Source: Patescibacteria group bacterium (GTDB lineage Bacteria > Patescibacteriota > Microgenomatia > UBA8517). From it: 64,000 nt of DNA. Below are positions 1 to 64,000 of this stretch, in pieces. The stretch spans positions 16,457-80,456 of the forward strand of contig JALHYA010000004.1 in the NCBI GenBank assembly GCA_022868165.1, given 5' to 3'. Positions within the stretch are counted from its first letter, which is position 1; each line of letters opens with the position of its first letter. The position numbers and the translations under genes were made by a program. A model generated the notes under the pieces. The model made no database searches. It was given only the letters and a program-made list of their open reading frames with translations, and was not told the origin of the DNA.

Positions 1-2
1 TC

Positions 3-128
3 TCTACTGGACTAATAGGTTTGGTTATCGTAATTACTGCAATATTTATTGTCGACCTGGTTGGAACTCTTATCGGAATTCCGAACATTCTTAATATCAG
101 CCAACTTTTCAACCAAATTACTAAATAA
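3..128 (+). CDS. T4SS-type pilin-like small membrane protein, C-terminal fragment (5' end outside window)
   Basis: Frame 3 is open from the window edge to TAA at 126-128. The tail STGLIGLVIVITAIFIVDLVGTLIGIPNILNISQLFNQITK mirrors the last TM helix and tail of the paralogs at 132, 473 and 1340. Confidence 0.6.
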   Translation, partial: STGLIGLVIVITAIFIVDLVGTLIGIPNILNISQLFNQITK

Positions 129-131
129 TAA

Positions 132-461
132 ATGTTACTCGCACAAGAACCTATTTCGAATCCAATCGGTCCTAAATTCTCATCGGGGGTGGGTTTCTTC
201 CAAAAGTTTATTCCCTCATTAATAGGAATCGCTTTTGTTGTTGGCTCCTTGGTTTTCTTTTTTGTTATGATAATCGGAGCAATTCAATGGATTACATCGG
301 GCGGAGATAAGGCAGCAATAGAAGCCGCTAGGGGGAAAATTGCAAATGCAGTAATTGGTTTCGTACTTCTTTTGACGGTTTTCGCAATCATTAAGGTAAT
401 CGAGAGCTTTTTTGGAATAAACATACTAATACTTGACATTGGTATTCTGAAAATTCAATAA
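132..461 (+). CDS. T4SS-type pilin-like protein (TrbC/VirB2-like mini-pilin)
   Basis: 109 aa with two hydrophobic helices around the motif WITSGGDKAAIEAARGKI. This motif is shared with 473..808 and, in diverged form, with 1340..1639. Confidence 0.7.
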   Translation: MLLAQEPISNPIGPKFSSGVGFFQKFIPSLIGIAFVVGSLVFFFVMIIGAIQWITSGGDKAAIEAARGKIANAVIGFVLLLTVFAIIKVIESFFGINILILDIGILKIQ

Positions 462-472
462 TAGTTCATAGC

Positions 473-808
473 ATGCTAAATCTTTTGTACGCAGCCACCG
501 ATATTAATCTTCAGCCCTCCGGCCAATTTTCCCAACTTGGAAACTTAACTATCGGCGGAATTGTGTCGGGACTGATTAGATTTATTCTGGTAGTTGCAGC
601 ACTTGTGTTTTTCTTCATCTTGGTTATCGGCGGAATTCGCTGGATAGCATCAGGGGGTGACAAAGCACAAACGGAAGCCGCTAGAAATCAAATTACGGCA
701 GCATTGGTCGGCTTGGTTATTGTTTTTGCCGCTTGGGCGATAGTCCAGCTAATTAACACATTCTTCGGAATCAACATCTTCCAACTCACAATTCCTTCAG
801 CGGTTTGA
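473..808 (+). CDS. T4SS-type pilin-like protein (paralog)
   Basis: 111 aa with motif WIASGGDKAQTEAARNQI between two TM helices and a FFGINIF tail like 132..461. Confidence 0.7.
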   Translation: MLNLLYAATDINLQPSGQFSQLGNLTIGGIVSGLIRFILVVAALVFFFILVIGGIRWIASGGDKAQTEAARNQITAALVGLVIVFAAWAIVQLINTFFGINIFQLTIPSAV

Positions 809-810
809 GC

Positions 811-868
811 TCTAGAGGTTAGAAATTGGAAGCTAGAAACTAGATTATGAAGTTGGATAGTGGATTAG
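811..868. repeat. GGAAGTT-type heptamer array, left arm flanking the four-helix-bundle gene
   Basis: The sequence tctagaggttagaaattggaagctagaaactagattatgaagttggatagtggattag reads as 7-nt units (gaggtta|gaaattg|gaagcta|gaaacta...). It is an imperfect inverted copy of 1240-1299. Confidence 0.7.
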
Positions 869-1230
869 AACTTTCTCCAATTCTCTTTAAGTTTTGTAAG
901 CTTCCTACCAACAACATTATATCTTTCGATTAGTTCGTCGGCTTTATTGGGCGAAAGATACTTCCTCGCTTTGGCAAAAGCTATGTGATTTATCATCTCA
1001 TTTGCCTCCCCGATTGCGTCTCTGAGAAATTTTTTGAATACGGCCACCGTTTCTCTTTTTGCGTATCCTTCTGCAATAAGGGCGGGAATAGCTCTAGAAG
1101 CTCTTCGCATTTGGTCGGTCAAAAGAAATTCTTCACGTCTCGGGAATTCCTTAATCAGATCCTCAATTTCCAAAGACAACCCGAACGATTCTTCGTAAAC
1201 GTCTAAATCAAGAAAGCTTTTAATTGCCAT
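865..1230 (-). CDS. four-helix bundle protein (family formerly called 23S rRNA intervening-sequence protein)
   Basis: 121 aa. The pattern LDVYEESFGL...FPRREEFLLTDQMRRASRAIPALIAEGYAKR...GEANEMINHIAFA matches the family's QxRRAxxSIxxNIAEG core. The gene is antisense to the surrounding pilin genes. Confidence 0.85.
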   Translation of the reverse strand: MAIKSFLDLDVYEESFGLSLEIEDLIKEFPRREEFLLTDQMRRASRAIPALIAEGYAKRETVAVFKKFLRDAIGEANEMINHIAFAKARKYLSPNKADELIERYNVVGRKLTKLKENWRKF

Positions 1231-1239
1231 CTCGTTTCA

Positions 1240-1299
1240 CTATCCCACATCTATCCTCGCTAATCCAGCCTCTCACTTCTAACTTCCAACCTCTAAACC
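1240..1299. repeat. GGAAGTT-type heptamer array, right arm (inverted) flanking the four-helix-bundle gene
   Basis: The reverse complement ggtttagaggttggaagttagaagtgagaggctggattagcgaggatagatgtgggatag aligns by eye at roughly 70% with 811-868. Confidence 0.7.
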
Positions 1300-1339
1300 A
1301 GGCTTGCTCAAAGCACTTCATTAGGTTAAACTTTGCTTA

Positions 1340-1639
1340 ATGTTGGCTCAAGCTGGAAGTTCAGATGTCGCAAAACTCTCAGATCTCGAGGGTGTCTTTG
1401 GAAATGTAGTTGGGATACTTTTAGGGCTAGCAGGTATTGCGCTGTTTATAATGCTTGTGGTCGGGGGTTTTAAATACATCACAGCCGGAGGAGACCCCAA
1501 AGGAATCGAGAGCGCAAAAAAAACCCTGACTTATGCAATCGGCGGAATTGTACTAATTGCTGCAGGATTTTTAATTCTTCAATTCATAAAGCAATTTACG
1601 GGAGTTGATGTAACACAATTTAGAATTTTCCAACCATAA
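1340..1639 (+). CDS. T4SS-type pilin-like protein (diverged paralog)
   Basis: 99 aa with motif YITAGGDPKGIESAKKTL between two TM helices. TAAACT lies 7 nt upstream of the ATG. Confidence 0.65.
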   Translation: MLAQAGSSDVAKLSDLEGVFGNVVGILLGLAGIALFIMLVVGGFKYITAGGDPKGIESAKKTLTYAIGGIVLIAAGFLILQFIKQFTGVDVTQFRIFQP

Positions 1640-1646
1640 ATGAGTC

Positions 1647-3806
1647 ATGGACTCGTTTAAACCTGCCACCTTAAAAATTTTTAGTCTAATTTCTCTTCTT
1701 TTTTCCCTATATACCCTATACCAAATACTTATCCCTCGCACCGCGTTGGCCCAGGTTCCCCAACCCTATGTTCCCTGCAACGAAACTCGACCAAACGAAT
1801 TCAACTCTTTAAGGCCTTATCAGGCAAGCCCGTGTGTCAAGGAGGTATCCCAAACGGCAAATTTTTGCGGCAACCGCCTGGTTCTAACCGATAGCGTAAC
1901 TGCCGTGCAAACAACCTCCCCTGCCTATGCTCCAAACTGCACTTTTATTGAAAATAATCTTTACCAATGTACATATAAAGTTACCGGCAAAACAGCGAAT
2001 TATAAAATCGACCTTTCTAAAGCAAAGTTTCCAATTCTTGGCAACACCGAAGATAATTTAAACGACGCACAAAAAACAAACGACTATGTCAGCTGGTATC
2101 TTAACGGGGTGAACAATAGGGCCGAGTCGACCTATCTTAATTCAAACAATCCAACGGATTTGGACAAACTTGTAAACTTTTCGGGTCCTTTAAATAAACT
2201 CCTCCCTTGGGAGGTTCAACTCAATGATAGAATTACCTCCATCAAGGCGGCCGGCAATAGCCAACACGACCAGATGGTCGCCTGTGAGGTCGCAGGAATT
2301 CCTGTTCCCTGCAACGACCAAGGTGTAATTGGCTTGATAGATACAAAATTGAGACTCTCCTACTGGAATGGCCATCTTCCCCCTCTTCCGAGTGACTCAA
2401 AATATCAGGGAAAAGACTTCAGTGTTTATTGGAAAGATTATCAAAGATGGAGAGGAAATAGCTGCACCCCCGACTTCACAATCCCTGTTATAAACAAAAA
2501 TATTTATCTCTGTTTTGACAATCCCTTAAAACCAAACTTTTGGTCAAACCTTTTTGCATATATCCCGATGTCTTCGACAGAAGACAGAAAAGGGGAAGTT
2601 GCAGTAGAATCGCAAAACGTAAGTGCTGCTTCCCCCGACTTAAAGATCAGTAACGTTAACCTAACGACCACGCCTGCCGACCTGTTTTTCGCACACACCG
2701 AAGAAGCCAATGGTCTTGCTGAAAAACTACAGATGACTTTCGTTCCGCAAGGCGGAGACACAACCGGGGCCGTAACAGGGGTGTCGCCGGCAGAGGCCTG
2801 CGACTTAACAAATATTCGTTCGAACCCCGGGGACAATCTTTTCGCGGGAACCATCGACGGGAATCTAACCTACGACGCAGAATTTACTTGCAACTTCCAG
2901 GGAATCGCTACCGAGAGTGCCTGTAAAAAAGATGTTTCTGTCGGCCTTGGCGTAACAACAAAAACTCCTTTGGCGGATGATTTATGGTCAAGATTGGTTG
3001 CGGGCCCAGCAGGAATTTTTAAAAGAATATTTCCCAAGGTAGGCGAGGGAGGCGCAATTTTGGGAATTCTTGATATTCCGGCTGCAACCAAGGTTAGTTA
3101 TTCGGGAAGCGGAGTTTCTGCGGCAAACCCAGGCCAGCGTTCCGGGGAAAGCGCGGAACTTTACTTTCCTCACGTCGGAGGAATCTCCGAATATTTCTTA
3201 AAAGGAATTCAAACCATACTTCGGCCAAAAGGCTTCGGTGAACAAATTATATCGGGAGAGCCCGGAACTTTTACCTCAAGCGGGAAAATAAACTGCGATA
3301 CCTCTGCCCCCGATGTTTCTCTTCGAGGAACGATTGATAAGCAGGCCTATTTTCAACTCGCCCTAAACTGGCTCGGGGGCCAACCGGGAACCAATGCTCT
3401 CGAGTGTTATAACGACACTGTTAGAAAAGCGAGGGAAGCCGGAATAAATACGGCACTTACGCTTTGGCTCTGGTTACACGAAAGCGATGCCAGCAACTAC
3501 GACTTGGGATACCTTCAAGATTTCGGCGCGGCCAGTCCTGCTCCTGTTGGTTATGTTGACCAGATAAATGAATTCTTCGCCCGCGCCAGAAGATATACCC
3601 CGAGTAGTCCTCTCTGCTCCGGGAGAAATGTAACCCCCATACAGGCTTTCGCTTACATTTATAAGTCGGGTACGTGCGACCCTAATACGACAGATGCCCA
3701 CGGAGTATCCGCCGCCGATTTTTACCAAGCAATGGTTGACCAGTGGTCTTTGGTATCTAGTTGTCCATTTCCCAATTCTCCGACAGATACCAGTTGTCAG
3801 AATTAA
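1647..3806 (+). CDS. large secreted Cys-rich protein of unknown function (T4SS-like cluster)
   Basis: 719 aa with an N-terminal hydrophobic signal-like segment (LKIFSLISLLFSLYTLYQILIPRTALA). I recognised no family motif. It follows the last pilin gene after 7 nt. Confidence 0.7.
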   Translation: MDSFKPATLKIFSLISLLFSLYTLYQILIPRTALAQVPQPYVPCNETRPNEFNSLRPYQASPCVKEVSQTANFCGNRLVLTDSVTAVQTTSPAYAPNCTFIENNLYQCTYKVTGKTANYKIDLSKAKFPILGNTEDNLNDAQKTNDYVSWYLNGVNNRAESTYLNSNNPTDLDKLVNFSGPLNKLLPWEVQLNDRITSIKAAGNSQHDQMVACEVAGIPVPCNDQGVIGLIDTKLRLSYWNGHLPPLPSDSKYQGKDFSVYWKDYQRWRGNSCTPDFTIPVINKNIYLCFDNPLKPNFWSNLFAYIPMSSTEDRKGEVAVESQNVSAASPDLKISNVNLTTTPADLFFAHTEEANGLAEKLQMTFVPQGGDTTGAVTGVSPAEACDLTNIRSNPGDNLFAGTIDGNLTYDAEFTCNFQGIATESACKKDVSVGLGVTTKTPLADDLWSRLVAGPAGIFKRIFPKVGEGGAILGILDIPAATKVSYSGSGVSAANPGQRSGESAELYFPHVGGISEYFLKGIQTILRPKGFGEQIISGEPGTFTSSGKINCDTSAPDVSLRGTIDKQAYFQLALNWLGGQPGTNALECYNDTVRKAREAGINTALTLWLWLHESDASNYDLGYLQDFGAASPAPVGYVDQINEFFARARRYTPSSPLCSGRNVTPIQAFAYIYKSGTCDPNTTDAHGVSAADFYQAMVDQWSLVSSCPFPNSPTDTSCQN

Positions 3807-3842
3807 GCCATTGTTGGCACTGGTAAGGCTAGTGTATTATTT

Positions 3843-3937
3843 ATTGTTAGAGGTTAGAAGTTTGAAATGGGAAGTTAGAAAATTCCAATATCTAGCATCG
3901 ATGTCTAGCGTCCAGCATCCAACTTCCCACATCAAAC
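3843..3937. repeat. GGAAGTT-type palindromic heptamer element, intergenic 'empty' copy
   Basis: The left arm gtttgaaatgggaagttaga (3860-3879) is complementary to the right arm tccaacttcccacatcaaac (3918-3937). The loop contains the near-palindrome ctagcatcgatgtctag. Confidence 0.7.
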
Positions 3938-3943
3938 AAAAAA

Positions 3944-5629
3944 ATGTCAAAAATAAAAAAATTATTAACAAAATCAATTTTGTCCCTGTTTATTTCTCTG
4001 CTTTTTATTTTTTCGTTTGCCCCATCAGCTTATGCTCAAAATTGGTTTAGCCAATCTCCTTCCGAATGGTACACAAAAGTTTATGATACAAATAATCCCA
4101 CAGAAATTTTTGGAGAAAGATATACGGCTGCGCAGGTTGAATGGGTTATCTACACAATTCTTTTCTGGCTTCCAACCAAAATCATTGGACCCCAGGTAAT
4201 GAGCTGTGCACTTTCGGGGGATCTATCCTCTTGCATCGAAAGCCTTTTTTCCTCCTCTACAACCCAGCCCCAGCCGCTAGCGACATCTAGCGAGAGCCTT
4301 TTATCTGCAGTCTTTCTCGAGGAACGTCCAATTTCTGCCATTACATATTTCAAAGACTTGGCCCGCAAATTCAAACTTATTCCGGAAGCCCAAGCACAAG
4401 GTTTTGGTTTCCAGTATGCTCTAAGTCCAGTTCTTGAAATGTGGAAGGCTTCGCGAAATGTTGCTTACGGCCTTATTATTTTGGCAACAATTATTTTGGC
4501 TTTTATGATAATGTTTCGGGTTAAAATATCTCCCCAAGTTGTTATCTCCGTACAGTCCGCAATCCCCAAGCTGGTAATTGCATTAATCTTAATCACTTTT
4601 TCCTATGCAATAGCGGGTTTTCTTATCGATTTGATGTACGTTGTAATTGGACTCGTGAGCCTCGTTGGAAAGGGGTTCTTCCCCTCGGCCCTTCATTTAT
4701 CTTCTACATCAATTTTTAGGTTACTTACCGAGGGACACTTTTTTAATATTAACGTTCCATTGGGCGCAATCGGTTTAATGGCCCTATATCTTTTCTTTTT
4801 CTGTCTAATTCTTGCTCTTACTCTTTTGATGACCCTCGGCACTGTAGGAGTGGGTTTGGGAGCAGTTCTTGGGGCCGTGGGCATTACGTCGATTACAGCT
4901 GGAACGGGAGGTACTTTTGGTATTATTCTTATCATAATCGGTGCTTTGGTTCTCCTTATTCTTTTGGTTAGCCTCCTATGGATGGCGTTTAAAACTCTCT
5001 GGACTATTCTTAAGGCATATGTAACAGTGCTCTTGCTAACCATTTTCGCTCCGTTTCAACTTCTTCTTGGAGTAATTAGTTCTAACTTCGGTTTTGGGGC
5101 CTGGCTAAAAAGTTTCGTTTCGAATCTTTCAACTTTTATTGTCGTTGGGGTTCTTTTCCTTTTGTCTTTCGTTTTTCTTTTTCAAGGCTTCAGCCTAGCA
5201 TTCCAAGAGTTTGTGGGTGGAAACGTTGTTCAGCGTTTTTTTAGTGTGATATTTGGAACGGGGGCAGTAAGCCTTTTTACAGGTTCTACCAACGCCAGCT
5301 GGCCTCCCCTTTTGGGTCTGGGAGGAAATAGCGGAGTCGCGCTTTTGTTTCTTGGGGTAAGTTTTGTCCTCTTCACTATGATTCCAAAGGCGTCTGATAT
5401 AATAAAGTCCATGATTGAAGGAAAACCGTTCGCCTATGGAACAGCAATTGGGGAAGTCGCAGCGCCTTTTAGAATGGTTGCGGGCTCACCTCCTGGCCGG
5501 GTAATCCAGGACGCCTTGACGCGCAAGGGCACATCCCAAACAATTACTAAAGTTGCAACTCGACTTCCAGCAGGTTCAGTTAGGACTTTTCTTGAGGATC
5601 TGGCGGCTGGAACTAGCAGGCGACCTTGA
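3944..5629 (+). CDS. polytopic membrane protein, VirB6/TrbL-like candidate
   Basis: 561 aa with a signal peptide (…FSFAPSAYA|QNW) followed by many long hydrophobic helices and Gly-rich loops. The size, topology and position between pilins and the VirB4-like gene fit VirB6/TrbL. I saw no diagnostic motif. Confidence 0.5.
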   Translation: MSKIKKLLTKSILSLFISLLFIFSFAPSAYAQNWFSQSPSEWYTKVYDTNNPTEIFGERYTAAQVEWVIYTILFWLPTKIIGPQVMSCALSGDLSSCIESLFSSSTTQPQPLATSSESLLSAVFLEERPISAITYFKDLARKFKLIPEAQAQGFGFQYALSPVLEMWKASRNVAYGLIILATIILAFMIMFRVKISPQVVISVQSAIPKLVIALILITFSYAIAGFLIDLMYVVIGLVSLVGKGFFPSALHLSSTSIFRLLTEGHFFNINVPLGAIGLMALYLFFFCLILALTLLMTLGTVGVGLGAVLGAVGITSITAGTGGTFGIILIIIGALVLLILLVSLLWMAFKTLWTILKAYVTVLLLTIFAPFQLLLGVISSNFGFGAWLKSFVSNLSTFIVVGVLFLLSFVFLFQGFSLAFQEFVGGNVVQRFFSVIFGTGAVSLFTGSTNASWPPLLGLGGNSGVALLFLGVSFVLFTMIPKASDIIKSMIEGKPFAYGTAIGEVAAPFRMVAGSPPGRVIQDALTRKGTSQTITKVATRLPAGSVRTFLEDLAAGTSRRP

Positions 5630-5638
5630 AACAACAAA

Positions 5639-8203
5639 CTACCTTCTAAGGATTGGCTTCAATAAAACAATTCTTTCTTCAATGTTAGCTCCAACCTCTG
5701 CAAATTCCTTGGATAATTCCTTCCTGTACGCGTCACTTGCCATGGCCTCCTCCGCTATCCCAGCAAGCATTCCAGCCCTCGCGACAACGGTGGCATAAAA
5801 TTTCGTCATCCTTGCCATATATTCGCCATAGTGTGCATCAATATCGTCTCTTTTCTCGGGCAAATACCTAAAGGCAGTAATCCATTTAGCAATATCCATT
5901 GCCCAATCACTCCTTCTTGATTTGTCTATACCGGCGGCTCCCCACATCCCATGCTCATATGACGTACGAAGTACTACTAAAAGCGGAACAAGCGAGATGG
6001 TCAAGGCTGTCATTGGCAGCTGTTCGTCCCTTTCACCCAAATCGGACCTTTTAAGTAGCTCCTTTAAGTTGTCGGGGCTGGAAAAGAACACTTCCAACTG
6101 ATCCTTCGCTGCCATTTCTGGATCAAGCATTGTAACAACATAGCGAACGGTTTGCCCAATAGTAATCATCCAACGATAGAGTGCTTGATCTCCCATCTTT
6201 TCCCATTTCAACTCGGACATCTTTTCCCCGGTTCTTAACTGATCCCAGACTGTCTGTTGCCCCGGCCTTTCGACCGGTTCGGCCCCTACGTTGACAAATT
6301 TGGGTTTGATGTCTCTATCGCCCTTAAATGAAATTGTATTCAAAAAGTTTAGAGAGGCTATTTCTGGTGGAAAAAAGAAAGGAATTTTCAAAAAAAGAGG
6401 TTTTTCAATTCCGTTCTCGTCTTTGACCATAATTTTAGAATCTTTTATTGATGTTTCCCAATACCAAGCCATCTTTTCCAATAATTTTCGCGTTTTCGGA
6501 TTCCATTCGAAGTTGCCTTCCGGCACCCAAAGTTTGTTCCATGCAGTTCTTAATTTAGGATCCTGATTAACAATTTTTTCTACCTCAATCCAACCCTGTT
6601 TCCAATCTGGAGCATGATCTCCTAGCTCGCTGCGATAATCAGGGCTCGTGGGTGGCAAAAAACCCTTAGACCAGGCCTTGTTTTGATTAACTCTCTCGGT
6701 CTCTCTCCAATAGGCTGGTGTGCTTATGTCGGTCGCAACAGTAGGTCCCCCGAGAGATTTTTCTCTTTTGACATGTAATTCCCAGGGCTCGCTTTTTCTT
6801 TTTTCAATGTCTTTAGTTTCTCGTACATCAATAGAATAATTCCATCCCCACGACATCTCTGCGGAAGACATATGGCCCCAGTCCATCACTACTCCTGCCC
6901 TGGCTACTACTGCAGCCAGTTTGTCCTCTATTTTTCTTGAAGGGGAAAACCAATCCCCAAGCTTCTCTATGTATTTTGCTTTTACAGTGCTAATTAAGTT
7001 GTCCATTCCGACTTGGTCAAAACCTTTAATCCCGTTTTCTTCTTTTTCCAACTTACTTAACTCTTCCCGAGTATTTCCCGTTAGCAAAGTTTCCATTATT
7101 GCCAAATAGGTTCTTTTCTTTTCTTCAACGCTTCCCATGGCGTACCAATTTAGAAGATTAAGCGGAACAGGAGTATCTCCGGTTTTGCCCTTGTAAATAG
7201 CCCAGCCGCCTTCCACTTTGAAATCGCCAATTTTTTGTATAAGCCCTTCTGCATATACCTTGGCTTTTTCTCTAATCTTATCTTTGAGCTTCTCTTCTTG
7301 TGCCCGTTCGGCATCTGGGTCATAGTCGGTAAATACTTTACGAATGAAATATGTTTCTGCCGGTGTCAATTTCTCCATAAAAGTACTATTTGCCGGATCA
7401 TCAAGGTCAATTTGCTGTACCGCAGCAACATTCATTCTCCAATATGCACTGTCATCCTGATACCGAATTGCTTTCTCCCTCAATCCGTCGGCTTTCTCTT
7501 TTAGGACTACTTTCTCCGTATCCGTTAACTTCAATCCAGGCAGTTCTTTGGCAAATGTCCGCTCGTAAAAAGAAGCAGTCGGATCGCTTCGAAGAGGAAC
7601 GCTGACCCACTGCATCATCTTCTTGCCGTCGTAAAAAGCAGGAAGAACGGATCCTAGTCCTTCCAATAATCGAAAGTTGGCCTCACCCCACGTTGCGTCA
7701 ATTGCTATCCTATCTAACCAAGAATCAATCTTTGTCCGAACGTCTTCTTCTGGGCTCGCGCCTGGAACCTTCTCCGGCCACTCCTCTTGCCGGGCTTTTT
7801 GCACGGCTTCGTGCAAATTATCAAACCACATCTCCTGCCTTCTGGAATCGTAAGGATAAGGGCTCTTAAACCTGAGGAGTTGGTTATCAAGCATTCCCTG
7901 AAGCTCGTTTAGCTGCGCTCCCATCAGTTTCTCAAAATTTTTTGGGATCTCTTTTTCTACCCTTGCTGCCAATTCTTCGGCCTCCCTGATTAACTTATCT
8001 TTCTGAGGCCCACTCGCTTCCCTTCTTACTTTATCCAAGTTTGCCAATGCTCTAAGTCCGTTTAAGGTCGCGAGAAAGCTGGGCTCGACATAAAAATACT
8101 CGCGGCCTTCTCCTCTCAAGGGGTCATATTCTCCACCCCCACCCTCCTTGCCCTGTGCTTGGTAGTTAATTCGGGGGCCGAAATCGGGTCTGTTTTCCAT
8201 CAC
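5639..8203 (-). CDS. large soluble hypothetical protein (orphan, Trp/Lys/Glu-rich)
   Basis: An 854-aa uninterrupted ORF antisense to the rest of the cluster, with no TM segment and no recognisable motif. Confidence 0.75.
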   Translation of the reverse strand: MMENRPDFGPRINYQAQGKEGGGGEYDPLRGEGREYFYVEPSFLATLNGLRALANLDKVRREASGPQKDKLIREAEELAARVEKEIPKNFEKLMGAQLNELQGMLDNQLLRFKSPYPYDSRRQEMWFDNLHEAVQKARQEEWPEKVPGASPEEDVRTKIDSWLDRIAIDATWGEANFRLLEGLGSVLPAFYDGKKMMQWVSVPLRSDPTASFYERTFAKELPGLKLTDTEKVVLKEKADGLREKAIRYQDDSAYWRMNVAAVQQIDLDDPANSTFMEKLTPAETYFIRKVFTDYDPDAERAQEEKLKDKIREKAKVYAEGLIQKIGDFKVEGGWAIYKGKTGDTPVPLNLLNWYAMGSVEEKKRTYLAIMETLLTGNTREELSKLEKEENGIKGFDQVGMDNLISTVKAKYIEKLGDWFSPSRKIEDKLAAVVARAGVVMDWGHMSSAEMSWGWNYSIDVRETKDIEKRKSEPWELHVKREKSLGGPTVATDISTPAYWRETERVNQNKAWSKGFLPPTSPDYRSELGDHAPDWKQGWIEVEKIVNQDPKLRTAWNKLWVPEGNFEWNPKTRKLLEKMAWYWETSIKDSKIMVKDENGIEKPLFLKIPFFFPPEIASLNFLNTISFKGDRDIKPKFVNVGAEPVERPGQQTVWDQLRTGEKMSELKWEKMGDQALYRWMITIGQTVRYVVTMLDPEMAAKDQLEVFFSSPDNLKELLKRSDLGERDEQLPMTALTISLVPLLVVLRTSYEHGMWGAAGIDKSRRSDWAMDIAKWITAFRYLPEKRDDIDAHYGEYMARMTKFYATVVARAGMLAGIAEEAMASDAYRKELSKEFAEVGANIEERIVLLKPILRR

Positions 8204-8325
8204 TGTTTATTTTAACACTCCCTCTTTTCAACATACAAACGGCTGTTTGTGAAAAAGGGTTGCTCTTGCGCGGAAGGCTTCACATTGTAACCTAGATTTA
8301 GAGTATCAAAGTACTCCTTTGTTTT

Positions 8326-9423
8326 ATGGAACAACACGCCATACCGCAACAAATATCTTCCTACCAATTCCGGTTGGTGGGAGATATGACCCTCAAGCAG
8401 TTCTTTCAGCTTGCAGGGGGAGCTTTGGTTGCACTTCTTTTCTATGCCGCCCCTCTTCCCGGCTATGTTAAATGGCCTTTTATAATTGTTTCGGCTCTTT
8501 TGGGGGCTGCTCTGGCATTTTTGCCTTTTGAAGAAAGACCGCTGGAGCGATGGATTATTGCTTTCTTTAGAGCCGCCTACTCCCCCACAAGCTTTGTCTG
8601 GCAAGAAACAAAAGCCACGCCCGTGTTTTATCGAGAAGAGGCCAAGGCTCCCACGGAAAAGATAATTGCCCCCGGCGGAGAAGCCGCCTTAAATGCATAT
8701 CTTGCCGCAACTGCCCAACCCCAAGGATTTTTGGGAAAACTAGAACTGGGGGAAAGTGGATTTCTGTCTAAGCTCGGCAAGCTTTTTGGGGCACCCGCGC
8801 CGGTTTCCGCACCGACGGTTGCTGTTCAACCTAGTGTTCCCGTTGCCCCAAGCCCAGCTCCCCTTCCCGCAACCGTGCTGGTTGCCAGACCCCAACAACA
8901 AATTGGGGTAAAGATTCCTACAACTCAATATATTAGAGTTGTTCCTTCGGCAAAACCAAAAATGGTTGTCGAGGAAAAACTAGCCGGCGGTAAGCCAATA
9001 ACCGAAAGGCTGCTTGATATTCAACCCATGGCCGGCCGGGGTTTTGCTCCCGGCGGGAAAGCGGCGCAGTTTTCTCCCGAGGCGGCCCCACCCATTCCGC
9101 CGACCACCCCAAACACCATTGTCGGTCAGGTCCTTGATTCTTCCGGCCGAATTATCGAAGGTGCAATTTTGGAAATTCGCGATGCCGCCGGTCGCCCCGT
9201 ACGAGCTCTTAAAAGCAACAAGGTCGGCCACTTTGTCGTTGTCACCCCATTGCAAAACGGCCGATACGAAATTATTACGGAAAAAGACGGATTTAGTTTT
9301 GACCCTGCAACCTTTGAAGCAACGGGAGAAATAATTCCGCCGATTGCCATTCGCGCCAGAATCAACATCGTCGCCGCCGAACTGCCAACAATCAGCAATC
9401 AGCAATCAACAATCGGCCAATGA
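8326..9423 (+). CDS. PrgI/VirB3-like membrane protein with C-terminal carboxypeptidase-regulatory-like beta-sandwich
   Basis: The N-terminus (IPQQISSYQFRLVGDMTLKQFFQLAGGALVALLFY...PFEERPLERWIIAFFR) has the PrgI-type two-TM layout. The C-terminus IVGQVLDSSGRIIEGAILEIRDAAGRPV...NGRYEIITEKDGF resembles a CarboxypepD_reg fold. Confidence 0.55.
   Translation: MEQHAIPQQISSYQFRLVGDMTLKQFFQLAGGALVALLFYAAPLPGYVKWPFIIVSALLGAALAFLPFEERPLERWIIAFFRAAYSPTSFVWQETKATPVFYREEAKAPTEKIIAPGGEAALNAYLAATAQPQGFLGKLELGESGFLSKLGKLFGAPAPVSAPTVAVQPSVPVAPSPAPLPATVLVARPQQQIGVKIPTTQYIRVVPSAKPKMVVEEKLAGGKPITERLLDIQPMAGRGFAPGGKAAQFSPEAAPPIPPTTPNTIVGQVLDSSGRIIEGAILEIRDAAGRPVRALKSNKVGHFVVVTPLQNGRYEIITEKDGFSFDPATFEATGEIIPPIAIRARINIVAAELPTISNQQSTIGQ
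9389..9416 (+). repeat. tandem heptamer repeat CAATCAG x4 at the CDS junction
   Basis: The units read caatcag|caatcag|caatcaa|caatcgg, flanked by degenerate units ctgccaa and ccaatga. The array ends in the ATGA stop/start overlap at 9420-9423. Confidence 0.85.
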
Positions 9424-10079
9424 AAATCCCTATAATATCAACTCCCGACAAACCCTTGACCGCTTCCAGCCAAGAATTTCTTCCAATTGCGGACATAACC
9501 GACGATATTGTTCTTTATCGGGACGGCGGAGCTGCTTTGATCATGGAGTCCACTTCTCTCAATTTCAGTCTACTCTCTGAAAAGGAACAGGAGGCCGTCA
9601 TTGCTGCCTACGCCGCTTTAATCAACTCCCTTTCCTTTGCGGTCCAGATTGTCGTCAGAACCAAAAGAAAAGATATTACAAGCTATATAAATTATATTGA
9701 CGAAAATGCTCAAAAAATTAGAAATCCTAAATTGGCACAACTGATGCAAGGTTATAAAGCCTTCATTATGGAATCCGTTAAAAAGAAAAATGTCTTGGGC
9801 AAAAAATTTTATATTGTAATTCCGTTTAGCCAACTTGAGCTGGGAGTAACAAAGGCGCTTTTTTCTTCAACCCGCAGAAAAGGTCCTCTTCCTTTCCCCA
9901 AAAGTTACGTTGTCAAAAAAGCCAAGGTGGTTCTTTATCCCAGACGCGACCATTTAATTCGGCAGACAGGACGGCTGGGCATTCGCTTAAAGCAACTCAC
10001 CACCAACGAATTAATTGAACTTTTTTACAGCGTTTTTAATCCTGAAATTCCGACTGTCAAAAAGGAGGAAACCCAATGA
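9420..10079 (+). CDS. T4SS-associated protein resembling the P-loop-less N-terminal domain of VirB4/TraC-type ATPases
   Basis: 219 aa. FLPIADITDDIVLYRDGGAALIMESTSLNFSLLSEKEQEAVIAAYAALINSL has the pattern seen at conjugative ATPase N-termini. ATGA overlaps couple it to both neighbours. Confidence 0.45.
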   Translation: MKIPIISTPDKPLTASSQEFLPIADITDDIVLYRDGGAALIMESTSLNFSLLSEKEQEAVIAAYAALINSLSFAVQIVVRTKRKDITSYINYIDENAQKIRNPKLAQLMQGYKAFIMESVKKKNVLGKKFYIVIPFSQLELGVTKALFSSTRRKGPLPFPKSYVVKKAKVVLYPRRDHLIRQTGRLGIRLKQLTTNELIELFYSVFNPEIPTVKKEETQ

Positions 10080-11803
10080 AGCCCAAAATCCCGAGCGTGC
10101 AGCTTTCGATTGCCCAAAAGCAAAATCTTTTGGATATTATCGCTCCCCAATCTCTCGATATTGATTTCGACTATATAACCCTAAACGGCGTTTTCTTTAG
10201 AACCATTTTTATTGCCGGCTATCCCAGATTTGTTGCTCCGGGCTGGCTCGAGCCGATCGTCAATTTCAACAACTCCCTGGATATTTCCTTCTCTATTTAC
10301 CCGGTCGAGGGTAAAACGGTCCTTGATGATTTACGAAGAAAAATTGCCGAGATGGAGGCCGAAATCGGAACCGACTTGGAAAGAGGAAAAATCGTTGACC
10401 CCTCAACACAGGCAAAACTTGAGGATGCAAGAAACCTGCAGGAACAACTTGTAAAGGGCGCAGAGCGTTTTTATCAGTTTTCTTTCTACATAACAATTCC
10501 GGCTCCGACACTTGAGGAGCTCAATCACATAACCCACCAGGTTGAATCAACTCTCGGTTCGCTCTTGATTGTTTCCAAGCATGCAATTTTGGACATGGAT
10601 TCGGGTTTCCTATCGACTGCCCCCTTTGGTTTAGACAAGCTGGCAATAACAAGAAACATGGACACAACTTCACTTTCCACAACTTTTCCGCTAACAAGCG
10701 CCGAGCTTTCCAGCGACCGCGGAGTCTTGTATGGAATTAATTCCAAAAACGAATCTTTTATTATTTTCGACCGCTTTTCAATGGAAAACAGCAACATGAC
10801 GATTTTCGCTACTTCGGGTGCGGGAAAATCCTACTTCGTAAAACTTGAGGCCTTAAGAAGTCTAATGCTGGGAACGGAAATAATCGTTCTGGACCCGGAA
10901 AGCGAATACAAAAGCCTTTGCGATGCTGTTGGGGGACAATTTATAACTTTTTCTTTCAACTCTCCTTCAAAAATAAATCCGTTTGACCTTTCGCAAATTT
11001 ATGAGGAAGGAGAAAATCAACTGGGACTAAAAATTCTTTCTCTCCACTCTCTATTTAAGGTAATCATGGGCCAGATTACTCCCATACAAGAAGCTCTTTT
11101 GGATAGGTCGTTGGTTGCGACCTACCGGGCCAAGGGAATAACCCAAGACCCTACAACACAGAAAAAAGAGCCGCCTTTAATGGAAGACCTTTATAAAATG
11201 CTTGTGGGAATGGAAACTCCCGAGGCTTTGGACTTGGCCGCAAGGATTGAAAAATTCGTCAGAGGCTCTTTTGTGGGAATCTTTGACAGGCAAACAAATG
11301 TCGATTTGAATAATCCGTTCACCGTTTTTTCTGTCAAAGACCTTCAGGATGTTCTGCGCCCAATCGCAATGTTTGTAATCCTCGATTATGTTTGGACAAG
11401 AGTCAAAAAGGATATTAAAAAGAGGCTTTTAATTGTAGATGAGGCCTGGCACATGATGAAATACCCGGACTCTGCACAATTTTTGTGGTCGGTGGTCAAA
11501 AGGGCCAGAAAATATTATTTGGGTCTTACAACTATCACCCAAGACGTAGAAGACTTTTTGGGTCAGGATATCGGAAAGGCGATAGTTACCAACTCCGCTT
11601 TGCAGCTTCTTCTTAAACAATCGCCTGCGGCTATAGATAAAATTGCCGAAGTTTTTTATTTGTCGCAGGGAGAAAGACAGCTTCTCTTGGCCGCCAACAT
11701 CGGTGAGGGAATCTTCTTTGCCGGTCCTCACCACGCTCCCATTAGGATTGTTGCCTCGGATGCGGAACATAAACTAATATCCACCAAACCCTTAGCAACA
11801 TGA
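10076..11803 (+). CDS. VirB4/TrbE-like type IV secretion ATPase
   Basis: 575 aa with Walker A (FATSGAGKSYF), Walker B (LLIVDEAWHMM), and LGLTTITQDVEDF. Confidence 0.8.
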   Translation: MKPKIPSVQLSIAQKQNLLDIIAPQSLDIDFDYITLNGVFFRTIFIAGYPRFVAPGWLEPIVNFNNSLDISFSIYPVEGKTVLDDLRRKIAEMEAEIGTDLERGKIVDPSTQAKLEDARNLQEQLVKGAERFYQFSFYITIPAPTLEELNHITHQVESTLGSLLIVSKHAILDMDSGFLSTAPFGLDKLAITRNMDTTSLSTTFPLTSAELSSDRGVLYGINSKNESFIIFDRFSMENSNMTIFATSGAGKSYFVKLEALRSLMLGTEIIVLDPESEYKSLCDAVGGQFITFSFNSPSKINPFDLSQIYEEGENQLGLKILSLHSLFKVIMGQITPIQEALLDRSLVATYRAKGITQDPTTQKKEPPLMEDLYKMLVGMETPEALDLAARIEKFVRGSFVGIFDRQTNVDLNNPFTVFSVKDLQDVLRPIAMFVILDYVWTRVKKDIKKRLLIVDEAWHMMKYPDSAQFLWSVVKRARKYYLGLTTITQDVEDFLGQDIGKAIVTNSALQLLLKQSPAAIDKIAEVFYLSQGERQLLLAANIGEGIFFAGPHHAPIRIVASDAEHKLISTKPLAT

Positions 11804-14163
11804 GCCAAGAAGAAGCTCGAAAACTTTTAGATGCATGGGCGTTTTTCGATAAACATCCCGAAGCCAAAAGCTGGGAAGGAATGCCGCGGCCAGAATTTTA
11901 TCGGCTGGTACAAATCATTGCCGGCACTGACAATTTGGTCGATGCCAAGGAATATTTCGAGGGAGTTGCCGCAGGAACCATAACCGGCGACATGCCGACC
12001 GCACTTCTTGAGGCCCAAAAAGAAGGGCAAGATATTTCCACGCGCCTTTCGACTTCCAAAAGTGCTTCGAGAGTCACAAAGGGTTGGTTGGCCAAATTAA
12101 GCACTAAGAGCGCAGAGGAAGTAGCAGAAAAGCAGGTGGCTGCGGCCCAAGTTCGGGCCGTAGTCGAAAGAGCAGAGGAAGAAACTCCCGCACTCAAAGA
12201 GGTTCCAAAGCCTAAAGCAACCAAGACGGTCGTGCCCTCTTCCGCGGAGACCCCGCCCTCGGCACCGGCCACAACACCGTCTACACCCGTTGAGGAAGGC
12301 CTTAGTATAAAAATTTCCAGCGGGGCATTTGGGTCTTTTGAACAAATGGCCGGAAAAGCGGCAGGAACTCCCCTGGCAATAATTTCTATGTTCTCTCCCC
12401 CCAAGAGCTCGATGACTCCCCAAACAAGCGCCGCTGTTTCGAGCGCCCTAAGTCTTTCCCAAGTAGCACAAAGGGCCGAAAAACTTCCTGAGGCGGACAG
12501 AGAGCACATCTTGTCTTTGGTTAACAATCTTAGAAAGGCCGAGTTTTCTTTTGTCCAACAAACCCGGCTTCTTTCCGTTCGAGAAATCACTATTCTCAGC
12601 GGTTCCGAGTTCGGGATGGACCAGGAAAGCATAGTTGCCCTCCTCGGCGGAGGGCGGGGTATTCCCGAAAGAGGCCCTTCTTTCGTTGCTCGGGTAGGAC
12701 AACAGCTTTTCGGCAGCATCGCCAAAAAGGCGGCAAGCAAGGCAATTGCAGGAGCACTAACCAAAGCAGGAATCTCTGTTGCCGGCAAAGCCGTTGCCGG
12801 AGCCGTAGGTCAGGCCGCAATCCCCATTCCCGGAGTCGGTTTTATTGTCGGCCAAATTATCGACTGGATTGCAAATAAAGCAGTGGATCTGGCCTCCCGT
12901 GTAGCTATCTGGATTAAAGAACACGGAAAAGAAGTTGTCGGGGGTCTTTTGATTGGCGGAGGAATCTTAATCGGCGGGTTTGCCGGATTGGCTGCCGGAA
13001 TTGCTGGCGGAGCAATTGCGCTGGGCGGTTCCGGGCTAAGCACAATCGCATCTGGAATTGGGAGTTTCTTTTCATTTATCTTTACCGGAATAATTCTTCC
13101 TTCAATTGGAATTCCGATATTGGTAGCCCTCTTTGCTGTTCCTGCAGTTATTGTAATTATTCTTTTTATTATCAACTCCAGTGCCTATATTGTCCCTCCT
13201 CGGACGGGATTTATAAGCGGAGAAAATCCTTATATAGGCGTAGAAAAAGTAGCCAGCCCCACGGGGCCCTTTAGCAACGACGACCTTTTCAAAACTCCCC
13301 CGATAGTTGTCGAATATACCATCACAATAACGGCGAAAAAGGGTACTCTGACCAATATAAGTTTTGCTTATGACTGCGAGGTTATAAAAAAGGGCTCGAC
13401 AGAGGACTGCCCTAATGCAAATTTAGTCGACTCGCAAGGGAAAGCAATTACAATTGGGCCGCAAGCAAACTTAAGAATCTCTCCGACCGAGCCCTACAAA
13501 ATTACATATCAAGCCCAGTATTCCGGCGGCCGCTTTCAAGACTCTGCAATTATAGATACCCTGACGGTTACCGCGGACGCGGCAGAACAAAACGGGGCGC
13601 AAGCAAGCGGCGGTGCAGCCGTAATAATCGGAAACCCCCCGACCGGCTGTTTCAGGTTTGATGATTCCTGGCCGGCCAATCTAAAGGCAAATGAGGTTAG
13701 AGCAATTACCGAGCTTACAAGGGCCAGTGTATATATGACAAGACTTTGTGCTGCAGGAGAAATTGTTCTGAAATACGGCGGGAACAACGGCGGTGTCGGC
13801 GGAGATGTTATCGCCGGTCCCAACATTATCACCATCTATTCTGCGGGCGTGCAATATGGACCCACAAGCACCCTCTATACCACAACGCACGAATCGGGCC
13901 ACATCTTTGCAAGAAGATATGGAGGAATTTTTAGACAATATGCGGACACGCCTGGCGTTGGCAATGTTCTTATCTGCACTTATCCTTTCAACAACAGCGT
14001 TGGAGAAAGCTTTCCCGAAATGATAGGTCTTTTTGTGGCCAACAGCCCGGGACATGCCCCAATTAATCTCTTCGGCTGTTTGGGTGGAAGTTTTAAAACC
14101 AAATATCCTGCACACTGGCAGTTTGCGCGAAACGTAATTTTTCAGCAAGACCTGGGGTGGTAA
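11800..14163 (+). CDS. membrane protein with Gly/Ala-rich TM core and C-terminal HExxH (putative zinc peptidase) domain
   Basis: 787 aa. The central region (about aa 330-460) is G/A/I-rich helices. The C-terminal domain carries TTTHESGHIFARRYGG. An ATGA overlap joins it to the VirB4-like gene. Confidence 0.6.
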   Translation: MSQEEARKLLDAWAFFDKHPEAKSWEGMPRPEFYRLVQIIAGTDNLVDAKEYFEGVAAGTITGDMPTALLEAQKEGQDISTRLSTSKSASRVTKGWLAKLSTKSAEEVAEKQVAAAQVRAVVERAEEETPALKEVPKPKATKTVVPSSAETPPSAPATTPSTPVEEGLSIKISSGAFGSFEQMAGKAAGTPLAIISMFSPPKSSMTPQTSAAVSSALSLSQVAQRAEKLPEADREHILSLVNNLRKAEFSFVQQTRLLSVREITILSGSEFGMDQESIVALLGGGRGIPERGPSFVARVGQQLFGSIAKKAASKAIAGALTKAGISVAGKAVAGAVGQAAIPIPGVGFIVGQIIDWIANKAVDLASRVAIWIKEHGKEVVGGLLIGGGILIGGFAGLAAGIAGGAIALGGSGLSTIASGIGSFFSFIFTGIILPSIGIPILVALFAVPAVIVIILFIINSSAYIVPPRTGFISGENPYIGVEKVASPTGPFSNDDLFKTPPIVVEYTITITAKKGTLTNISFAYDCEVIKKGSTEDCPNANLVDSQGKAITIGPQANLRISPTEPYKITYQAQYSGGRFQDSAIIDTLTVTADAAEQNGAQASGGAAVIIGNPPTGCFRFDDSWPANLKANEVRAITELTRASVYMTRLCAAGEIVLKYGGNNGGVGGDVIAGPNIITIYSAGVQYGPTSTLYTTTHESGHIFARRYGGIFRQYADTPGVGNVLICTYPFNNSVGESFPEMIGLFVANSPGHAPINLFGCLGGSFKTKYPAHWQFARNVIFQQDLGW

Positions 14164-14164
14164 A

Positions 14165-14737
14165 ATGTTTCGGATGAATAAAAAAATCGTTGTTGTTGGA
14201 ATAATTATTTTTATCTTGCTTTTTGGAGCAATTTTCCTTCTTGGTGCGGGACGTAAAAAAACGCCCACTCCTGTTCCAACTACAACCTCGGGGGTTTCCT
14301 GGCAAGGCCTCGTCGCCGGCAAGAGCACAAAGGACCAGGTCAATGGTGTACTGGGAAACCCTCTCAGTGAAACTTCCTCGGGAAATCAAACTACAAACAC
14401 ATATTCTTCCTTAAGCGAAACCCGACCCAACAGTGCCGTTTTTGACAACAACTCCAATACCGCACTGTTTTTAAGGCAAATCGTTTCCGCTAAAGATACC
14501 AAAACAACAAAAGACATTGTGGATGTGTATGGGGAAACAAACACAAAGCTTTACGGCCTTGATTGGATAAACGGGATTTACCTTTTTGTTTATCTGGACA
14601 AGGGGATTGCATATCTTGCAAACCCGGACAGCAACACCCTATTTGAAGTCTGGTATTTTCCTCCCACAACGCTCGACAATTTCCTAAAGACTTGGGCAAC
14701 CGATTATTCAACTCAACCCAAAAACCAACCCTTCTAG
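14165..14737 (+). CDS. membrane-anchored hypothetical protein
   Basis: 190 aa with an N-terminal TM helix (IVVVGIIIFILLFGAIFLLGA). It starts 2 nt after the preceding stop. Confidence 0.65.
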   Translation: MFRMNKKIVVVGIIIFILLFGAIFLLGAGRKKTPTPVPTTTSGVSWQGLVAGKSTKDQVNGVLGNPLSETSSGNQTTNTYSSLSETRPNSAVFDNNSNTALFLRQIVSAKDTKTTKDIVDVYGETNTKLYGLDWINGIYLFVYLDKGIAYLANPDSNTLFEVWYFPPTTLDNFLKTWATDYSTQPKNQPF

Positions 14738-15852
14738 CCCTGAAGTCTAACCGGCATTATAAGGTGAAGATAGTTGGGGTCTGTGGCTTCCTGAAACACT
14801 CCAGGAGCGGTGGCGGATGAGAAAGTTAGCGTTATGGCATCTCCTACGGCTGACTGCAAGAATTCTTCAACAAATCGATAATTGAATGCAATTTCAAATC
14901 CCTTACTTTCGCCCTCGACCTTTGCATCAACTACCGCCTTCTGGCTTCCGGTTTGGTTACTTTCGGCGCTTAACGAAAGTCCCCCTTTTGAAGTAGCAAA
15001 TCGAATTATGTTTGCCGAGTCTCTGGCAAAAACCGAGGATGTTTTGACCGCCCTTAAAAGTTCCTCTTTGTCCACTCCGACTTTTACTTGTCCTCCTTTG
15101 GGGATTATTTTTTCAAAATCGGGAAAGTCCCCTTCCAAAATTCTTGTCGAAAAAACACAATCCCCCACTTCAAAAACCACCTGACTGTCTTTTTCTTTAT
15201 AGGAAAGGGAGATCTCTTCTGCCTCCGCCGAAAGCCTGGAAATTTCTCCCAAAGCGCTTTTCGGCAAAATAATCTTTTGCGGCTTTCCTCCCCCACCCAA
15301 AGAAATCTTCTTTTGGGAAAGCCTAAACCCGTCGGTTGCAACCATTGTCAAGAATCCTTTCTGAAAAAGAAAAAGAACCCCCGTAAGAATGGGCCTTGTC
15401 TCGTCTACTGATGCCGAAAAAACAACCTGAGAAAGGGCCCGGGAAAATTCTTCTTTGGGTAGAAGTATTGAGTTTTGTTTATCTACGCTCTGAGGAATTG
15501 AAGGAAAGTCCCCGGCGTTCATTCCGGAAATGTTGCTTTCAAAACCCTGTGCCGAAATTTGAATTTTTTCTTTTTCTACGGATAATTCAATTTGTCCCGG
15601 AGGAAGATTGGCTACAAGTTCCGAGATAACCCTTGCCGGTACTGTAATTTCTCCCTCTTTTTGTACCTGTGCCCCTATGGAAATTGCAACCGAAATTTCT
15701 AAATTTGTTGCCAAAATGGAAAGTTTTGTCTTCTTTGCCGAAAGAAAGATATTTCCCAAGACAGGAAGTTGGGCTTTGCTGGAAGTAAATCTTAAGGCCG
15801 TATTAAGGGCTTTGGATAAGTTCTCCTGAAGAACAGTAAGTTTCATTTCCAT
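14734..15852 (-). CDS. dnaN: DNA polymerase III beta sliding clamp
   Basis: 372 aa starting MKLTVLQENLSKALN, with clamp-like three-domain length. It lies directly downstream of dnaA. Confidence 0.9.
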   Translation of the reverse strand: MEMKLTVLQENLSKALNTALRFTSSKAQLPVLGNIFLSAKKTKLSILATNLEISVAISIGAQVQKEGEITVPARVISELVANLPPGQIELSVEKEKIQISAQGFESNISGMNAGDFPSIPQSVDKQNSILLPKEEFSRALSQVVFSASVDETRPILTGVLFLFQKGFLTMVATDGFRLSQKKISLGGGGKPQKIILPKSALGEISRLSAEAEEISLSYKEKDSQVVFEVGDCVFSTRILEGDFPDFEKIIPKGGQVKVGVDKEELLRAVKTSSVFARDSANIIRFATSKGGLSLSAESNQTGSQKAVVDAKVEGESKGFEIAFNYRFVEEFLQSAVGDAITLTFSSATAPGVFQEATDPNYLHLIMPVRLQG

Positions 15853-15893
15853 GAGTATATAAAAAGGTTCTCAAAACACAAGTCGTACTTTTG

Positions 15894-16006
15894 ATTATGA
15901 CAGCATTCAAAAAACCGTGAGTGCAAGCTCTCAAATGAATTGAATGCTGACATGTCATCCTTCAAAACAAAAAAGCCTCAACTGTAAGATCGTAGAAGGA
16001 TGTCAT
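15894..16006 (-). repeat. promoter-proximal structured repeat, copy a (upstream of dnaN)
   Basis: The minus strand reads atgacatccttc-N33-gaaggatgacat-gtcagcattcaattcat-hairpin-tttttt-gaatgctgtcataat. It is collinear with the copies at 17887 and 47742. Confidence 0.75.
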
Positions 16007-16033
16007 TAAAATAGTCGTGATAGTAGTAGGTGA

Positions 16034-16131
16034 AGTTGATAAGTGGAAATTTTGACATATATGAATTTAAGTTTCGGGACAAATTCGTGTTGACATCAAA
16101 TATATCAATTTGTGGATTCTTTTGTGGATAG
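16034..16131 (-). promoter_or_regulatory. candidate DnaA boxes in the dnaA-dnaN spacer
   Basis: The minus strand reads TTATCAACT (16034-16042), GAATCCACA (16111-16119) and CTATCCACA (16123-16131), against the consensus TTATCCACA. An A/T-rich stretch lies at 16055-16110. Confidence 0.5.
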
Positions 16132-16176
16132 TTTTGAGGCGAGTGTTGATATGTTGGTGCTTTTTGCCAACTATCC

Positions 16177-17538
16177 TCAAAGCCTCTGTTTTATCCCCAA
16201 GATATCCTGGCGGATTTGCACATCGGTCGAAGCCATCTGGGTTATTTTGTCCACAGCGTGCATTACGGTAGTATGATCTCTTCCTCCCACAAGCCTCCCA
16301 ACTTCTTCCAGAGGAAGCCCCAGGTCCCTTCGAAGTAAATACATCAGTATCTGCCGGGGTCTGGCGACGGGCCTTGCTCTGGAATCTCCAAGAAGGGAAC
16401 GTTTTCCTAAGGAGAAGTGTTTGGACACCGCGGAGATGACGTTTTCCGGATTAACCCTTTTTGTTTGCAAAGCTTGCGACTCCCCCTTACCGAGAAGTGA
16501 CTGAATAAGCTCTTCGGTTATTTGTGTATTTTTTAGTTTCGCTTCAGAAGAAAGCCTTACCAAAAACCCTTCAAGCTTTCGGGCTGAGTCGGTGTTGGCT
16601 GCAATAAGCTGAACCAATTCCATAGGAAGCTCTATTCCCCTACCGGCCGCCTTTATCTGCAAAATCGCACAGCGCAACTCAAAATCCGGGGGCGCAATGT
16701 CAACAATTAATCCCGCCTCAAAACGGCTTCTTAATCTTTCCTCGAGTTTTGATATTTCGGAAGGGGGCCTGTCGGAGGTTAAAATAATTTGACCCCCGGC
16801 GCTGGTTACGGCGTTGAATGTGTGGAAGAATTCTTCCTGCACTGCGTCCTTGCCAGCAATAAACTGAATGTCGTCTATTAAAAGGGCATCAAGTTTGCGG
16901 TATTTGTTTCTGAAAGATTGTGTCGTTTTGTTTCTTATTCCCTCCACGATGTCGTTGGTAAAATCTTCTCCGGTACAAAAAAGAACGTTTGGGTTGGGAT
17001 TTTTGCTTAAGATTTCATACCCGACAGCAATCATTAAATGGGTTTTCCCAACCCCAACGCCTCCCCAAATAAAAAGAGGGTTATATGCGCTCCCCGGAGT
17101 TTTTGAAACCGCGTCAGCCGCAGCCCACGCCATTTGATTGGAAGAAGAGACGGCAAAGTTTTCGAAAGTAAACCCCTGTCTAATCCTTGCCCTAGCTAGC
17201 GCCGTAGAAAGCACTTCCAAAGATTCCTTTTCCTGATTAAACAAAGGGGCGAGAGAGTTTTCGATTGCTTTTGTTTTTGGCGCCTGTTTTACTACAAAGA
17301 GGATGTCGCAGGGCTTCCCCAACTGTTTTGTCAAGCTGTCTTGAATCAGTCCAAAATATCTCGACTCAATGGTTGTCTTAACAAAAGGGGAATTGCAACC
17401 GACCTGTGCGGTTGCCCGATCGTTTATGTCGGCAAGATCTATTAGGTGGGTTTGGGAAAACCATGTAGAGAAAATTGCGGGGGAGACTGCAACCTTTATA
17501 CTCTCAAGGACATCGTGCCAGAGTCTATTTGCATCCAT
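16177..17538 (-). CDS. dnaA: chromosomal replication initiator DnaA
   Basis: 453 aa with Walker A GGVGVGKTHL, Walker B LLIDDIQF, and a C-terminal DNA-binding region (...GGRDHTTVMHAVDKI). Confidence 0.95.
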   Translation of the reverse strand: MDANRLWHDVLESIKVAVSPAIFSTWFSQTHLIDLADINDRATAQVGCNSPFVKTTIESRYFGLIQDSLTKQLGKPCDILFVVKQAPKTKAIENSLAPLFNQEKESLEVLSTALARARIRQGFTFENFAVSSSNQMAWAAADAVSKTPGSAYNPLFIWGGVGVGKTHLMIAVGYEILSKNPNPNVLFCTGEDFTNDIVEGIRNKTTQSFRNKYRKLDALLIDDIQFIAGKDAVQEEFFHTFNAVTSAGGQIILTSDRPPSEISKLEERLRSRFEAGLIVDIAPPDFELRCAILQIKAAGRGIELPMELVQLIAANTDSARKLEGFLVRLSSEAKLKNTQITEELIQSLLGKGESQALQTKRVNPENVISAVSKHFSLGKRSLLGDSRARPVARPRQILMYLLRRDLGLPLEEVGRLVGGRDHTTVMHAVDKITQMASTDVQIRQDILGIKQRL

Positions 17539-17561
17539 TGTGGGAGGACAGGAGTAAGGGG

Positions 17562-17591
17562 ATAGTAACTAAGTTATCAACAATCCGTCAA
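17562..17591 (-). promoter_or_regulatory. candidate dnaA promoter overlapping a DnaA-box-like site
   Basis: The minus strand reads TTGACG (17586-17591), an 18-nt spacer, then TACTAT (17562-17567). The spacer contains TTATCAACA in reverse. Confidence 0.35.
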
Positions 17592-17592
17592 T
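17574..17592 (+). promoter_or_regulatory. 19-bp repeat ttatcaacaatccgtcaat containing a DnaA-box-like TTATCAACA (copy 1)
   Basis: An exact second copy lies at 17826-17844. TTATCAACA matches the TTATCCACA consensus at 8 of 9 positions. Confidence 0.5.
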
Positions 17593-17825
17593 AGTCAAAA
17601 AGTCTCAGTTTTGTTATCCCTCGAGCTTTGTCGTAAACGCATTTTCAAAAAATGCTCGTCGGGTGTAGCACAAAGAAGATTGCAAATCTCACTCCTCGCT
17701 TGACGTTTCACCAGTCGGAATTTCTCTTACGAGATACAACATCCTTTTTATGACTGGTTCGACACATTTTTGAAAATGGTTTCCTCGCGCTCTCGGGGCA
17801 AACAAAGACTTTGGTAGAATTTTCC

Positions 17826-17844
17826 TTATCAACAATCCGTCAAT
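17826..17844 (+). promoter_or_regulatory. 19-bp repeat ttatcaacaatccgtcaat (copy 2)
   Basis: Identical to 17574-17592. Confidence 0.5.
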
Positions 17845-17854
17845 CCCCAAAAAA

Positions 17855-17884
17855 CTGGAGACTGGAAAATGGAGATTGGAAACT
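17855..17884 (+). repeat. heptamer array (GGAGACT/GGAAAAT type)
   Basis: The sequence reads ctggagactggaaaatggagattggaaact, with a clear 7-nt period (ggagact|ggaaaat|ggagatt|ggaaact). It abuts structured repeat copy b. Confidence 0.6.
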
Positions 17885-17886
17885 TT

Positions 17887-17999
17887 ATGACATCCTCCCC
17901 GCTCCAAAGAGCGGGGTTTCCCTCCAAAGGAGGATGACATATCGGCGTTCAATTCATCTCCGCAACAAATTGCGGAGCGTTCTTGAATGCTGTTATAAT
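17887..17999 (+). repeat. promoter-proximal structured repeat, copy b (upstream of rpmH), ending in the extended -10 TGTTATAAT
   Basis: The sequence is atgacatcctcc-ccgctccaaagagcggggtttccctccaaa-ggaggatgacat-atcggcgttcaattcat-ctccgcaacaaattgcggag-cgttc-ttgaatgctgttataat. TATAAT (17994-17999) lies 6 nt before the rpmH ATG. Confidence 0.8.
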
Positions 18000-18005
18000 A
18001 CCCCT

Positions 18006-18146
18006 ATGTCAACAAAAAGAACCTATCAACCGAAGAAAAGGAAAAGAGCAAAAACTCACGGATTTCGTGCGAGAGTTAAGTCCGCTTCCGGCCGCAGGGT
18101 CCTTAAAAGAAGGCGCCAAAAAGGCCGAAAAAGGCTGACTCCATAA
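18006..18146 (+). CDS. rpmH: 50S ribosomal protein L34
   Basis: 46 aa: [46 protein letters not shown]. The ORF-track entry 17811..18146 is an in-frame read-through of the upstream repeat, so I moved the start to ATG 18006. Confidence 0.9.
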
Positions 18147-18148
18147 TA

Positions 18149-18493
18149 ATGCTTGCTGCACCATATAGACTTTCAGGCGAAGAAGAATTTGCTCGGGTCG
18201 AAAAAGAGGGAAAGCTTTATCAAAGCAAGTCCTTTGGCTTGCGCTTTTTTGATAGGGGAGACACCCAATACTCGAGGTTTGGAGTTGTTGTTTCAAACAA
18301 GATTTCTAAAGAAGCAACCCAAAGGAATAGAATAAAAAGAGCTTTCAGGGAGGCCATAAGGCAATCGATGGGCTATATTAATAGGGGATTGGACGTAGTC
18401 TTTTTAGCAAAAAAAATAAGCCTGTCGGAGTCTACGGACGAGCTGATGCATGAGGTCGGAAACGCTCTTTCGGCGACAGGAATAATGAAATGA
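18149..18493 (+). CDS. rnpA: ribonuclease P protein component
   Basis: 114 aa containing SRFGVVVSNKISKEATQRNRIKRAFREA (the RNR-motif region). It has the canonical position after rpmH. Confidence 0.85.
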   Translation: MLAAPYRLSGEEEFARVEKEGKLYQSKSFGLRFFDRGDTQYSRFGVVVSNKISKEATQRNRIKRAFREAIRQSMGYINRGLDVVFLAKKISLSESTDELMHEVGNALSATGIMK

Positions 18494-18720
18494 AAAAAAT
18501 ATTTACCTTTTCTTTGACCGCTTACAAAAATACGTTATCTTGGATACTGAAAGTTCTCTTTGGCGGAGGGTGCAGATTCCAGCCAACCTGTAGCGAATAC
18601 GCCAAACAGTCGATTGAAAAATTCGGAGTAATTAACGGAACTGGTCTGGCGCTTAAAAGGTTGATTCACTGCCACCCCTTTGGGAGTTTTGGCTATGACC
18701 CCATTCCGGAAAAGACATGA
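18490..18720 (+). CDS. yidD: membrane protein insertion efficiency factor YidD
   Basis: 76 aa containing CRFQPTCSEYAKQSIEKFG...HCHPF. Confidence 0.85.
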   Translation: MKKIFTFSLTAYKNTLSWILKVLFGGGCRFQPTCSEYAKQSIEKFGVINGTGLALKRLIHCHPFGSFGYDPIPEKT

Positions 18721-19529
18721 ATATTTTTAACACATTGTTAATTCAGCCGTTGGCAAACGGCTTGATTCTTTTTTACAAACTTCTTTTTAGCAACATGGGC
18801 CTGGCGATTGTCGGTTTCTCTCTTTTTCTTCGGCTAATTTTAAATCCGCTAACAAAGCCCTATATGCAATCGATGAAGAAAATGAAGGAGTATGAGCCGC
18901 AACTGGCGAAACTAAAAGAGAAGTGGAAGGGAGATAAGACAAAGCTTGTACAGGCGCAGGCAGATTTTTATAAAGAAAAAGGCATAAATCCGGGGGCCGG
19001 GTGCCTTCCTTATATTTTGCAAATAGTCGTTTTAATAGCTCTTTTTAATGTGTTTGCTCGCGCACTTTCTACTTCCAACGAGGCAGTCACAAATTTTAAC
19101 AAGCTTCTTTATTCTCCCCTGAAGTTTGCAGAAAACCAAACAATAAATACGAAATTTTTATATTTGGACGTAACCAAACCGGACATTTTCCATATTCCGG
19201 GAGTACCTTTCCCTTTCCCCGGACCAATTTTGCTTCTTGCGGCCCTGGTGCAGTTTTTGTCCGCAAAGATGATGGCGCCTTTGGTCAAAGCCGAAGAAAA
19301 GGTTGCCGAGAAAACAAAGAGCGGAGTTGACGATATTCAAGTTGCCATGCAGTCTTCGATGACATTTACGTTTCCCCTGTTTACTATTATTTTTGGAATA
19401 AGTTTTCCCGCGGGACTCGCGCTGTATTGGTTCCTATTCTCGCTTTATCAGATGATTCAGCAATATCAAACCTCCGGGTGGGGGTCTCTTTCTCCTTTTG
19501 TACAAAAAGTGAGCTTCTGGCGTAAATAA
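18717..19529 (+). CDS. yidC: membrane insertase YidC/Oxa1 family
   Basis: 270 aa and multi-TM, containing NPGAGCLPYILQIVVLIALF. It lies in the rnpA-yidD-yidC-jag order. Confidence 0.8.
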   Translation: MNIFNTLLIQPLANGLILFYKLLFSNMGLAIVGFSLFLRLILNPLTKPYMQSMKKMKEYEPQLAKLKEKWKGDKTKLVQAQADFYKEKGINPGAGCLPYILQIVVLIALFNVFARALSTSNEAVTNFNKLLYSPLKFAENQTINTKFLYLDVTKPDIFHIPGVPFPFPGPILLLAALVQFLSAKMMAPLVKAEEKVAEKTKSGVDDIQVAMQSSMTFTFPLFTIIFGISFPAGLALYWFLFSLYQMIQQYQTSGWGSLSPFVQKVSFWRK

Positions 19530-19558
19530 GACATCTCTGCTAGAATTGGGGTTGCAAA

Positions 19559-20035
19559 ATGGCGGCAAAAAATAAAATCCTTGTGCAAGTTGATGAGGCG
19601 GCGAACGGCCTTCTAACCTTGATGGGGACAAAGGCTAAGGCCCGCGTTTATGAAGACAAAGAAAATCAAGCGATTCGGGTGGATATTGAAACAGAAGACG
19701 AAACGGGACTTTTGATAGGCCGACATGGAGAAACACTGGCCTCCATGGAAACGGCACTGGGGATGATGATAAGACAATCGGTCGGCGAATGGGTAAGAAT
19801 AATAGTAAACGTCGGCGATTGGAGAGAGCGCCAGGAAGACCACCTTAAGGAAATTGCCGAGCAGGCAATGGAGAGGGCAATCCAAACAGGAGAGCCGCAA
19901 CCGATTTATAATCTGACTCCGGCACAGAGAAGGATTGTTCACCTTGCCTTGTCGGAAAGCAAAGATGTGGAAACAGAGTCGGTCGGAGAAGGCTTGGAGC
20001 GATATTTGGTAGTTAAGCCCAAAGGCAAAAAGTAA
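19559..20035 (+). CDS. jag: Jag-like KH/R3H RNA-binding protein
   Basis: 158 aa with a KH-like segment (IGRHGETLASME) and an R3H-like segment (LTPAQRRIVHLALSE). It lies downstream of yidC. Confidence 0.7.
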   Translation: MAAKNKILVQVDEAANGLLTLMGTKAKARVYEDKENQAIRVDIETEDETGLLIGRHGETLASMETALGMMIRQSVGEWVRIIVNVGDWRERQEDHLKEIAEQAMERAIQTGEPQPIYNLTPAQRRIVHLALSESKDVETESVGEGLERYLVVKPKGKK

Positions 20036-21225
20036 TGAGGTTCCTCGAAAAGATTTTCTTTTTCCTACTTATCTTTTTTCTTCCAACACAAATAGGCTTA
20101 CACCTTTGGCCAAACTGGTCTTTTGTCGCCGGAATTAGGGTCGATTATCTTTCCCCGACAATTTATTTAACGGATTTATTAATTCTGGGGATTTTACTAA
20201 CCTCACTAGTCAATCTCGGGTGGTATAAAAAGAGGAAATTCCTGGTTGTTGTGGCCGGCCTTTTGGTTTTCGCCATCATAAATTCATTGCGGGCGTTAAA
20301 TCCCTTGGTATCAATATTAAAGTGGGGGAAAGTTTTGGAGCTGACACTCTTGGCTTATTATATAATTGCTTCAAACCGCGAGAGAGTAAAGACACTAATA
20401 CTTAAGGCTCTCCCGTTTTCGATTGTAACCTTTGCCCTAATTGGGTTTTTACAGATTATTTTCCAAAAAACATTGGGCGGTCCTTTATATTATTTGGGAG
20501 AGAGAAGTTTCTCTGCGACCACCCCCGGCATCGCGCTTTACAACATTTTCGGGAAACTTCTTCTTAGGCCCTATTCAACCTTTCCTCACCCCAATGTTTT
20601 TGGCGCTTATATGTTTGTGGCAACATTAATATTTGTTGTTTTGAAAAGCAAAAAGTCCAGGTCGGACTATTTAGTTGTTCTAATTGGATTTTTGGCGTCT
20701 TTCTTGTCCGGGTCTTTAGCTGTTTATCTTGGAACAGTTGTTGTTTTATCCCTAAAATTTTTAGGAAAGAGTAGGGAAAAGCTAACAAAACTTATTCCGG
20801 CGGGGGCAATTCTTCTAAGCTTTGCTTTTTTGTTTCTCTCTCCACAACTTCTTTCGCAAAAATTTCCTGAAAGCATAGAAAAAAGAATTCTCTTGGCGAG
20901 AGCATCCGCAACCATGGTCTCAAAGTCGCCGTTATTGGGGGTAGGATTTAACAATTTTATCGTAAACCTTCCGGCCTATGCGGCAAAAGATTCTTCTTTG
21001 TGGATACTCCAACCGGTACACAATATTTTTCTTCTAACTTTTGTCGAGACAGGGATATTTGGCTTGTTATTGTTGGGATATTTATTTCAAAGGACATTAT
21101 CGAAAACATCCCCGCTAGCTTTAGCAATAGTTTTTGTTATCGTGACGGGAATGTTCGACCACTACTGGCTTACTCTCCAGCAACCCCAAATTTTGTTCGC
21201 TCTTTTGATCGGACTCCTGTGGTAA
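20035..21225 (+). CDS. O-antigen ligase (Wzy_C)-like polytopic membrane protein
   Basis: 396 aa with about 10 TM helices and a late HNIFLLTFVETGIFGLLLL segment typical of the family. Confidence 0.55.
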   Translation: MRFLEKIFFFLLIFFLPTQIGLHLWPNWSFVAGIRVDYLSPTIYLTDLLILGILLTSLVNLGWYKKRKFLVVVAGLLVFAIINSLRALNPLVSILKWGKVLELTLLAYYIIASNRERVKTLILKALPFSIVTFALIGFLQIIFQKTLGGPLYYLGERSFSATTPGIALYNIFGKLLLRPYSTFPHPNVFGAYMFVATLIFVVLKSKKSRSDYLVVLIGFLASFLSGSLAVYLGTVVVLSLKFLGKSREKLTKLIPAGAILLSFAFLFLSPQLLSQKFPESIEKRILLARASATMVSKSPLLGVGFNNFIVNLPAYAAKDSSLWILQPVHNIFLLTFVETGIFGLLLLGYLFQRTLSKTSPLALAIVFVIVTGMFDHYWLTLQQPQILFALLIGLLW

Positions 21226-21237
21226 ACTAGCAAGACA

Positions 21238-21657
21238 ATGGAGAGCAAACTTTCGATTTATTCCGACGGAGGAGCAAGGGGGAATCCCGGGCCCGCAGCC
21301 TGCGGCGTAGTTTTTTCAAAAGACGGTAAAGTAGTTTTTAAAGGCTCAAAATTTTTAGGAGAAACTACAAATAACGTTGCAGAATATCGCGGAGTAATTT
21401 TTGCCTTGGAAACGCTTTCAAAAAACCGTGAGTGGAGTGCAGATGCACCTGTAGATTTATTTCTGGACTCAGAACTAATAGCTCATCAGCTAAACGGAAA
21501 ATACAAAATTAAAAATCAACTGTTGGCAACGCTTTCTTTTGAAGTAAAAAAGTTGGAAAAACACCTTTCGACAAAAATTATTTATCAACACATTCCCCGG
21601 TCCAAAAATTCTATCGCGGATTTTCTGGTTAATGAAGAATTGGACAAACATCAGTGA
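21238..21657 (+). CDS. rnhA: ribonuclease H (type 1)
   Basis: 139 aa with the catalytic D/E/D pattern: YSDGGARGNPGPAA...NNVAEY...FLDSELI...SIADFLVNE. Confidence 0.8.
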   Translation: MESKLSIYSDGGARGNPGPAACGVVFSKDGKVVFKGSKFLGETTNNVAEYRGVIFALETLSKNREWSADAPVDLFLDSELIAHQLNGKYKIKNQLLATLSFEVKKLEKHLSTKIIYQHIPRSKNSIADFLVNEELDKHQ

Positions 21658-21720
21658 AAATTTCACGTTGCCCGTAATTTTCTTGATAATTCCACGTCTG
21701 TCATTTGGAAAATTGAAAGT

Positions 21721-24462
21721 TTGCGGAGATTGGCCTACGATAAGTCTACAATGAAGAGCTCGAGTAGTCCCTCTTTTGTGATAAGCAACAGACCTGCAGT
21801 TTCTGTCTTTGCCGATTTTGATGTTTTACCACTTAGCTTATTGGAAAAACTTCTTGCCAATTTTTGCAAGGTAAAAATATTTTCAGAAGATATCATGGCT
21901 TGGCAGGAAAAAACATTGCATCTTGGACACGCGAGATACTTTAGTTTTGCAAGCTATAGTGCTTTTTCTGAACTAAAGGGGTCCTCTTACGTGATTTATG
22001 TGAATCTTTACCCCGAGAATCTGGCCAGGGAGGAAAGAATAATTAAAGAAATAATAAAGTATTCTTCCGAAAACTTTGAAAAGGCAATTTTTGTTCTCCC
22101 CTATTTTTTAGAAACCGAAGAGCAGAAAAAACTTTGCACTTTTGTTAAGACTCAAATTGGAAAAGAGGAAAATTTTGAGCTTATTTATGTTGGACAAATT
22201 TTTTCTCCAAGGATGGTATTAAAAAGAGGGATTCTGCTCCATGAAATGTTAAGCGATTTGGAAAGAGGCTCCCGCCTAAAAATTCCCGACAACAATTTTG
22301 AAGTTTATCCAACCTTCGCAGTTGATGTTGCAAGAGAAGTCGTTAAGTCTTTGTTTTCTTTCGGATATTTTGGGCAGGAGGTATCAATGTACTCTGCAAA
22401 AACTACTTTTGATAATTTTGTTAAATATCTCGCCAGATTAAGACAAACCGAAAGCCCTATTGAAGCCGGAACTAAATATGTCAGGGCACCGGGGGTCGAC
22501 AAAGAAATTCATATTGCAAAAAATCTTGAAAGTTTTGTGCCCGACACTGTCGAATGGTTTCAGCAAAACCCCGGCGAAGTTCTTCCTCAAATCAAACCCA
22601 GAGAAGCTAGTAGGGTTAAAGAGGCGGCAGTTAAAGTTTCCTTCCCCAGAATTAAAAGAATATTGACCAACCCCATGTTTGTTTGGGGTGGGGGGTTGGT
22701 AGTTGGTTTCCTTCTGCTGCCGTTTTTGATGCTGATAATTAGCATTCTCAGCTTAGTCATTTTCGGGAAAACATTTGTAACCGGAAAACTTGTTTTGGCC
22801 GAAAGCGCAGCGGGGTTTGTTGGTGTCACGGCCAATTTGGCAAACAAAGAGTCGGGGTTTCTTATGCAAATCCCTCTTTTGGGAATGCCATACAAGGAGA
22901 CGGCTTCTTTGGGAAATATAATTGAAGATTCTTCTGTTATTGCCAAGCGGGCCGTATCAATAGCAAAACAAGGCAAAAGCCTTGTAAAAAACATTTTAGG
23001 AAAAGATTCTTATAACTTAAGTGGCGCATCCGAGTCCTTGGGGCTGGATTTGGATGTTCTCTATAAAGACTTGGGGTTTCTCCAGGGAGAGATCAACGAC
23101 CTAATGCCGATTAGCGCAAGGCTTGTGGCGCCGCTAACCGCACGCATAGATTTGGGCCAACTAAAAGAACGGCTCTTTTTTGGCAAAACCGCTGTCGATA
23201 ACTTACCCGATCTTTTGGGTGCGGACAAACAGAAAAGTTATCTAGTTCTTTTGCAAAACAATATGGAGCTTAGGCCAACCGGGGGATTTATCGGCTCATA
23301 CGCCCTTTTAACATTTGACCAAGGAAAATTGGTTGATACAAACGTCTCCGATATTTACTCTGCAGACGGGCAACTTCAGGGGCATGTTGAACCGCCGGCT
23401 CCTATTAAAAAATACCTGGGAGAAGCGAATTGGTATTTAAGAGACTCTAATTGGGATCCGGACTTTCCAACCTCGGCAACCCGCGCGGAATGGTTTTTGG
23501 GAAAAGAAATCAACAAATCCGTCGATGGAGTTATCGGAATTGACCTCGAGTTTATCAAGGGTCTAATTAAGGTAACCGGGCCAATTACGCTTTCCGATTT
23601 CAATCAAACGATTGGTTCGTCCGACCTTTACGAAAAAACCCAAACCCAGGTCGAAAAAGATTTTTTTCCGGGATCTCAGAAAAAGACAAATTACCTCACG
23701 GCACTTACCCGAACACTTTTGACGAATTTGGAAAATCCTTCGGATTCATTAATCTTGGGATTTTCAAAAGAAACATTCGCAGCCCTTAACGCAAGGCATA
23801 TCCAGGTATTTGTACATAACCGCGACGTACAAAACGCATTGTCAAACATCGGTTGGGATGGCGCAGTCAATCAGCCGACTTGCGAAGGCAACTGTTATCC
23901 TGATTGGGTTGGAATAGTTGATGCAAATGTGGGCGTAAATAAGGCAAATTACTATATAGGGAGAGAATCGTCTTTGGGGGTTAGATTTGACAACGACAAT
24001 ATTACCAGAGAGTTAACAATTAATTATAAAAATAGCGCGAATACAGTACTTGGAGCCGGAGCAAAATATAAAAATTATGTAAGAATCCTAGCCCCAAAAG
24101 GAGCCGACTTTGCAGACGTGCAAGTGACAATTGGAGACAAAACACAAACGATAAAGCCCGAAATTAACGACACACAGGGAAGAAGAGAAGCCGGTGTTTT
24201 GATAGAAATCCCTGCGGGGGCTAAAGCCTCGGCTAAGTTTGTTTGGCAAACTCCACTGGGCATCTCTTTCGGTCAGCCCGGAGAGTACAGACTCTATGTA
24301 CGCAAACAGGCAGGAACAATTGCAGACACAATAACCTTGAAGTTTTCTTTTCCCGAGGGGGTTGTCGCAAAAACCAGCCCAAAGCCTACCTTGACCGTCG
24401 AGGGAAGCCTCGAGTATAATACGACTCTGGCTGGCGATTTATTTGCGCTCAGCCGCTGGTAG
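21721..24462 (+). CDS. DUF4012 domain membrane protein (start uncertain)
   Basis: 913 aa with a TM helix near aa 320-350 and LLQNNMELRPTGGFIGSYALLTF, characteristic of DUF4012. The 21721 start is non-ATG, and ATG 21751 (MKSSSS...) is an alternative. Confidence 0.65.
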   Translation: MRRLAYDKSTMKSSSSPSFVISNRPAVSVFADFDVLPLSLLEKLLANFCKVKIFSEDIMAWQEKTLHLGHARYFSFASYSAFSELKGSSYVIYVNLYPENLAREERIIKEIIKYSSENFEKAIFVLPYFLETEEQKKLCTFVKTQIGKEENFELIYVGQIFSPRMVLKRGILLHEMLSDLERGSRLKIPDNNFEVYPTFAVDVAREVVKSLFSFGYFGQEVSMYSAKTTFDNFVKYLARLRQTESPIEAGTKYVRAPGVDKEIHIAKNLESFVPDTVEWFQQNPGEVLPQIKPREASRVKEAAVKVSFPRIKRILTNPMFVWGGGLVVGFLLLPFLMLIISILSLVIFGKTFVTGKLVLAESAAGFVGVTANLANKESGFLMQIPLLGMPYKETASLGNIIEDSSVIAKRAVSIAKQGKSLVKNILGKDSYNLSGASESLGLDLDVLYKDLGFLQGEINDLMPISARLVAPLTARIDLGQLKERLFFGKTAVDNLPDLLGADKQKSYLVLLQNNMELRPTGGFIGSYALLTFDQGKLVDTNVSDIYSADGQLQGHVEPPAPIKKYLGEANWYLRDSNWDPDFPTSATRAEWFLGKEINKSVDGVIGIDLEFIKGLIKVTGPITLSDFNQTIGSSDLYEKTQTQVEKDFFPGSQKKTNYLTALTRTLLTNLENPSDSLILGFSKETFAALNARHIQVFVHNRDVQNALSNIGWDGAVNQPTCEGNCYPDWVGIVDANVGVNKANYYIGRESSLGVRFDNDNITRELTINYKNSANTVLGAGAKYKNYVRILAPKGADFADVQVTIGDKTQTIKPEINDTQGRREAGVLIEIPAGAKASAKFVWQTPLGISFGQPGEYRLYVRKQAGTIADTITLKFSFPEGVVAKTSPKPTLTVEGSLEYNTTLAGDLFALSRW

Positions 24463-24466
24463 AAAA

Positions 24467-25174
24467 ATGGACAAAATAACTTTAGCGGCAGAAAAAAGAA
24501 GTGTTGTTGGTAGAAAAGTAAAAACTTTAAGAAAAGAAGGGTATTTGCCAGCAAACGTTTTCGGAAAAGGAATTAAATCCGAATCTTTGCAGGTAAAACT
24601 TTCCGACTTTCAAGATACCTATAAAAAGGTTGGAGAAACTGGACTTCTTTACCTTTCTATCAAAAACGGAAAAGTTGAAGAAAAACCCGTGTTGGTTTCC
24701 AATGTCCAACTTCAGCCCGTATCCGACACTCCCATTCATGTAGATTTCCACCAGGTTGATCTTAAGGAGAAAGTTACGGCTGCGGTTCCCGTAGAGATTA
24801 GCGGGGAAGCGCCGGCGGAAAAAGGAGGAATAGGCACTGTCGTTCAATATATCGACGAAATCGAGGTCGAGGCACTTCCGACCGATCTTCCCGAGAAGTT
24901 TATTTTAGATATCTCAAATTTGACCGAAGTGGACCAGGCGATTTTTGTCAAAGATTTACCGGTCGATAAGGCAAAGGTTGACATTAAGACGGATGCCGAA
25001 GGGATTATTGCTAAAGTAGAACCTCCTCAAAAGGAAGAGGTTGCACCTGTCGCTGAGGTTCCCGTAGAGGGAGCAGTTCCGGCGGAAGGAGCTCCTGAGG
25101 GTGTTGTGCCGGCCGAGGGAGAAGCTCCGGCCGCGGAAGAAAATGAGCCCCAAGAAAAAAAGCCTAAGGAGTAG
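24467..25174 (+). CDS. rplY: 50S ribosomal protein L25/general stress protein Ctc
   Basis: Starts MDKITLAAEKRSVVGRKVKTLRKEGYLPANVFGKG and has an acidic Pro/Glu/Ala-rich tail. I moved the start from 24443 to ATG 24467. Confidence 0.85.
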   Translation: MDKITLAAEKRSVVGRKVKTLRKEGYLPANVFGKGIKSESLQVKLSDFQDTYKKVGETGLLYLSIKNGKVEEKPVLVSNVQLQPVSDTPIHVDFHQVDLKEKVTAAVPVEISGEAPAEKGGIGTVVQYIDEIEVEALPTDLPEKFILDISNLTEVDQAIFVKDLPVDKAKVDIKTDAEGIIAKVEPPQKEEVAPVAEVPVEGAVPAEGAPEGVVPAEGEAPAAEENEPQEKKPKE

Positions 25175-25547
25175 TATTTAAGGCGCTTTCCAAATTTCTG
25201 ACTTCGCTTGAGTTCGGATCTATTTCCTTGGCGCGATCGAGATATGAAAGTGCGGCCTTATTGTCTCCGGACTTTATCTCGAGTTTTGCCAATTCCACCC
25301 ATCCTGACAAATAATTTGGGTACTTTGCTACGAGATTTTGCCAATAGAGAATTTCCTCTTGGGTTGTGGCCCTTTGACTGCTTGTCCCAAGAACCTTCCT
25401 ATTTAAAAAGAAGCTAGCGTTAAAAGTCGAAAGCGAAAAAATTATTATTGCCGCGCAACAGGAGCATAAAAACACGACTTCTTTGCTGAATTTGAGACGC
25501 AATTTCTTTTTCGATTTTTTTGGGGGTTGCTGGACAGGTTCTTTCAT
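25164..25547 (-). CDS. membrane-anchored TPR-repeat protein
   Basis: Starts MKEPVQQPPKKSKKK, then a TM helix, then TPR-like YWQNLVAKYPNYLSGWVELAKLEIKSGDNKAALSYLDRAKEIDP. The ORF-track 5' extension to 25787 is antisense to the neighbouring Pro-rich gene. Confidence 0.55.
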   Translation of the reverse strand: MKEPVQQPPKKSKKKLRLKFSKEVVFLCSCCAAIIIFSLSTFNASFFLNRKVLGTSSQRATTQEEILYWQNLVAKYPNYLSGWVELAKLEIKSGDNKAALSYLDRAKEIDPNSSEVRNLESALNTTP

Positions 25548-25566
25548 GCTGTATAATAAATTAATT

Positions 25567-26361
25567 ATGGATGACAACCTGCCGAATCCGCAAGGGGATA
25601 CCCAGAACCTTGCCAAAATGACAACTCCACCTACTGGAACACCTCCCATACCTCCAACCACGCCGGCTCCTTCTGCGTCGGTCTTAACTCCGACACCAAC
25701 CCCGCCGCCGACCCCCCCAGTGCCTAGTGCCTCAAAGCCTAATTTGATGCTTTGGATTTCTTTGGGAATTTTGGCGTTGGCCGCCATTGCGGGCGGAGCA
25801 TATTATTTCCTCAAGGGAACCTCGACAAAGCCAGTACCCACGCCGGTACCCGTTGCCCCAACTCCAATCCCAACCCCGGTAGATAGAACCACCGGTTGGC
25901 TGACTTATACAAACACAAAGAATAATTTTTCTTTCAAATATCGCCCGGACGCCAAGGTTCAGGAGCAAACAGACGGAACAATAAATCTTACCCTTTTGGG
26001 ACCGACTCAAAAAACAGGAACCGAATTTTTCGACGGACTAAACATGACTTTTAAGCCGGGAAGTCTAGGAGGCTTAACGCTTAAAACCTTTGTCGACAAA
26101 AAAATGACTGTGCTTTCCACTGAGGGGGTTGTTTCGGCGACAACCAGCGCAACCATAGCCCAAATGGTAGGGTATAAATTCCATTTGGAGACCATTGTGC
26201 CCTCCGATTATTATTATCTTCCCTTGGGAACGACTTCATACTTGGAAATTGTTGATTTGACCAGAGACCCTTCAAGCCAAGGTTTTGAGCAAAACGCCCA
26301 AGACACGCTCTCGACTATTACGTTTGGTGTAGCTAGCCCATCGGCAACTCCCGCGATTTAA
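25567..26361 (+). CDS. Pro-rich membrane-anchored hypothetical protein
   Basis: Starts MDDNLPNPQ, with a TPPxP-rich N-terminus, a TM helix (LMLWISLGILALAAIAGGAYYF) and an extracytoplasmic domain. TATAAT (25552-25557) lies 9 nt upstream of the ATG. Confidence 0.6.
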   Translation: MDDNLPNPQGDTQNLAKMTTPPTGTPPIPPTTPAPSASVLTPTPTPPPTPPVPSASKPNLMLWISLGILALAAIAGGAYYFLKGTSTKPVPTPVPVAPTPIPTPVDRTTGWLTYTNTKNNFSFKYRPDAKVQEQTDGTINLTLLGPTQKTGTEFFDGLNMTFKPGSLGGLTLKTFVDKKMTVLSTEGVVSATTSATIAQMVGYKFHLETIVPSDYYYLPLGTTSYLEIVDLTRDPSSQGFEQNAQDTLSTITFGVASPSATPAI

Positions 26362-28511
26362 GTTTTGGGCCAAGAAGCATTAATTAAAATAGGGGAGTCG
26401 AACCGTTCTTTTCCTTCTTGCCAAATTACTTCACTGACAAACGGCATAAACGGATGAATAAGTTTTAGAGATTCTTGTAAAACAAACTCCAAAGTTTTCT
26501 GAGCCTGCTCACGCCTATCTTTGCTTTTTTCGATGTATTCATCCGCAAATTTATGCCAGACAAATTCGTATATTTCTCCTGCAGCCTCATTGAGTCTATA
26601 TTTATCAAGCGCCTTGGTTACTTTGCTTGTCGTGCTTTTGAGCTCTTTTAATATTTTTTTGTCTTCGTCGTTCTTTTTAGCTTTTGAAGACGGTTGGGCC
26701 AGCACAAACCTTGCAATATTCCAAACCTTGTTGGCAAAGTTTCTTTGACCGCGAATATTGTCTTCGGAAAGGGAAATATCGTTTTCCACCAAAGCTCCCC
26801 AGACCATTCCCATTCTCATAGCATCCGCCCCGTATTTATTGGCCATGTCAATCGGGTCAATTACATTTCCCTTTGACTTGGAAATCTTTTGTCCTTCCTT
26901 ATCCCTAACCAATCCATGAATTACAACGTCTCTAAATGGAACATCGCCGGTTGCATAAAGCCCGAGCATGATCATTCTTATGACCCAGAAAGGGAGAATA
27001 TCGTAGGCCGTTTCCATAACTGAGGTTGGATAAAAATAGTTGTAGTCTTCGAATTTTTCTTTATTGGAAATTCCACTCGACGATAGGAGAGTGGCATATG
27101 GCCATTGGCCAGACGAAAACCAGGTGTCGAAGGTGTCCGGGTCCTGAACAAACTTGTCGTGCCCACAACTGGGGCATTTGACAGGCTCAGCCCCGTCTGT
27201 AACGGTCCACTTCATACATTTGTCGCAGCGAAAAGCCGGAATTCTTATTCCCCAGACAATTTGTCTTGAAATATTCCAATCCCTGAGGTTTTTAAGCCAG
27301 TGCTTGGCAATTTTTTCGTAGCGTTCTGAAACAAATTTCACTTGACCTTTAGTTATGGCTTCCAGTGCTTTTTTGGCCAAGGGCGTGATTTTTATAAACC
27401 ATTGTTTTGAAAGCATCGGCTCAATTAGGCCCTTGTCCCTATAGCAAAGTCCAACCACGTGCGCTATTTTTTCTATCTTTTTGATTTTGCCGGCCGCTTC
27501 GAGGTCTTTTACAACTTCTTGTCTTGCTTCTTCCACTTTCATTCCGACATATTTAGAGGGAGTATTCTTCATCCTTCCGGCCTCATCGATTACGCTGACA
27601 ATTTGCAGCTTGTGCTTTTGCCCGATTTCAAAGTCGGTCGCATCATGCCCTGGAGTAATTTTGAGAGCTCCCGTTCCGAAATCTTTATCAACCAAAACAT
27701 CCTCAATTATCGGAAGCTCACGCTCAACCAAGGGTAAGAGGGCGGTTTTGCCGACAATGTCTTTATATCTAGCATCATTGGGATTAACCGCAACCGCAAC
27801 ATCCGCAAATATCGTTTCCGGCCGGGTTGTGGCGATTGTGATTGTTCCGTAGTCCAGATAATACAAATTGTCTTCCCGTTCAACCGAATCAACCTCAAGC
27901 TGTGAATATGCCGTGCCGCAGCGGGGACAATAGTTAACTATTCTTTCGCCCCTATAAACCAACCCTTCGTCATAGAGCTTTTTGAATGTTTTATAGACTA
28001 TCTTGATAATTTCGGGGTCGAGGGTAAATTTGTTTCTTGTCCAGTCGCAGGAAGCACCCAAAATTCTAAGCTGACTTTCCATGGTGGATTTATTTTTTTG
28101 AACATCATCCCAAATCATCTTATAAAGTGTGTCTCGGTCATAGTCGAAGCGGCTTTTGCCTTCGACTCTTAGCTTCCTTTCAAAAACAAACTGCGTTTCA
28201 ATTCCGGCATGGTCTGCGCCCGGAAGCCAAAGCGTGGATTCGCCCTTCATCCTGTGATAACGAATTAAAATATCTTCGATTGCGATAAAACGTGCATGGC
28301 CAACATGTAGAGGGTCGGAAGCATTGGGAGGAGGCATAATTATGGTGAACGGAGGCATCCGACGTCCTGAGCTCTTCGAGTCTGAGCCTGAGGGCTCATC
28401 CCTCAGAGTCGAATGACTTGTCGAAGGAAGGCTTGGGCTAAAGGCGCCGGACTTTTCCCACATTTCATAGATTTTCGCCTCAAAAAGAGCGTGATTATAT
28501 GCCTTGTCCAT
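26358..28511 (-). CDS. valS: valine--tRNA ligase
   Basis: 717 aa with the HIGH region PPPNASDPLHVGHA, WLPGADHAGIETQ, and the KMSKS variant KISKSKGN. Confidence 0.85.
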   Translation of the reverse strand: MDKAYNHALFEAKIYEMWEKSGAFSPSLPSTSHSTLRDEPSGSDSKSSGRRMPPFTIIMPPPNASDPLHVGHARFIAIEDILIRYHRMKGESTLWLPGADHAGIETQFVFERKLRVEGKSRFDYDRDTLYKMIWDDVQKNKSTMESQLRILGASCDWTRNKFTLDPEIIKIVYKTFKKLYDEGLVYRGERIVNYCPRCGTAYSQLEVDSVEREDNLYYLDYGTITIATTRPETIFADVAVAVNPNDARYKDIVGKTALLPLVERELPIIEDVLVDKDFGTGALKITPGHDATDFEIGQKHKLQIVSVIDEAGRMKNTPSKYVGMKVEEARQEVVKDLEAAGKIKKIEKIAHVVGLCYRDKGLIEPMLSKQWFIKITPLAKKALEAITKGQVKFVSERYEKIAKHWLKNLRDWNISRQIVWGIRIPAFRCDKCMKWTVTDGAEPVKCPSCGHDKFVQDPDTFDTWFSSGQWPYATLLSSSGISNKEKFEDYNYFYPTSVMETAYDILPFWVIRMIMLGLYATGDVPFRDVVIHGLVRDKEGQKISKSKGNVIDPIDMANKYGADAMRMGMVWGALVENDISLSEDNIRGQRNFANKVWNIARFVLAQPSSKAKKNDEDKKILKELKSTTSKVTKALDKYRLNEAAGEIYEFVWHKFADEYIEKSKDRREQAQKTLEFVLQESLKLIHPFMPFVSEVIWQEGKERFDSPILINASWPKT

Positions 28512-28526
28512 GCTGATGCTATTATA

Positions 28527-29009
28527 TCAGCACCTGGCTTTGGAGAGAATGAATTTACGAATCTCGGGGGCGACATCGGAAGTAAATTTGTTAAGGACTT
28601 CCCCGGCCGGTACCCAGGCAATTTCGGCAATTTCATATGTTTCGCCATTTTTGGGAGTTTGATTTGCCTTGGGGGTGCAATCAAAATATGCAACTTCAAC
28701 AAAAGTATCGGGATGTTTGCGTTCCAAGAGTTTTTTTACAACCTTAACATCCAATCCGACTTCTTCTTTTGCTTCCCGGATAACCGCCTGCTCATCCGTT
28801 TCATCATCCTCAATAACGCCGCCCGGAAATGCCCACTCCAACTTAAGAAGTCTAACCTTTCTTCTTATGAGTAGAAATTTTCCGTCTTTGACAATCAAGG
28901 CAAGGACCACTTTGGGTTTAAAAACCCTTTTCTCTTTACGCATGAGGCTATTATACACCCGCTTTAATAGTTCTTCTTGCTTTTTTTGGACTCTTAATCG
29001 CTGTCGCAA
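28527..29009 (-). CDS. NUDIX hydrolase (start uncertain)
   Basis: Carries the Nudix box GGVIEDDETDEQAVIREAKEEVGL. The internal ATG at 28943 (MRKEKRV...) is an alternative start. Confidence 0.75.
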   Translation of the reverse strand: MRQRLRVQKKQEELLKRVYNSLMRKEKRVFKPKVVLALIVKDGKFLLIRRKVRLLKLEWAFPGGVIEDDETDEQAVIREAKEEVGLDVKVVKKLLERKHPDTFVEVAYFDCTPKANQTPKNGETYEIAEIAWVPAGEVLNKFTSDVAPEIRKFILSKARC

Positions 29010-29132
29010 TTCTTAGAAAAGAAGCGGTATTGGGGCTTCTGGGAATGCAGGAAAAGGCGGAATAATCTTCAAAGCATCCTTTTTACCGTTCCTTTTTGAT
29101 TATAGGATTAAGAATTGGTACAATTCGCACAT

Positions 29133-29687
29133 ATGGAGAGGATAGGTAGAAGGGACTTCCTTAAAATTATAAAAGTGGCGGGGGGAGGATTGATCTTGGC
29201 AGGCTGCGGGATTCCTACACCCCATCCAACTCCCGAGGCCGAAGAGGGAGAAATTTTTAGAGGAATAGTGGCAGATCCGGAAGATGGCTCTTTATGGGTT
29301 ATCCTTGATGAAGATTACAGAATTGTAGGAAGCTCGGCTGGAAGCTTCTATCGCTGGGTACCGGAAGAATCTATACCCGTAGATGAAAGACAAGATGGGG
29401 TAAGGTGGGGATTGTGGTCGAATAGGGAAGGGCGAGGAAGGATAAGGTTTATGAGGCTGGAAGGTTTTCAGGGAGATTTAAATTCTTCTATTTTCTTGGC
29501 GGATGCGAATAATGGAACTATCTGGAGAATGGTTGATAGAGACTACAAACTAGTTGGTAACTACCAAGGTATATTTGACGGTTGGGTGGATGAGGAAGAG
29601 GGAATTCGTAGCGGCAGATGGTCAAATAGAGAAGGTTATGGCACAGTCGGATTCGTGTGCATAGAAGAGCCGGAAGAGACTAAATAA
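29133..29687 (+). CDS. Tat-signal lipoprotein with internal two-fold repeat, unknown function
   Basis: Starts MERIGRRDFLKIIKVAGGGLILAGCG, which combines a twin-arginine motif (RRDFLK) with a lipobox (LAGC). Two repeats follow, of the form ADxxxGxxWxxxDxDYxxVGxxxGxFxxWVxEE...WSNREGxG. Confidence 0.65.
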   Translation: MERIGRRDFLKIIKVAGGGLILAGCGIPTPHPTPEAEEGEIFRGIVADPEDGSLWVILDEDYRIVGSSAGSFYRWVPEESIPVDERQDGVRWGLWSNREGRGRIRFMRLEGFQGDLNSSIFLADANNGTIWRMVDRDYKLVGNYQGIFDGWVDEEEGIRSGRWSNREGYGTVGFVCIEEPEETK

Positions 29688-29750
29688 ATCCTCTAGTGGT
29701 AAAATAGTGACTAACTAAACCACTTGTTGGTTTTGAAGCGTTAACCTAAA

Positions 29751-31076
29751 ATGAGAGAAAGAATGCCTGAACAGAAGTCTGAAATAGTTGAGGTTCCCCA
29801 TGAGGAATTTGTAGCGCGGGCTATTGTCGAAAACGCCAGAAACATGGCCCGTTTTTCAATTGGCCAAACCCCGCCCCCCAACTTTGATTTGGAGAGAGCA
29901 ACCGATTTGGAAGTTGCAAGACATCTTTCTGATGTACAAGTTGACGACAAAAGTCTAGCACAAGATATAAAAGAGGCTCTTGATAGAAATCTCGCAGACC
30001 CGGATGAAGCTTTTCAGGCAGCAAGCCTGACAGTAGCCAAAGCCATAGCTACAGAAGAAGTCGTATTGCCGAATGAAAGAGGATTCTTTAAAAGAGTCTC
30101 CGATAAAGTGGCAAAAGAGATGGGTCAGCTTATCGCCTCAAAATCCGGGAAGAGAGGTTTAGCTGTAGTTTCTGGCCTTTCGCTTGTCGCCACCGCCTGC
30201 GGTCAGGTTGCCCAAGGAGCAGAACCCTTAAGGCCAATAGACCTTGAAACTCCGACTACCGTGGCCACAGAGGTCAGACCTACCAGCACTCCTTTTTCAC
30301 CGGTTCCGCCAACCGAAATAGCCACCCCCACCCCCGAAGCGGTTAGGGATGAGTGGCAGGTATCGGCAGACGGGCTTATTCTTTACAATGAAGCAGAGTT
30401 ATATGACGGGATGTTTACTATAAACCCGGAACGAACAGGATATCTTTACGAACAACTGATGCGGAGTCTTTATCAAATTAACGTGGCGGGGGAAAATATG
30501 CCCTTCTTAAGACAATTTCCGACTCTCGAAGCTTTTATTCAATATGCCCATACTGGACAACCCATAAATAATATGTGGATTGCCATTGACCACCCGGGAA
30601 GCGGGGTAAGGTACCTGTATCAAGCAACTTGGGCTCCAGTTGAACCCGTAGACCTTTCCTCAACGGCCGTTGCTATTGTCCATCTAACCTATGATGATAT
30701 CGTGCATCCTACCACCCGGGACGAAAGGCCATTCTTTCCCGTCGAGGAGGGCGTGGGCGAGCTGGTAATAGAAAGGGTGGAAATAAACGGCGGTTTTGTC
30801 ATAAGGTTTACTTTCCGGCAAAGTCTTTATGATGACTCGGACTATGGCACTTTAGGGCTGTCAGATGATTATCCTTCGGAGCATAATTTGGCGGCAATAA
30901 CCCAGCTTATGAATGCTTGGTCTTGGGAAGTCGACCATATGAGGGATGATGAGGACGATATTCGTATAACTGGTGCGACCCCGCCCATATTCAACATAAC
31001 CAAAAGTTGGCCCAGTGAGGGGGAATTTAGAGAAATGGCAGAAGATGTTGAGAACTCTCCTTTTGTGCTTCGTTAA
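29751..31076 (+). CDS. hypothetical membrane-anchored/secreted protein
   Basis: 441 aa with an internal hydrophobic segment (GLAVVSGLSLVATACGQ) followed by a Pro/Thr linker. I recognised no family motif. Confidence 0.65.
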   Translation: MRERMPEQKSEIVEVPHEEFVARAIVENARNMARFSIGQTPPPNFDLERATDLEVARHLSDVQVDDKSLAQDIKEALDRNLADPDEAFQAASLTVAKAIATEEVVLPNERGFFKRVSDKVAKEMGQLIASKSGKRGLAVVSGLSLVATACGQVAQGAEPLRPIDLETPTTVATEVRPTSTPFSPVPPTEIATPTPEAVRDEWQVSADGLILYNEAELYDGMFTINPERTGYLYEQLMRSLYQINVAGENMPFLRQFPTLEAFIQYAHTGQPINNMWIAIDHPGSGVRYLYQATWAPVEPVDLSSTAVAIVHLTYDDIVHPTTRDERPFFPVEEGVGELVIERVEINGGFVIRFTFRQSLYDDSDYGTLGLSDDYPSEHNLAAITQLMNAWSWEVDHMRDDEDDIRITGATPPIFNITKSWPSEGEFREMAEDVENSPFVLR

Positions 31077-31122
31077 GTCACTTGAAAGATTTACCTTTTT
31101 TTGTAAAGATTAAGGTAGGTAT

Positions 31123-31641
31123 ATGAATAAGCTTCTTTATATTCTATTTGGTATAGTATTTGTCCTTGCTACTGTTTTAGGGGTGTTGTATGAAAGACGG
31201 GGAGGCTTGGTATTTTTGAGTAAAGACAAAATAAACTTCATAAGTAGTAAGAGCGGATTTGAGTGGGAAGTAAACGAAGATTTTGTGCGTTCGCTCGAAG
31301 AGTTGATTAGGACGAAAGAGGGCTCCGAATCGAAGAAAGTATTGGTAGTTCTCTCCTCCGAATTCAAACAAACACCCGAAGGTGGGGGATATGGAGAGCT
31401 TGAACCGTTTGTTTATGCAGAGTGGAGTTCTTCTGGAAATCGGGATACTTTAAATATCTACCTTGATGGCAATATTTGGAAGCAAATAGAAGAAAAGAAG
31501 AGAAATACCCCTGTGTCTTATCTGATATCTCAACAAATTCTGCAACACTTTGAGATGACCGATGAACCTTTAGAGAAGATTACTGAAGATATTTTTAACA
31601 ATGGACCAAAAATTTCTATTAAGGAAAGTTCAATTTTTTAA
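31123..31641 (+). CDS. membrane-anchored hypothetical protein
   Basis: 172 aa with an N-terminal TM helix (LLYILFGIVFVLATVLGVLY). Confidence 0.6.
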   Translation: MNKLLYILFGIVFVLATVLGVLYERRGGLVFLSKDKINFISSKSGFEWEVNEDFVRSLEELIRTKEGSESKKVLVVLSSEFKQTPEGGGYGELEPFVYAEWSSSGNRDTLNIYLDGNIWKQIEEKKRNTPVSYLISQQILQHFEMTDEPLEKITEDIFNNGPKISIKESSIF

Positions 31642-31648
31642 ATTTGCC

Positions 31649-33265
31649 ATGAGGAAACTAATATTGCTAATCTTTTCAGGTTTGATCTTTATTGCATTAT
31701 TTGTTGTCCCCAAAAACATTCAGGCTGCTTGTACTGGTAATACGAAATGCGCACCTTATAGTGGAGGCCATTGTTGGTGGGAGGAGAGTATGTACTATAC
31801 AGTAGGCTGTACCGCCTCGCCACAGTGCGAGGGGAATCCCTGTAATAAGGCCATTTGCCTAGTATCCGATACCTGTGCTTATGTCTGTAATCCTGGTGCA
31901 ACAACTTGTGGTCCTTGTTCCAAAACTTGTGGAGGAGGAATAAGTCTCTGTACGAATGGGTGTAGTTCGTGGAATGTGAATTGTAATACCCAGGCTTGTC
32001 CTCCGCCTGGCTGTCTTTGTGGTAACTGGGTGGACGGCGCCTGCGGTGTTGGTTTATGCGGCTCCAGCGAGCGGCAGCAAACAAGAACCTGTGTCCCTGC
32101 CGCCTGTGCCGCCGAAACCCAATGCGTTGTCGATCCAACTTGTACACTTCCTTCCAGTTGCACCGTTGATCTTCTACCGGCAACAGCCACAACATCAGTG
32201 GGCTCAAGCGTAACGCTTACGGCTTCGGTTACGGTAGGAAGTGGAACCGTTGACCAGGTAAATTTCACTTCTGCCAATACGGGGATTCTTACGGTAAGCC
32301 CGGCTTCCGACAGCACCGTGACGTATCAAACGCAGGCAACAGGGGTGGCCATTGGTTCAACTACCGTATCCACAGAGGTGATTATGGGCGGGGTTTCAAC
32401 TTGCGCTGATAGTGCTGGGTTAGGCGGAGGCACAGTTGTTAATGTGACTTCCGCAGGCCCTTGGTGGCAGGTGATTGATGCGGATATTACAACAAATGGA
32501 AGCATAACATCCAGCATTCCTGGAACTTGCGCCTTGCCGGGATGTAATCCCTTGTTTGATTTGGTCGGCCCCGGAGGCTATCCTGGTGTGCCTGCTTACG
32601 GGGGAACGGCAAGTTTTAGTACAGGCACGGTTTCTACTATTGGATGGCTGGCAAACACTTTAAGTCTAACTTCCAATAACCGGCAATATGCATATGCCTG
32701 GTTTAAGAGACTGATTCCTTCGGATGTAACTATGAATGAGATAACTTCACCTTCCATTGACGGCACCGAGCTTTCTTCAGGGGGAACGGCCAGTGGGGGA
32801 TACTATTATTACCGTTATGACGGCTCAAGCGGGCTGGATTTAACCATAAACACCGATGCTTCGTTGGGCACAAGAAAGGTAATTTTGCTGGTGGACGGGG
32901 CAGATTTGAACCTAAACGCAAGGATTAACTTCACAAAGGGACAGGGATTCTTTATGGCTTTTGTCGGCAAAACCCTGCTGGGGGCCAAGGGTAACATCAA
33001 TGTTTCTTCAACGCTTGGCGGAGGAGTCACACCCCATCTTGAAGGATTGTATGAAGCCGATGGCGCTTTCCATTCAGGAGCAGGAACAACACAGCTTTAT
33101 ATTCGCGGGTCTGTTGCGGCATATGGGGGAATGAATTTGGAACGGAATTTGACCGATAATTCCGCCACCCCGGCCGAAGTCTTTGAATACGCGCCCGATT
33201 TAATCTTCACCTATCCCTATAAACTTAGGGAAAGAAGGATCTTCTGGCAAGAAGTAGCCCCATAG
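31649..33265 (+). CDS. secreted surface protein with thrombospondin-type-1-like Cys repeats and a Big_2-like Ig domain
   Basis: The signal peptide is MRKLILLIFSGLIFIALFVVPKNIQA. CGPCSKTCGGGISLC and W..GACGVGLCGSSERQQTRTC resemble TSR cores (CSxTCGxG...R.R.C). TVDLLPATATTSVGSSVTLTASV...LTVSP is Big_2-like. I moved the start from 31601 to ATG 31649. Confidence 0.6.
   Translation: MRKLILLIFSGLIFIALFVVPKNIQAACTGNTKCAPYSGGHCWWEESMYYTVGCTASPQCEGNPCNKAICLVSDTCAYVCNPGATTCGPCSKTCGGGISLCTNGCSSWNVNCNTQACPPPGCLCGNWVDGACGVGLCGSSERQQTRTCVPAACAAETQCVVDPTCTLPSSCTVDLLPATATTSVGSSVTLTASVTVGSGTVDQVNFTSANTGILTVSPASDSTVTYQTQATGVAIGSTTVSTEVIMGGVSTCADSAGLGGGTVVNVTSAGPWWQVIDADITTNGSITSSIPGTCALPGCNPLFDLVGPGGYPGVPAYGGTASFSTGTVSTIGWLANTLSLTSNNRQYAYAWFKRLIPSDVTMNEITSPSIDGTELSSGGTASGGYYYYRYDGSSGLDLTINTDASLGTRKVILLVDGADLNLNARINFTKGQGFFMAFVGKTLLGAKGNINVSSTLGGGVTPHLEGLYEADGAFHSGAGTTQLYIRGSVAAYGGMNLERNLTDNSATPAEVFEYAPDLIFTYPYKLRERRIFWQEVAP
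33147..33265 (+). repeat. 119-bp perfect direct repeat, copy 1 (3' end of CDS 31649..33265); putative attL
   Basis: Checked base by base, this copy is identical to 39509-39627. Confidence 0.95.
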
Positions 33266-33306
33266 TCTCAAATCCCGAAGTTCTGAAAGTTGCAGGCGAC
33301 ACAAAA

Positions 33307-33336
33307 TTGGACGATAGGCGAGTTGGGCCTTATAAT
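33307..33336 (+). promoter_or_regulatory. candidate island promoter
   Basis: TTGGAC (33307-33312), an 18-nt spacer, then TATAAT (33331-33336), ending 20 nt upstream of ATG 33357. Confidence 0.4.
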
Positions 33337-33356
33337 AGTTTCTCAATAGTATATAT

Positions 33357-33923
33357 ATGGTAGACATCGACAGACTCAGGACATTGCCTGGAGAGGAATT
33401 GGTAAGGCTCGCTTTAAAAGGTGAGGTTATTCTAGCCAGCGAAGAAGGCATTGGAATTCTTGATGGCCAAATCGACCGAACAAAAAATGAAGCAGCTTCG
33501 CTTAAGCTAAGGCTAGGAGAAGTCGCTCGCCAGGACCCAGATTTGCCGGAAAATATAGAATTTAAGGAAATCAAAACCAAGTTACAGTTTGAGATCCCCA
33601 GAAAATTAGACGACTTGGGAAGGAAAAAAGCAAAAACAATAGTCTTTCAAGAAAACCAGGATGGAGCTATCCGTTTTGGAACTCTATTTGAAGCTCGGAT
33701 AGAGTATCCCACTGAGACTACCTCTGGGGTATTTGTTTTTTTGGGACCCATAGAAGCAGCCGCCGGAAAAATTGAGGCCAAACCTGAGGCCCAAGTTATT
33801 TCTTACCTGTCTGTAGTCGGAAAGGCTTTATGGGGTTATGATCCAAATAGTGGTAAACCGGTTCAGTTTGAGACGCCAGCTGGCAAGGCTACTTGTATTG
33901 TTAAAAAAGTTTTCAAGCCGTAA
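33357..33923 (+). CDS. GreA/GreB-family transcription elongation factor homolog
   Basis: 188 aa. The coiled-coil tip ARQDPDLPENIEFKEIK parallels GreA (GDLSENAEYHAAK). The C-terminus VISYLSVVGKALWGYDPNSGKPVQFETPAGKATCIVKKV parallels the GreA C-terminal domain. Confidence 0.65.
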   Translation: MVDIDRLRTLPGEELVRLALKGEVILASEEGIGILDGQIDRTKNEAASLKLRLGEVARQDPDLPENIEFKEIKTKLQFEIPRKLDDLGRKKAKTIVFQENQDGAIRFGTLFEARIEYPTETTSGVFVFLGPIEAAAGKIEAKPEAQVISYLSVVGKALWGYDPNSGKPVQFETPAGKATCIVKKVFKP

Positions 33924-34585
33924 TGATCGAGTCCAAAGAAAGTTCATATCTTTTGTATGGTCCTCCCGCAAGTGGTAAAACTGCACTTGCCCTCGAATTA
34001 AGCAGGAGGATTGCCAAGGAGTACATTTCAGTTGGCGAGCTTACTCGTAGGGAAATCGAATTAGGAACACCTAGGGGTAAAAGACTTCAGAGGTGTTTAG
34101 ACGAAGTTACCGAATATCCAATAGAGTTAATTACAGGATTGGTAGAGGAGAGCATTGTTGCTTGTATGTCGGCGGGCGAGAATTTCATTTTAGATGGTTT
34201 TCCTAAATATGCCCAAGAGGCTCGAGCGTTCGTAAAACTATTAGAAAAACACAGGATTCTCCTAGATGCAGCAATTGTAATTGACCTACCCGTTGAAGGA
34301 GCTTTTGTGCGAGTTCTTAACAGAAGAATTTGTGTTTCCTGTCTAGCGCAAACAGAAGATGGCGGACAAATATGTCCGCAATGTGGAGATGCCCTTACTA
34401 TAAGAGACGACGATATCCCACCCATATTTAAAAGAAGGTATAATGACTATAAGGACTCAATAGACGAAACACTTAGAATTATCGGACCATTTTGTAAGAG
34501 GATAATCCACATACAGGGCTCACAAAGCAAAGAAGATTTATTTAATTTGCTGTATATAAAATTATCCCTTTCCATGCCCGAGTAG
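33923..34585 (+). CDS. adenylate-kinase-like nucleotide kinase with zinc-lid
   Basis: 220 aa with P-loop YGPPASGKT, ILDGFPKYAQEA (compare LDGFPRT), and lid CVSC...CPQCGDALTIRDDD. Confidence 0.7.
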   Translation: MIESKESSYLLYGPPASGKTALALELSRRIAKEYISVGELTRREIELGTPRGKRLQRCLDEVTEYPIELITGLVEESIVACMSAGENFILDGFPKYAQEARAFVKLLEKHRILLDAAIVIDLPVEGAFVRVLNRRICVSCLAQTEDGGQICPQCGDALTIRDDDIPPIFKRRYNDYKDSIDETLRIIGPFCKRIIHIQGSQSKEDLFNLLYIKLSLSMPE

Positions 34586-34651
34586 CTCAGCAGAGAGAGC
34601 GGTTGCGTTGTAAGCAACAGGTCGATGGTTCAAGTCCATCCTCGGGCTCCA
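34576..34651 (+). tRNA. tRNA-Thr (anticodon UGU), CCA encoded, atypical D-loop
   Basis: I folded the cloverleaf by hand. The acceptor GCCCGAG/CUCGGGC has 7 of 7 Watson-Crick pairs. The D stem is GCUC/GAGC, the anticodon stem GUUGC/GCAAC, and the loop G-U-UGU-A-A. The T arm is GAUGG-UUCAAGU-CCAUC, followed by U-CCA. The D-loop AGCAGAGA lacks the usual GG, and position 32 is G. Confidence 0.8.
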
Positions 34652-34658
34652 ACAGTTT

Positions 34659-35576
34659 ATGAAAAATAAGGCCATTTTTACTTGGAAAGAGATCGTAGAA
34701 CTTTTAACTGGAAATGGTCACGCGGTTTCTTGTGCAGACATGAGTTCTCTGATTACATACTCCAGACAGCGTGGAATAGGCACGGCTATTTCTTATCAAA
34801 AAACCTCGTACTCAGAAGAAGGCTTGAAAAATCTTAAACGACTTGTTCGGTGGTGGATTTATCTAGACGATTTCACTATCCCCGAGTGGAGAAACGCTAT
34901 TATTACAAAAAAGATTCAAAAAATAGTTGTCGGCTCGTTAAAAAATAACTTACCTCTGACTTTGTACGCAGTATTCTGTCCTTCCTACAAAAAAGGGGTT
35001 GGAGTATCTGGATATACTGGGAAATTAGGAATGCATACCAAAAGGTATATTCAAAAAATGTCAGAATTCGTTCTTTCCACGGAAGATGCGGGCTTGAAAG
35101 TAAAAGGGACAGCCTTTTTTAGCGACCTTCTTTTAGAAAATTACAAAAGACTTGTCGGAACGAACTATAAAAAGGATCTCGCGTCCAACTTTCGAGAATT
35201 CAAAAAAGATATTAAAAAAAACAGTAAAGGAAAAATAAAAAGTGCTCTTTTGTCATCTATCATGGCCCTTAAGCGTGATGTCGGGGAGAAAGGGATAAAG
35301 ACTGGCCCTTTGGGGATATCAGGTGAGCTTTTTAATACGGTCTTTAAGAGGAATAGAGTTTTTTATACAAACCAGCTTGGCTGGTCGGAGCCCATGGTAA
35401 AAGAAAGAACGGAGGTCTTGGCCAGAAGTTACGCAAAACTTGGGGAATACTTTAGGAAGAAATATCCCGAGGGAATTATGTTTTGGGTAGAGAGTGCTTA
35501 CGAGAGGGGTGCCATGTATAGCGGAAACAATCAGCAGGACCCTATTCCAATAATTTATCCCAAAAAAGATGAATGA
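34659..35576 (+). CDS. hypothetical protein (island orphan)
   Basis: 305 aa and Lys-rich. I recognised no family motif. It overlaps the downstream gene by 8 nt. Confidence 0.7.
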   Translation: MKNKAIFTWKEIVELLTGNGHAVSCADMSSLITYSRQRGIGTAISYQKTSYSEEGLKNLKRLVRWWIYLDDFTIPEWRNAIITKKIQKIVVGSLKNNLPLTLYAVFCPSYKKGVGVSGYTGKLGMHTKRYIQKMSEFVLSTEDAGLKVKGTAFFSDLLLENYKRLVGTNYKKDLASNFREFKKDIKKNSKGKIKSALLSSIMALKRDVGEKGIKTGPLGISGELFNTVFKRNRVFYTNQLGWSEPMVKERTEVLARSYAKLGEYFRKKYPEGIMFWVESAYERGAMYSGNNQQDPIPIIYPKKDE

Positions 35577-36546
35577 CAATTCCAAAATAGAGGGGCTTCT
35601 AAGCAACTTGGAACTTGAGTGGTTTAGGCTGGGCCGAGATTTCCACCTCGATTTTGAATTTCTTACAAATCTTTACAGCAAGGAGAAAAAACATATTTTC
35701 GAACATAGCCCCTATCATGTACTCTCCTATTTACGATTCAAAAACCAGCTCTACGGTATTTCAGGCAGATTTGGTTCTCTAGTTTTGGTTTCGAGAAAAG
35801 ATGACAAATTTCTATTTACCCCTCGCATTGACGACTTTAAATCATTCGAGCTTTTTATCAAAGCAATTAAAAGGAGCCTCGGGGTTACCAAAATTGAAAT
35901 TCGGAACGTCAGTGAGCAATGGTTACAATCATTCCTGGTGAATGTATCAAATGTTGCGAAAAGGGGGATGTCTGTGAAAGAGCGCTCAAGGGAGGAGGCT
36001 ATCTATGATGTCGACCTGTTGTGCGAACTCCGCGGAAAAGATTTTGCAGGGATTAGACAATCCAGAAATAAGTTGTTAAACAGTGGAAGTATTCAGTTTA
36101 AGCCCTTTACTAAAATTTCCTTAAAGGACGGTGTAGGGGTCTTAAATAAATGGCAGAAAGTCCAAGGTTGGAAGTATGTTAAAGAGAGAATAGAGAAAGA
36201 GAAATATGTACTTGCGAGATTTTTTGATTTTTCTCGGTTAACAAAGAATGTATTGTGTGGGGTTGGCTATTATAAGGAAGTGCCTTTAAGTATTCTGGTT
36301 ATGCACCTTGTTCCAAACGGGGAAAAAAGCGGAACAATCTACCTACTTAAAGGAATAAACAGGCCTTCTGACGGGGGCACCCATGGAATATCAGATGCTA
36401 CTTACTGTTACGCTTTCCTTAGAGCTAAGGAGATGGGTATAAAATACCTCAATGATGGAGAATTGGGAACAGAAGAGGGTACAAGGAGACACAAACTCAA
36501 TTTTAAGCCGATAGAATTTCTCAAATCCTACGACGTTTTGCTCTAA
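35569..36546 (+). CDS. DUF2156-type (MprF/LysX C-terminal-like) putative aminoacyl-tRNA-dependent transferase
   Basis: 325 aa. EEAIYDVDLLCELRGKDFAGIRQSRNKL and the C-terminal YLNDGELGTEEGTRRHKLNFKP match the pattern I recall for DUF2156 (…Y…L..L.G......R...N.F … N.G......GL..FK..F.P). Confidence 0.55.
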   Translation: MNDNSKIEGLLSNLELEWFRLGRDFHLDFEFLTNLYSKEKKHIFEHSPYHVLSYLRFKNQLYGISGRFGSLVLVSRKDDKFLFTPRIDDFKSFELFIKAIKRSLGVTKIEIRNVSEQWLQSFLVNVSNVAKRGMSVKERSREEAIYDVDLLCELRGKDFAGIRQSRNKLLNSGSIQFKPFTKISLKDGVGVLNKWQKVQGWKYVKERIEKEKYVLARFFDFSRLTKNVLCGVGYYKEVPLSILVMHLVPNGEKSGTIYLLKGINRPSDGGTHGISDATYCYAFLRAKEMGIKYLNDGELGTEEGTRRHKLNFKPIEFLKSYDVLL

Positions 36547-36548
36547 AT

Positions 36549-37688
36549 ATGAAACAGCTAAGAACGAATGAGTTTTATAACGAGATCGAATTTGAAAAAA
36601 TTTTCCCCCCTCAACTTTATGAAAATTTCAACTCTGAATTGCCAGCACCACTAAATGGACGGACAACAATTTTCACCTTATATGGCAGAAATGCTCTGTA
36701 CCTTGGTGCGAGAGAGATGTTAAATTTGACTAAAAGAAACATTGTGCTAGTTCCGGCCTACTCGTGTGGGGATGAAATAGCTCCATTTGTAGCTTCCGGT
36801 TGCAGAATTAAAGCTTACCGTGTACACCCTGAAACCTTGCAGGTAGATAAAAAGGATATTGAGCAGAAATTGGATCAGAATGTTTCTGCGGTTTTGATAA
36901 CACACTATTTTGGTTTTCCTCAAAAGGAAATAGAAATTATAAAAAAGATATGTGGAGAAAGGGGAGTCGTACTTATTGAAGACTGTGCCCACGCTTTTGC
37001 GGGTGGATTTAAAAACATCCCCCTAGGTGCTTTTGGGGACTTTTCCATTTTTAGTTTAAGAAAGTTTTTGCCTATTCCGCATGGGGGAGCTCTGGTCATA
37101 AATAACACGAAGATAAACAGACCAAATCCCCTCCCGCCACCGGCTACGGCAGTAAATCTTGACCTTTTTCTTTATTCGGGTTACCAGGCTGGTATTTTTA
37201 CGCGAGGAATAAACATTCAGGACACACTCGATATGGTAGGTGTCAAACAAAAAGATTTACATGGCCCACGGCTAAAAGAGTTTGGTGGTTATAATTTAGG
37301 TCTTTCCAATGTTGCAAAAGTTCTAATCGCATTTATTGCAAAGCAGAAATTGTGGACAAAGAGAAGATCAAACTTTCTTTATTATTTGGACTTTTTCGAA
37401 AAGAATTCGCATAAATCGGTGCAACCGCTGTTTGAATTCCTTGAGAAAGGGGTAGTACCTTTATTTTTTCCTGTTCTAGTAAACGACTCTGAAGAGATAT
37501 ATAAAAGATTGAGAGACAAGGGCCTTTTTGCTGGACAACCATTCTGGTCTGATTCCCATACCTATTTCAACTGGGCTGATTTTTCGCCCTTAAACGAGCT
37601 GAAGAAGAAGGTTATGGTTTTGCCAGTGAATCATAGAGTCCATTATCGAGACTTAAAGCGTTTCCTTGAAGTTTCAGACTATAGGTAG
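36549..37688 (+). CDS. DegT/DnrJ/EryC1/StrS-family PLP-dependent aminotransferase
   Basis: 379 aa with VLITHYFGFPQ, LIEDCAHAFAGG, and FSIFSLRKFLPIPHGGALV, which places the Lys at the PLP position. Confidence 0.75.
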   Translation: MKQLRTNEFYNEIEFEKIFPPQLYENFNSELPAPLNGRTTIFTLYGRNALYLGAREMLNLTKRNIVLVPAYSCGDEIAPFVASGCRIKAYRVHPETLQVDKKDIEQKLDQNVSAVLITHYFGFPQKEIEIIKKICGERGVVLIEDCAHAFAGGFKNIPLGAFGDFSIFSLRKFLPIPHGGALVINNTKINRPNPLPPPATAVNLDLFLYSGYQAGIFTRGINIQDTLDMVGVKQKDLHGPRLKEFGGYNLGLSNVAKVLIAFIAKQKLWTKRRSNFLYYLDFFEKNSHKSVQPLFEFLEKGVVPLFFPVLVNDSEEIYKRLRDKGLFAGQPFWSDSHTYFNWADFSPLNELKKKVMVLPVNHRVHYRDLKRFLEVSDYR

Positions 37689-37700
37689 TATAATTCTTTT

Positions 37701-38978
37701 ATGTGTAGAGACATGTATATACTGTTTGGGCCTCCTGGAAGTGGTAAAACTGTCCAGGCGAGATTTTTGTCCCAAAGGTTGAAACTGGACGGTATTTCAT
37801 GGGGTGACATCTACTGGGGTACAAAGTTTAACAAGAAGTACAAGGGACAAATTGCTGTAATAAAGAAGGAGGCTATCTCTGACAGAACTCGCTCGAAGGA
37901 GATAGCAAAGATAATTGACAAGGAAATTGGCAGCCTTACTTTACGAAATAAAGGCGGGAAGCGGGGGTTGGTTTTGGACGGATTTCCTAGAAGATTGGGA
38001 GAGGCTAGACTCCTTCTTAAAATATGCAAGAAAAGGGGATACAGAATAAAATCCTTGATTCGCATAAATCCATCTTTAGATTTTTCAGCGAACCGCTTCA
38101 AAAAAAGGCTTTTTTGTGAAAAATGCCGCGCTTATTACGATGAACTCAATCTACCCAAGAAGAAGGGTCGTTGTGATTTAGACGGCGGAAGGCTATCTCA
38201 TATGGATATTTCAAAGGAGAGTGTGGCGAAAGAATTTAACACCTATTTAGACGAATGTCTCGAAACATTTGAATATCTCAAAGATTATGCAGACATTTTT
38301 TTTGATGTAACTGGCGACGATGAAGATATGGTTATTTCTTCAAATATTCTTATTAAAATAAAGAATAGAATTCGAGAAAATTATAGTCTCTTTTCAAGAA
38401 AGCCCTCTACATCTATTATGACTAAGTACGGTAGTTTTAAGCTTGTACCCTATCAATCACGACTAGATTATTCCTACCACTTAGCGCTTGTAAAGGGAAA
38501 CGTTAGAGATGGAAAACGAGTACTGGTTAGGGTTCATTCCTCTTGCATAACCGGAGATATTTTTGGGTCCTATATGTGTGATTGCGGAGAACAACTAGAG
38601 GAATCCATGAAAAGAATCGAGCACGAAAAGAGGGGAGTTTTAATATATTTATTTCAGGAAGGCAGGGGCATAAACATGATTAACAAAATTCAAGCTTACA
38701 GGTTACAACGCAATGGGTATGACACAGTGGATGCTAATGAAGCCATCGGTTTTCCAGCCGAAATGAGGGACTACCGGTTAGTGAAGGAGGTTTTGGAGGA
38801 TTTGGGGGTAAAAACAATTAGATTGTTGTCCAATAGTCCCGAGAAGATCAATAAACTTACAGACCAGGGAGTTATTATAGAAGAAATGGTTGGAGTCGAA
38901 GTAGAGCCTCGAAAGTGGAACAGAGGATACTTGCTTACAAAAAAGGAGAAAATGGGTCATAAGTTGGATGTTTCATAA
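37701..38978 (+). CDS. fusion protein: adenylate-kinase-like N-domain + GTP cyclohydrolase II (RibA-like) C-domain
   Basis: The N-domain has LFGPPGSGKT, LDGFPRRLGEA and lid CEKC...CDLDGG. The C-domain has VRVHSSCITGDIFGSYMCDCGEQL, conserving the three Zn Cys of RibA, plus QEGRGINMINK...GYDTVDAN...LLSNSPEK. ATG 37713 is an alternative start. Confidence 0.75.
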   Translation: MCRDMYILFGPPGSGKTVQARFLSQRLKLDGISWGDIYWGTKFNKKYKGQIAVIKKEAISDRTRSKEIAKIIDKEIGSLTLRNKGGKRGLVLDGFPRRLGEARLLLKICKKRGYRIKSLIRINPSLDFSANRFKKRLFCEKCRAYYDELNLPKKKGRCDLDGGRLSHMDISKESVAKEFNTYLDECLETFEYLKDYADIFFDVTGDDEDMVISSNILIKIKNRIRENYSLFSRKPSTSIMTKYGSFKLVPYQSRLDYSYHLALVKGNVRDGKRVLVRVHSSCITGDIFGSYMCDCGEQLEESMKRIEHEKRGVLIYLFQEGRGINMINKIQAYRLQRNGYDTVDANEAIGFPAEMRDYRLVKEVLEDLGVKTIRLLSNSPEKINKLTDQGVIIEEMVGVEVEPRKWNRGYLLTKKEKMGHKLDVS

Positions 38979-39507
38979 TAATATGAAAGTTGTTTTAGGG
39001 TCCACAAGTGATGATAAAAAAAGAATTGTAAAGGCAGCCCTGAAATCTCTTGGTGTAAAGGCTGTGATTGAGGGGGTTACTGTCTCTTCGGGGATAAGTG
39101 AGCAGCCTTTAGATAAAAAGACCACGATTTGCGGTGCAGTGAATCGGGCGGTAGAAGCCTTGAAAATTAAAACCGATTCGGACCTCGCTGTGGGGTTAGA
39201 GGGGGGCTTGGATCGAGTAAAAGATTCAGGCTTTTTTCTTGTGTGTGCGGCTGCTATATATGACAAAAGCGGAGGAATCTATCTGGGAACGAGCAGGAAA
39301 ATAAAACTTCCCAAAGAAGTATCTGAAAAAATAGAGGAGGGGGCATTTTTCGGAACGGTAATTAGAGAATATAGAAAGAAAGTAAGAAAAAATAAGGCAT
39401 TGTTTAATCTTTCAGACCAACTTATAACAAGAAATGTCCCTTTTTCAGAGGCAATACGAAACGCCTATAAATCTTTCAAAGAAGGTACACTCTATCAAAA
39501 GTTTTAG
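38968..39507 (+). CDS. YjjX-family non-canonical purine NTP phosphatase (ITPase/XTPase)
   Basis: MKVVLGSTSDDKKRIVKAAL...VSSGISEQPL...GAVNRA...LAVGLEGGL resembles the inosine/xanthosine triphosphatase family. ATG 38983 is an alternative start. The stop ends 1 nt before repeat copy 2. Confidence 0.6.
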   Translation: MFHNNMKVVLGSTSDDKKRIVKAALKSLGVKAVIEGVTVSSGISEQPLDKKTTICGAVNRAVEALKIKTDSDLAVGLEGGLDRVKDSGFFLVCAAAIYDKSGGIYLGTSRKIKLPKEVSEKIEEGAFFGTVIREYRKKVRKNKALFNLSDQLITRNVPFSEAIRNAYKSFKEGTLYQKF

Positions 39508-39508
39508 G

Positions 39509-39627
39509 ATTTGACCGATAATTCCGCCACCCCGGCCGAAGTCTTTGAATACGCGCCCGATTTAATCTTCACCTATCCCTATAAACTTAGGGAAAGAAGG
39601 ATCTTCTGGCAAGAAGTAGCCCCATAG
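39509..39627 (+). repeat. 119-bp perfect direct repeat, copy 2 (orphan copy of the gene 3' end); putative attR
   Basis: Identical to 33147-33265. It ends 2 nt before the convergent tsaD stop codon (39630-39632). Confidence 0.95.
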
Positions 39628-39629
39628 GT

Positions 39630-40835
39630 TTAGGCTGAATCGACAATCGTCATCTCCGCGTTAGCTGAAATCTTTTCCAAGGAAGCGGGTTTGTTGTTGA
39701 AAAAGGCATATGAGGCGATATATGCGGCGTTGTCCGTGCAGAGATTTGCGGGAGGAAATCGTAAATCAACTTTTAACTTTTCACTTTTCACTTTTAACTC
39801 AAATACTTGTCGAAGACGAGTATTAGCCGATACTCCTCCAGCTAAAAGAAGGGATTTGGGCTTGAATTTCTTTACTGCGTCCAGAGTCTTTTTAACTAAA
39901 ACGTCAACGATTGCCTCCTGTATTTCTGCTGCCAGCCTGGAAGTTAGAGGTGGGAAGCTTGAAGCTGGATGTAGATGTTGGAGTTTAGATTTATTCCAAC
40001 TTCTAACTTCTTTGTCCAGCTTCTCACCTCTATTTTCCAATTTCTCTGTTTCCCTAAGCACCGCTGTCTTAAGGCCCGAAAAACTGAAGTCAAAATTATC
40101 CTCATCAATCATCGGTCTGGGAAGTAGATTTAGTTGGAAGTGGGAGGCAGGAGGCTGGAAGTTCGCTGCGGCGGCGGCGATGGCTGGTCCTCCCGGGTAG
40201 GGAAGTCCCAAAAGACGGGCGGACTTGTCAAAAGCCTCGCCGGCCGCATCATCCCTTGTTCCTCCAATCCACTCTATTTTTCCCCGCCCGCCAGCGCTAC
40301 GCGCAAGCGTTGCGGGCGCGGCGTGGCCTTTCATCAGAACCAAATCCGTATGTCCTCCGGAAACAACCAGTGCCAGTGCCGGAAATTCCGGCCGACTATC
40401 CGTTAGCCAGTTGGCGTATATGTGTGCCACAAGATGGTTAACCGGAATAACAGGCTTTTTCCATAAATAGGAAAGGGTTTTGGCCGTTTCTACTCCGACC
40501 AAAAGGGAACCAATAAGGCCCGGCCCGACGGTTACGGCAATGGCGTCTATATTGGAAGATAGAAGATGGAGGTTTGAAGCTAGATTTTGATGTTGGATAT
40601 TAGATTTTTCCTCCAACTTCGAACTTCTAACTTCAGAGACAGTACTTAGTGCTTCGGAGATAACAGGAAGAACGCTGAGAACCTGCTGGCGTGCAGCCTG
40701 CTCCGGGATTACGCCGCCAAATTTGGCCTGCATTTCCGCGCTCGATGCAACAACATTGGAAAGAATTTTTGTTCCGTCTTCGACAACTGCCGCTGCAGTT
40801 TCATCACATGAGGTCTCTATCCCCAGAATTTTCAT
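39630..40835 (-). CDS. tsaD: tRNA N6-adenosine threonylcarbamoyltransferase TsaD, with low-complexity insertions
   Basis: Contains MKILGIETSCDETAAAVV, AIAVTVGPGLIGSLLVG, VVSGGHT, GGTRDDAAGEAFDK, FSFSGLKTA and LAGGVSANTRLR. At 401 aa it is longer than typical TsaD proteins, which as I recall are about 330-350 aa. Confidence 0.9.
   Translation of the reverse strand: MKILGIETSCDETAAAVVEDGTKILSNVVASSAEMQAKFGGVIPEQAARQQVLSVLPVISEALSTVSEVRSSKLEEKSNIQHQNLASNLHLLSSNIDAIAVTVGPGLIGSLLVGVETAKTLSYLWKKPVIPVNHLVAHIYANWLTDSRPEFPALALVVSGGHTDLVLMKGHAAPATLARSAGGRGKIEWIGGTRDDAAGEAFDKSARLLGLPYPGGPAIAAAAANFQPPASHFQLNLLPRPMIDEDNFDFSFSGLKTAVLRETEKLENRGEKLDKEVRSWNKSKLQHLHPASSFPPLTSRLAAEIQEAIVDVLVKKTLDAVKKFKPKSLLLAGGVSANTRLRQVFELKVKSEKLKVDLRFPPANLCTDNAAYIASYAFFNNKPASLEKISANAEMTIVDSA
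39768..39800. repeat. tandem heptamer repeat (AACTTTT/CACTTTT x4) inside tsaD
   Basis: The sequence aacttttaacttttcacttttcacttttaactc encodes ELKVKSEKLKV on the coding strand. Confidence 0.75.
39936..40046. repeat. GGAAGTT-type palindromic heptamer element, in-frame inside tsaD (copy B)
   Basis: The left half is ctggaag|ttagagg|tgggaag|cttgaag|ctggatg... The right half is ...ccaacttctaacttctttgtccagcttctcacctcta. The arms are mutually complementary, and the element is homologous to 40551-40640. Confidence 0.75.
40551..40640. repeat. GGAAGTT-type palindromic heptamer element, in-frame inside tsaD (copy D)
   Basis: The sequence is attggaagatagaagatggaggtttgaagctagattttgatgttggatattagatttttcctccaacttcgaacttctaacttcagagac. 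With copy B it shares gatgttgga..ttagattt..ccaacttc..taacttc. Confidence 0.75.
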
Positions 40836-40884
40836 TTCCCAATTATACTATTGAATCTGCCTTCCCGGTGCTAAAATTTAGTCC

Positions 40885-41409
40885 ATGAAAGAGGGGCACA
40901 GAGACGACGACTGTATAAACTGGCTTCTGGGAGATTCTTCCGTCTTTCCGGAAAAGAGGGTTTTGAGTGACAATTCCCGACCTCCCTCAAAGGAAGAGTT
41001 AACAGGCCGTGACGCATTTATAAAGGTTGTTTTTGACAAGATTGATAATCTAGTATTTCGACTATCGCGATATAAACATGAACACGTTCGAGGGTATTCG
41101 ACCATAGAAGGGGAATTTTTTATAAACCCAGGTGTCGCCAAAAAAACTTTGAGTTTTTTAGGTTTAGATCAAGAATCTTCCAGGGCCGGAGAGATAACGG
41201 TTGGTGTTTCTGTTTTAGACATAAAAGGTAAACAGGATGGAGCAAAAATATCGGTGAGAGCTCGGGACAAAGAAGCAATTTTTGCCTTTCAGAGAGATAC
41301 AACCGGTTCCAAAATTACTTTTAGCTGGTTTCCCTCCGGCGATGATGCTTTAAGGGGAGACTTCACTCAAAAAGCCCTCGAGGTAGTGGAGGAGATAGAG
41401 AATTTGTAA
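40885..41409 (+). CDS. hypothetical protein
   Basis: A 174-aa ORF divergent from tsaD. I recognised no motif. Confidence 0.55.
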   Translation: MKEGHRDDDCINWLLGDSSVFPEKRVLSDNSRPPSKEELTGRDAFIKVVFDKIDNLVFRLSRYKHEHVRGYSTIEGEFFINPGVAKKTLSFLGLDQESSRAGEITVGVSVLDIKGKQDGAKISVRARDKEAIFAFQRDTTGSKITFSWFPSGDDALRGDFTQKALEVVEEIENL

Positions 41410-41416
41410 AAATAAA

Positions 41417-43159
41417 TCAGTTTGCTGGGCCTGTCCCTCGAAGGTAGACAGCCTGCCAGGGTCGAAAATTTGAAACAAAAGTTTTCTGATAGATTGTCTC
41501 TCCGCCCCTTTCGACGGAATAGTTGAAAGTTACGGTTGCTCCCCAGGCGGTAAAATCAACCTGTTTTACCGTTCCTGTGGGCAGAGTCGGGTCGTCCTGA
41601 TAAAGATCCGGCGGTGGGGGAGATTGATTGGTGATAATCGGCTTGGTTACGGTTGCTACCCTACTGTCTTTGGTTCCGTAGAGCTCGAAAACAAGATTCA
41701 TAGTATTTAAGTCGACCGAAGTTTGAATGAGGATATATCCGGGAGTATCGTTTTTGAATTTCAAATCCGGCGAAGGAGAGTAAACCGTTGCATCAAGGCC
41801 GGGAGGAGAGTCCTGTTCGTAGTAGCCGACGCGATAGGCATGTGCGGCTCTCTCGGCAATTGGGAGTCCGGCATTTAATATTGCCCTAAAAAGGGTTGTC
41901 GAAACCTGGCAAACCCCACCGCCGTCTCCAAGGACGGTTTTTCCGTCTTTTATTATGTAGGCCTGTTTGTAGCCGGTGTAGGGGGAAACGTCTCCCAGAA
42001 CGTCATTGAAGGAAAAAGTATCTCCGGGTTTTACCAAGACTCCGTTGAATCTTGAGGAAGCGAGAACAATATTGTGAATCCTTCCCGGGATAGAGTGGAA
42101 GAAAAGCGAGGAGCCCCGGCCGATTAGCTCCTTTATTCCCAAATTGTTTATGTCTCCTGTTTTAATTTCCGGGGGAGTTGTAACAACGGGAATATCAACG
42201 GATGCCGTTTTTGCATCAGTTGATTCGAGAGTCTGGAGATTTCCGACGACTCGAGTTTCAAGAGCCGAAATATCTACTTTTGCGCCGTCTTTTGAAGGCT
42301 TAAACTCCTGAACCTTTCCGCCCTGAAAGACAAACACAGAATCTTGGGGTTCCCGGTTTACGGATTTGGCAATAGTCTCTTCTTCGGCCTCAATTGCACT
42401 TGTCGAATATTTTCCTTGGGGATTTAAAAACTTGAACAACTCTTCGGAAGAGAAAGAAAACCTTTGAAATTCAAAGCTTAGGTTCAGGGTTTTGCCCACA
42501 AGATTTTGGGCTCTTTCTTTAAATTTATTGGTCTGTTCGGTGTCAAGCGAAGGATCTACTTTGACAATCGGAACATTTATCGGAGAGGTTTTGGCAAAAG
42601 CCAGGTTTTGGCCTATTTCCACGCGAAGAAGCTGGTTATCCAAATTTGTCCCTTTCTTTCCGTTATCTATGACTACATTTCCTCCCACAAGTTTCGCCGT
42701 AGGATATATGGGGTCAACGGTTACTTGGCCCGCGAGAACCGAAATTTGGCTGTTTAATTTGTCCTCGTTGAGATTTATTCTTGAGCCAAGATTTATATGC
42801 CTAAAAAAGCCAAGTGAGCGGCAGTAAAAGTCGGCAAGAATATTTCCGGTTCTGTCCAAGTTGTAAGCCGCCCGGGCGGACTCATTAAAGTTATAAGAAA
42901 AATCAAAAGAGCCGGTTTCGATGTCAAAGTTTTGTCCGTTTGCGCTCAAGGTTAGCTTTGCCGGAGGGACCAATGATTTTTCCAAAGTACTTTGGGCTTC
43001 CTCGGGAGTTTTGCCTCCCAGATAAATTCCGGCGACGGATATGCCCGGAAAAATTCTTCCGGCAAATGCGATGTTATAAGCAGCAAAAAGGACAAGGACC
43101 GAGGTAAAAGAAATTAGAATTTTTTGCAGGTTTTTTTGTTTTTTTCGGGAAAACTTCAT
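41417..43159 (-). CDS. VanW-family protein
   Basis: The VanW core is GGGVCQVSTTLFRAILNAGLPIAERAAHAYRVGYY. An N-terminal TM anchor follows MKFSRKKQKNLQK. I moved the start from 43255 to ATG 43159. Confidence 0.75.
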   Translation of the reverse strand: MKFSRKKQKNLQKILISFTSVLVLFAAYNIAFAGRIFPGISVAGIYLGGKTPEEAQSTLEKSLVPPAKLTLSANGQNFDIETGSFDFSYNFNESARAAYNLDRTGNILADFYCRSLGFFRHINLGSRINLNEDKLNSQISVLAGQVTVDPIYPTAKLVGGNVVIDNGKKGTNLDNQLLRVEIGQNLAFAKTSPINVPIVKVDPSLDTEQTNKFKERAQNLVGKTLNLSFEFQRFSFSSEELFKFLNPQGKYSTSAIEAEEETIAKSVNREPQDSVFVFQGGKVQEFKPSKDGAKVDISALETRVVGNLQTLESTDAKTASVDIPVVTTPPEIKTGDINNLGIKELIGRGSSLFFHSIPGRIHNIVLASSRFNGVLVKPGDTFSFNDVLGDVSPYTGYKQAYIIKDGKTVLGDGGGVCQVSTTLFRAILNAGLPIAERAAHAYRVGYYEQDSPPGLDATVYSPSPDLKFKNDTPGYILIQTSVDLNTMNLVFELYGTKDSRVATVTKPIITNQSPPPPDLYQDDPTLPTGTVKQVDFTAWGATVTFNYSVERGGETIYQKTFVSNFRPWQAVYLRGTGPAN

Positions 43160-43195
43160 GGCTAGTAAATATGATAACATTAAGTTTGAAATTAT

Positions 43196-44578
43196 ATGGA
43201 CGGACAAAATATTTACCAGCCTCAAACTCCAACACCGGTTGTTCCGGTACCTCAAGTTACACCTCCAGCACCAAAAAGGAGAATTCCAAAGATAATTATT
43301 TTTATTTTGCTTGGGCTTGTCTTGCTTTCTTTGATTTTTGCAGCGATTAAATTTTTGCCTAAAAAGACAGCGGGCGGAGGTGAAATTACAATGTGGGGTC
43401 TTTGGGAAGACGAACCAACATTTGCACCACTAATTGCAGAATACCAACAGCAAAATCCCGGCGTAAAAATAACATATGTAAGACAATCCCAACAGGATTA
43501 CCGCGAAAGGCTTACAAATTCTTTGGCCAAGGGAGACGGCCCCGATATTTTCCGTTTCCACAATTCTTGGGTTCCGATGCTTAAAAGCAGTTTGGATTAT
43601 GTTCCGGCGTCGGTAATAAGCCCGGCCGATTTTGCCAAGAATTACTACCCCGTAATGACAAGCGATTTGTCCAGCGGAACCGGTATTGTAGGAATTCCTT
43701 TAATGTATGACGGCTTGGCGCTATTTATTAACCAGGATATTTTTGACAAAGCCGGAAAAATCCCACCGACCACATGGGATGAGCTAAGGATTACCGCTAA
43801 GGCGCTGACCCAAAAAGACGATCAAGGAGTTATCACACAAGCGGGAGTTGCATTGGGTAAAACTGGGAATGTCGACAATTGGCCGGAAATTTTGGCCTTG
43901 ATGATGCTTCAGAACGGAGTTTCTCTTTTTAAACCGACGGGCAAATTGGCTGAAGACGCCTTAACTTTCTACACCCTTTTTTCTACCGTAGACGGGGTGT
44001 GGGACGATACACAGCCGCCTTCGACCGTCGCCTTTGCTACCGGGAAACTTGCAATGTATATTGGACCTTCGTGGCGGGCCTTTGAAATAATGCAGCAAAA
44101 TCCGTCTTTGAAGTTTACAGTTGCACCTGTTCCTCAAGTTCCTAAAGTAAGCCAAAACCAGCCCGGCATTACCTATGCGACATATTGGGTAGAAGGGGTT
44201 TGGGCAAAGAGCAAAAACACGCAGGCCGCCTGGGATTTTCTGAAATTTCTTTCGAGCAAGGATTCATTGACCAAGCTTTACACCAACGCTTCGGCCCAGA
44301 GGCAATTCGGCGAACCCTATCCGAGAACGGATATGGCGGACCTACTCAAGGACCAGCCGATTTTGGCTCCGATTATTTCTCAGGCGCCCAACGCCGAAAG
44401 CTGGTATCTTGATTCGAGAACTTTTGACGGCCCGACAGGAATCAATTCGCAAATAAACAAGTATTTCGAAGATGCTGTAAATGCGGTAGGAAGCGGAACG
44501 CCGGCCGCAAAGGCCCTCGAAACCGTAGCCTCGGGAGTATCCCAAGTTCTTGCCCAATACGGTATGATTGCAAAATGA
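43196..44578 (+). CDS. ABC-transporter extracellular solute-binding protein (family 1, sugar type), membrane-anchored
   Basis: 460 aa with an N-terminal TM helix followed by ITMWGLWEDEPTFAPLIAEYQQQNPGVKITYV...GDGPDIFRFHNSWVPML. No permease or ATPase gene is adjacent. Confidence 0.7.
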   Translation: MDGQNIYQPQTPTPVVPVPQVTPPAPKRRIPKIIIFILLGLVLLSLIFAAIKFLPKKTAGGGEITMWGLWEDEPTFAPLIAEYQQQNPGVKITYVRQSQQDYRERLTNSLAKGDGPDIFRFHNSWVPMLKSSLDYVPASVISPADFAKNYYPVMTSDLSSGTGIVGIPLMYDGLALFINQDIFDKAGKIPPTTWDELRITAKALTQKDDQGVITQAGVALGKTGNVDNWPEILALMMLQNGVSLFKPTGKLAEDALTFYTLFSTVDGVWDDTQPPSTVAFATGKLAMYIGPSWRAFEIMQQNPSLKFTVAPVPQVPKVSQNQPGITYATYWVEGVWAKSKNTQAAWDFLKFLSSKDSLTKLYTNASAQRQFGEPYPRTDMADLLKDQPILAPIISQAPNAESWYLDSRTFDGPTGINSQINKYFEDAVNAVGSGTPAAKALETVASGVSQVLAQYGMIAK

Positions 44579-45384
44579 AGCTTGAAGCCGGCGAGGTTGC
44601 CTCGATTTATTATCACGACATTTTTGATTATCCTCTAACCCCTTTTGATTTAATCCGCTGGCGGGCGGGGGAAAAGGTAAGACCTAAAGATTTGAATTTT
44701 GAGATTACCCAAGAGAGGGGATACCTTTTTGTCAAAGGCCGCAAGGGACTGATTTTCAAAAGAACGATTCGCGAGAAAAACTTCCAGAGGAAAAAGGAAA
44801 TTGCCCAAAGCGCGGCAAGACTTCTTGCCAAACTTCCGACAATAAAAGTAATCGGACTTACGGGTTCGTTGGCAATGCAAAATGCACCGGATTCGTCCGA
44901 TATAGATTTTTTGATAATCACACGGAAGGGAACTCTTTGGACAACAAGGCTTTTGTCGTTTTTGCTTTTGAAATTGGCAGGTATTCCCACCAGAAGATTT
45001 GGAGACAAAAAGGAAAAGGACAAGATTTGTTTAAATTTGTGGCTCGACGAAACCGCACTTAACTGGCCAAAAACGCAAAGAAACGCTTATACAGCCCACG
45101 AAATCGCACAAATAATCCCGGTGGCGGATAAAGACAAGGTATTCGAAAAATTCCTGTGGCTGAACCGCTGGATAGAGAAGTATTGGCCCAACGCGATTAA
45201 GATAAGAAAAGCTATATTCCGTTCTGGAAAAAAGTCAGGCCCGAGCTTTATCGAGTTTATCGCCAGAAATTTTCAGTTCTGGCACATGAGAGGTAAGATT
45301 ACCCGGGAAAGAGTTTCCAAGAAAAAAGCTCTTTTTCATCCTCAGGATTGGGGAGAAATAGTTAAAACGCGATTTTACACTTGA
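44575..45384 (+). CDS. nucleotidyltransferase (Pol-beta superfamily) domain protein
   Basis: IGLTGSLAMQNAPDSSDIDFLIIT fits the GS...D.D NTase motif. Confidence 0.45.
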   Translation: MKLEAGEVASIYYHDIFDYPLTPFDLIRWRAGEKVRPKDLNFEITQERGYLFVKGRKGLIFKRTIREKNFQRKKEIAQSAARLLAKLPTIKVIGLTGSLAMQNAPDSSDIDFLIITRKGTLWTTRLLSFLLLKLAGIPTRRFGDKKEKDKICLNLWLDETALNWPKTQRNAYTAHEIAQIIPVADKDKVFEKFLWLNRWIEKYWPNAIKIRKAIFRSGKKSGPSFIEFIARNFQFWHMRGKITRERVSKKKALFHPQDWGEIVKTRFYT

Positions 45385-45408
45385 CAATATCCGCCCACCC
45401 CGTATAAA
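45381..45408 (+). promoter_or_regulatory. groES-groEL promoter
   Basis: TTGACA (45381-45386), a 16-nt spacer, then TATAAA (45403-45408). Confidence 0.6.
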
Positions 45409-45409
45409 A

Positions 45410-45435
45410 TAGCACTCGCTGTTGGTATTTGCTAA
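45410..45435 (+). promoter_or_regulatory. degenerate CIRCE-like operator
   Basis: tAGCACTC-N9-atTTGCTAA against the CIRCE consensus TTAGCACTC-N9-GAGTGCTAA. The left half is nearly intact and the right half matches 6 of 9. It lies just downstream of the -10. Confidence 0.45.
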
Positions 45436-45450
45436 CAGTTTTTCTAGTAT

Positions 45451-45759
45451 ATGGCAGCCAAATCTTCAAAACCTAATTTTAAGCCCACTGCGGGCTACGT
45501 TCTTATTGAGCCTTTAGAAGCCGAGACAAAAACAGCCTCGGGCATTTATCTTCCCGACACAGCCAGTGAAAAACCCCTAAAAGGAAAAGTCTTGGCAGTA
45601 GGCCCCGACGAGATAACAGATTCCGGTGCCAAAAGGTCGGCTCCGGTAAAAGCGGGGGATTATGTCATTTACAAAAAATGGGGAGGAAACGAAGTCAAAA
45701 TTGACGGCAAAGAATATCTTTTTGCAAAATTCGAGGACGTTTTAGCTGTTGAAGGCTAA
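45451..45759 (+). CDS. groES: co-chaperonin GroES
   Basis: 102 aa containing [28 protein letters not shown]...KGKVLAVG. Confidence 0.95.
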
Positions 45760-45782
45760 AACGTGGTGAGCGAAGTCGAACC

Positions 45783-47420
45783 ATGGCTAAACAATTAAAA
45801 TTCAGCGAAGACGCAAGACAAGCCCTACTTAAGGGAATGGAAGTCGTATCCAAGGCTGTCGTAACAACTTTGGGTCCAAAAGGCAGAAATATTGCTTTGG
45901 ATAAAAAGTGGGGAGCTCCAAACATAGTCCACGATGGAGTTTCCGTTGCCAAAGAAATTGATCTGGCCGACCCATTCGAAAATATGGGCGCACAATTGGT
46001 CAAAGAAGCCGCTTCAAAGACCAACGATGATGCCGGAGACGGAACGACTACAGCTACCCTTCTTGCCTATTCTATGACCAGAGACGGAATGAAGAATGTA
46101 GCTGCCGGAGCAAACCCGATGATTGTCAAAAAAGGAATTGAAAAAGCAGTTGCGGCTGTCGTTGAGGGCCTTAAGAAAATCTCCAAACCTATCAAAAACA
46201 GGGAAGAAATTACACAGGTTGCCACAATTTCCGCGGGAGACAGCGAGATTGGTGCCAAAATTGCCGAGGCTTTGGACAAAGTCGGAAGAGACGGAGTAGT
46301 TACAGTTGAAGAAGGAAAGGGCCTAACAATCGATATTGAATACAAAGAAGGAATGGAATTCGATAAAGGATATGCTTCGGCATACTTTGTCACGGAACCC
46401 GAAAAAATGGAGGCAGAGATTGAAAATCCATATATTTTGCTTACCGACAAGAAGATCTCCGCAATTGCCGACCTCCTTCCTTTCTTAGAAAAGTTTGTTA
46501 AAGTTTCCAAAAACCTCGTAATAATTGCCGACGAAATAGAAGGCGAAGCCCTAGCTACATTGGTTGTAAATAAACTTCGCGGAACCTTCAATATTTTGGC
46601 CATAAAGGCTCCGGGATTTGGCGACAGGCGCAAGGAAATGCTTGAGGACATAGCAATACTAACTGGCGGTTCGGTAATTAGCGAAGATACGGGCAAAACC
46701 TTCGAAAATATTGAAGTTGCGGATTTGGGACAGGCAGAAAAAGTTTGGGCCGACAAGGAAAACGCTCGAATAATCGGCGGAAAAGGCTCAAAAGCGGCAA
46801 TTAGTGCCAGAATAAGTCTTGTCAAAAACCAAATAGAAGAGTCCGACTCGGATTTCGACAAGGAGAAATTTGAGGAAAGATTGGCAAAGCTTTCCGGAGG
46901 AGTTGCTCAAATTAATGTTGGTGCAGCAACCGAGATTGAACTTAACGAGAAAAAAGAGAGAGTAAAAGATGCGGTTGGAGCGACAAAGGCTGCCGTAGAA
47001 GAGGGAATTTTGCCCGGCGGAGGAGTTGCACTTTTAAGAGCCAGGGAAGTTTTAAAAACCTTAACTGTTGAAAAAGGTATTAATAATAAAGATGAGCAGA
47101 CCGCCAAGGATATTGTATATGAAGCCTTGGAGCAGCCTCTCCGCTGGTTGGCTAAAAATGCCGGGGAGGACGATGGGTATGTTCTTAAGAAAATTGAAGA
47201 AGCAAAAGACGGTGATTATGGTTTCAATGCGCTAACCGGAGAATTCGGTTCAATGACCAAATTTGGAATTTTGGATCCCCTTAAGGTGACCAGGACCGCT
47301 CTTCAAAACGCCGCATCGGTTGCAATGATGGTTCTGACGACCGAAGGATTGGTTACGGATATCCCGGAAAAAGAAAAATCCACCCCGACTCCTGATATGG
47401 GTGGGGGAATGGAGTATTAA
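45783..47420 (+). CDS. groEL: chaperonin GroEL
   Basis: 545 aa containing [21 protein letters not shown], and the C-terminal GGM motif. Confidence 0.97.
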
Positions 47421-47732
47421 TTAGTTTTTGCTAGGCAATGGATAAACCCCCAAGGGGGCAGAATAAATTCTTTTATCTTCGCTTACCCCAAGATCTCTGG
47501 CGAGTTTTTCTATTTCCTGCTTACCTCTCACTGCGTGTTTTGGTGAAACTAAATAACCAGAATCCGGATGTCGCGGATGGGGAGAGACAAGAGAAAGGAA
47601 ATCATATATCTGTTCAGTTGCTTGCAGCTCGTTTTCAACACGCTCTCGGCCATCGGGGATGGGGGTAACCATATGTGGTTGGCCGAAAGGGTCTTCGGCT
47701 ACAGGATAGTAGTTTTTGATTCTTTCTGGCAT
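47421..47732 (-). CDS. hypothetical protein
   Basis: A 103-aa ORF whose stop abuts the groEL stop. I recognised no motif. Confidence 0.5.
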   Translation of the reverse strand: MPERIKNYYPVAEDPFGQPHMVTPIPDGRERVENELQATEQIYDFLSLVSPHPRHPDSGYLVSPKHAVRGKQEIEKLARDLGVSEDKRIYSAPLGVYPLPSKN

Positions 47733-47741
47733 GGGTGAATT

Positions 47742-47850
47742 ATGACATCCTCCCCGCTCAAAAGAGCGGGGTTCCCTCTAAAGGAGGATGACATATCAGC
47801 GTTCAATTCATCCCCGACTAAGTCGGGGTTTTCTTGAATGCTGTTATAAT
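47742..47850 (+). repeat. promoter-proximal structured repeat, copy c (upstream of ORF 47860)
   Basis: The sequence is atgacatcctcc-ccgctcaaaagagcggggttccctctaaa-ggaggatgacat-atcagcgttcaattcat-ccccgactaagtcgggg-ttttc-ttgaatgctgttataat. Confidence 0.8.
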
Positions 47851-47859
47851 ATACGCCCT

Positions 47860-48267
47860 ATGGGAAAAGAAAGAAAAAACGATTTTATGCCCCAGGAAAT
47901 TTATGGCGATACGCCGGCGACAAGACGCTGGTTTGCGATTTCCATATGTGAGGTAGCCAAGTACAAGCTTAAAATTAGAGGCGTTCATGAGCCTTCTTGT
48001 GAGGAAATCGAAGCTTTCGTTAAACGGATTAAAGAAAAGCATCCGGGAGAGTGGGCGGTGTTGAGGGATAAGGCCTCGCAACTCCGAAGGAACGAATTCC
48101 TAAAAATAAAAAGAGAGCTCTTTGGGGAAGCCGCGTTTTCTAAGGATGTTTTGATAGGTGTTGGCGAAAAAGTAGAGGAAATTTATCAGGAAATAGACAA
48201 AGATTTGTCAAGAAACTGTGCATTTTTAGATAAAATAATTTTTCCCGAACAAGAGGAAGAAGAATAG
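47860..48267 (+). CDS. hypothetical protein (acidic C-terminus)
   Basis: 135 aa from ATG 47860. The ORF-track start at 47788 reads through the repeat. TATAAT (47845-47850) lies 9 nt upstream. Confidence 0.6.
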   Translation: MGKERKNDFMPQEIYGDTPATRRWFAISICEVAKYKLKIRGVHEPSCEEIEAFVKRIKEKHPGEWAVLRDKASQLRRNEFLKIKRELFGEAAFSKDVLIGVGEKVEEIYQEIDKDLSRNCAFLDKIIFPEQEEEE

Positions 48268-48356
48268 GAATCTTACTCAAAAAGTCTTTTAATGGCCGAA
48301 AGTTAGGACAAATTGCCACCAAATGGATTCCTTACCGAACGGTTGCTTCTTGGTAC

Positions 48357-49100
48357 TTATGGCATTGGGACTATTGCCCAGGGGTTCATAGGAATTCCGT
48401 TCTGTCTAACTTCAAGGTGGACATGAGGCCCGGTTGCGTGCCCCGTAGCACCCATTTTACCGACTTCGATGATAGTTGTGACATACTGGCCTTCAGCCAC
48501 TTCAATTTCCGATAGATGAGCATAAAGAGAAGTAATTTCGTTCCCATGGCCGATGATTATGGCGTTTCCGTAGCCGTATCTCGAATGGTCGACAGCCTCA
48601 ATAACGCCTCCCATAATAGGGTAGACCGGTTCGCCCAAGTTTCCCGCAAGGTCAACTCCGGGGTGGAAAAAGCTAAATCCCTGGCTAATCATAAACTCCT
48701 TAACAGGAGTTTGGATTTTGCGTTCGGTTGTAAGCGGAGCAATATTTTCCTGAATAACTGCCGAGTCCGGCGCCGTTGTGTCTATGGTTTTGATGGGAAG
48801 AAAAGAGGACAAAATAATGCCCATGGCAAGGTTTGCGCCCAGAAGTTTTTTAACACTTCTGTGCTCAAAGACATGCCTGAAAAACCTCGAGATTTTACTA
48901 CCCTTTCTGGCCTTCTTGATGTCTTCAAGGCTAGGCATAAGGGGTAAATCATCAGAGGATTTTCGCCTTCTTACAAGATGAAGACGAAGGCGATATTTGG
49001 ACAGATTTAGCGATAGTTGTACCATATTGGGCAGATTTGTTGGGACAAAAAAATCCCGCATTTGTGCGGGACGCGTGAGTTTAGCTGATGAAGAGCCCAA
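48357..49100 (-). CDS. M23-family metallopeptidase (start uncertain)
   Basis: Contains HPGVDLAG...GYGNAIIIGHGNEITSLYAHL...GATGHATGPHVHLEV, which gives the HxxxD and HxH motifs. Confidence 0.8.
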   Translation of the reverse strand: MGSSSAKLTRPAQMRDFFVPTNLPNMVQLSLNLSKYRLRLHLVRRRKSSDDLPLMPSLEDIKKARKGSKISRFFRHVFEHRSVKKLLGANLAMGIILSSFLPIKTIDTTAPDSAVIQENIAPLTTERKIQTPVKEFMISQGFSFFHPGVDLAGNLGEPVYPIMGGVIEAVDHSRYGYGNAIIIGHGNEITSLYAHLSEIEVAEGQYVTTIIEVGKMGATGHATGPHVHLEVRQNGIPMNPWAIVPMP

Positions 49101-49158
49101 AAGTCAAGTTTTAAAGTTTTGTATCCGGAAGTGAGTTAAGATACAATATCAGTGTTTC

Positions 49159-49230
49159 GGCCTGGTGGCGAAGTGGAAACGCTGCGGTCTGCAAAACCGC
49201 GATGCGAGGGTTCGATTCCCTCCCAGGCCT
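49159..49230 (+). tRNA. tRNA-Cys (anticodon GCA), CCA not encoded
   Basis: I folded it by hand. The acceptor is GGCCUGG/CCAGGCC, the anticodon arm GCGGU-CUGCAAA-ACCGC, and the T arm GAGGG-UUCGAUU-CCCUC, with discriminator U. It is 72 nt long. Confidence 0.85.
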
Positions 49231-49295
49231 CAGACTCCGTCTTCGGCCAGTTCGGTCATCGATAGTGCTGGATAAAGTACTTCGTGCCGTGCACA

Positions 49296-49316
49296 CGATT
49301 CCCTCCCAGGCCTCAG
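49296..49316 (+). repeat. 21-bp duplicate of the tRNA-Cys 3' end
   Basis: cgattccctcccaggcctcag occurs at 49213-49233, covering the T-loop and 3' acceptor strand of the tRNA plus 3 nt beyond its 3' end. It occurs again at 49296-49316. Confidence 0.9.
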
Positions 49317-49335
49317 TTGTCAAGCGCAAACCTCT

Positions 49336-50232
49336 TTGCTACACTTGGAGCTCGTGAGAAAGCTTCTTCCGATTTTAGGGATAATAGTTTTAGTATTGGC
49401 CATTATCGGTTTGGTCTACTTCGTAATTGCCTATACAAAACCAAAGGCGGCAGGAATTTACATAACCTCCAATCCGCCGGCTACAGTTTATATAAACGGC
49501 CAGCAGGTGGGCAAAACTCCCTACGATGCTACCCGAAAACCGGGGGAAATAGTGGTTAAGCTTATCCCTATTTCGACGGGTAAGCCTTTAGCCTCATTTG
49601 AAACCAAAGTAATTTTGAGCCCCGATATCCAAACGGTAATTAGGAGAGATTTCGGAGATTCTGATGATACCTCCGCAGGGGAGGTAACCTCTTTTGTCAG
49701 AGTCGGCGGAAAGGATGCGCAGATTGCAATTATTTCTGTTCCGGACGCCGCAGCCGTCACCATCGATGGCCAAAAGGTTGGATATGCTCCTTATAAAGAC
49801 TCCGCGGTCTCTCCCGGAGATCATCAAATGATTGTTTCCGCAAGCGGGTTTTTTGAAAGAACTTTTTCCGCCAAAGCAATTGCCGGTTATAAATTAACCG
49901 TTGTGGTTAAGTTGGCCCAAAGCTCCGCCAATCAAGTTAGCGAAAAGCCGAAAGAAGTTCCTAAGCCAATGGTGCAAATCTTGGACACACCCACAGGGTT
50001 TTTACGGGTAAGGGTTGCGCCGAAGACCGATTCGGATGAAGTCGGCCAGGTAAAACCGGGGGACACCTTTGTACTGTTAGGTGAGGACAAAGACAGCGGC
50101 TGGTTTCAGATAGAATATCAAAAAGGAAAAAGCGGCTGGATTTCCAATCAATTTGCCAAGAAACTCGAGACAAATCCTTCGGGGAGTCCTACGCCATCGC
50201 CGACTTCTACATCTTCCGCGACCCCGGCCTGA
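49336..50232 (+). CDS. membrane-anchored PEGA-domain / SH3-like domain protein (start uncertain)
   Basis: The PEGA-like segments are IYITSNPPATVYINGQQVGKTPY and IISVPDAAAVTIDGQKVGYAPY. The SH3_3-like segment is GFLRVRVAPKTDSDEVGQVKPGDTFVLL...GWFQIEY. The 49336 start is TTG, and GTG 49354 is an alternative. Confidence 0.6.
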   Translation: MLHLELVRKLLPILGIIVLVLAIIGLVYFVIAYTKPKAAGIYITSNPPATVYINGQQVGKTPYDATRKPGEIVVKLIPISTGKPLASFETKVILSPDIQTVIRRDFGDSDDTSAGEVTSFVRVGGKDAQIAIISVPDAAAVTIDGQKVGYAPYKDSAVSPGDHQMIVSASGFFERTFSAKAIAGYKLTVVVKLAQSSANQVSEKPKEVPKPMVQILDTPTGFLRVRVAPKTDSDEVGQVKPGDTFVLLGEDKDSGWFQIEYQKGKSGWISNQFAKKLETNPSGSPTPSPTSTSSATPA

Positions 50233-50234
50233 AG

Positions 50235-51212
50235 TTAGGCAACGGTTGAAACTCCGCTATATAAAATCCAGATCACAAGTCCTATCCAGATGGCAACCGA
50301 AGCAAGAAGGGGAATGTCTGTTAAGAGAATCTTTTCCGGAGCTTCGGTTCTATCTTCAAAAATCAAGCTTTCATATCTCATTATTCCGAAAATAACCAAG
50401 GGGATTGTAATCATTAACATTTTATTGATAGTTGTGGTTTTTGATATTTCGGCCAAAAAAAGCCAAACGGGCACGGTTGCCTGAGGGGACTCGAAAAAGG
50501 TAAAAAGCGCCCAAGATAGCCAGGCCGCGTTTCCGAACATGGTAACATAGGAATCCAAGAGGCTTTTGGAATATTTGGTAAGACTTTGGCGTGTTGCCCC
50601 AGATGAAGCAGAAATTACCCCAAGCTCGGCCCTTCTTTTTCCTGAAGCCAAAAATAGAGCAACAGAGATTACACACAATAGAAACCAAACCGAAAGATGA
50701 GCATTAATGACAAATGCGCCGGCATAAACCCTTAAAATGAATCCGGCCGCAATGATAAGAATATCTATTATCGCCAAATTCTTAAGAACCAGAGAATAGA
50801 GCGCCTGCATAACTAAATAGCCGATAATCGAAAAGAGAAATAGGGGATTTAGCTTTGCCGCAAGAAAGATGGAAGCCGCAGCGAAGATAAACGCTTCGGC
50901 GAATGCAACCGAAATTGGAAGCTCCCCGGAAGCAATTGGCCTGAATTTTTTATGTGGATGGAGCCTGTCTCTTTTTATATCCCAAACATCATTGAAAATA
51001 TAGGTAGCCGATGTTGCCAAACAGAAAGCTATAAAAGCCAAAACTGTTCTATCTAAAAATATTTTGGTATAGAGGTTCCCGGTAAATATCAGGGCCGCAA
51101 AAAGAGCAAAATTTTTGACCCAATGAAGAGGTCTTGCCACTCGGATAAACGACGGCAAGAAAGAGAGAGTCTCTAGGTTTTCTTTGTAAGATTCGGTCGA
51201 TAAGTTAGCCAC
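50235..51212 (-). CDS. UbiA-family prenyl-phosphate phosphoribosyltransferase (decaprenyl-phosphate phosphoribosyltransferase-like)
   Basis: 325 aa and polytopic. NDVWDIKRDRLHPHKKFRPIASGEL matches the NDxxDxxxDxxHPxKxxRPIAsG signature of DPPR synthases. Confidence 0.7.
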   Translation of the reverse strand: MANLSTESYKENLETLSFLPSFIRVARPLHWVKNFALFAALIFTGNLYTKIFLDRTVLAFIAFCLATSATYIFNDVWDIKRDRLHPHKKFRPIASGELPISVAFAEAFIFAAASIFLAAKLNPLFLFSIIGYLVMQALYSLVLKNLAIIDILIIAAGFILRVYAGAFVINAHLSVWFLLCVISVALFLASGKRRAELGVISASSGATRQSLTKYSKSLLDSYVTMFGNAAWLSWALFTFFESPQATVPVWLFLAEISKTTTINKMLMITIPLVIFGIMRYESLIFEDRTEAPEKILLTDIPLLASVAIWIGLVIWILYSGVSTVA

Positions 51213-52255
51213 AAAATTAAGCCCCCTAAAGCGATTGCGACACCCACAATTGTATAGAACTTGGTCTTTGTATTCAAATTAATTGCCATAAATCCCAACA
51301 GGGCAGTGATTGCCCAGTAAAAAGACGCAACTTTTCTTTTGCTCCAACCCAAATCCAATAGCCTGTGGTGAAGGTGACCGCGGTCGCCCCACACCGGAGA
51401 CCTGCCCCCTATTATGCGTCGCACAATAGTATAGCCGGTGTCAATCAAAGGTACGCCCAAAACTACAATCAAGGTGCCAACTTTGGTTGTTGCCAGAATT
51501 GAAAGAACCGCCAAAAGATATCCGGCCAATGCGGCGCCTCCATAGCTCGGCATTATTTTTTGCGGATAAATGTGCCAAGGTAAAAATCCCAAATAAGCCC
51601 CGGCGGTTATTGCGGCAAGAATTATAACCGGCCATTGAGTGATATCGGCCGAAAACTTTAGGGAAAGAACGGCTATGGTTGCTGCGGCAATCACAACAAC
51701 TCCCGAAAGCTGGCCGTCAACCCCCTTGGCTCCCATATTGAGCATGTTCATCATAAAAACTATCCAAAAAAGAGCGAACAAATCCGACAGCACCCAGATG
51801 CTTTTTGCATCCCCGAAAAGGCTAAAGTGCAGTTGTGGCTGGGAAAGATTAATTATCCCGCCCAAAGGATTTGAAATGAATGCTATTCCGATTCCTGCGG
51901 CAATCGGGAAAAGTGCGGCCACAAAGCCAATGAGTAGCCTGAAATATGGGTTTAGGTCATATTTGTCATCCAGTAGCCCCATGATGATAATTACGGCTCC
52001 CCCGCCCAAAATCGCCAAAATATATTTGTCGTTGGGTAGAAACAGGAAGGAGGCAACGGCTATTGCCGCAAAAATCGCCAAACCTCCGGCTCGCGGCGTA
52101 GGGTGAATATGGATAATCGCGGGGTGCTTATGTTTTTTAGGGTCGTCCATAAGCCCAAATTTTTTAGCAAACCTGATTACCAGGGGTGTTGCAGCAAAGG
52201 CGATAAGTGCGGAAACTAAAGCCGGCAGAAGAGCCAGATTAAATATGCTATTCAT
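51173..52255 (-). CDS. glycosyltransferase family 4 (MraY/WecA-like polyprenyl-phosphate sugar-1-phosphate transferase)
   Basis: 360 aa and polytopic, with GLLDDKYDL, MNMLNMGAKGVDGQ and DRGHLHHRLLDLG. Confidence 0.7.
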   Translation of the reverse strand: MNSIFNLALLPALVSALIAFAATPLVIRFAKKFGLMDDPKKHKHPAIIHIHPTPRAGGLAIFAAIAVASFLFLPNDKYILAILGGGAVIIIMGLLDDKYDLNPYFRLLIGFVAALFPIAAGIGIAFISNPLGGIINLSQPQLHFSLFGDAKSIWVLSDLFALFWIVFMMNMLNMGAKGVDGQLSGVVVIAAATIAVLSLKFSADITQWPVIILAAITAGAYLGFLPWHIYPQKIMPSYGGAALAGYLLAVLSILATTKVGTLIVVLGVPLIDTGYTIVRRIIGGRSPVWGDRGHLHHRLLDLGWSKRKVASFYWAITALLGFMAINLNTKTKFYTIVGVAIALGGLILWLTYRPNLTKKT

Positions 52256-52406
52256 AGCAGTTTCAAGGATACCACGAATTTTATTCGTGGAGGAATTGAA
52301 CCTGATATATCATACTTCGATGGTACTCAGTATGATACTGAGCTTGCCGAAGTATCATCCTTCCCTCAAGGGAAACCGCAAACTTTAGTTTGCTTAAGGA
52401 TGTTAT
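52256..52406 (-). repeat. promoter-proximal structured repeat, degenerate copy d (upstream of the GT4 gene)
   Basis: The minus strand reads acatcctt-N33-aaggatgata, then a 52-nt insert, then ggttcaattcct-ccacgaataaaattcgtgg-tatccttgaaactgctATG. It has the same order of stems as copies a-c. Confidence 0.5.
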
Positions 52407-52410
52407 AAAG

Positions 52411-52812
52411 TTAAAAACTTCCTACCAAGAAAATTATCTTGATAGTTGTAATCACCGTAAAAAAAGTAACGCCGATGCTTGTTAAAATCAGTGCCTTTTT
52501 GAGGAATTCATCTTCCATCAAAAAACATGCCATAACATTGATAATCAGGATTCCTAAAGATACCAAACTTGGTAAGATTAGCCCCAATGCCGGGGCGAGC
52601 TGTGCTTCTCCTTCGGGAAGACTGTAATAAAGAGGTACCTGAGGAGGCAGTCTTTTAAGAAGAAGGACAACGGCCAAAATAGTGGCCAAGCTTGCGAAAA
52701 GCGAAAAATAGGCATAGTTCCTAAAAGGAATTAGGTCCGTGTCGAACCGGACATTTGTGGACAGTTTGGCAGGCCAAAATTTTCTTTTTGGGCCCTTCTT
52801 GGAGTTAGTCAT
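52411..52812 (-). CDS. small polytopic membrane protein
   Basis: 133 aa with 3-4 hydrophobic helices. It overlaps the upstream GT-C gene by 4 nt. Confidence 0.6.
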   Translation of the reverse strand: MTNSKKGPKRKFWPAKLSTNVRFDTDLIPFRNYAYFSLFASLATILAVVLLLKRLPPQVPLYYSLPEGEAQLAPALGLILPSLVSLGILIINVMACFLMEDEFLKKALILTSIGVTFFTVITTIKIIFLVGSF

Positions 52813-54287
52813 TTAGCTTTAGTCCTAATGAACCTCCAGACTTCAGCGCCCTCAACGCTGGCAATCCGGATATAAGAGGTTCTGATAAGCGGAGTCAGTT
52901 CCGTAAAGGCTTGTGCATCCGGAAGAAGAACTATAAATGTCGGCTTATTTTTCTCAAACTGCTTCTCAACATCGGCTTTGGAGGAAAAGTCGTTTATATG
53001 ATAGCCTGCAACATATTTTATCGGAGGAAACTTCCGGGAAAGCGCATAAATTGACGGACTGTCTCCCCAAACAAACACGGTTTCTCCCGGCATCATGGAT
53101 TTAACCAGAAAATCCGCAATTTTATAATCTCTGGGTACGGAGGCTCCGAAAGAAGCAAGATATGTCTGCTTGTCCATTTTCATAGAAGCAAAGCTCGCAA
53201 ACCTTTGGTAGTAAGTAGCTGTCGGGTAATACCAGAATTTGTAGTAAACGGGGACCAGAAAGAAAATAGCCAAAGGCAAAATCACCAAAGATTGTTCCAG
53301 TGTTTTGTCGGCAACAAGCACTCCAAACAAAAGTGCGGTTGGCGCCAACGATTGAATCAGATAATGAGGATAAGGTCGTTCCGAAAGCGTTACGGCAAAA
53401 AGAGAGAACAGAAGCCACAGACAAAGGAAAATAAATTGTTTGGAGAATTTTGCGCGTTTCCAATAAAGAAGCCCCGCGCCAATCAAAACGACAAAGCCCC
53501 TTATAAATAGGGGCAAATTTTTAAGTAGAGACTTGCCCTGGGTCCCTACCCTCCAGCTCGAAAGATAACCAAGGTTTTGCAAAAAGGCCGCGGTGAAGTA
53601 GTCTTTTAAACTTCCCTTAAAGGCAAACCAAAGAAAGGTTAAACCGATCGGAACAATAAAGCCCAAGACCAGCGGCCAGGTTTTCTTTGCAACAGCCTTT
53701 ATTCCATTTATATTTATGCCGTCTTTGATTAGCCACAAAAAGACTATCGCAGGGACATCAAAGGCAGCAGGAATTTTAAAAAGTGTCGCAATCGAAAAAA
53801 GCACCCCCGCCCAAAATATATTTTTGAATGTTTCGGGTTTGGAAAAAAGAATAAGAAAAGCCGCAATAATAGGCCCAATCATAAATATCTCGGCGTTTGC
53901 GATATTTCCTTCAAAAAGGGGAATTGTGGTTATTAAGGCAAAAATTGCGGTCGCTACTTTATGAAGCTTTTCTTTCCCGGGGAAAAGGGTTTTGGAAAGA
54001 TGCCAGAAAAGGACTATTGTACCCAGGCTCCAGAAGGCCAAAATCACCTTAAACCAAAACAAGCTTCCGGCAACGGCTGCGGTGATATAAAGAAGCGGAG
54101 GCTTGTTGTCGTAAATCCCGCTATATAGGGTAATCCCCTGTCTTATTCCGTTGCCCAAAGTTAAGTAAACCATCTCGTCGCCGTAGGAATAAGGCTCAAA
54201 GAAAGATGGAATCCTAAGAATTAAGACGATACCCAGAAGAATTGTCAACCAATTTGGTGTGTGAATTTTGTTCAAAATTTTTTTCAT
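52809..54287 (-). CDS. GT-C-fold membrane glycosyltransferase (ArnT/PMT-like)
   Basis: 492 aa and polytopic. The N-terminal loop YSYGDEMVYLTLG...IYDNKPPLLY resembles the DE...PPL(Y/F) pattern of GT39/GT83 enzymes. Confidence 0.55.
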   Translation of the reverse strand: MKKILNKIHTPNWLTILLGIVLILRIPSFFEPYSYGDEMVYLTLGNGIRQGITLYSGIYDNKPPLLYITAAVAGSLFWFKVILAFWSLGTIVLFWHLSKTLFPGKEKLHKVATAIFALITTIPLFEGNIANAEIFMIGPIIAAFLILFSKPETFKNIFWAGVLFSIATLFKIPAAFDVPAIVFLWLIKDGININGIKAVAKKTWPLVLGFIVPIGLTFLWFAFKGSLKDYFTAAFLQNLGYLSSWRVGTQGKSLLKNLPLFIRGFVVLIGAGLLYWKRAKFSKQFIFLCLWLLFSLFAVTLSERPYPHYLIQSLAPTALLFGVLVADKTLEQSLVILPLAIFFLVPVYYKFWYYPTATYYQRFASFASMKMDKQTYLASFGASVPRDYKIADFLVKSMMPGETVFVWGDSPSIYALSRKFPPIKYVAGYHINDFSSKADVEKQFEKNKPTFIVLLPDAQAFTELTPLIRTSYIRIASVEGAEVWRFIRTKAK

Positions 54288-55594
54288 ATTTTGTCAAACC
54301 AGACAAATTTTAAGTCCGAAAAAGTCTTTGCTTCACCTCTAGTATAGCCAGGTAGAGATGTCTCATCAATGCTCCCGCTCGTTATTACTCCTACTCTGGC
54401 CACCGTATGCGAATCCACCTTTTTTGGAATGGACGAAACAACATCGTCTTTTGTCATAAGCGCAGTGCCGACAAAAAACGGCAATGTTCCTCCGGGATTA
54501 TATAAGGGAGCGTTGAGGCCGTAGTATTTTGATTCCCACAAATGGTGCGAGGCGGAGTTCCAATTGATAAGATAGTCGTCTCCTTTTTGGACTTCGCGGG
54601 CGTAAGATGCCAAATCTCTAAACGGCAATTTGGTGGGATGGGTGAAATAAAAAGCGTCCATAATCACAAAAAAGATGACTAAGGGAGTTAAAAAGATATA
54701 CGAATATCTTCTTATGTTTGAGCCCAATAGAAGCATTGCCGCCGGAATTGTATAAAGTAAGTATCTATCGAAAAAGATAGATTGAAACTTTTGGGAAACA
54801 ATCCAGGTCAAGACAATAGGGACAAAAAACCAGGACAACAGAACAAGCGATTTTTCTTTGTCCGCGAGCCATCTTCGCAGGATAAGGATGGCAAAAGTCA
54901 GGTAAAGAGCAGGCTGGGCAAGCCTGTGCTTGATTCCCTCGGCCAAATAGTTGTAAATCAGATTTCTTAGGTCGACGAGTGTCGGTCTTCCCAACCAGAA
55001 ACCTCCGCCAACCATTTTGGTTTGCCCGTAAAGCGGGAGAATCCAGGGGGAATACAAAACTGCTACTAACGCGAAAGATTTGAGAATCGAATATGCAACC
55101 TTTCTTTTACCGAAGAAAAACTCTTTAAGGAACCAAAGGCCATGGGTAAATACGGCAAAAATTGCGAAGTGGTGCGTATATAAAGCTAGAGTCGTTGCTA
55201 CGACATACCACTTCCATTTTTTAGAAAGGAAAAAGTAAAAAGAGGCGGTAACGGTTGCCGCAAGCAGAGAATACATCCTTCCCTCGAAAGCGTAGGTGAA
55301 GAAAAACGGATTTAATAAAGTTAAAATGGCGGCCATAAATCCTGTTTTTTTGTCCCAAAGGTATTTGCCGATTAGATAAACAAAAAAGACGGCTATCAGA
55401 AAATAAAGCGAAGAAAGTGTTCTTATTGCGACCTCGGAATTCCCGAAGAGCTTAAACCAAAAATGTTCGGTTAGATTGTATAGGGGCGGAGAGGTGTCGT
55501 GAATTATGATTGAAATAATTTGGGGCACGCTCTTTTGAGATAAAACGGCCGAGAATGCCTCGTCTCCCCAAATACTGACGGTAAATTGGTTCAC
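54284..55594 (-). CDS. GT-C-fold membrane glycosyltransferase (ArnT/PMT-like), paralog
   Basis: 436 aa and polytopic, with WGDEAFSAVLSQ...HDTSPPLYNLTEHFWFKLFG. Confidence 0.55.
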   Translation of the reverse strand: MNQFTVSIWGDEAFSAVLSQKSVPQIISIIIHDTSPPLYNLTEHFWFKLFGNSEVAIRTLSSLYFLIAVFFVYLIGKYLWDKKTGFMAAILTLLNPFFFTYAFEGRMYSLLAATVTASFYFFLSKKWKWYVVATTLALYTHHFAIFAVFTHGLWFLKEFFFGKRKVAYSILKSFALVAVLYSPWILPLYGQTKMVGGGFWLGRPTLVDLRNLIYNYLAEGIKHRLAQPALYLTFAILILRRWLADKEKSLVLLSWFFVPIVLTWIVSQKFQSIFFDRYLLYTIPAAMLLLGSNIRRYSYIFLTPLVIFFVIMDAFYFTHPTKLPFRDLASYAREVQKGDDYLINWNSASHHLWESKYYGLNAPLYNPGGTLPFFVGTALMTKDDVVSSIPKKVDSHTVARVGVITSGSIDETSLPGYTRGEAKTFSDLKFVWFDKI

Positions 55595-55600
55595 AATTTA

Positions 55601-57091
55601 CTATACCTTTTCTGTTACCTTGTACTCAAGATACTTTCCCAGCATAAGCCGGGTGTGGGCGTCAAGCCCCGGAAGGGCTGAAAAGAAAAATCCGGCAATA
55701 GGCATTAGGACGAACTCCAAGGGAGTCAAAAGAGCTTTCCATAAAGGAACTTCTTTGGGCCTTTTTGGTCTATAGATGTTATCAATGATTATCATGATTA
55801 CAAGGAATATGAGGGCAAGAGACAGGACAAACGAGGAAAGTCTTGGAATCGTATAGCCAAGAGCTGTTCTTCTAAAAGCCGGGTTTAAAAGAGACGGAAG
55901 GGTTAACCCTATGGTGATGATGAACCAGTTAACTGGCCAGAGAAAGTGCGACCAGAGGACATAAATAAGCCTCATTGTCTTATCCCAAAAAGGAACACCG
56001 GGAGTAAGAAGATAATTTTTAATAATCCAGGGGTCATCGGATACCCCCCAAGACCAGCGTTTATATTGTTCATATTGGTTTTTAAGAGTTTTCCAAAAAG
56101 ATGTTGATTGTGCAGCATCAGCATGCAGGGGAAGATAAATCGGTTCAACCTCCACATCGCCCCGTTTTTTGTAGTAAGCTTTAAAAAATATTCCCCAGTC
56201 TTCAGGAATTTTATCCGGGTCCCAGTAGCCTACTTCATCCAGAAGTTTGAAAGAAAGGGAATAATTTTGTTGATTGATGAGCCTGTCCTTTCTGGGGAGT
56301 TGAGAAAGATTCCAAATGGTAGAGAAAGTATTGGGAACTCTGGTGATTGCCGGAAGTTCCCAGATGTTATTGTAAAACATTACCGCCGGTTGCCAGAAAT
56401 AGTTATAGCGCTTGGGGTTATCCAGAAATCTGAAAGTAAGAACGGCAAAATGCTGCGGGTGATATTTATGGTCGGCATCGCAACTGGTGACGGTAATATA
56501 GTTAATATCCATTTTTTCCTTATCGATAAGTTCCTTTTTAACCCAAACGGCGGCGAAACGCTCATTAGAGGCTTTCCCTACGACCTCTCCGGGGATAAGC
56601 TCATGAACAGTTACGAAAAAATTAGCAAAAACATTTTTAAACTTAGACTGGAGCTCCTGGACTTTTTTGGCTCTATCTTCTTCCGGTTCTTTTTTCTCCA
56701 TTGCCAAAACAAGGGTTATTTGCTTTCTAGGCAGGGTTTGGGCGGCAAGGGAGGCGAAGGTGCGCTCAAGAATGTGAATAGGCTCTTTATAAGTGGGGAT
56801 TATTATTATGTGATGGACTTTTTGCCAATCAGGGAAAGCTTTTATATCTTTCATCCAATCGTATTGCATCGATGCCTGAATTCTTAAGTGCGAGATAATC
56901 GCGGCCAAGGCAATTTGGAAGGATTGGTAAAACCAGTAGATGTTGAATAGAAGTACGAAGTATGCAACCGCCGAGGGCATAACGAAAATTCCCCAGTAAG
57001 GAAAAAGAATTAAATTCCAAGAGGTAAACCCTGGAAGTATTTCCAGAAAACGGCGAACGAGCCTATCGTGCTTAATAATAAAATCGCGCAT
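55601..57091 (-). CDS. membrane-embedded family-2 glycosyltransferase (processive, cellulose/chitin-synthase-like)
   Basis: Contains IIIPTYKEPIHILERTFASLAAQ, TSCDADH (DxD) and EQYKRWSWG (QxxRW). I moved the start to ATG 57091, because the ORF-track extension to 57337 overlaps metG. Confidence 0.7.
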   Translation of the reverse strand: MRDFIIKHDRLVRRFLEILPGFTSWNLILFPYWGIFVMPSAVAYFVLLFNIYWFYQSFQIALAAIISHLRIQASMQYDWMKDIKAFPDWQKVHHIIIIPTYKEPIHILERTFASLAAQTLPRKQITLVLAMEKKEPEEDRAKKVQELQSKFKNVFANFFVTVHELIPGEVVGKASNERFAAVWVKKELIDKEKMDINYITVTSCDADHKYHPQHFAVLTFRFLDNPKRYNYFWQPAVMFYNNIWELPAITRVPNTFSTIWNLSQLPRKDRLINQQNYSLSFKLLDEVGYWDPDKIPEDWGIFFKAYYKKRGDVEVEPIYLPLHADAAQSTSFWKTLKNQYEQYKRWSWGVSDDPWIIKNYLLTPGVPFWDKTMRLIYVLWSHFLWPVNWFIITIGLTLPSLLNPAFRRTALGYTIPRLSSFVLSLALIFLVIMIIIDNIYRPKRPKEVPLWKALLTPLEFVLMPIAGFFFSALPGLDAHTRLMLGKYLEYKVTEKV

Positions 57092-57092
57092 T

Positions 57093-58523
57093 TTATTTGA
57101 TGCGGGGAAAAAGCGGCGCTTCGGATTTAATTTTCGGTCCGGCAAACTGCTTTTCGATTTTCTCGGCTGTTTGGGGCAAGAAAGACACAAGACAATCAGC
57201 AATAGAACGGATAGCAGAAACCGCGGATTCCAAAGTTTTTTTGAGGTTCTCTCCGGTTTGCTCCCACGGCTTTTGGTCGTTGATATATTTATCGAGTTCG
57301 GAAACTTTTTTCCAAATAGATTCCAATGCCCCATCAAACCTAAATTCTTGCATATGTTTTTCTACGTCTTTATTTAGACTTCGATGAATCGATTCATCGA
57401 AGCGGAAGTCGTCTTTCTCACATAACTTTGCGACTCTGGCAACCAAATTTCCAATGCCATTTGCCAAGTCGGCATTGTAGGTTTCTTTTAATTTTTCCTC
57501 CGAGAAATCGCCATCGGCAAACGGAGAAACTTTTGCCAAAAGATAGTAGCGCAGGGCATCGACACCGTATTTTTCGATAATTCCGAATGGGTCGATTACA
57601 TTACCTAAAGTTTTCGAGATTTTCTGGCCGTTAACCGTCAAATAACCGTGTACAAATAGAGCTTTGGGAAGCTTCAGCTTTGCCGAAAGAAGAAATGCCG
57701 GCCAGTAAATTGCATGGAAGCGTGTAATGCCTTTCCCGATAACATGAACGTCTGCGGGCCAGTATTTGTTATATTTTTCTTCGTCCCAGCCGAAGCCGAT
57801 TCCGGATTGATAAATGTTCAGTGCATCAAACCAAACATAAATTTTTTGGTTTGGGTCACCCGGAACAGGAACACCCCAATTTTTTGCACGGTCGTTTGTT
57901 CGGGAAATGCTGATATCCTGCAAAGGCTCTTTCAGAAAAGCCAAGACTTCGTTTTTCCTGGTTTCGGGAACAATTTTTAATTCATCCGATTCGACGAGTT
58001 TTATTAATTGGTCTTGATATTTTGATAGTTTGAAGAAGTAGTTTTCCTCCGCTACCTTCTCGAGTTTTTTGCCCGGGTGCTCGAAACATTCCCCGTTTTC
58101 GTCAAGTTCATCGGGTGTATAAAATGCCTCGCAGCCGACGCAGTAAAGTCCCTCATAAGTTTTTTTGTAAATATCCTTCTCGCATAATTTCCAAAGTTTT
58201 TGTACAGAGGAATAATGATGGGTTTTGTCGCTGCCTTTTTGCCAAACTCCGAATTCGGCATTCATGGCAATGGCAAGCTTGCGGAAGGCCTCGGTGTTTC
58301 TGTCGACAAATTCCTGAATAGGAACTCCTTCTTCCTCGGCTGCCTGGACATTTTTGACCGCATTTTCATCTCCTCCGGAAAGCGAAAGAGTATCCTTGCC
58401 CAAAAGCTTATGGTATCGGGCTATTGTGTCCGTTTGTACGAACTCCAAAGCGTGCCCGATATGAGGCTTAGCGTTAACATATGGAATGGCAGCAGTGATA
58501 TAAAATTTCTTGGCCATAGGCAT
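57093..58523 (-). CDS. metG: methionine--tRNA ligase
   Basis: 476 aa with the HIGH region IPYVNAKPHIGHA and the KMSKS variant KISKTLGN. Confidence 0.85.
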   Translation of the reverse strand: MPMAKKFYITAAIPYVNAKPHIGHALEFVQTDTIARYHKLLGKDTLSLSGGDENAVKNVQAAEEEGVPIQEFVDRNTEAFRKLAIAMNAEFGVWQKGSDKTHHYSSVQKLWKLCEKDIYKKTYEGLYCVGCEAFYTPDELDENGECFEHPGKKLEKVAEENYFFKLSKYQDQLIKLVESDELKIVPETRKNEVLAFLKEPLQDISISRTNDRAKNWGVPVPGDPNQKIYVWFDALNIYQSGIGFGWDEEKYNKYWPADVHVIGKGITRFHAIYWPAFLLSAKLKLPKALFVHGYLTVNGQKISKTLGNVIDPFGIIEKYGVDALRYYLLAKVSPFADGDFSEEKLKETYNADLANGIGNLVARVAKLCEKDDFRFDESIHRSLNKDVEKHMQEFRFDGALESIWKKVSELDKYINDQKPWEQTGENLKKTLESAVSAIRSIADCLVSFLPQTAEKIEKQFAGPKIKSEAPLFPRIK

Positions 58524-58549
58524 ATTTTACCTTCTAAAGGGGATTCTAG

Positions 58550-58903
58550 CTACTTGCGGACGAACTTGCGGATTTTTTCGGCCCATTGATTCGCCCATTC
58601 TTCGGCCTCGATTTTTTTGATTGCGGAGGCAAATCCCGGCTTTTTCATCTGCTTTTCAACGGTAGCAATTGTGGCGGAAGAGACTTTTAAATTCTCTCTT
58701 ATATTGGAATAGCTTCTTTTCTTTTTTAACCAATAGGCGATAGATAGGCGTTTGGCAAAAGTTTCTAGCTCGCTGTCGTTAAAAAAATCGGAAAGAAACA
58801 AATAAAGCTCGTCGAGGTTTTTGAAATCCAAAATAGTTTGGGCAAAGGTTTTTTCTATTTGATTTTTAAGAGACGGATTTAGTTTTCTGTTTGAAATGCG
58901 CAT
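58550..58903 (-). CDS. TrpR-like (YerC/YecD family) DNA-binding protein
   Basis: 117 aa. ELETFAKRLSIAYWLKKKRSYSNIRENLKVSSATIATV fits the Trp-repressor-like HTH. Confidence 0.6.
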   Translation of the reverse strand: MRISNRKLNPSLKNQIEKTFAQTILDFKNLDELYLFLSDFFNDSELETFAKRLSIAYWLKKKRSYSNIRENLKVSSATIATVEKQMKKPGFASAIKKIEAEEWANQWAEKIRKFVRK

Positions 58904-58932
58904 CGCTTCGTTCGATTAAACCGCAGTATAGC

Positions 58933-59274
58933 CTATTTTCTTGAGAAGTAAAATTCTATTGTTCCCCCAAGAGCAAAGATAAAAAGAAGATTGAGAATGT
59001 TGCCAATTCCGAAATATCTAAGAATCAAAAATATCATTACACACAAGGTAGTAATGATCCCTCTTCTTGTATTTGCGAAAAGAATCGACAAGGTAAAAAG
59101 AAGAGAAAGAATAACCATAAAGAAAAAGACCGGAATAGCGCCAAACGTTTGTGGGTCTACAAAGTAAACGATCCCTGCAGTAACAACCCAGAGAACCATG
59201 GTGACAATCAGCGAAGGCAAAAAATTCTTTCTTCGAAGAATGGCCTGTTTTCTGAGTTCTTTCTTCATAACCAT
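58933..59274 (-). CDS. small membrane protein
   Basis: 113 aa with three or four hydrophobic helices. Confidence 0.55.
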   Translation of the reverse strand: MVMKKELRKQAILRRKNFLPSLIVTMVLWVVTAGIVYFVDPQTFGAIPVFFFMVILSLLFTLSILFANTRRGIITTLCVMIFLILRYFGIGNILNLLFIFALGGTIEFYFSRK

Positions 59275-59304
59275 ATTTTAACGGAAATGATACAATTGCG
59301 TACG

Positions 59305-60309
59305 ATGGACCCTCTTATTACTCTTGTTGTAGTTCTGGCGGCGCTGGTCGTCATCGCAGTTTTTATTAACAGAAAGCTGTCGGAATTGAAAGAGGCGCAG
59401 AAACCTTCGGAAGAACTTTTAGAAATAATTAAAATGCTTCAGACGGGTTCCAAAGAAGACAGAAGGGTTCTGTTGGATTCCCTACAGAAAAATACCCAAA
59501 GCCTGAATGAAAGGCTTGATAATGCCGCAAGGGTTATTTCCCAGGTCCAAAGAAATTTGGGTGAAATGAGCGAAGTTGGAAAGGGAATAAGAACTTTGCA
59601 GGAATTTTTACAATCTCCAAAATTAAGAGGAGGTTTGGGAGAAGAAGTTTTGAAGGAAATGATTAGCCAAACCTTTCCCAAGAACGCCTTTCATTTGCAA
59701 TATCCTTTCAAATCTGGGTTTAAGGTTGATGCTGTTTTGAAAACCGAAGCAGGGCTTTTGTGTATCGACTCGAAATTTCCCATGGAGAACTTTAACGTCA
59801 TGCTTAAAGGGGAAACCGAAGCTGAAAGAAATGCTGGGAAAAAACAATTTGCCGCCGACGTTAAGAAACACATAGAAGATATCTCAAGAAAATACATCTT
59901 GCCCGAAGAAGGAACAATGGATTTTGCCCTAATGTATATCCCCTCCGAGGCGGTTTATTACGAAGTTGTAAACATCCAGGAGCTAAGCAATTTTGCCAGA
60001 AGATTAAGGGTCTATCCCGTATCTCCAAACACCCTCTATGCGCATCTTCAGGTCTTACTTTTATCCTTTGAAGGAAAAGATTTGGAGACAAAATCGCGCG
60101 AGGTATTCAGAATCCTTAGGGCAATTCAGAAAGATTACTCAAAGGTTGGGGAGAATTTGGGAGTTCTGCAAAAGCACCTAAACAACGCTTACAACATAAT
60201 GAGTTCCGTTATTACATCTTTTGTCCAGCTTGGACAAAAGATTACTTCAACCCAAAGCCTGGGGGCGGGAGTTAAAAAAGAAAAGCTTTTGGAAACCAAA
60301 GAGAAGTGA
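59305..60309 (+). CDS. rmuC: DNA recombination protein RmuC
   Basis: Has an N-terminal TM helix, a coiled coil, then LRGGLGEEVLKEMI...VDAVLKTEAGLLCIDSKFP...DFALMYIPSEAVYYE. TACAAT (59291-59296) lies 8 nt before ATG 59305, and ATG 59287 is an alternative start. Confidence 0.8.
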   Translation: MDPLITLVVVLAALVVIAVFINRKLSELKEAQKPSEELLEIIKMLQTGSKEDRRVLLDSLQKNTQSLNERLDNAARVISQVQRNLGEMSEVGKGIRTLQEFLQSPKLRGGLGEEVLKEMISQTFPKNAFHLQYPFKSGFKVDAVLKTEAGLLCIDSKFPMENFNVMLKGETEAERNAGKKQFAADVKKHIEDISRKYILPEEGTMDFALMYIPSEAVYYEVVNIQELSNFARRLRVYPVSPNTLYAHLQVLLLSFEGKDLETKSREVFRILRAIQKDYSKVGENLGVLQKHLNNAYNIMSSVITSFVQLGQKITSTQSLGAGVKKEKLLETKEK

Positions 60310-63227
60310 GCAACTTCGAAAAAAAATTAAACAAAGAACAGCAGGAAGCGATAAAACATAAGGCAGGCCCACTTTTGATTATCGCCGGTGCGGGAACCGG
60401 CAAAACCACAGTTATAACCGAACGGATTAAATATATTATTCTTTCCAAGCTTGCCAAACCCGACGAAATTTTAGCACTTACATTTACGGAGAAAGCGGCA
60501 AGAGAAATGGAAGAAAGAGTCGACGTTGCAATGCCCTACGGATATACCCAGATGTGGATTTCTACATTTCATTCCTTTTGCGACAGGATTTTAAGAAGAG
60601 AGGCGCTTCATATTGGTCTTGACCCGAAATACAAATTAATGGGCGAGGCGGAAACTATCCAGCTAATCCGGAATAATTTATTTAAATTCGACCTGGATTA
60701 TTTTAGACCGCTAGGAAATCCCAATAAATTTATTGGAGGAATGCTTCAACATTTTTCCAGACTTCAGGACGAAGATGTTTCCCCAATTCAATATATGGAC
60801 TGGGTCAAAAAACAAAAAACCAAAGCCAAAAGAAAAAGCAAAGAAGAAAAATTGGAAATAACAAAATGGGAGGAACTTGCCAAAGCTTATAAGGCTTACG
60901 ATGAACTGAAAGTAAAAGAGGGATTCATGGATTATGGAGATTTGATAGTCAAAGCCTTAAAACTTTTTAAAGAAAGGAAAAATATTTTGAGGCAGTATCA
61001 AGAACAATTTAGATATCTTCTAATTGATGAATTTCAGGACACAAACTTTGCTCAAAATGGGTTGTCCGTGCTTTTATCAGGACTTAAGAAAAACATAACG
61101 GTGGTTGGGGATGATGACCAATCAATTTACCGCTTTAGGGGCGCCGCAGTCTCCAACATTATCCAGTTTCGCAAAAATTTCCCAAGGACGAAAGTTATTG
61201 TTCTTACTAAAAACTATCGTTCTACCCAGGAAATTTTGGACAAATCCTACGCTCTTATCCAACACAATAATCCGGATAGGTTGGAGTCGGTTGAAAAAAT
61301 AGACAAGCATCTGGTTTCCCAAGTCGCAAAAGATGGGGAGGAGATTAAATTTATTCATTCCGACAGAGTTGAAAACGAAGCGGACTCGGTTGCCAAAAAA
61401 ATTCAGGAACTTATTAAAGAAGAAGACTATGAATTTAGACATTTTGCTATTTTGGTTCGTGCCAATAATCACGCGGAGCCTTTCGTCCGCGCATTTCAAC
61501 GCCACGGAATCCCCTCTCAATTTTTGGGACCGGGGAGGCTTTTTAAACAGCCGGAGGTAGTGGATCTGATTTCATATTTGAAGGTTCTTTACAACTTCGG
61601 GGATTCGGTGGCTTTTTACAGATTATTATCGATTGAATATTTTGATATATCGGCCAGGGACCTGGCGATGGTAGGCAACTATGCGAAACGGCTCAGACTT
61701 TCTCTTTTTGAGGCCTGCGAAAAAGTTGACGATATTTTTGTTTCAAACGAAACAAAGGAAAAAGTAAAAAAAGTAATTGGCGTTATCGATAAACACCTGA
61801 AGCTTGTAAGAAAAGAAACTGCGGGGCAGCTTCTTTATTATTTTCTGGAAGATACGGGGCTCTTGCAAAAACTTCTTAATCCCAACTCTCCCGATACGGA
61901 AAAAAGGGCAGCAAACATTTCCAAGTTTTTCGACAGATTAAAAACTTATGAAGTCGACCACGAAGATGCGACCATTCCGGCAGTAGTTGATTGGATAGAA
62001 CTTTCGTCGGAATTGGGCGAATCTCCGTTGGCTGCGGATACGGATTGGACAGACATAAATGCCGTAAATATTTTAACGGCCCATTCTGCAAAGGGATTGG
62101 AGTTTCCAGTAGTGTTTTTGGTTAATCTTGTGGCGCAGCGATTCCCGACGATTGAAAGAAGGGAACAAATTCCGATTCCGGACGCTTTGGTTAAAGAAAT
62201 TTTGCCGGTCGGGGATTATCACCTGGAAGAAGAAAGAAGACTTTTCTATGTTGGAATGACCCGGGCCAAAGATTTGCTGTTCTTTACTGCTGCAGATTAT
62301 TACGGAGAAGGCAAAAGGGAAAAACGTCTCTCCCCTTTTATTTTTGAAACACTTGGAGATGAAGTTATTTCTTCCGAACAACTAACCTCCAACGTTAAGC
62401 AGCTGTCTTTCTTGGATTATGCCGCCCCCAAGATACCAGATACAAGATACGAAATACCTTCATTACACGTCGACTATCTTTCTTATTCCCAGATTGAAAC
62501 TTTCAGAACCTGCCCTTTGCATTACAAGCTTAAATATATTGTCAAGATTCCGACTCCGCCGTCTGCCTCTCAAAGTTTTGGAATTTCTATACATGCCGCC
62601 ATCAAAAGGTTTTTCGATTTAGTTGCTTTAGGTGAAAGGGCAAACGAGAAACTGATTTATAAATGTTTGGAAGGCAGTTGGGTGAAGGAAGGGTATTTGG
62701 ATAAAATCCATGAGAAAAAATTCTTCGAGAAAGGAAAAATTTATTTGTCGGGATTTCTAAAGGAAGGTTTTGACCCAGAAAATTTGCCGGAGGCGATGGA
62801 GCAGATGTTTACCGTTCCGATAATTTCAAAAGACAAAAAACAATATTTAAGAGTTGGCGGAAAGATTGATAGACTGGATGTTTTCCCTGACGGCTCAATA
62901 GAAATAATCGATTACAAAACCGGCGCGAGTATGCCTAAACAAAAAGAGCTGGAAAACAATCTTCAACTTTCGTTTTATGCACTTGCCGCGACTAGTATTC
63001 CAGATAAACCATTCGGAAGACTGCCGGAAAAAATAAAACTTACACTTTATTTTCTTGACCAGCAACAGAAGTTTTCGACCACAAGAACAAAAGAAGACTT
63101 GGAAAAGGCGAAGGAAGAAATTTTCAAAACTAAAGAGGAAATAGAAAAATCAGATTTCAAATGTTCTGGCCACATGTTTTGCCAAAACAACTGTGAGTAT
63201 TCACTTTTCTGTAGGGTCCAAGAGTAA
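60306..63227 (+). CDS. UvrD/PcrA-type helicase fused to a C-terminal PD-(D/E)XK (Cas4/AddB-like) nuclease domain with Cys cluster
   Basis: 973 aa with LNKEQQEAI..IIAGAGTGKTTV, LLIDEFQDTN and VGDDDQSIYRFRGA. The C-terminus has FRTCPLHYKLKY...IEIIDYKTG...CSGHMFCQNNCEYSLFC. Confidence 0.8.
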   Translation: MSNFEKKLNKEQQEAIKHKAGPLLIIAGAGTGKTTVITERIKYIILSKLAKPDEILALTFTEKAAREMEERVDVAMPYGYTQMWISTFHSFCDRILRREALHIGLDPKYKLMGEAETIQLIRNNLFKFDLDYFRPLGNPNKFIGGMLQHFSRLQDEDVSPIQYMDWVKKQKTKAKRKSKEEKLEITKWEELAKAYKAYDELKVKEGFMDYGDLIVKALKLFKERKNILRQYQEQFRYLLIDEFQDTNFAQNGLSVLLSGLKKNITVVGDDDQSIYRFRGAAVSNIIQFRKNFPRTKVIVLTKNYRSTQEILDKSYALIQHNNPDRLESVEKIDKHLVSQVAKDGEEIKFIHSDRVENEADSVAKKIQELIKEEDYEFRHFAILVRANNHAEPFVRAFQRHGIPSQFLGPGRLFKQPEVVDLISYLKVLYNFGDSVAFYRLLSIEYFDISARDLAMVGNYAKRLRLSLFEACEKVDDIFVSNETKEKVKKVIGVIDKHLKLVRKETAGQLLYYFLEDTGLLQKLLNPNSPDTEKRAANISKFFDRLKTYEVDHEDATIPAVVDWIELSSELGESPLAADTDWTDINAVNILTAHSAKGLEFPVVFLVNLVAQRFPTIERREQIPIPDALVKEILPVGDYHLEEERRLFYVGMTRAKDLLFFTAADYYGEGKREKRLSPFIFETLGDEVISSEQLTSNVKQLSFLDYAAPKIPDTRYEIPSLHVDYLSYSQIETFRTCPLHYKLKYIVKIPTPPSASQSFGISIHAAIKRFFDLVALGERANEKLIYKCLEGSWVKEGYLDKIHEKKFFEKGKIYLSGFLKEGFDPENLPEAMEQMFTVPIISKDKKQYLRVGGKIDRLDVFPDGSIEIIDYKTGASMPKQKELENNLQLSFYALAATSIPDKPFGRLPEKIKLTLYFLDQQQKFSTTRTKEDLEKAKEEIFKTKEEIEKSDFKCSGHMFCQNNCEYSLFCRVQE

Positions 63228-63548
63228 GTCAAAAATTCCAAGACTTCCTTTAATATTAATCGGTGGGTTAATAGGGCGAATATTTCTAAGAAACCAACTG
63301 TAAGCTCCGGGATAAATTTTTATACAAGCTTTCTTTTCGTGCCCTTTCGTCATTCGTTTTATATCGTAAAGCTCGACTATACACAGCGCTTTTCCGAAAG
63401 GTTCTATTTTGGGGTTTTGTGAAGAGCAGATTACCAAATCACCGCGATAGTTCGTTGACCATTTTCTGGTTTCAATGGTTTTCTTTCCGGAAGTCACCAA
63501 ATTTGCCCAGGGCTGCTTCAACGAAATTGCCTTATGAACTCTTTTCAT
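63201..63548 (-). CDS. ASCH-domain protein
   Basis: 115 aa. AISLKQPWANLVTSGKKTIETRKW fits the ASCH N-terminal motif. Confidence 0.55.
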   Translation of the reverse strand: MKRVHKAISLKQPWANLVTSGKKTIETRKWSTNYRGDLVICSSQNPKIEPFGKALCIVELYDIKRMTKGHEKKACIKIYPGAYSWFLRNIRPINPPINIKGSLGIFDLLLDPTEK

Positions 63549-64000
63549 AATAGAGCTATTCTACTTTTAACAAATGCTCCCGAATATTCAACCTCATATC
63601 CTCCAAAACTTTTCTTGAAATGGGTAAAGCCCAGCCAGGTTTTATTGGGAAACCGTTCATCATAAATTCCTTCAAAATCAAAAATTCTTGCACCTTTTTT
63701 TTTCGCCCAGAGAATTCCTTCCCAAACTACTTTGTATTGATAAAGTTTCTTGCGCCCTTCTTTGTTTGCAAAAGCTTGCCAGTAATAAGCAATGCCGTCG
63801 GCCAATAAAAATATTGCCCCGGATGAACCGTCGGCCGTCATTATAAACAAAGAGTTTTTCTTAAAAGATTTCTTGAGAGCTTTTAAATGAGCAAGTGGCG
63901 GAACATAGCGTTTTAATCCGACTGACCTTTTCCAGGCATTTCTAAAATCTTCCGGAGAGGCAAAACCAGTGGCGATGTTCTCATTTTGCCGGACTGCGCG
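63545..64000 (-). CDS. FemAB-like/GNAT-fold peptidoglycan bridge-formation family protein, C-terminal part (5' end outside window)
   Basis: The frame stays open to the window edge. YYWQAFANKEGRKKLYQYKVVWEGILWAKKKGARIFDFEGI...FTHFKKSFGG resembles the FemAB C-terminal half. Confidence 0.45.
   Translation of the reverse strand, partial: RAVRQNENIATGFASPEDFRNAWKRSVGLKRYVPPLAHLKALKKSFKKNSLFIMTADGSSGAIFLLADGIAYYWQAFANKEGRKKLYQYKVVWEGILWAKKKGARIFDFEGIYDERFPNKTWLGFTHFKKSFGGYEVEYSGAFVKSRIALL

Follow-up and report, generated by a model that had tools for sequence, protein, structure and literature searches.

The region analysed is a 64-kb stretch of a Patescibacteria (CPR) chromosome, here called the window, in which a tRNA gene and only seven protein-coding genes form a cassette on the forward strand. 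The following features were assigned to it:

33357..33923, + strand: GreA/GreB C-terminal-domain-like protein, 188 aa (Pfam GreA_GreB, E 1.4e-4, under the curated cut-off; NCBIfam GreA matches weak)
33923..34585, + strand: Adk-like NMP kinase with a Zn-ribbon lid, 220 aa (Pfam ADK, E 6.7e-21)
34576..34651, + strand: cassette-specific tRNA(Thr)-like gene with UGU anticodon, D-loop AGCAGAGA, G32, U73 and encoded CCA (ARAGORN, Rfam RF00005 and fold)
34659..35576, + strand: 'orphan' protein, 305 aa, with an N-terminal helical domain and a class-Ic aaRS/CDPS/isonitrile-synthase-like Rossmann domain
35569..36546, + strand: soluble DUF2156/LPG_synthase_C-type aminoacyl-tRNA transferase homologue, 325 aa, tandem GNAT fold
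36549..37688, + strand: DegT/DnrJ/EryC1-family PLP-dependent aminotransferase homologue, 379 aa (Pfam PF01041, E 2.6e-21)
37701..38978, + strand: fusion of an Adk-like kinase and GTP cyclohydrolase II (RibA), 425 aa (Pfam GTP_cyclohydro2, E 7e-61; ADK, E 2.6e-12)
38968..39507, + strand: NTPase_I-T/DUF84 (ITPase/XTPase-type) nucleoside triphosphatase homologue, 179 aa (Pfam PF01931, E 6.9e-28)

Related loci were found protein-first, by searching with the orphan protein. Carriers of the cassette include a 210-kb NCBI contig, GCA_001816485.1 and the 298-kb Paceibacterota scaffold JBAZJH010000001. The genes for the Adk-RibA fusion (220.9 bits against NCBIfam TIGR00505 ribA, cut-off 205.85) and for the NTPase_I-T/DUF84 protein are kept in the cassette across these loci, the DegT gene is present at nearly all of them and missing from L015, and the Adk-like gene lies immediately 5' of the tRNA with the exceptions of L009 and L010. 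The GreA-like gene is a recurrent member whose strand and position differ among loci; it adjoins the cassette in L002-4, L005, L007, L010, L015, L018 and L033. GC content over 34-39 kb is 0.38-0.41 against about 0.44 for the whole window, and the 'A/T-rich island' of an earlier note on this sequence is thus correct in direction but merely mild in degree. The same note had raised the possibility that the tRNA is cargo of a mobile element. This could not be upheld, as no integrase, transposase or other mobility gene flanks the cassette and its neighbours are housekeeping genes near dnaA/dnaN, which lie within the window; the flanks encode a class I aaRS, TsaD, VanW and a solute-binding protein. 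A phage origin was rejected after scans of viral contigs yielded no relatives. A role in anti-phage defence was likewise rejected, since PADLOC gave no meaningful match and a single marginal one to IetA (E about 1e-3). The cassette is not described in the literature searched on DUF2156, on dedicated or non-proteinogenic tRNAs in gene clusters, on GTP cyclohydrolase together with aminoacyl-tRNA, or on CYTH/NUDIX defence.

The segment 34576-34651 encodes a genuine, foldable tRNA. ARAGORN called it tRNA-Thr(UGU) on the forward strand, and its score against Rfam RF00005 was 63.3 bits (gathering score 29), equal to that of the ordinary tRNA-Cys at 49159 of the window. The minimum-free-energy fold is a cloverleaf of -30.6 kcal/mol (z = -3.68), and none of 200 shuffled sequences was as stable. 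The acceptor stem (GCCCGAG/CTCGGGC), D-stem (GCUC/GAGC) and anticodon stem (GUUGC/GCAAC) are accompanied by a canonical T-loop (UUCAAGU), a Levitt pair, the discriminator U73 and a CCA encoded in the gene at 34649-34651. The D-loop AGCAGAGA carries a single G where G18G19 is expected, and differs in this from that of the window tRNA-Cys. The anticodon loop, GUUGUAA (G32, U33, UGU, A37, A38), has a canonical-looking length of 7 nt, and the window copy could still decode ACA/ACG. The gene is located inside the operon, away from its edge. The Adk-like ORF (33923-34585) ends with ATG CCC GAG TAG and shares 10 nt with the tRNA, its stop codon forming U8-A9-G10. On all these points the reading of the earlier note was confirmed: the 76-nt tRNA with its GG-less D-loop, G32 and CCA, the 10-nt overlap, and the order tRNA, orphan, DUF2156 (gene starts at 34659 and 35569). 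No second tRNA-Thr was found by ARAGORN in the 64 kb. A promoter-like site directly 5' of the tRNA was not detected either, in a scan that overall performed no better than chance.

Besides the window, the same tRNA was present in all 32 related loci having sequence 5' of the orphan gene, in 19 distinct sequences. In these CPR-clade loci the orphan gene is invariably 3' of the tRNA, and the discriminator base is separated from the orphan start codon by 2-22 nt (median 7) in 33/33 sequences. The tRNA accompanies the orphan gene in lineages with unrelated flanks. It still adjoins the orphan gene in L009 and L010, where DegT is rearranged, and in L015, where both DUF2156 and DegT are absent; because the linkage outlasts these changes, the orphan gene, and not the DUF2156 gene, is the tightest partner of the tRNA. 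The acceptor, D and T arms have a mean identity of about 92%, with 33-58% for the orphan and DUF2156 proteins. A D-loop of the type AG(C/A)AGAGA without GG is found family-wide, G18G19 being missing from the window copy and from 19/19 orthologues. Signatures of the cassette tRNA are GTAGCTCAGCAGAGAGAGC and GTAGCTCAGMAGAGAGAGY...GGTTCAAGTCC.

The cloverleaf is supported by covariation in 10 of 21 pairs among 18 orthologues. Compensatory changes occur at each of the five pairs of the anticodon stem, and the proportion of paired cells is 98.9%. Within the anticodon loop only G35-U36 is invariant: position 34 is U in eight members, A in five and C in two (UGU, AGU, CGU), position 37 is a pyrimidine (U/C) in 10 and position 33 is A in three of the 15 seven-nucleotide loops, and four of the 19 members have loops of 8-9 nt or stems of 6 bp. 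The family therefore departs from a canonical elongator tRNA (G18-G19, U33, purine 37, 7-nt loop on a 5-bp stem), of which the window copy retains U33 and A37. The acceptor pairs G1-C72, C2-G71 and C3-G70 are invariant, as is U73, and the T-stem contains G49-C65, R50-U64 (G-U in 10/18) and U51-A63. G1-C72, C2-G71, G35 and U36, which we take to be the ThrRS identity positions from work on E. coli and T. thermophilus, are unchanged in all 19 distinct sequences. Threonine identity has been attributed to acceptor-stem pairs and anticodon nucleotides (PMC9976931). The family pattern is the one that would be expected if recognition by ThrRS had been kept and decoding had not.

More distant homologues of the orphan form a second clade, built around GTP cyclohydrolase IB, CYTH, NDK and NUDIX proteins. 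Here the link to a tRNA carries over only partly: a tRNA-like gene occurs at two of four distinct loci, being of the Val(UAC) type with A73 in L034 and L036, and none was found in L038 and L040-42 even at permissive Rfam thresholds.

For the orphan protein no sequence homologue was detected in Pfam, NCBIfam or the PDB sequences. Its family is small and counts about 100 representatives in a set of 1.8 billion proteins. The structural model has a TyrRS/PvcA/CDPS-like fold, and the best full-length Foldseek match was IsnA/PvcA (PDB 9dhm, 9dh4, 3e59; E about 6e-5, TM about 0.57, about 288 aligned columns). The HIGH and KMSKS motifs and the sequence-family match of a class I aaRS are lacking, no HIGH-type motif being present and the histidine that opens the first helix not being conserved. 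An assignment to IsnA/PvcA finds no Pfam DIT1_PvcA match and no oxygenase gene at any locus. Ser109 was considered as a CDPS-type catalytic serine and dropped, as it is invariant within the CPR clade and variable in the wider family. Natural fusions join the orphan to DUF2156 and to Adk, and NDK to the orphan. The DUF2156 protein, in turn, scores above the gathering threshold of Pfam PF09924 and has the tandem-GNAT fold of LysPGS, MprF and the Fem proteins, its structural model matching LysPGS, FemX, MprF, FemA and Sbb17. It is missing from L015 and from the second orphan clade.

Taken with the tRNA itself, the universal link between it and the orphan gene, its conservation pattern and the protein folds and domain fusions, these data make it probable that the gene encodes a private, presumably non-decoding Thr-type tRNA of a rare Patescibacteria cassette, which would most likely serve as amino-acid donor for the cassette enzymes, with a GTP-derived nucleotide as acceptor. 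In the proposed mechanism, the GreA-like, Adk-like, tRNA, orphan, DUF2156, DegT, Adk-RibA and NTPase genes would be co-transcribed as an operon, and the tRNA would be excised by the normal tRNA-processing enzymes, which would leave a nearly leaderless orphan mRNA. Threonylation would most likely be carried out by the ThrRS of the cell, because G1-C72, C2-G71, G35 and U36 are invariant. The altered elbow between D-loop and T-loop would probably exclude the tRNA from translation, to which the degenerate anticodon loop of most members may contribute. The Thr-tRNA could then act as donor of an activated amino acid for two tRNA-related enzymes, of which the orphan, with its TyrRS/CDPS/isonitrile-synthase fold, would be the first and obligatory partner, and the DUF2156 tandem-GNAT transferase the second. 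The kinase, GTP cyclohydrolase and NTPase genes would provide the probable acceptor, a nucleotide derived from GTP. The earlier note had suggested a dedicated donor for the adjacent transferase. Its idea of dedication is strongly supported by the comparative data, but the closest partner is the orphan and not DUF2156.

Other explanations were weighed against this one. The orphan might itself be a non-canonical, class-I-like synthetase that loads the private tRNA with a non-threonine or an additional substrate, the charged tRNA being consumed by DUF2156 and not being a substrate of ThrRS. The order of the orphan-DUF2156 fusion, which equals the AspRS-DUF2156 order in ErdS, would agree with this, the Adk and NDK fusions would suit a ligase that consumes NTP and produces NMP, and the orphan and tRNA genes are adjacent at every locus. 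However, the orphan sequence is unlike that of any aaRS and has neither a HIGH-type motif nor a conserved first-helix histidine, its closest full-length fold is that of ATP-independent isonitrile synthases, L015 and the second clade have no DUF2156 to use a charged tRNA, and the invariant nucleotides form exactly the ThrRS identity set; we regard this explanation as unlikely. That the gene is the ordinary tRNA-Thr(UGU) of the genome, possibly in dual use, and came to its place by synteny or by a past insertion of the cassette beside a tRNA gene, appears more improbable still. CPR genomes are small and their tRNA genes are often single-copy, the window contains no further tRNA-Thr, and in the window copy the Infernal score is normal, the loop has 7 nt with U33 and A37, the T-loop is canonical and a Levitt pair is present. 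Against this stand the position of the gene within the operon instead of at its edge, its linkage to the orphan even where the flanks are unrelated, a D-loop unlike that of the window tRNA-Cys, and a single tRNA body that bears UGU, AGU or CGU according to lineage. The Y37, A33 and 8-9-nt loops of most orthologues are, moreover, incompatible with an essential decoder.

The short distance of 2-22 nt to the orphan start codon in every sequence, the overlap with the upstream stop codon and the absence of a promoter-like site just 5' of the tRNA in the scan could also point to a tRNA-like element that serves processing or punctuation and never receives an amino acid, at which RNase P and RNase Z split the Adk-like and orphan messages to give a leaderless orphan mRNA, or to an RNA scaffold. 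Such a role would leave the invariant G35-U36, the first three acceptor pairs, U73 and the compensated anticodon stem unexplained, and both neighbouring proteins have folds that handle aminoacyl-tRNAs or amino acids, which makes it very improbable. Hardly any weight can be given to the proposal of the earlier note that the gene is a codon-usage helper, an additional tRNA-Thr(UGU) for the A/T-rich island. GC3 is somewhat lower in the cassette (0.38, with a comparison value of 0.44), and ACA makes up 38% of its threonine codons versus 29% (chi-square p about 0.04). Absolute use of ACA is nevertheless lower, at 15.3 per 1000 codons in the cassette against 17.3 in the rest of the window, because threonine is rarer there. 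The cassette holds just seven protein-coding genes, and the orthologues carry AGU or CGU anticodons and non-canonical loops that are often unfit to decode.

Starting from the preferred explanation, that of a cassette-dedicated donor tRNA, a more specific pathway can be put forward tentatively, as a possibility that is rather doubtful in its details. In this unrecognised tRNA-dependent route, a private tRNA insulated from translation would carry a beta-branched amino acid, which the orphan would graft onto the product of a GTP cyclohydrolase, so forming an aminoacylated purine- or pterin-derived nucleotide. The tRNA would be of the Thr type in the Patescibacteria clade and of the Val(UAC)/A73 type in some members of the second clade. 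The product might function as antimetabolite, signal or cofactor, and the GreA-like factor might provide self-protection. Little secondary metabolism is expected in the reduced genomes of Patescibacteria, and the cassette offers a concrete and testable proposal for a biosynthetic function in this group. The orphan family would be a likely new class of enzymes that depend on tRNA and are linked to nucleotides derived from GTP. If the explanation is correct, the evolution of the tRNA family also reveals which parts are selected once decoding is dispensable: selection still acts on the acceptor arm, the elbow and the nucleotides recognised by the synthetase, whereas the other positions of the anticodon loop have been released. 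The only dedicated non-proteogenic tRNAs reported to date come from staphylococci (PMC7826273). The cassette tRNA would then be a second, independent case, with the new aspect that the tRNA gene belongs to an enzyme operon.

Several known systems share features with the cassette. Among tRNA-dependent steps of natural-product synthesis are those of Sbb17, an aminoacyl-tRNA-dependent peptide synthase (PDB 9wqx), VlmA and PacB. As far as is known, such pathways draw on housekeeping tRNAs, and none in the literature searched is described as encoding an atypical tRNA of its own in the cluster, or as being partnered by GTP cyclohydrolase and NMP kinases. IsnA enzymes act on free Tyr/Trp and ribulose-5-phosphate and have no link to tRNA. 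The orphan resembles IsnA/PvcA in length and in a pocket of the kind that binds an alpha-amino acid, but gives no match to Pfam DIT1_PvcA, and the cassette has no IsnB/PvcB-type oxygenase. CDPSs, whose substrates are aminoacyl-tRNAs, have in common with the orphan a conserved small nucleophilic residue after the first strand (Cys107 in the orphan, Ser in CDPS). Unlike them, the orphan shows no sequence or Pfam similarity, the catalytic CDPS residues could not be mapped onto it, and it possesses an extra N-terminal domain of 95 aa, its nearest full-length fold being IsnA/PvcA. The fungal ErdS is an AspRS paralog fused to DUF2156 (PMC7334510), and the same arrangement, an aaRS-fold N-terminal and a DUF2156 C-terminal domain, is fused in some cassette relatives. 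In contrast to ErdS and to the lipid aminoacylation by MprF/LysPGS, the N-terminal partner in the cassette is not recognisable as a synthetase, DUF2156 is soluble and has no membrane domain, the gene neighbourhood indicates a nucleotide-derived acceptor instead of a lipid, and the cassette brings a private tRNA gene.

The analogy with the staphylococcal non-proteogenic tRNA-Gly, already drawn in the earlier note, is apt in principle. In S. aureus and S. epidermidis the isoacceptors NP1-3 feed FmhB, FemA and FemB; they bind EF-Tu poorly, and the determinants for the transferases lie in the D and T arms (PMC7826273). Like these, the cassette tRNA is predicted to be an extra tRNA with retained synthetase identity, and it deviates in the D/T region, including position 19. 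As in staphylococci, a tandem-GNAT aminoacyl-tRNA transferase, here DUF2156, would use the tRNA in place of the ribosome. The cassette tRNA is distinguished by its Thr type and canonical T-loop, by a family in which the anticodon loop itself is degenerate (Y37, A33, free N34, 8-9-nt loops), by its location within an enzyme operon and co-inheritance across divergent Patescibacteria, and by an obligatory partner that is an uncharacterised protein of aaRS/CDPS/IsnA fold.

The gene at 34576-34651 (+) was identified by ARAGORN as a tRNA-Thr(UGU). With the Rfam tRNA model RF00005 (gathering score 29) it scores 63.3 bits, the same as the ordinary tRNA-Cys at 49159, and minimum-free-energy folding gives the cloverleaf (-30.6 kcal/mol, z = -3.68). 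Reading of the sequence gave the following elements.

Acceptor stem (+): GCCCGAG/CTCGGGC
Between acceptor and D-stem: U8 A9
D-stem: GCUC/GAGC
D-loop: AGCAGAGA, with one G only at the expected G18G19
After the D-stem: G26
Anticodon stem: GUUGC/GCAAC
Anticodon loop: G32-U33-UGU-A37-A38
Variable loop: AGGUC
T-arm: GAUGG-UUCAAGU-CCAUC
3' end: U73 and an encoded CCA

The upstream Adk-like ORF (33923-34585) ends ATG CCC GAG TAG and overlaps the tRNA by 10 nt, its stop codon forming U8-A9-G10, while the next ORF begins at 34659. ARAGORN, Rfam, folding and the sequence thus bear out all that the earlier note had described (tRNA-Thr(UGU), cloverleaf, CCA, D-loop lacking GG, G32 and the 10-nt overlap), and the order it gave, with the orphan gene and then the DUF2156 gene after the tRNA, agrees with the ORFs at 34659 and 35569. 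The tRNA is situated inside a tightly packed set of genes, all on the same strand, referred to here as the cassette.

Start 33357 (+): GreA-like protein
Start 33923 (+): Adk-like protein
34576-34651 (+): tRNA
Start 34659 (+): orphan protein, 305 aa
Start 35569 (+): DUF2156 / LPG_synthase_C protein
Start 36549 (+): DegT-type aminotransferase
Start 37701 (+): Adk-GTP cyclohydrolase II (RibA) fusion
Start 38968 (+): NTPase_I-T / DUF84 protein

By its closest protein matches the DNA comes from a Patescibacteria (CPR) bacterium. The window is chromosomal and probably spans the chromosomal replication origin, with dnaN (14734-15852, -) and dnaA (16177-17538, -) close to the cumulative GC skew minimum (~15-18 kb). 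Class I aaRS genes, GroEL, RmuC and an AddA-like helicase are also encoded, and no integrase gene was found in the 64 kb. The cassette had been described as an A/T-rich island; its GC is indeed lower than in the rest of the window, only mildly so. A run of genes at 8326-14163 (+) carries PrgI-family and TraG/VirB4-type P-loop domains and large unannotated ORFs, the latter also present at 1647-8203, and resembles a type IV secretion system or a conjugation-like apparatus beside the origin. Upstream of the cassette, three ORFs at 29751-33265 (+; 441, 172 and 554 aa) gave no family match except a weak Big_2, and similar unannotated ORFs precede the cassette of one relative (L002). Immediately downstream, on the opposite strand, a homologue of TsaD (tRNA t6A threonylcarbamoyltransferase) is located at 39630-40835 (-), a curious neighbour since A37 of a Thr-type tRNA would be the t6A site. 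This adjacency is absent from the other loci and is therefore probably coincidental.

Relatives were searched by protein, not by tRNA, in a protein database, species-representative genomes and JGI metagenomes. Of the 33 loci found, 32 were usable, as one (L030) has no sequence upstream of the orphan gene. A tRNA gene lies directly upstream of the orphan homologue in 32/32, giving 19 distinct tRNA sequences with the window included. In 33/33 sequences the orphan gene starts 2-22 nt (median 7) after the discriminator base, too close for a Shine-Dalgarno sequence to fit between tRNA and start codon. The common order is Adk-like, tRNA, orphan, DUF2156, DegT, Adk-RibA, NTPase. In L009 and L010 DegT is relocated upstream and the tRNA still adjoins the orphan gene; L015 lacks DUF2156 and DegT and keeps Adk-like, tRNA, orphan, Adk-RibA and NTPase; in L033 orphan and DUF2156 form a single 630-aa protein and the tRNA is retained. 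The flanking genes vary among lineages, indicating that the cassette is portable rather than part of a conserved stretch of chromosome. Some loci carry further features: in L015 (4628-9370) a 190-aa single-domain GNAT follows the NTPase and the GreA-like gene is divergently oriented, and just upstream of the L009 cassette (3422-5115) two tRNA-Tyr(GUA) genes flank genes including a YbaK/ProX-type tRNA_edit protein. L014 (JBBSXF010000060.1), a 4.5-kb cassette contig labelled 'Nanoarchaeota archaeon', either comes from Patescibacteria and was mis-binned or indicates transfer to DPANN archaea.

Orphan and DUF2156 homologues share 33-58% identity with the window copies; the tRNA, with its anticodon arm and variable loop set aside, has a mean identity of 92% (50 nt). 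Threonine identity resides in acceptor-stem pairs and anticodon nucleotides (PMC9976931). Invariant in the tRNA family are G1-C72, C2-G71, C3-G70, U8, A9, A14, A21, G53-C61 and U73, as well as the D-stem, in which two members have a G10-U25 wobble as the sole deviation; all members share the D-loop AG(C/A)AGAGA, and all but one the T-loop UUCAAGU. The anticodon stem varies freely in sequence with pairing kept, showing double compensatory changes at 5/5 pairs. Pairing is kept in 98.9% of cells over the whole alignment, with changes on both sides in 10 of 21 pairs, a covariation that no shuffle or slid control came near. In the anticodon loop only G35-U36 are fixed. Among the 15 loops of seven nt, N34 is U in eight, A in five and C in two, A33 occurs in three, and position 37, a near-universal purine in decoding tRNAs, is U or C in ten. 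Position 32 can be any base. In four members the loop has 8-9 nt (or the stem 6 bp) with NGU still central, and CCA is encoded in a few copies only. G1-C72, C2-G71, G35 and U36 reportedly make up the threonine identity sets of E. coli and Thermus. With these positions fixed and decoding features loose, the family keeps what ThrRS needs and drops what the ribosome needs. The window copy is among the minority with both U33 and A37, and its non-decoding would follow from orthology.

The orphan gave no Pfam, NCBIfam or PDB sequence match. Its predicted structure (pLDDT 94.4, from a 35-sequence alignment) is of the class-Ic-aaRS Rossmann type, preceded by an additional N-terminal domain; full-length Foldseek placed the isonitrile synthases PIsnA and PvcA on top (E ~6e-5, TM ~0.57), followed by TyrRS, TrpRS and cyclodipeptide synthase. 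The HIGH motif is absent. In the Patescibacteria clade C107-P108-S109-Y110 follows the first strand; across the wider alignment there is no variation at P108 and D156, C107 occurs in 16/18 sequences and is replaced by Ser in the two most distant ones, S109 is variable and E282-R/K283 is mostly retained. The DUF2156 protein was also modelled (pLDDT 94.8). A profile search of 1.84 billion representatives yielded only 106 orphan family members, among them five orphan-DUF2156, three orphan-Adk and one NDK-orphan fusion.

Distant homologues form a second clade, with the order GTP cyclohydrolase IB (GCHY-1), CYTH, orphan(-Adk), NDK, NUDIX or, alternatively, RibA followed by NDK-orphan, and without DUF2156. 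By the gene content of both clades, the orphan family is always tied to GTP cyclohydrolase, nucleotide kinases and NTP pyrophosphatases. A tRNA-like gene heads the operon in two of four distinct loci (L034, L036); none was found in L038 and L040-42. The two orphan-Adk proteins share only 45% identity, and the 5' halves of the two tRNA-like genes are nearly identical. Both genes have a GG-less D-loop (AGUUGA), anticodon UAC, A73 and an encoded CCA; that of L036 scores 46 bits with RF00005, and that of L034 is more degenerate (T-loop UGCAAGA, U37). A35, C36 and A73 are valine identity elements, and Thr and Val are isosteric. A review names A73 and A35 for valine identity (PMC9976931). A Val-type tRNA at these two loci fits an amino-acid-specific donor role. 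The L034 neighbourhood (1-4645, GCA_964479755.1) resembles a defence island: neighbours of the cassette are genes for a reverse transcriptase, accompanied by an Rfam RT-16 RNA (86 bits), for an AAA_5 ATPase and for a protein with a MazE domain; a MazE-domain gene is also found upstream, divergent, in L040/L042.

We infer a mechanism whose steps are given in order of falling support. The tRNA would be transcribed together with the operon; the sole promoter-like site with 10/12 matches lies upstream of the GreA-like gene, in a scan that was not above chance. Excision of the tRNA would leave an orphan mRNA leader of at most ~20 nt; 3' processing would make this mRNA nearly leaderless, and RNase P cleavage would strip the stop codon from the Adk-like message in the window. 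The tRNA would then be charged by ThrRS, as its identity positions suggest. The altered elbow (one G18/G19-T-loop contact lost) and loosened anticodon loop may prevent competition in translation, by analogy with staphylococcal non-proteogenic tRNA-Gly, which is kept from such competition (PMC7826273). Thr-tRNA would be used by the orphan, a putative enzyme, and possibly also by the DUF2156 enzyme in most Patescibacteria cassettes. The putative acceptor is a nucleotide that the Adk-RibA fusion would produce from GTP, with GTP fed by the Adk-like kinases and the product perhaps tailored by DegT and NTPase.

The orphan could instead be a non-canonical synthetase for the cassette tRNA, in line with its TyrRS-like fold and with the order of the orphan-DUF2156 fusions, which place the aaRS-like part before DUF2156, as in fungal ErdS, a fusion of an AspRS paralog with DUF2156 (PMC7334510). 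Against this, the orphan has no ATP motifs, the tRNA retains the ThrRS identity set and cassettes without DUF2156 exist. Consumer is the more likely role by parsimony, because the orphan is the sole tRNA-related protein in L015 and in the second clade. The tRNA could also be the ordinary tRNA-Thr(UGU), and the window copy may have a dual use. A role in RNA processing alone would leave the invariance of G35-U36 and of the acceptor identity unaccounted for, and the codon-usage helper proposed in the earlier note fails on both codon counts and anticodon drift. The dedicated tRNA, its other proposal, is supported by the 32/32 linkage and the conservation pattern, and a donor role is its most likely function.

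In the literature searched, nothing was found on this cassette, and dedicated non-proteogenic tRNAs are described in staphylococci only (PMC7826273). That a tRNA paralogue can be set aside for an enzyme that depends on aminoacyl-tRNA is known in principle; new are a Thr-type tRNA embedded in the operon, with its anticodon loop in decay, a partner family of uncharacterised enzymes and the connection with GTP cyclohydrolase.
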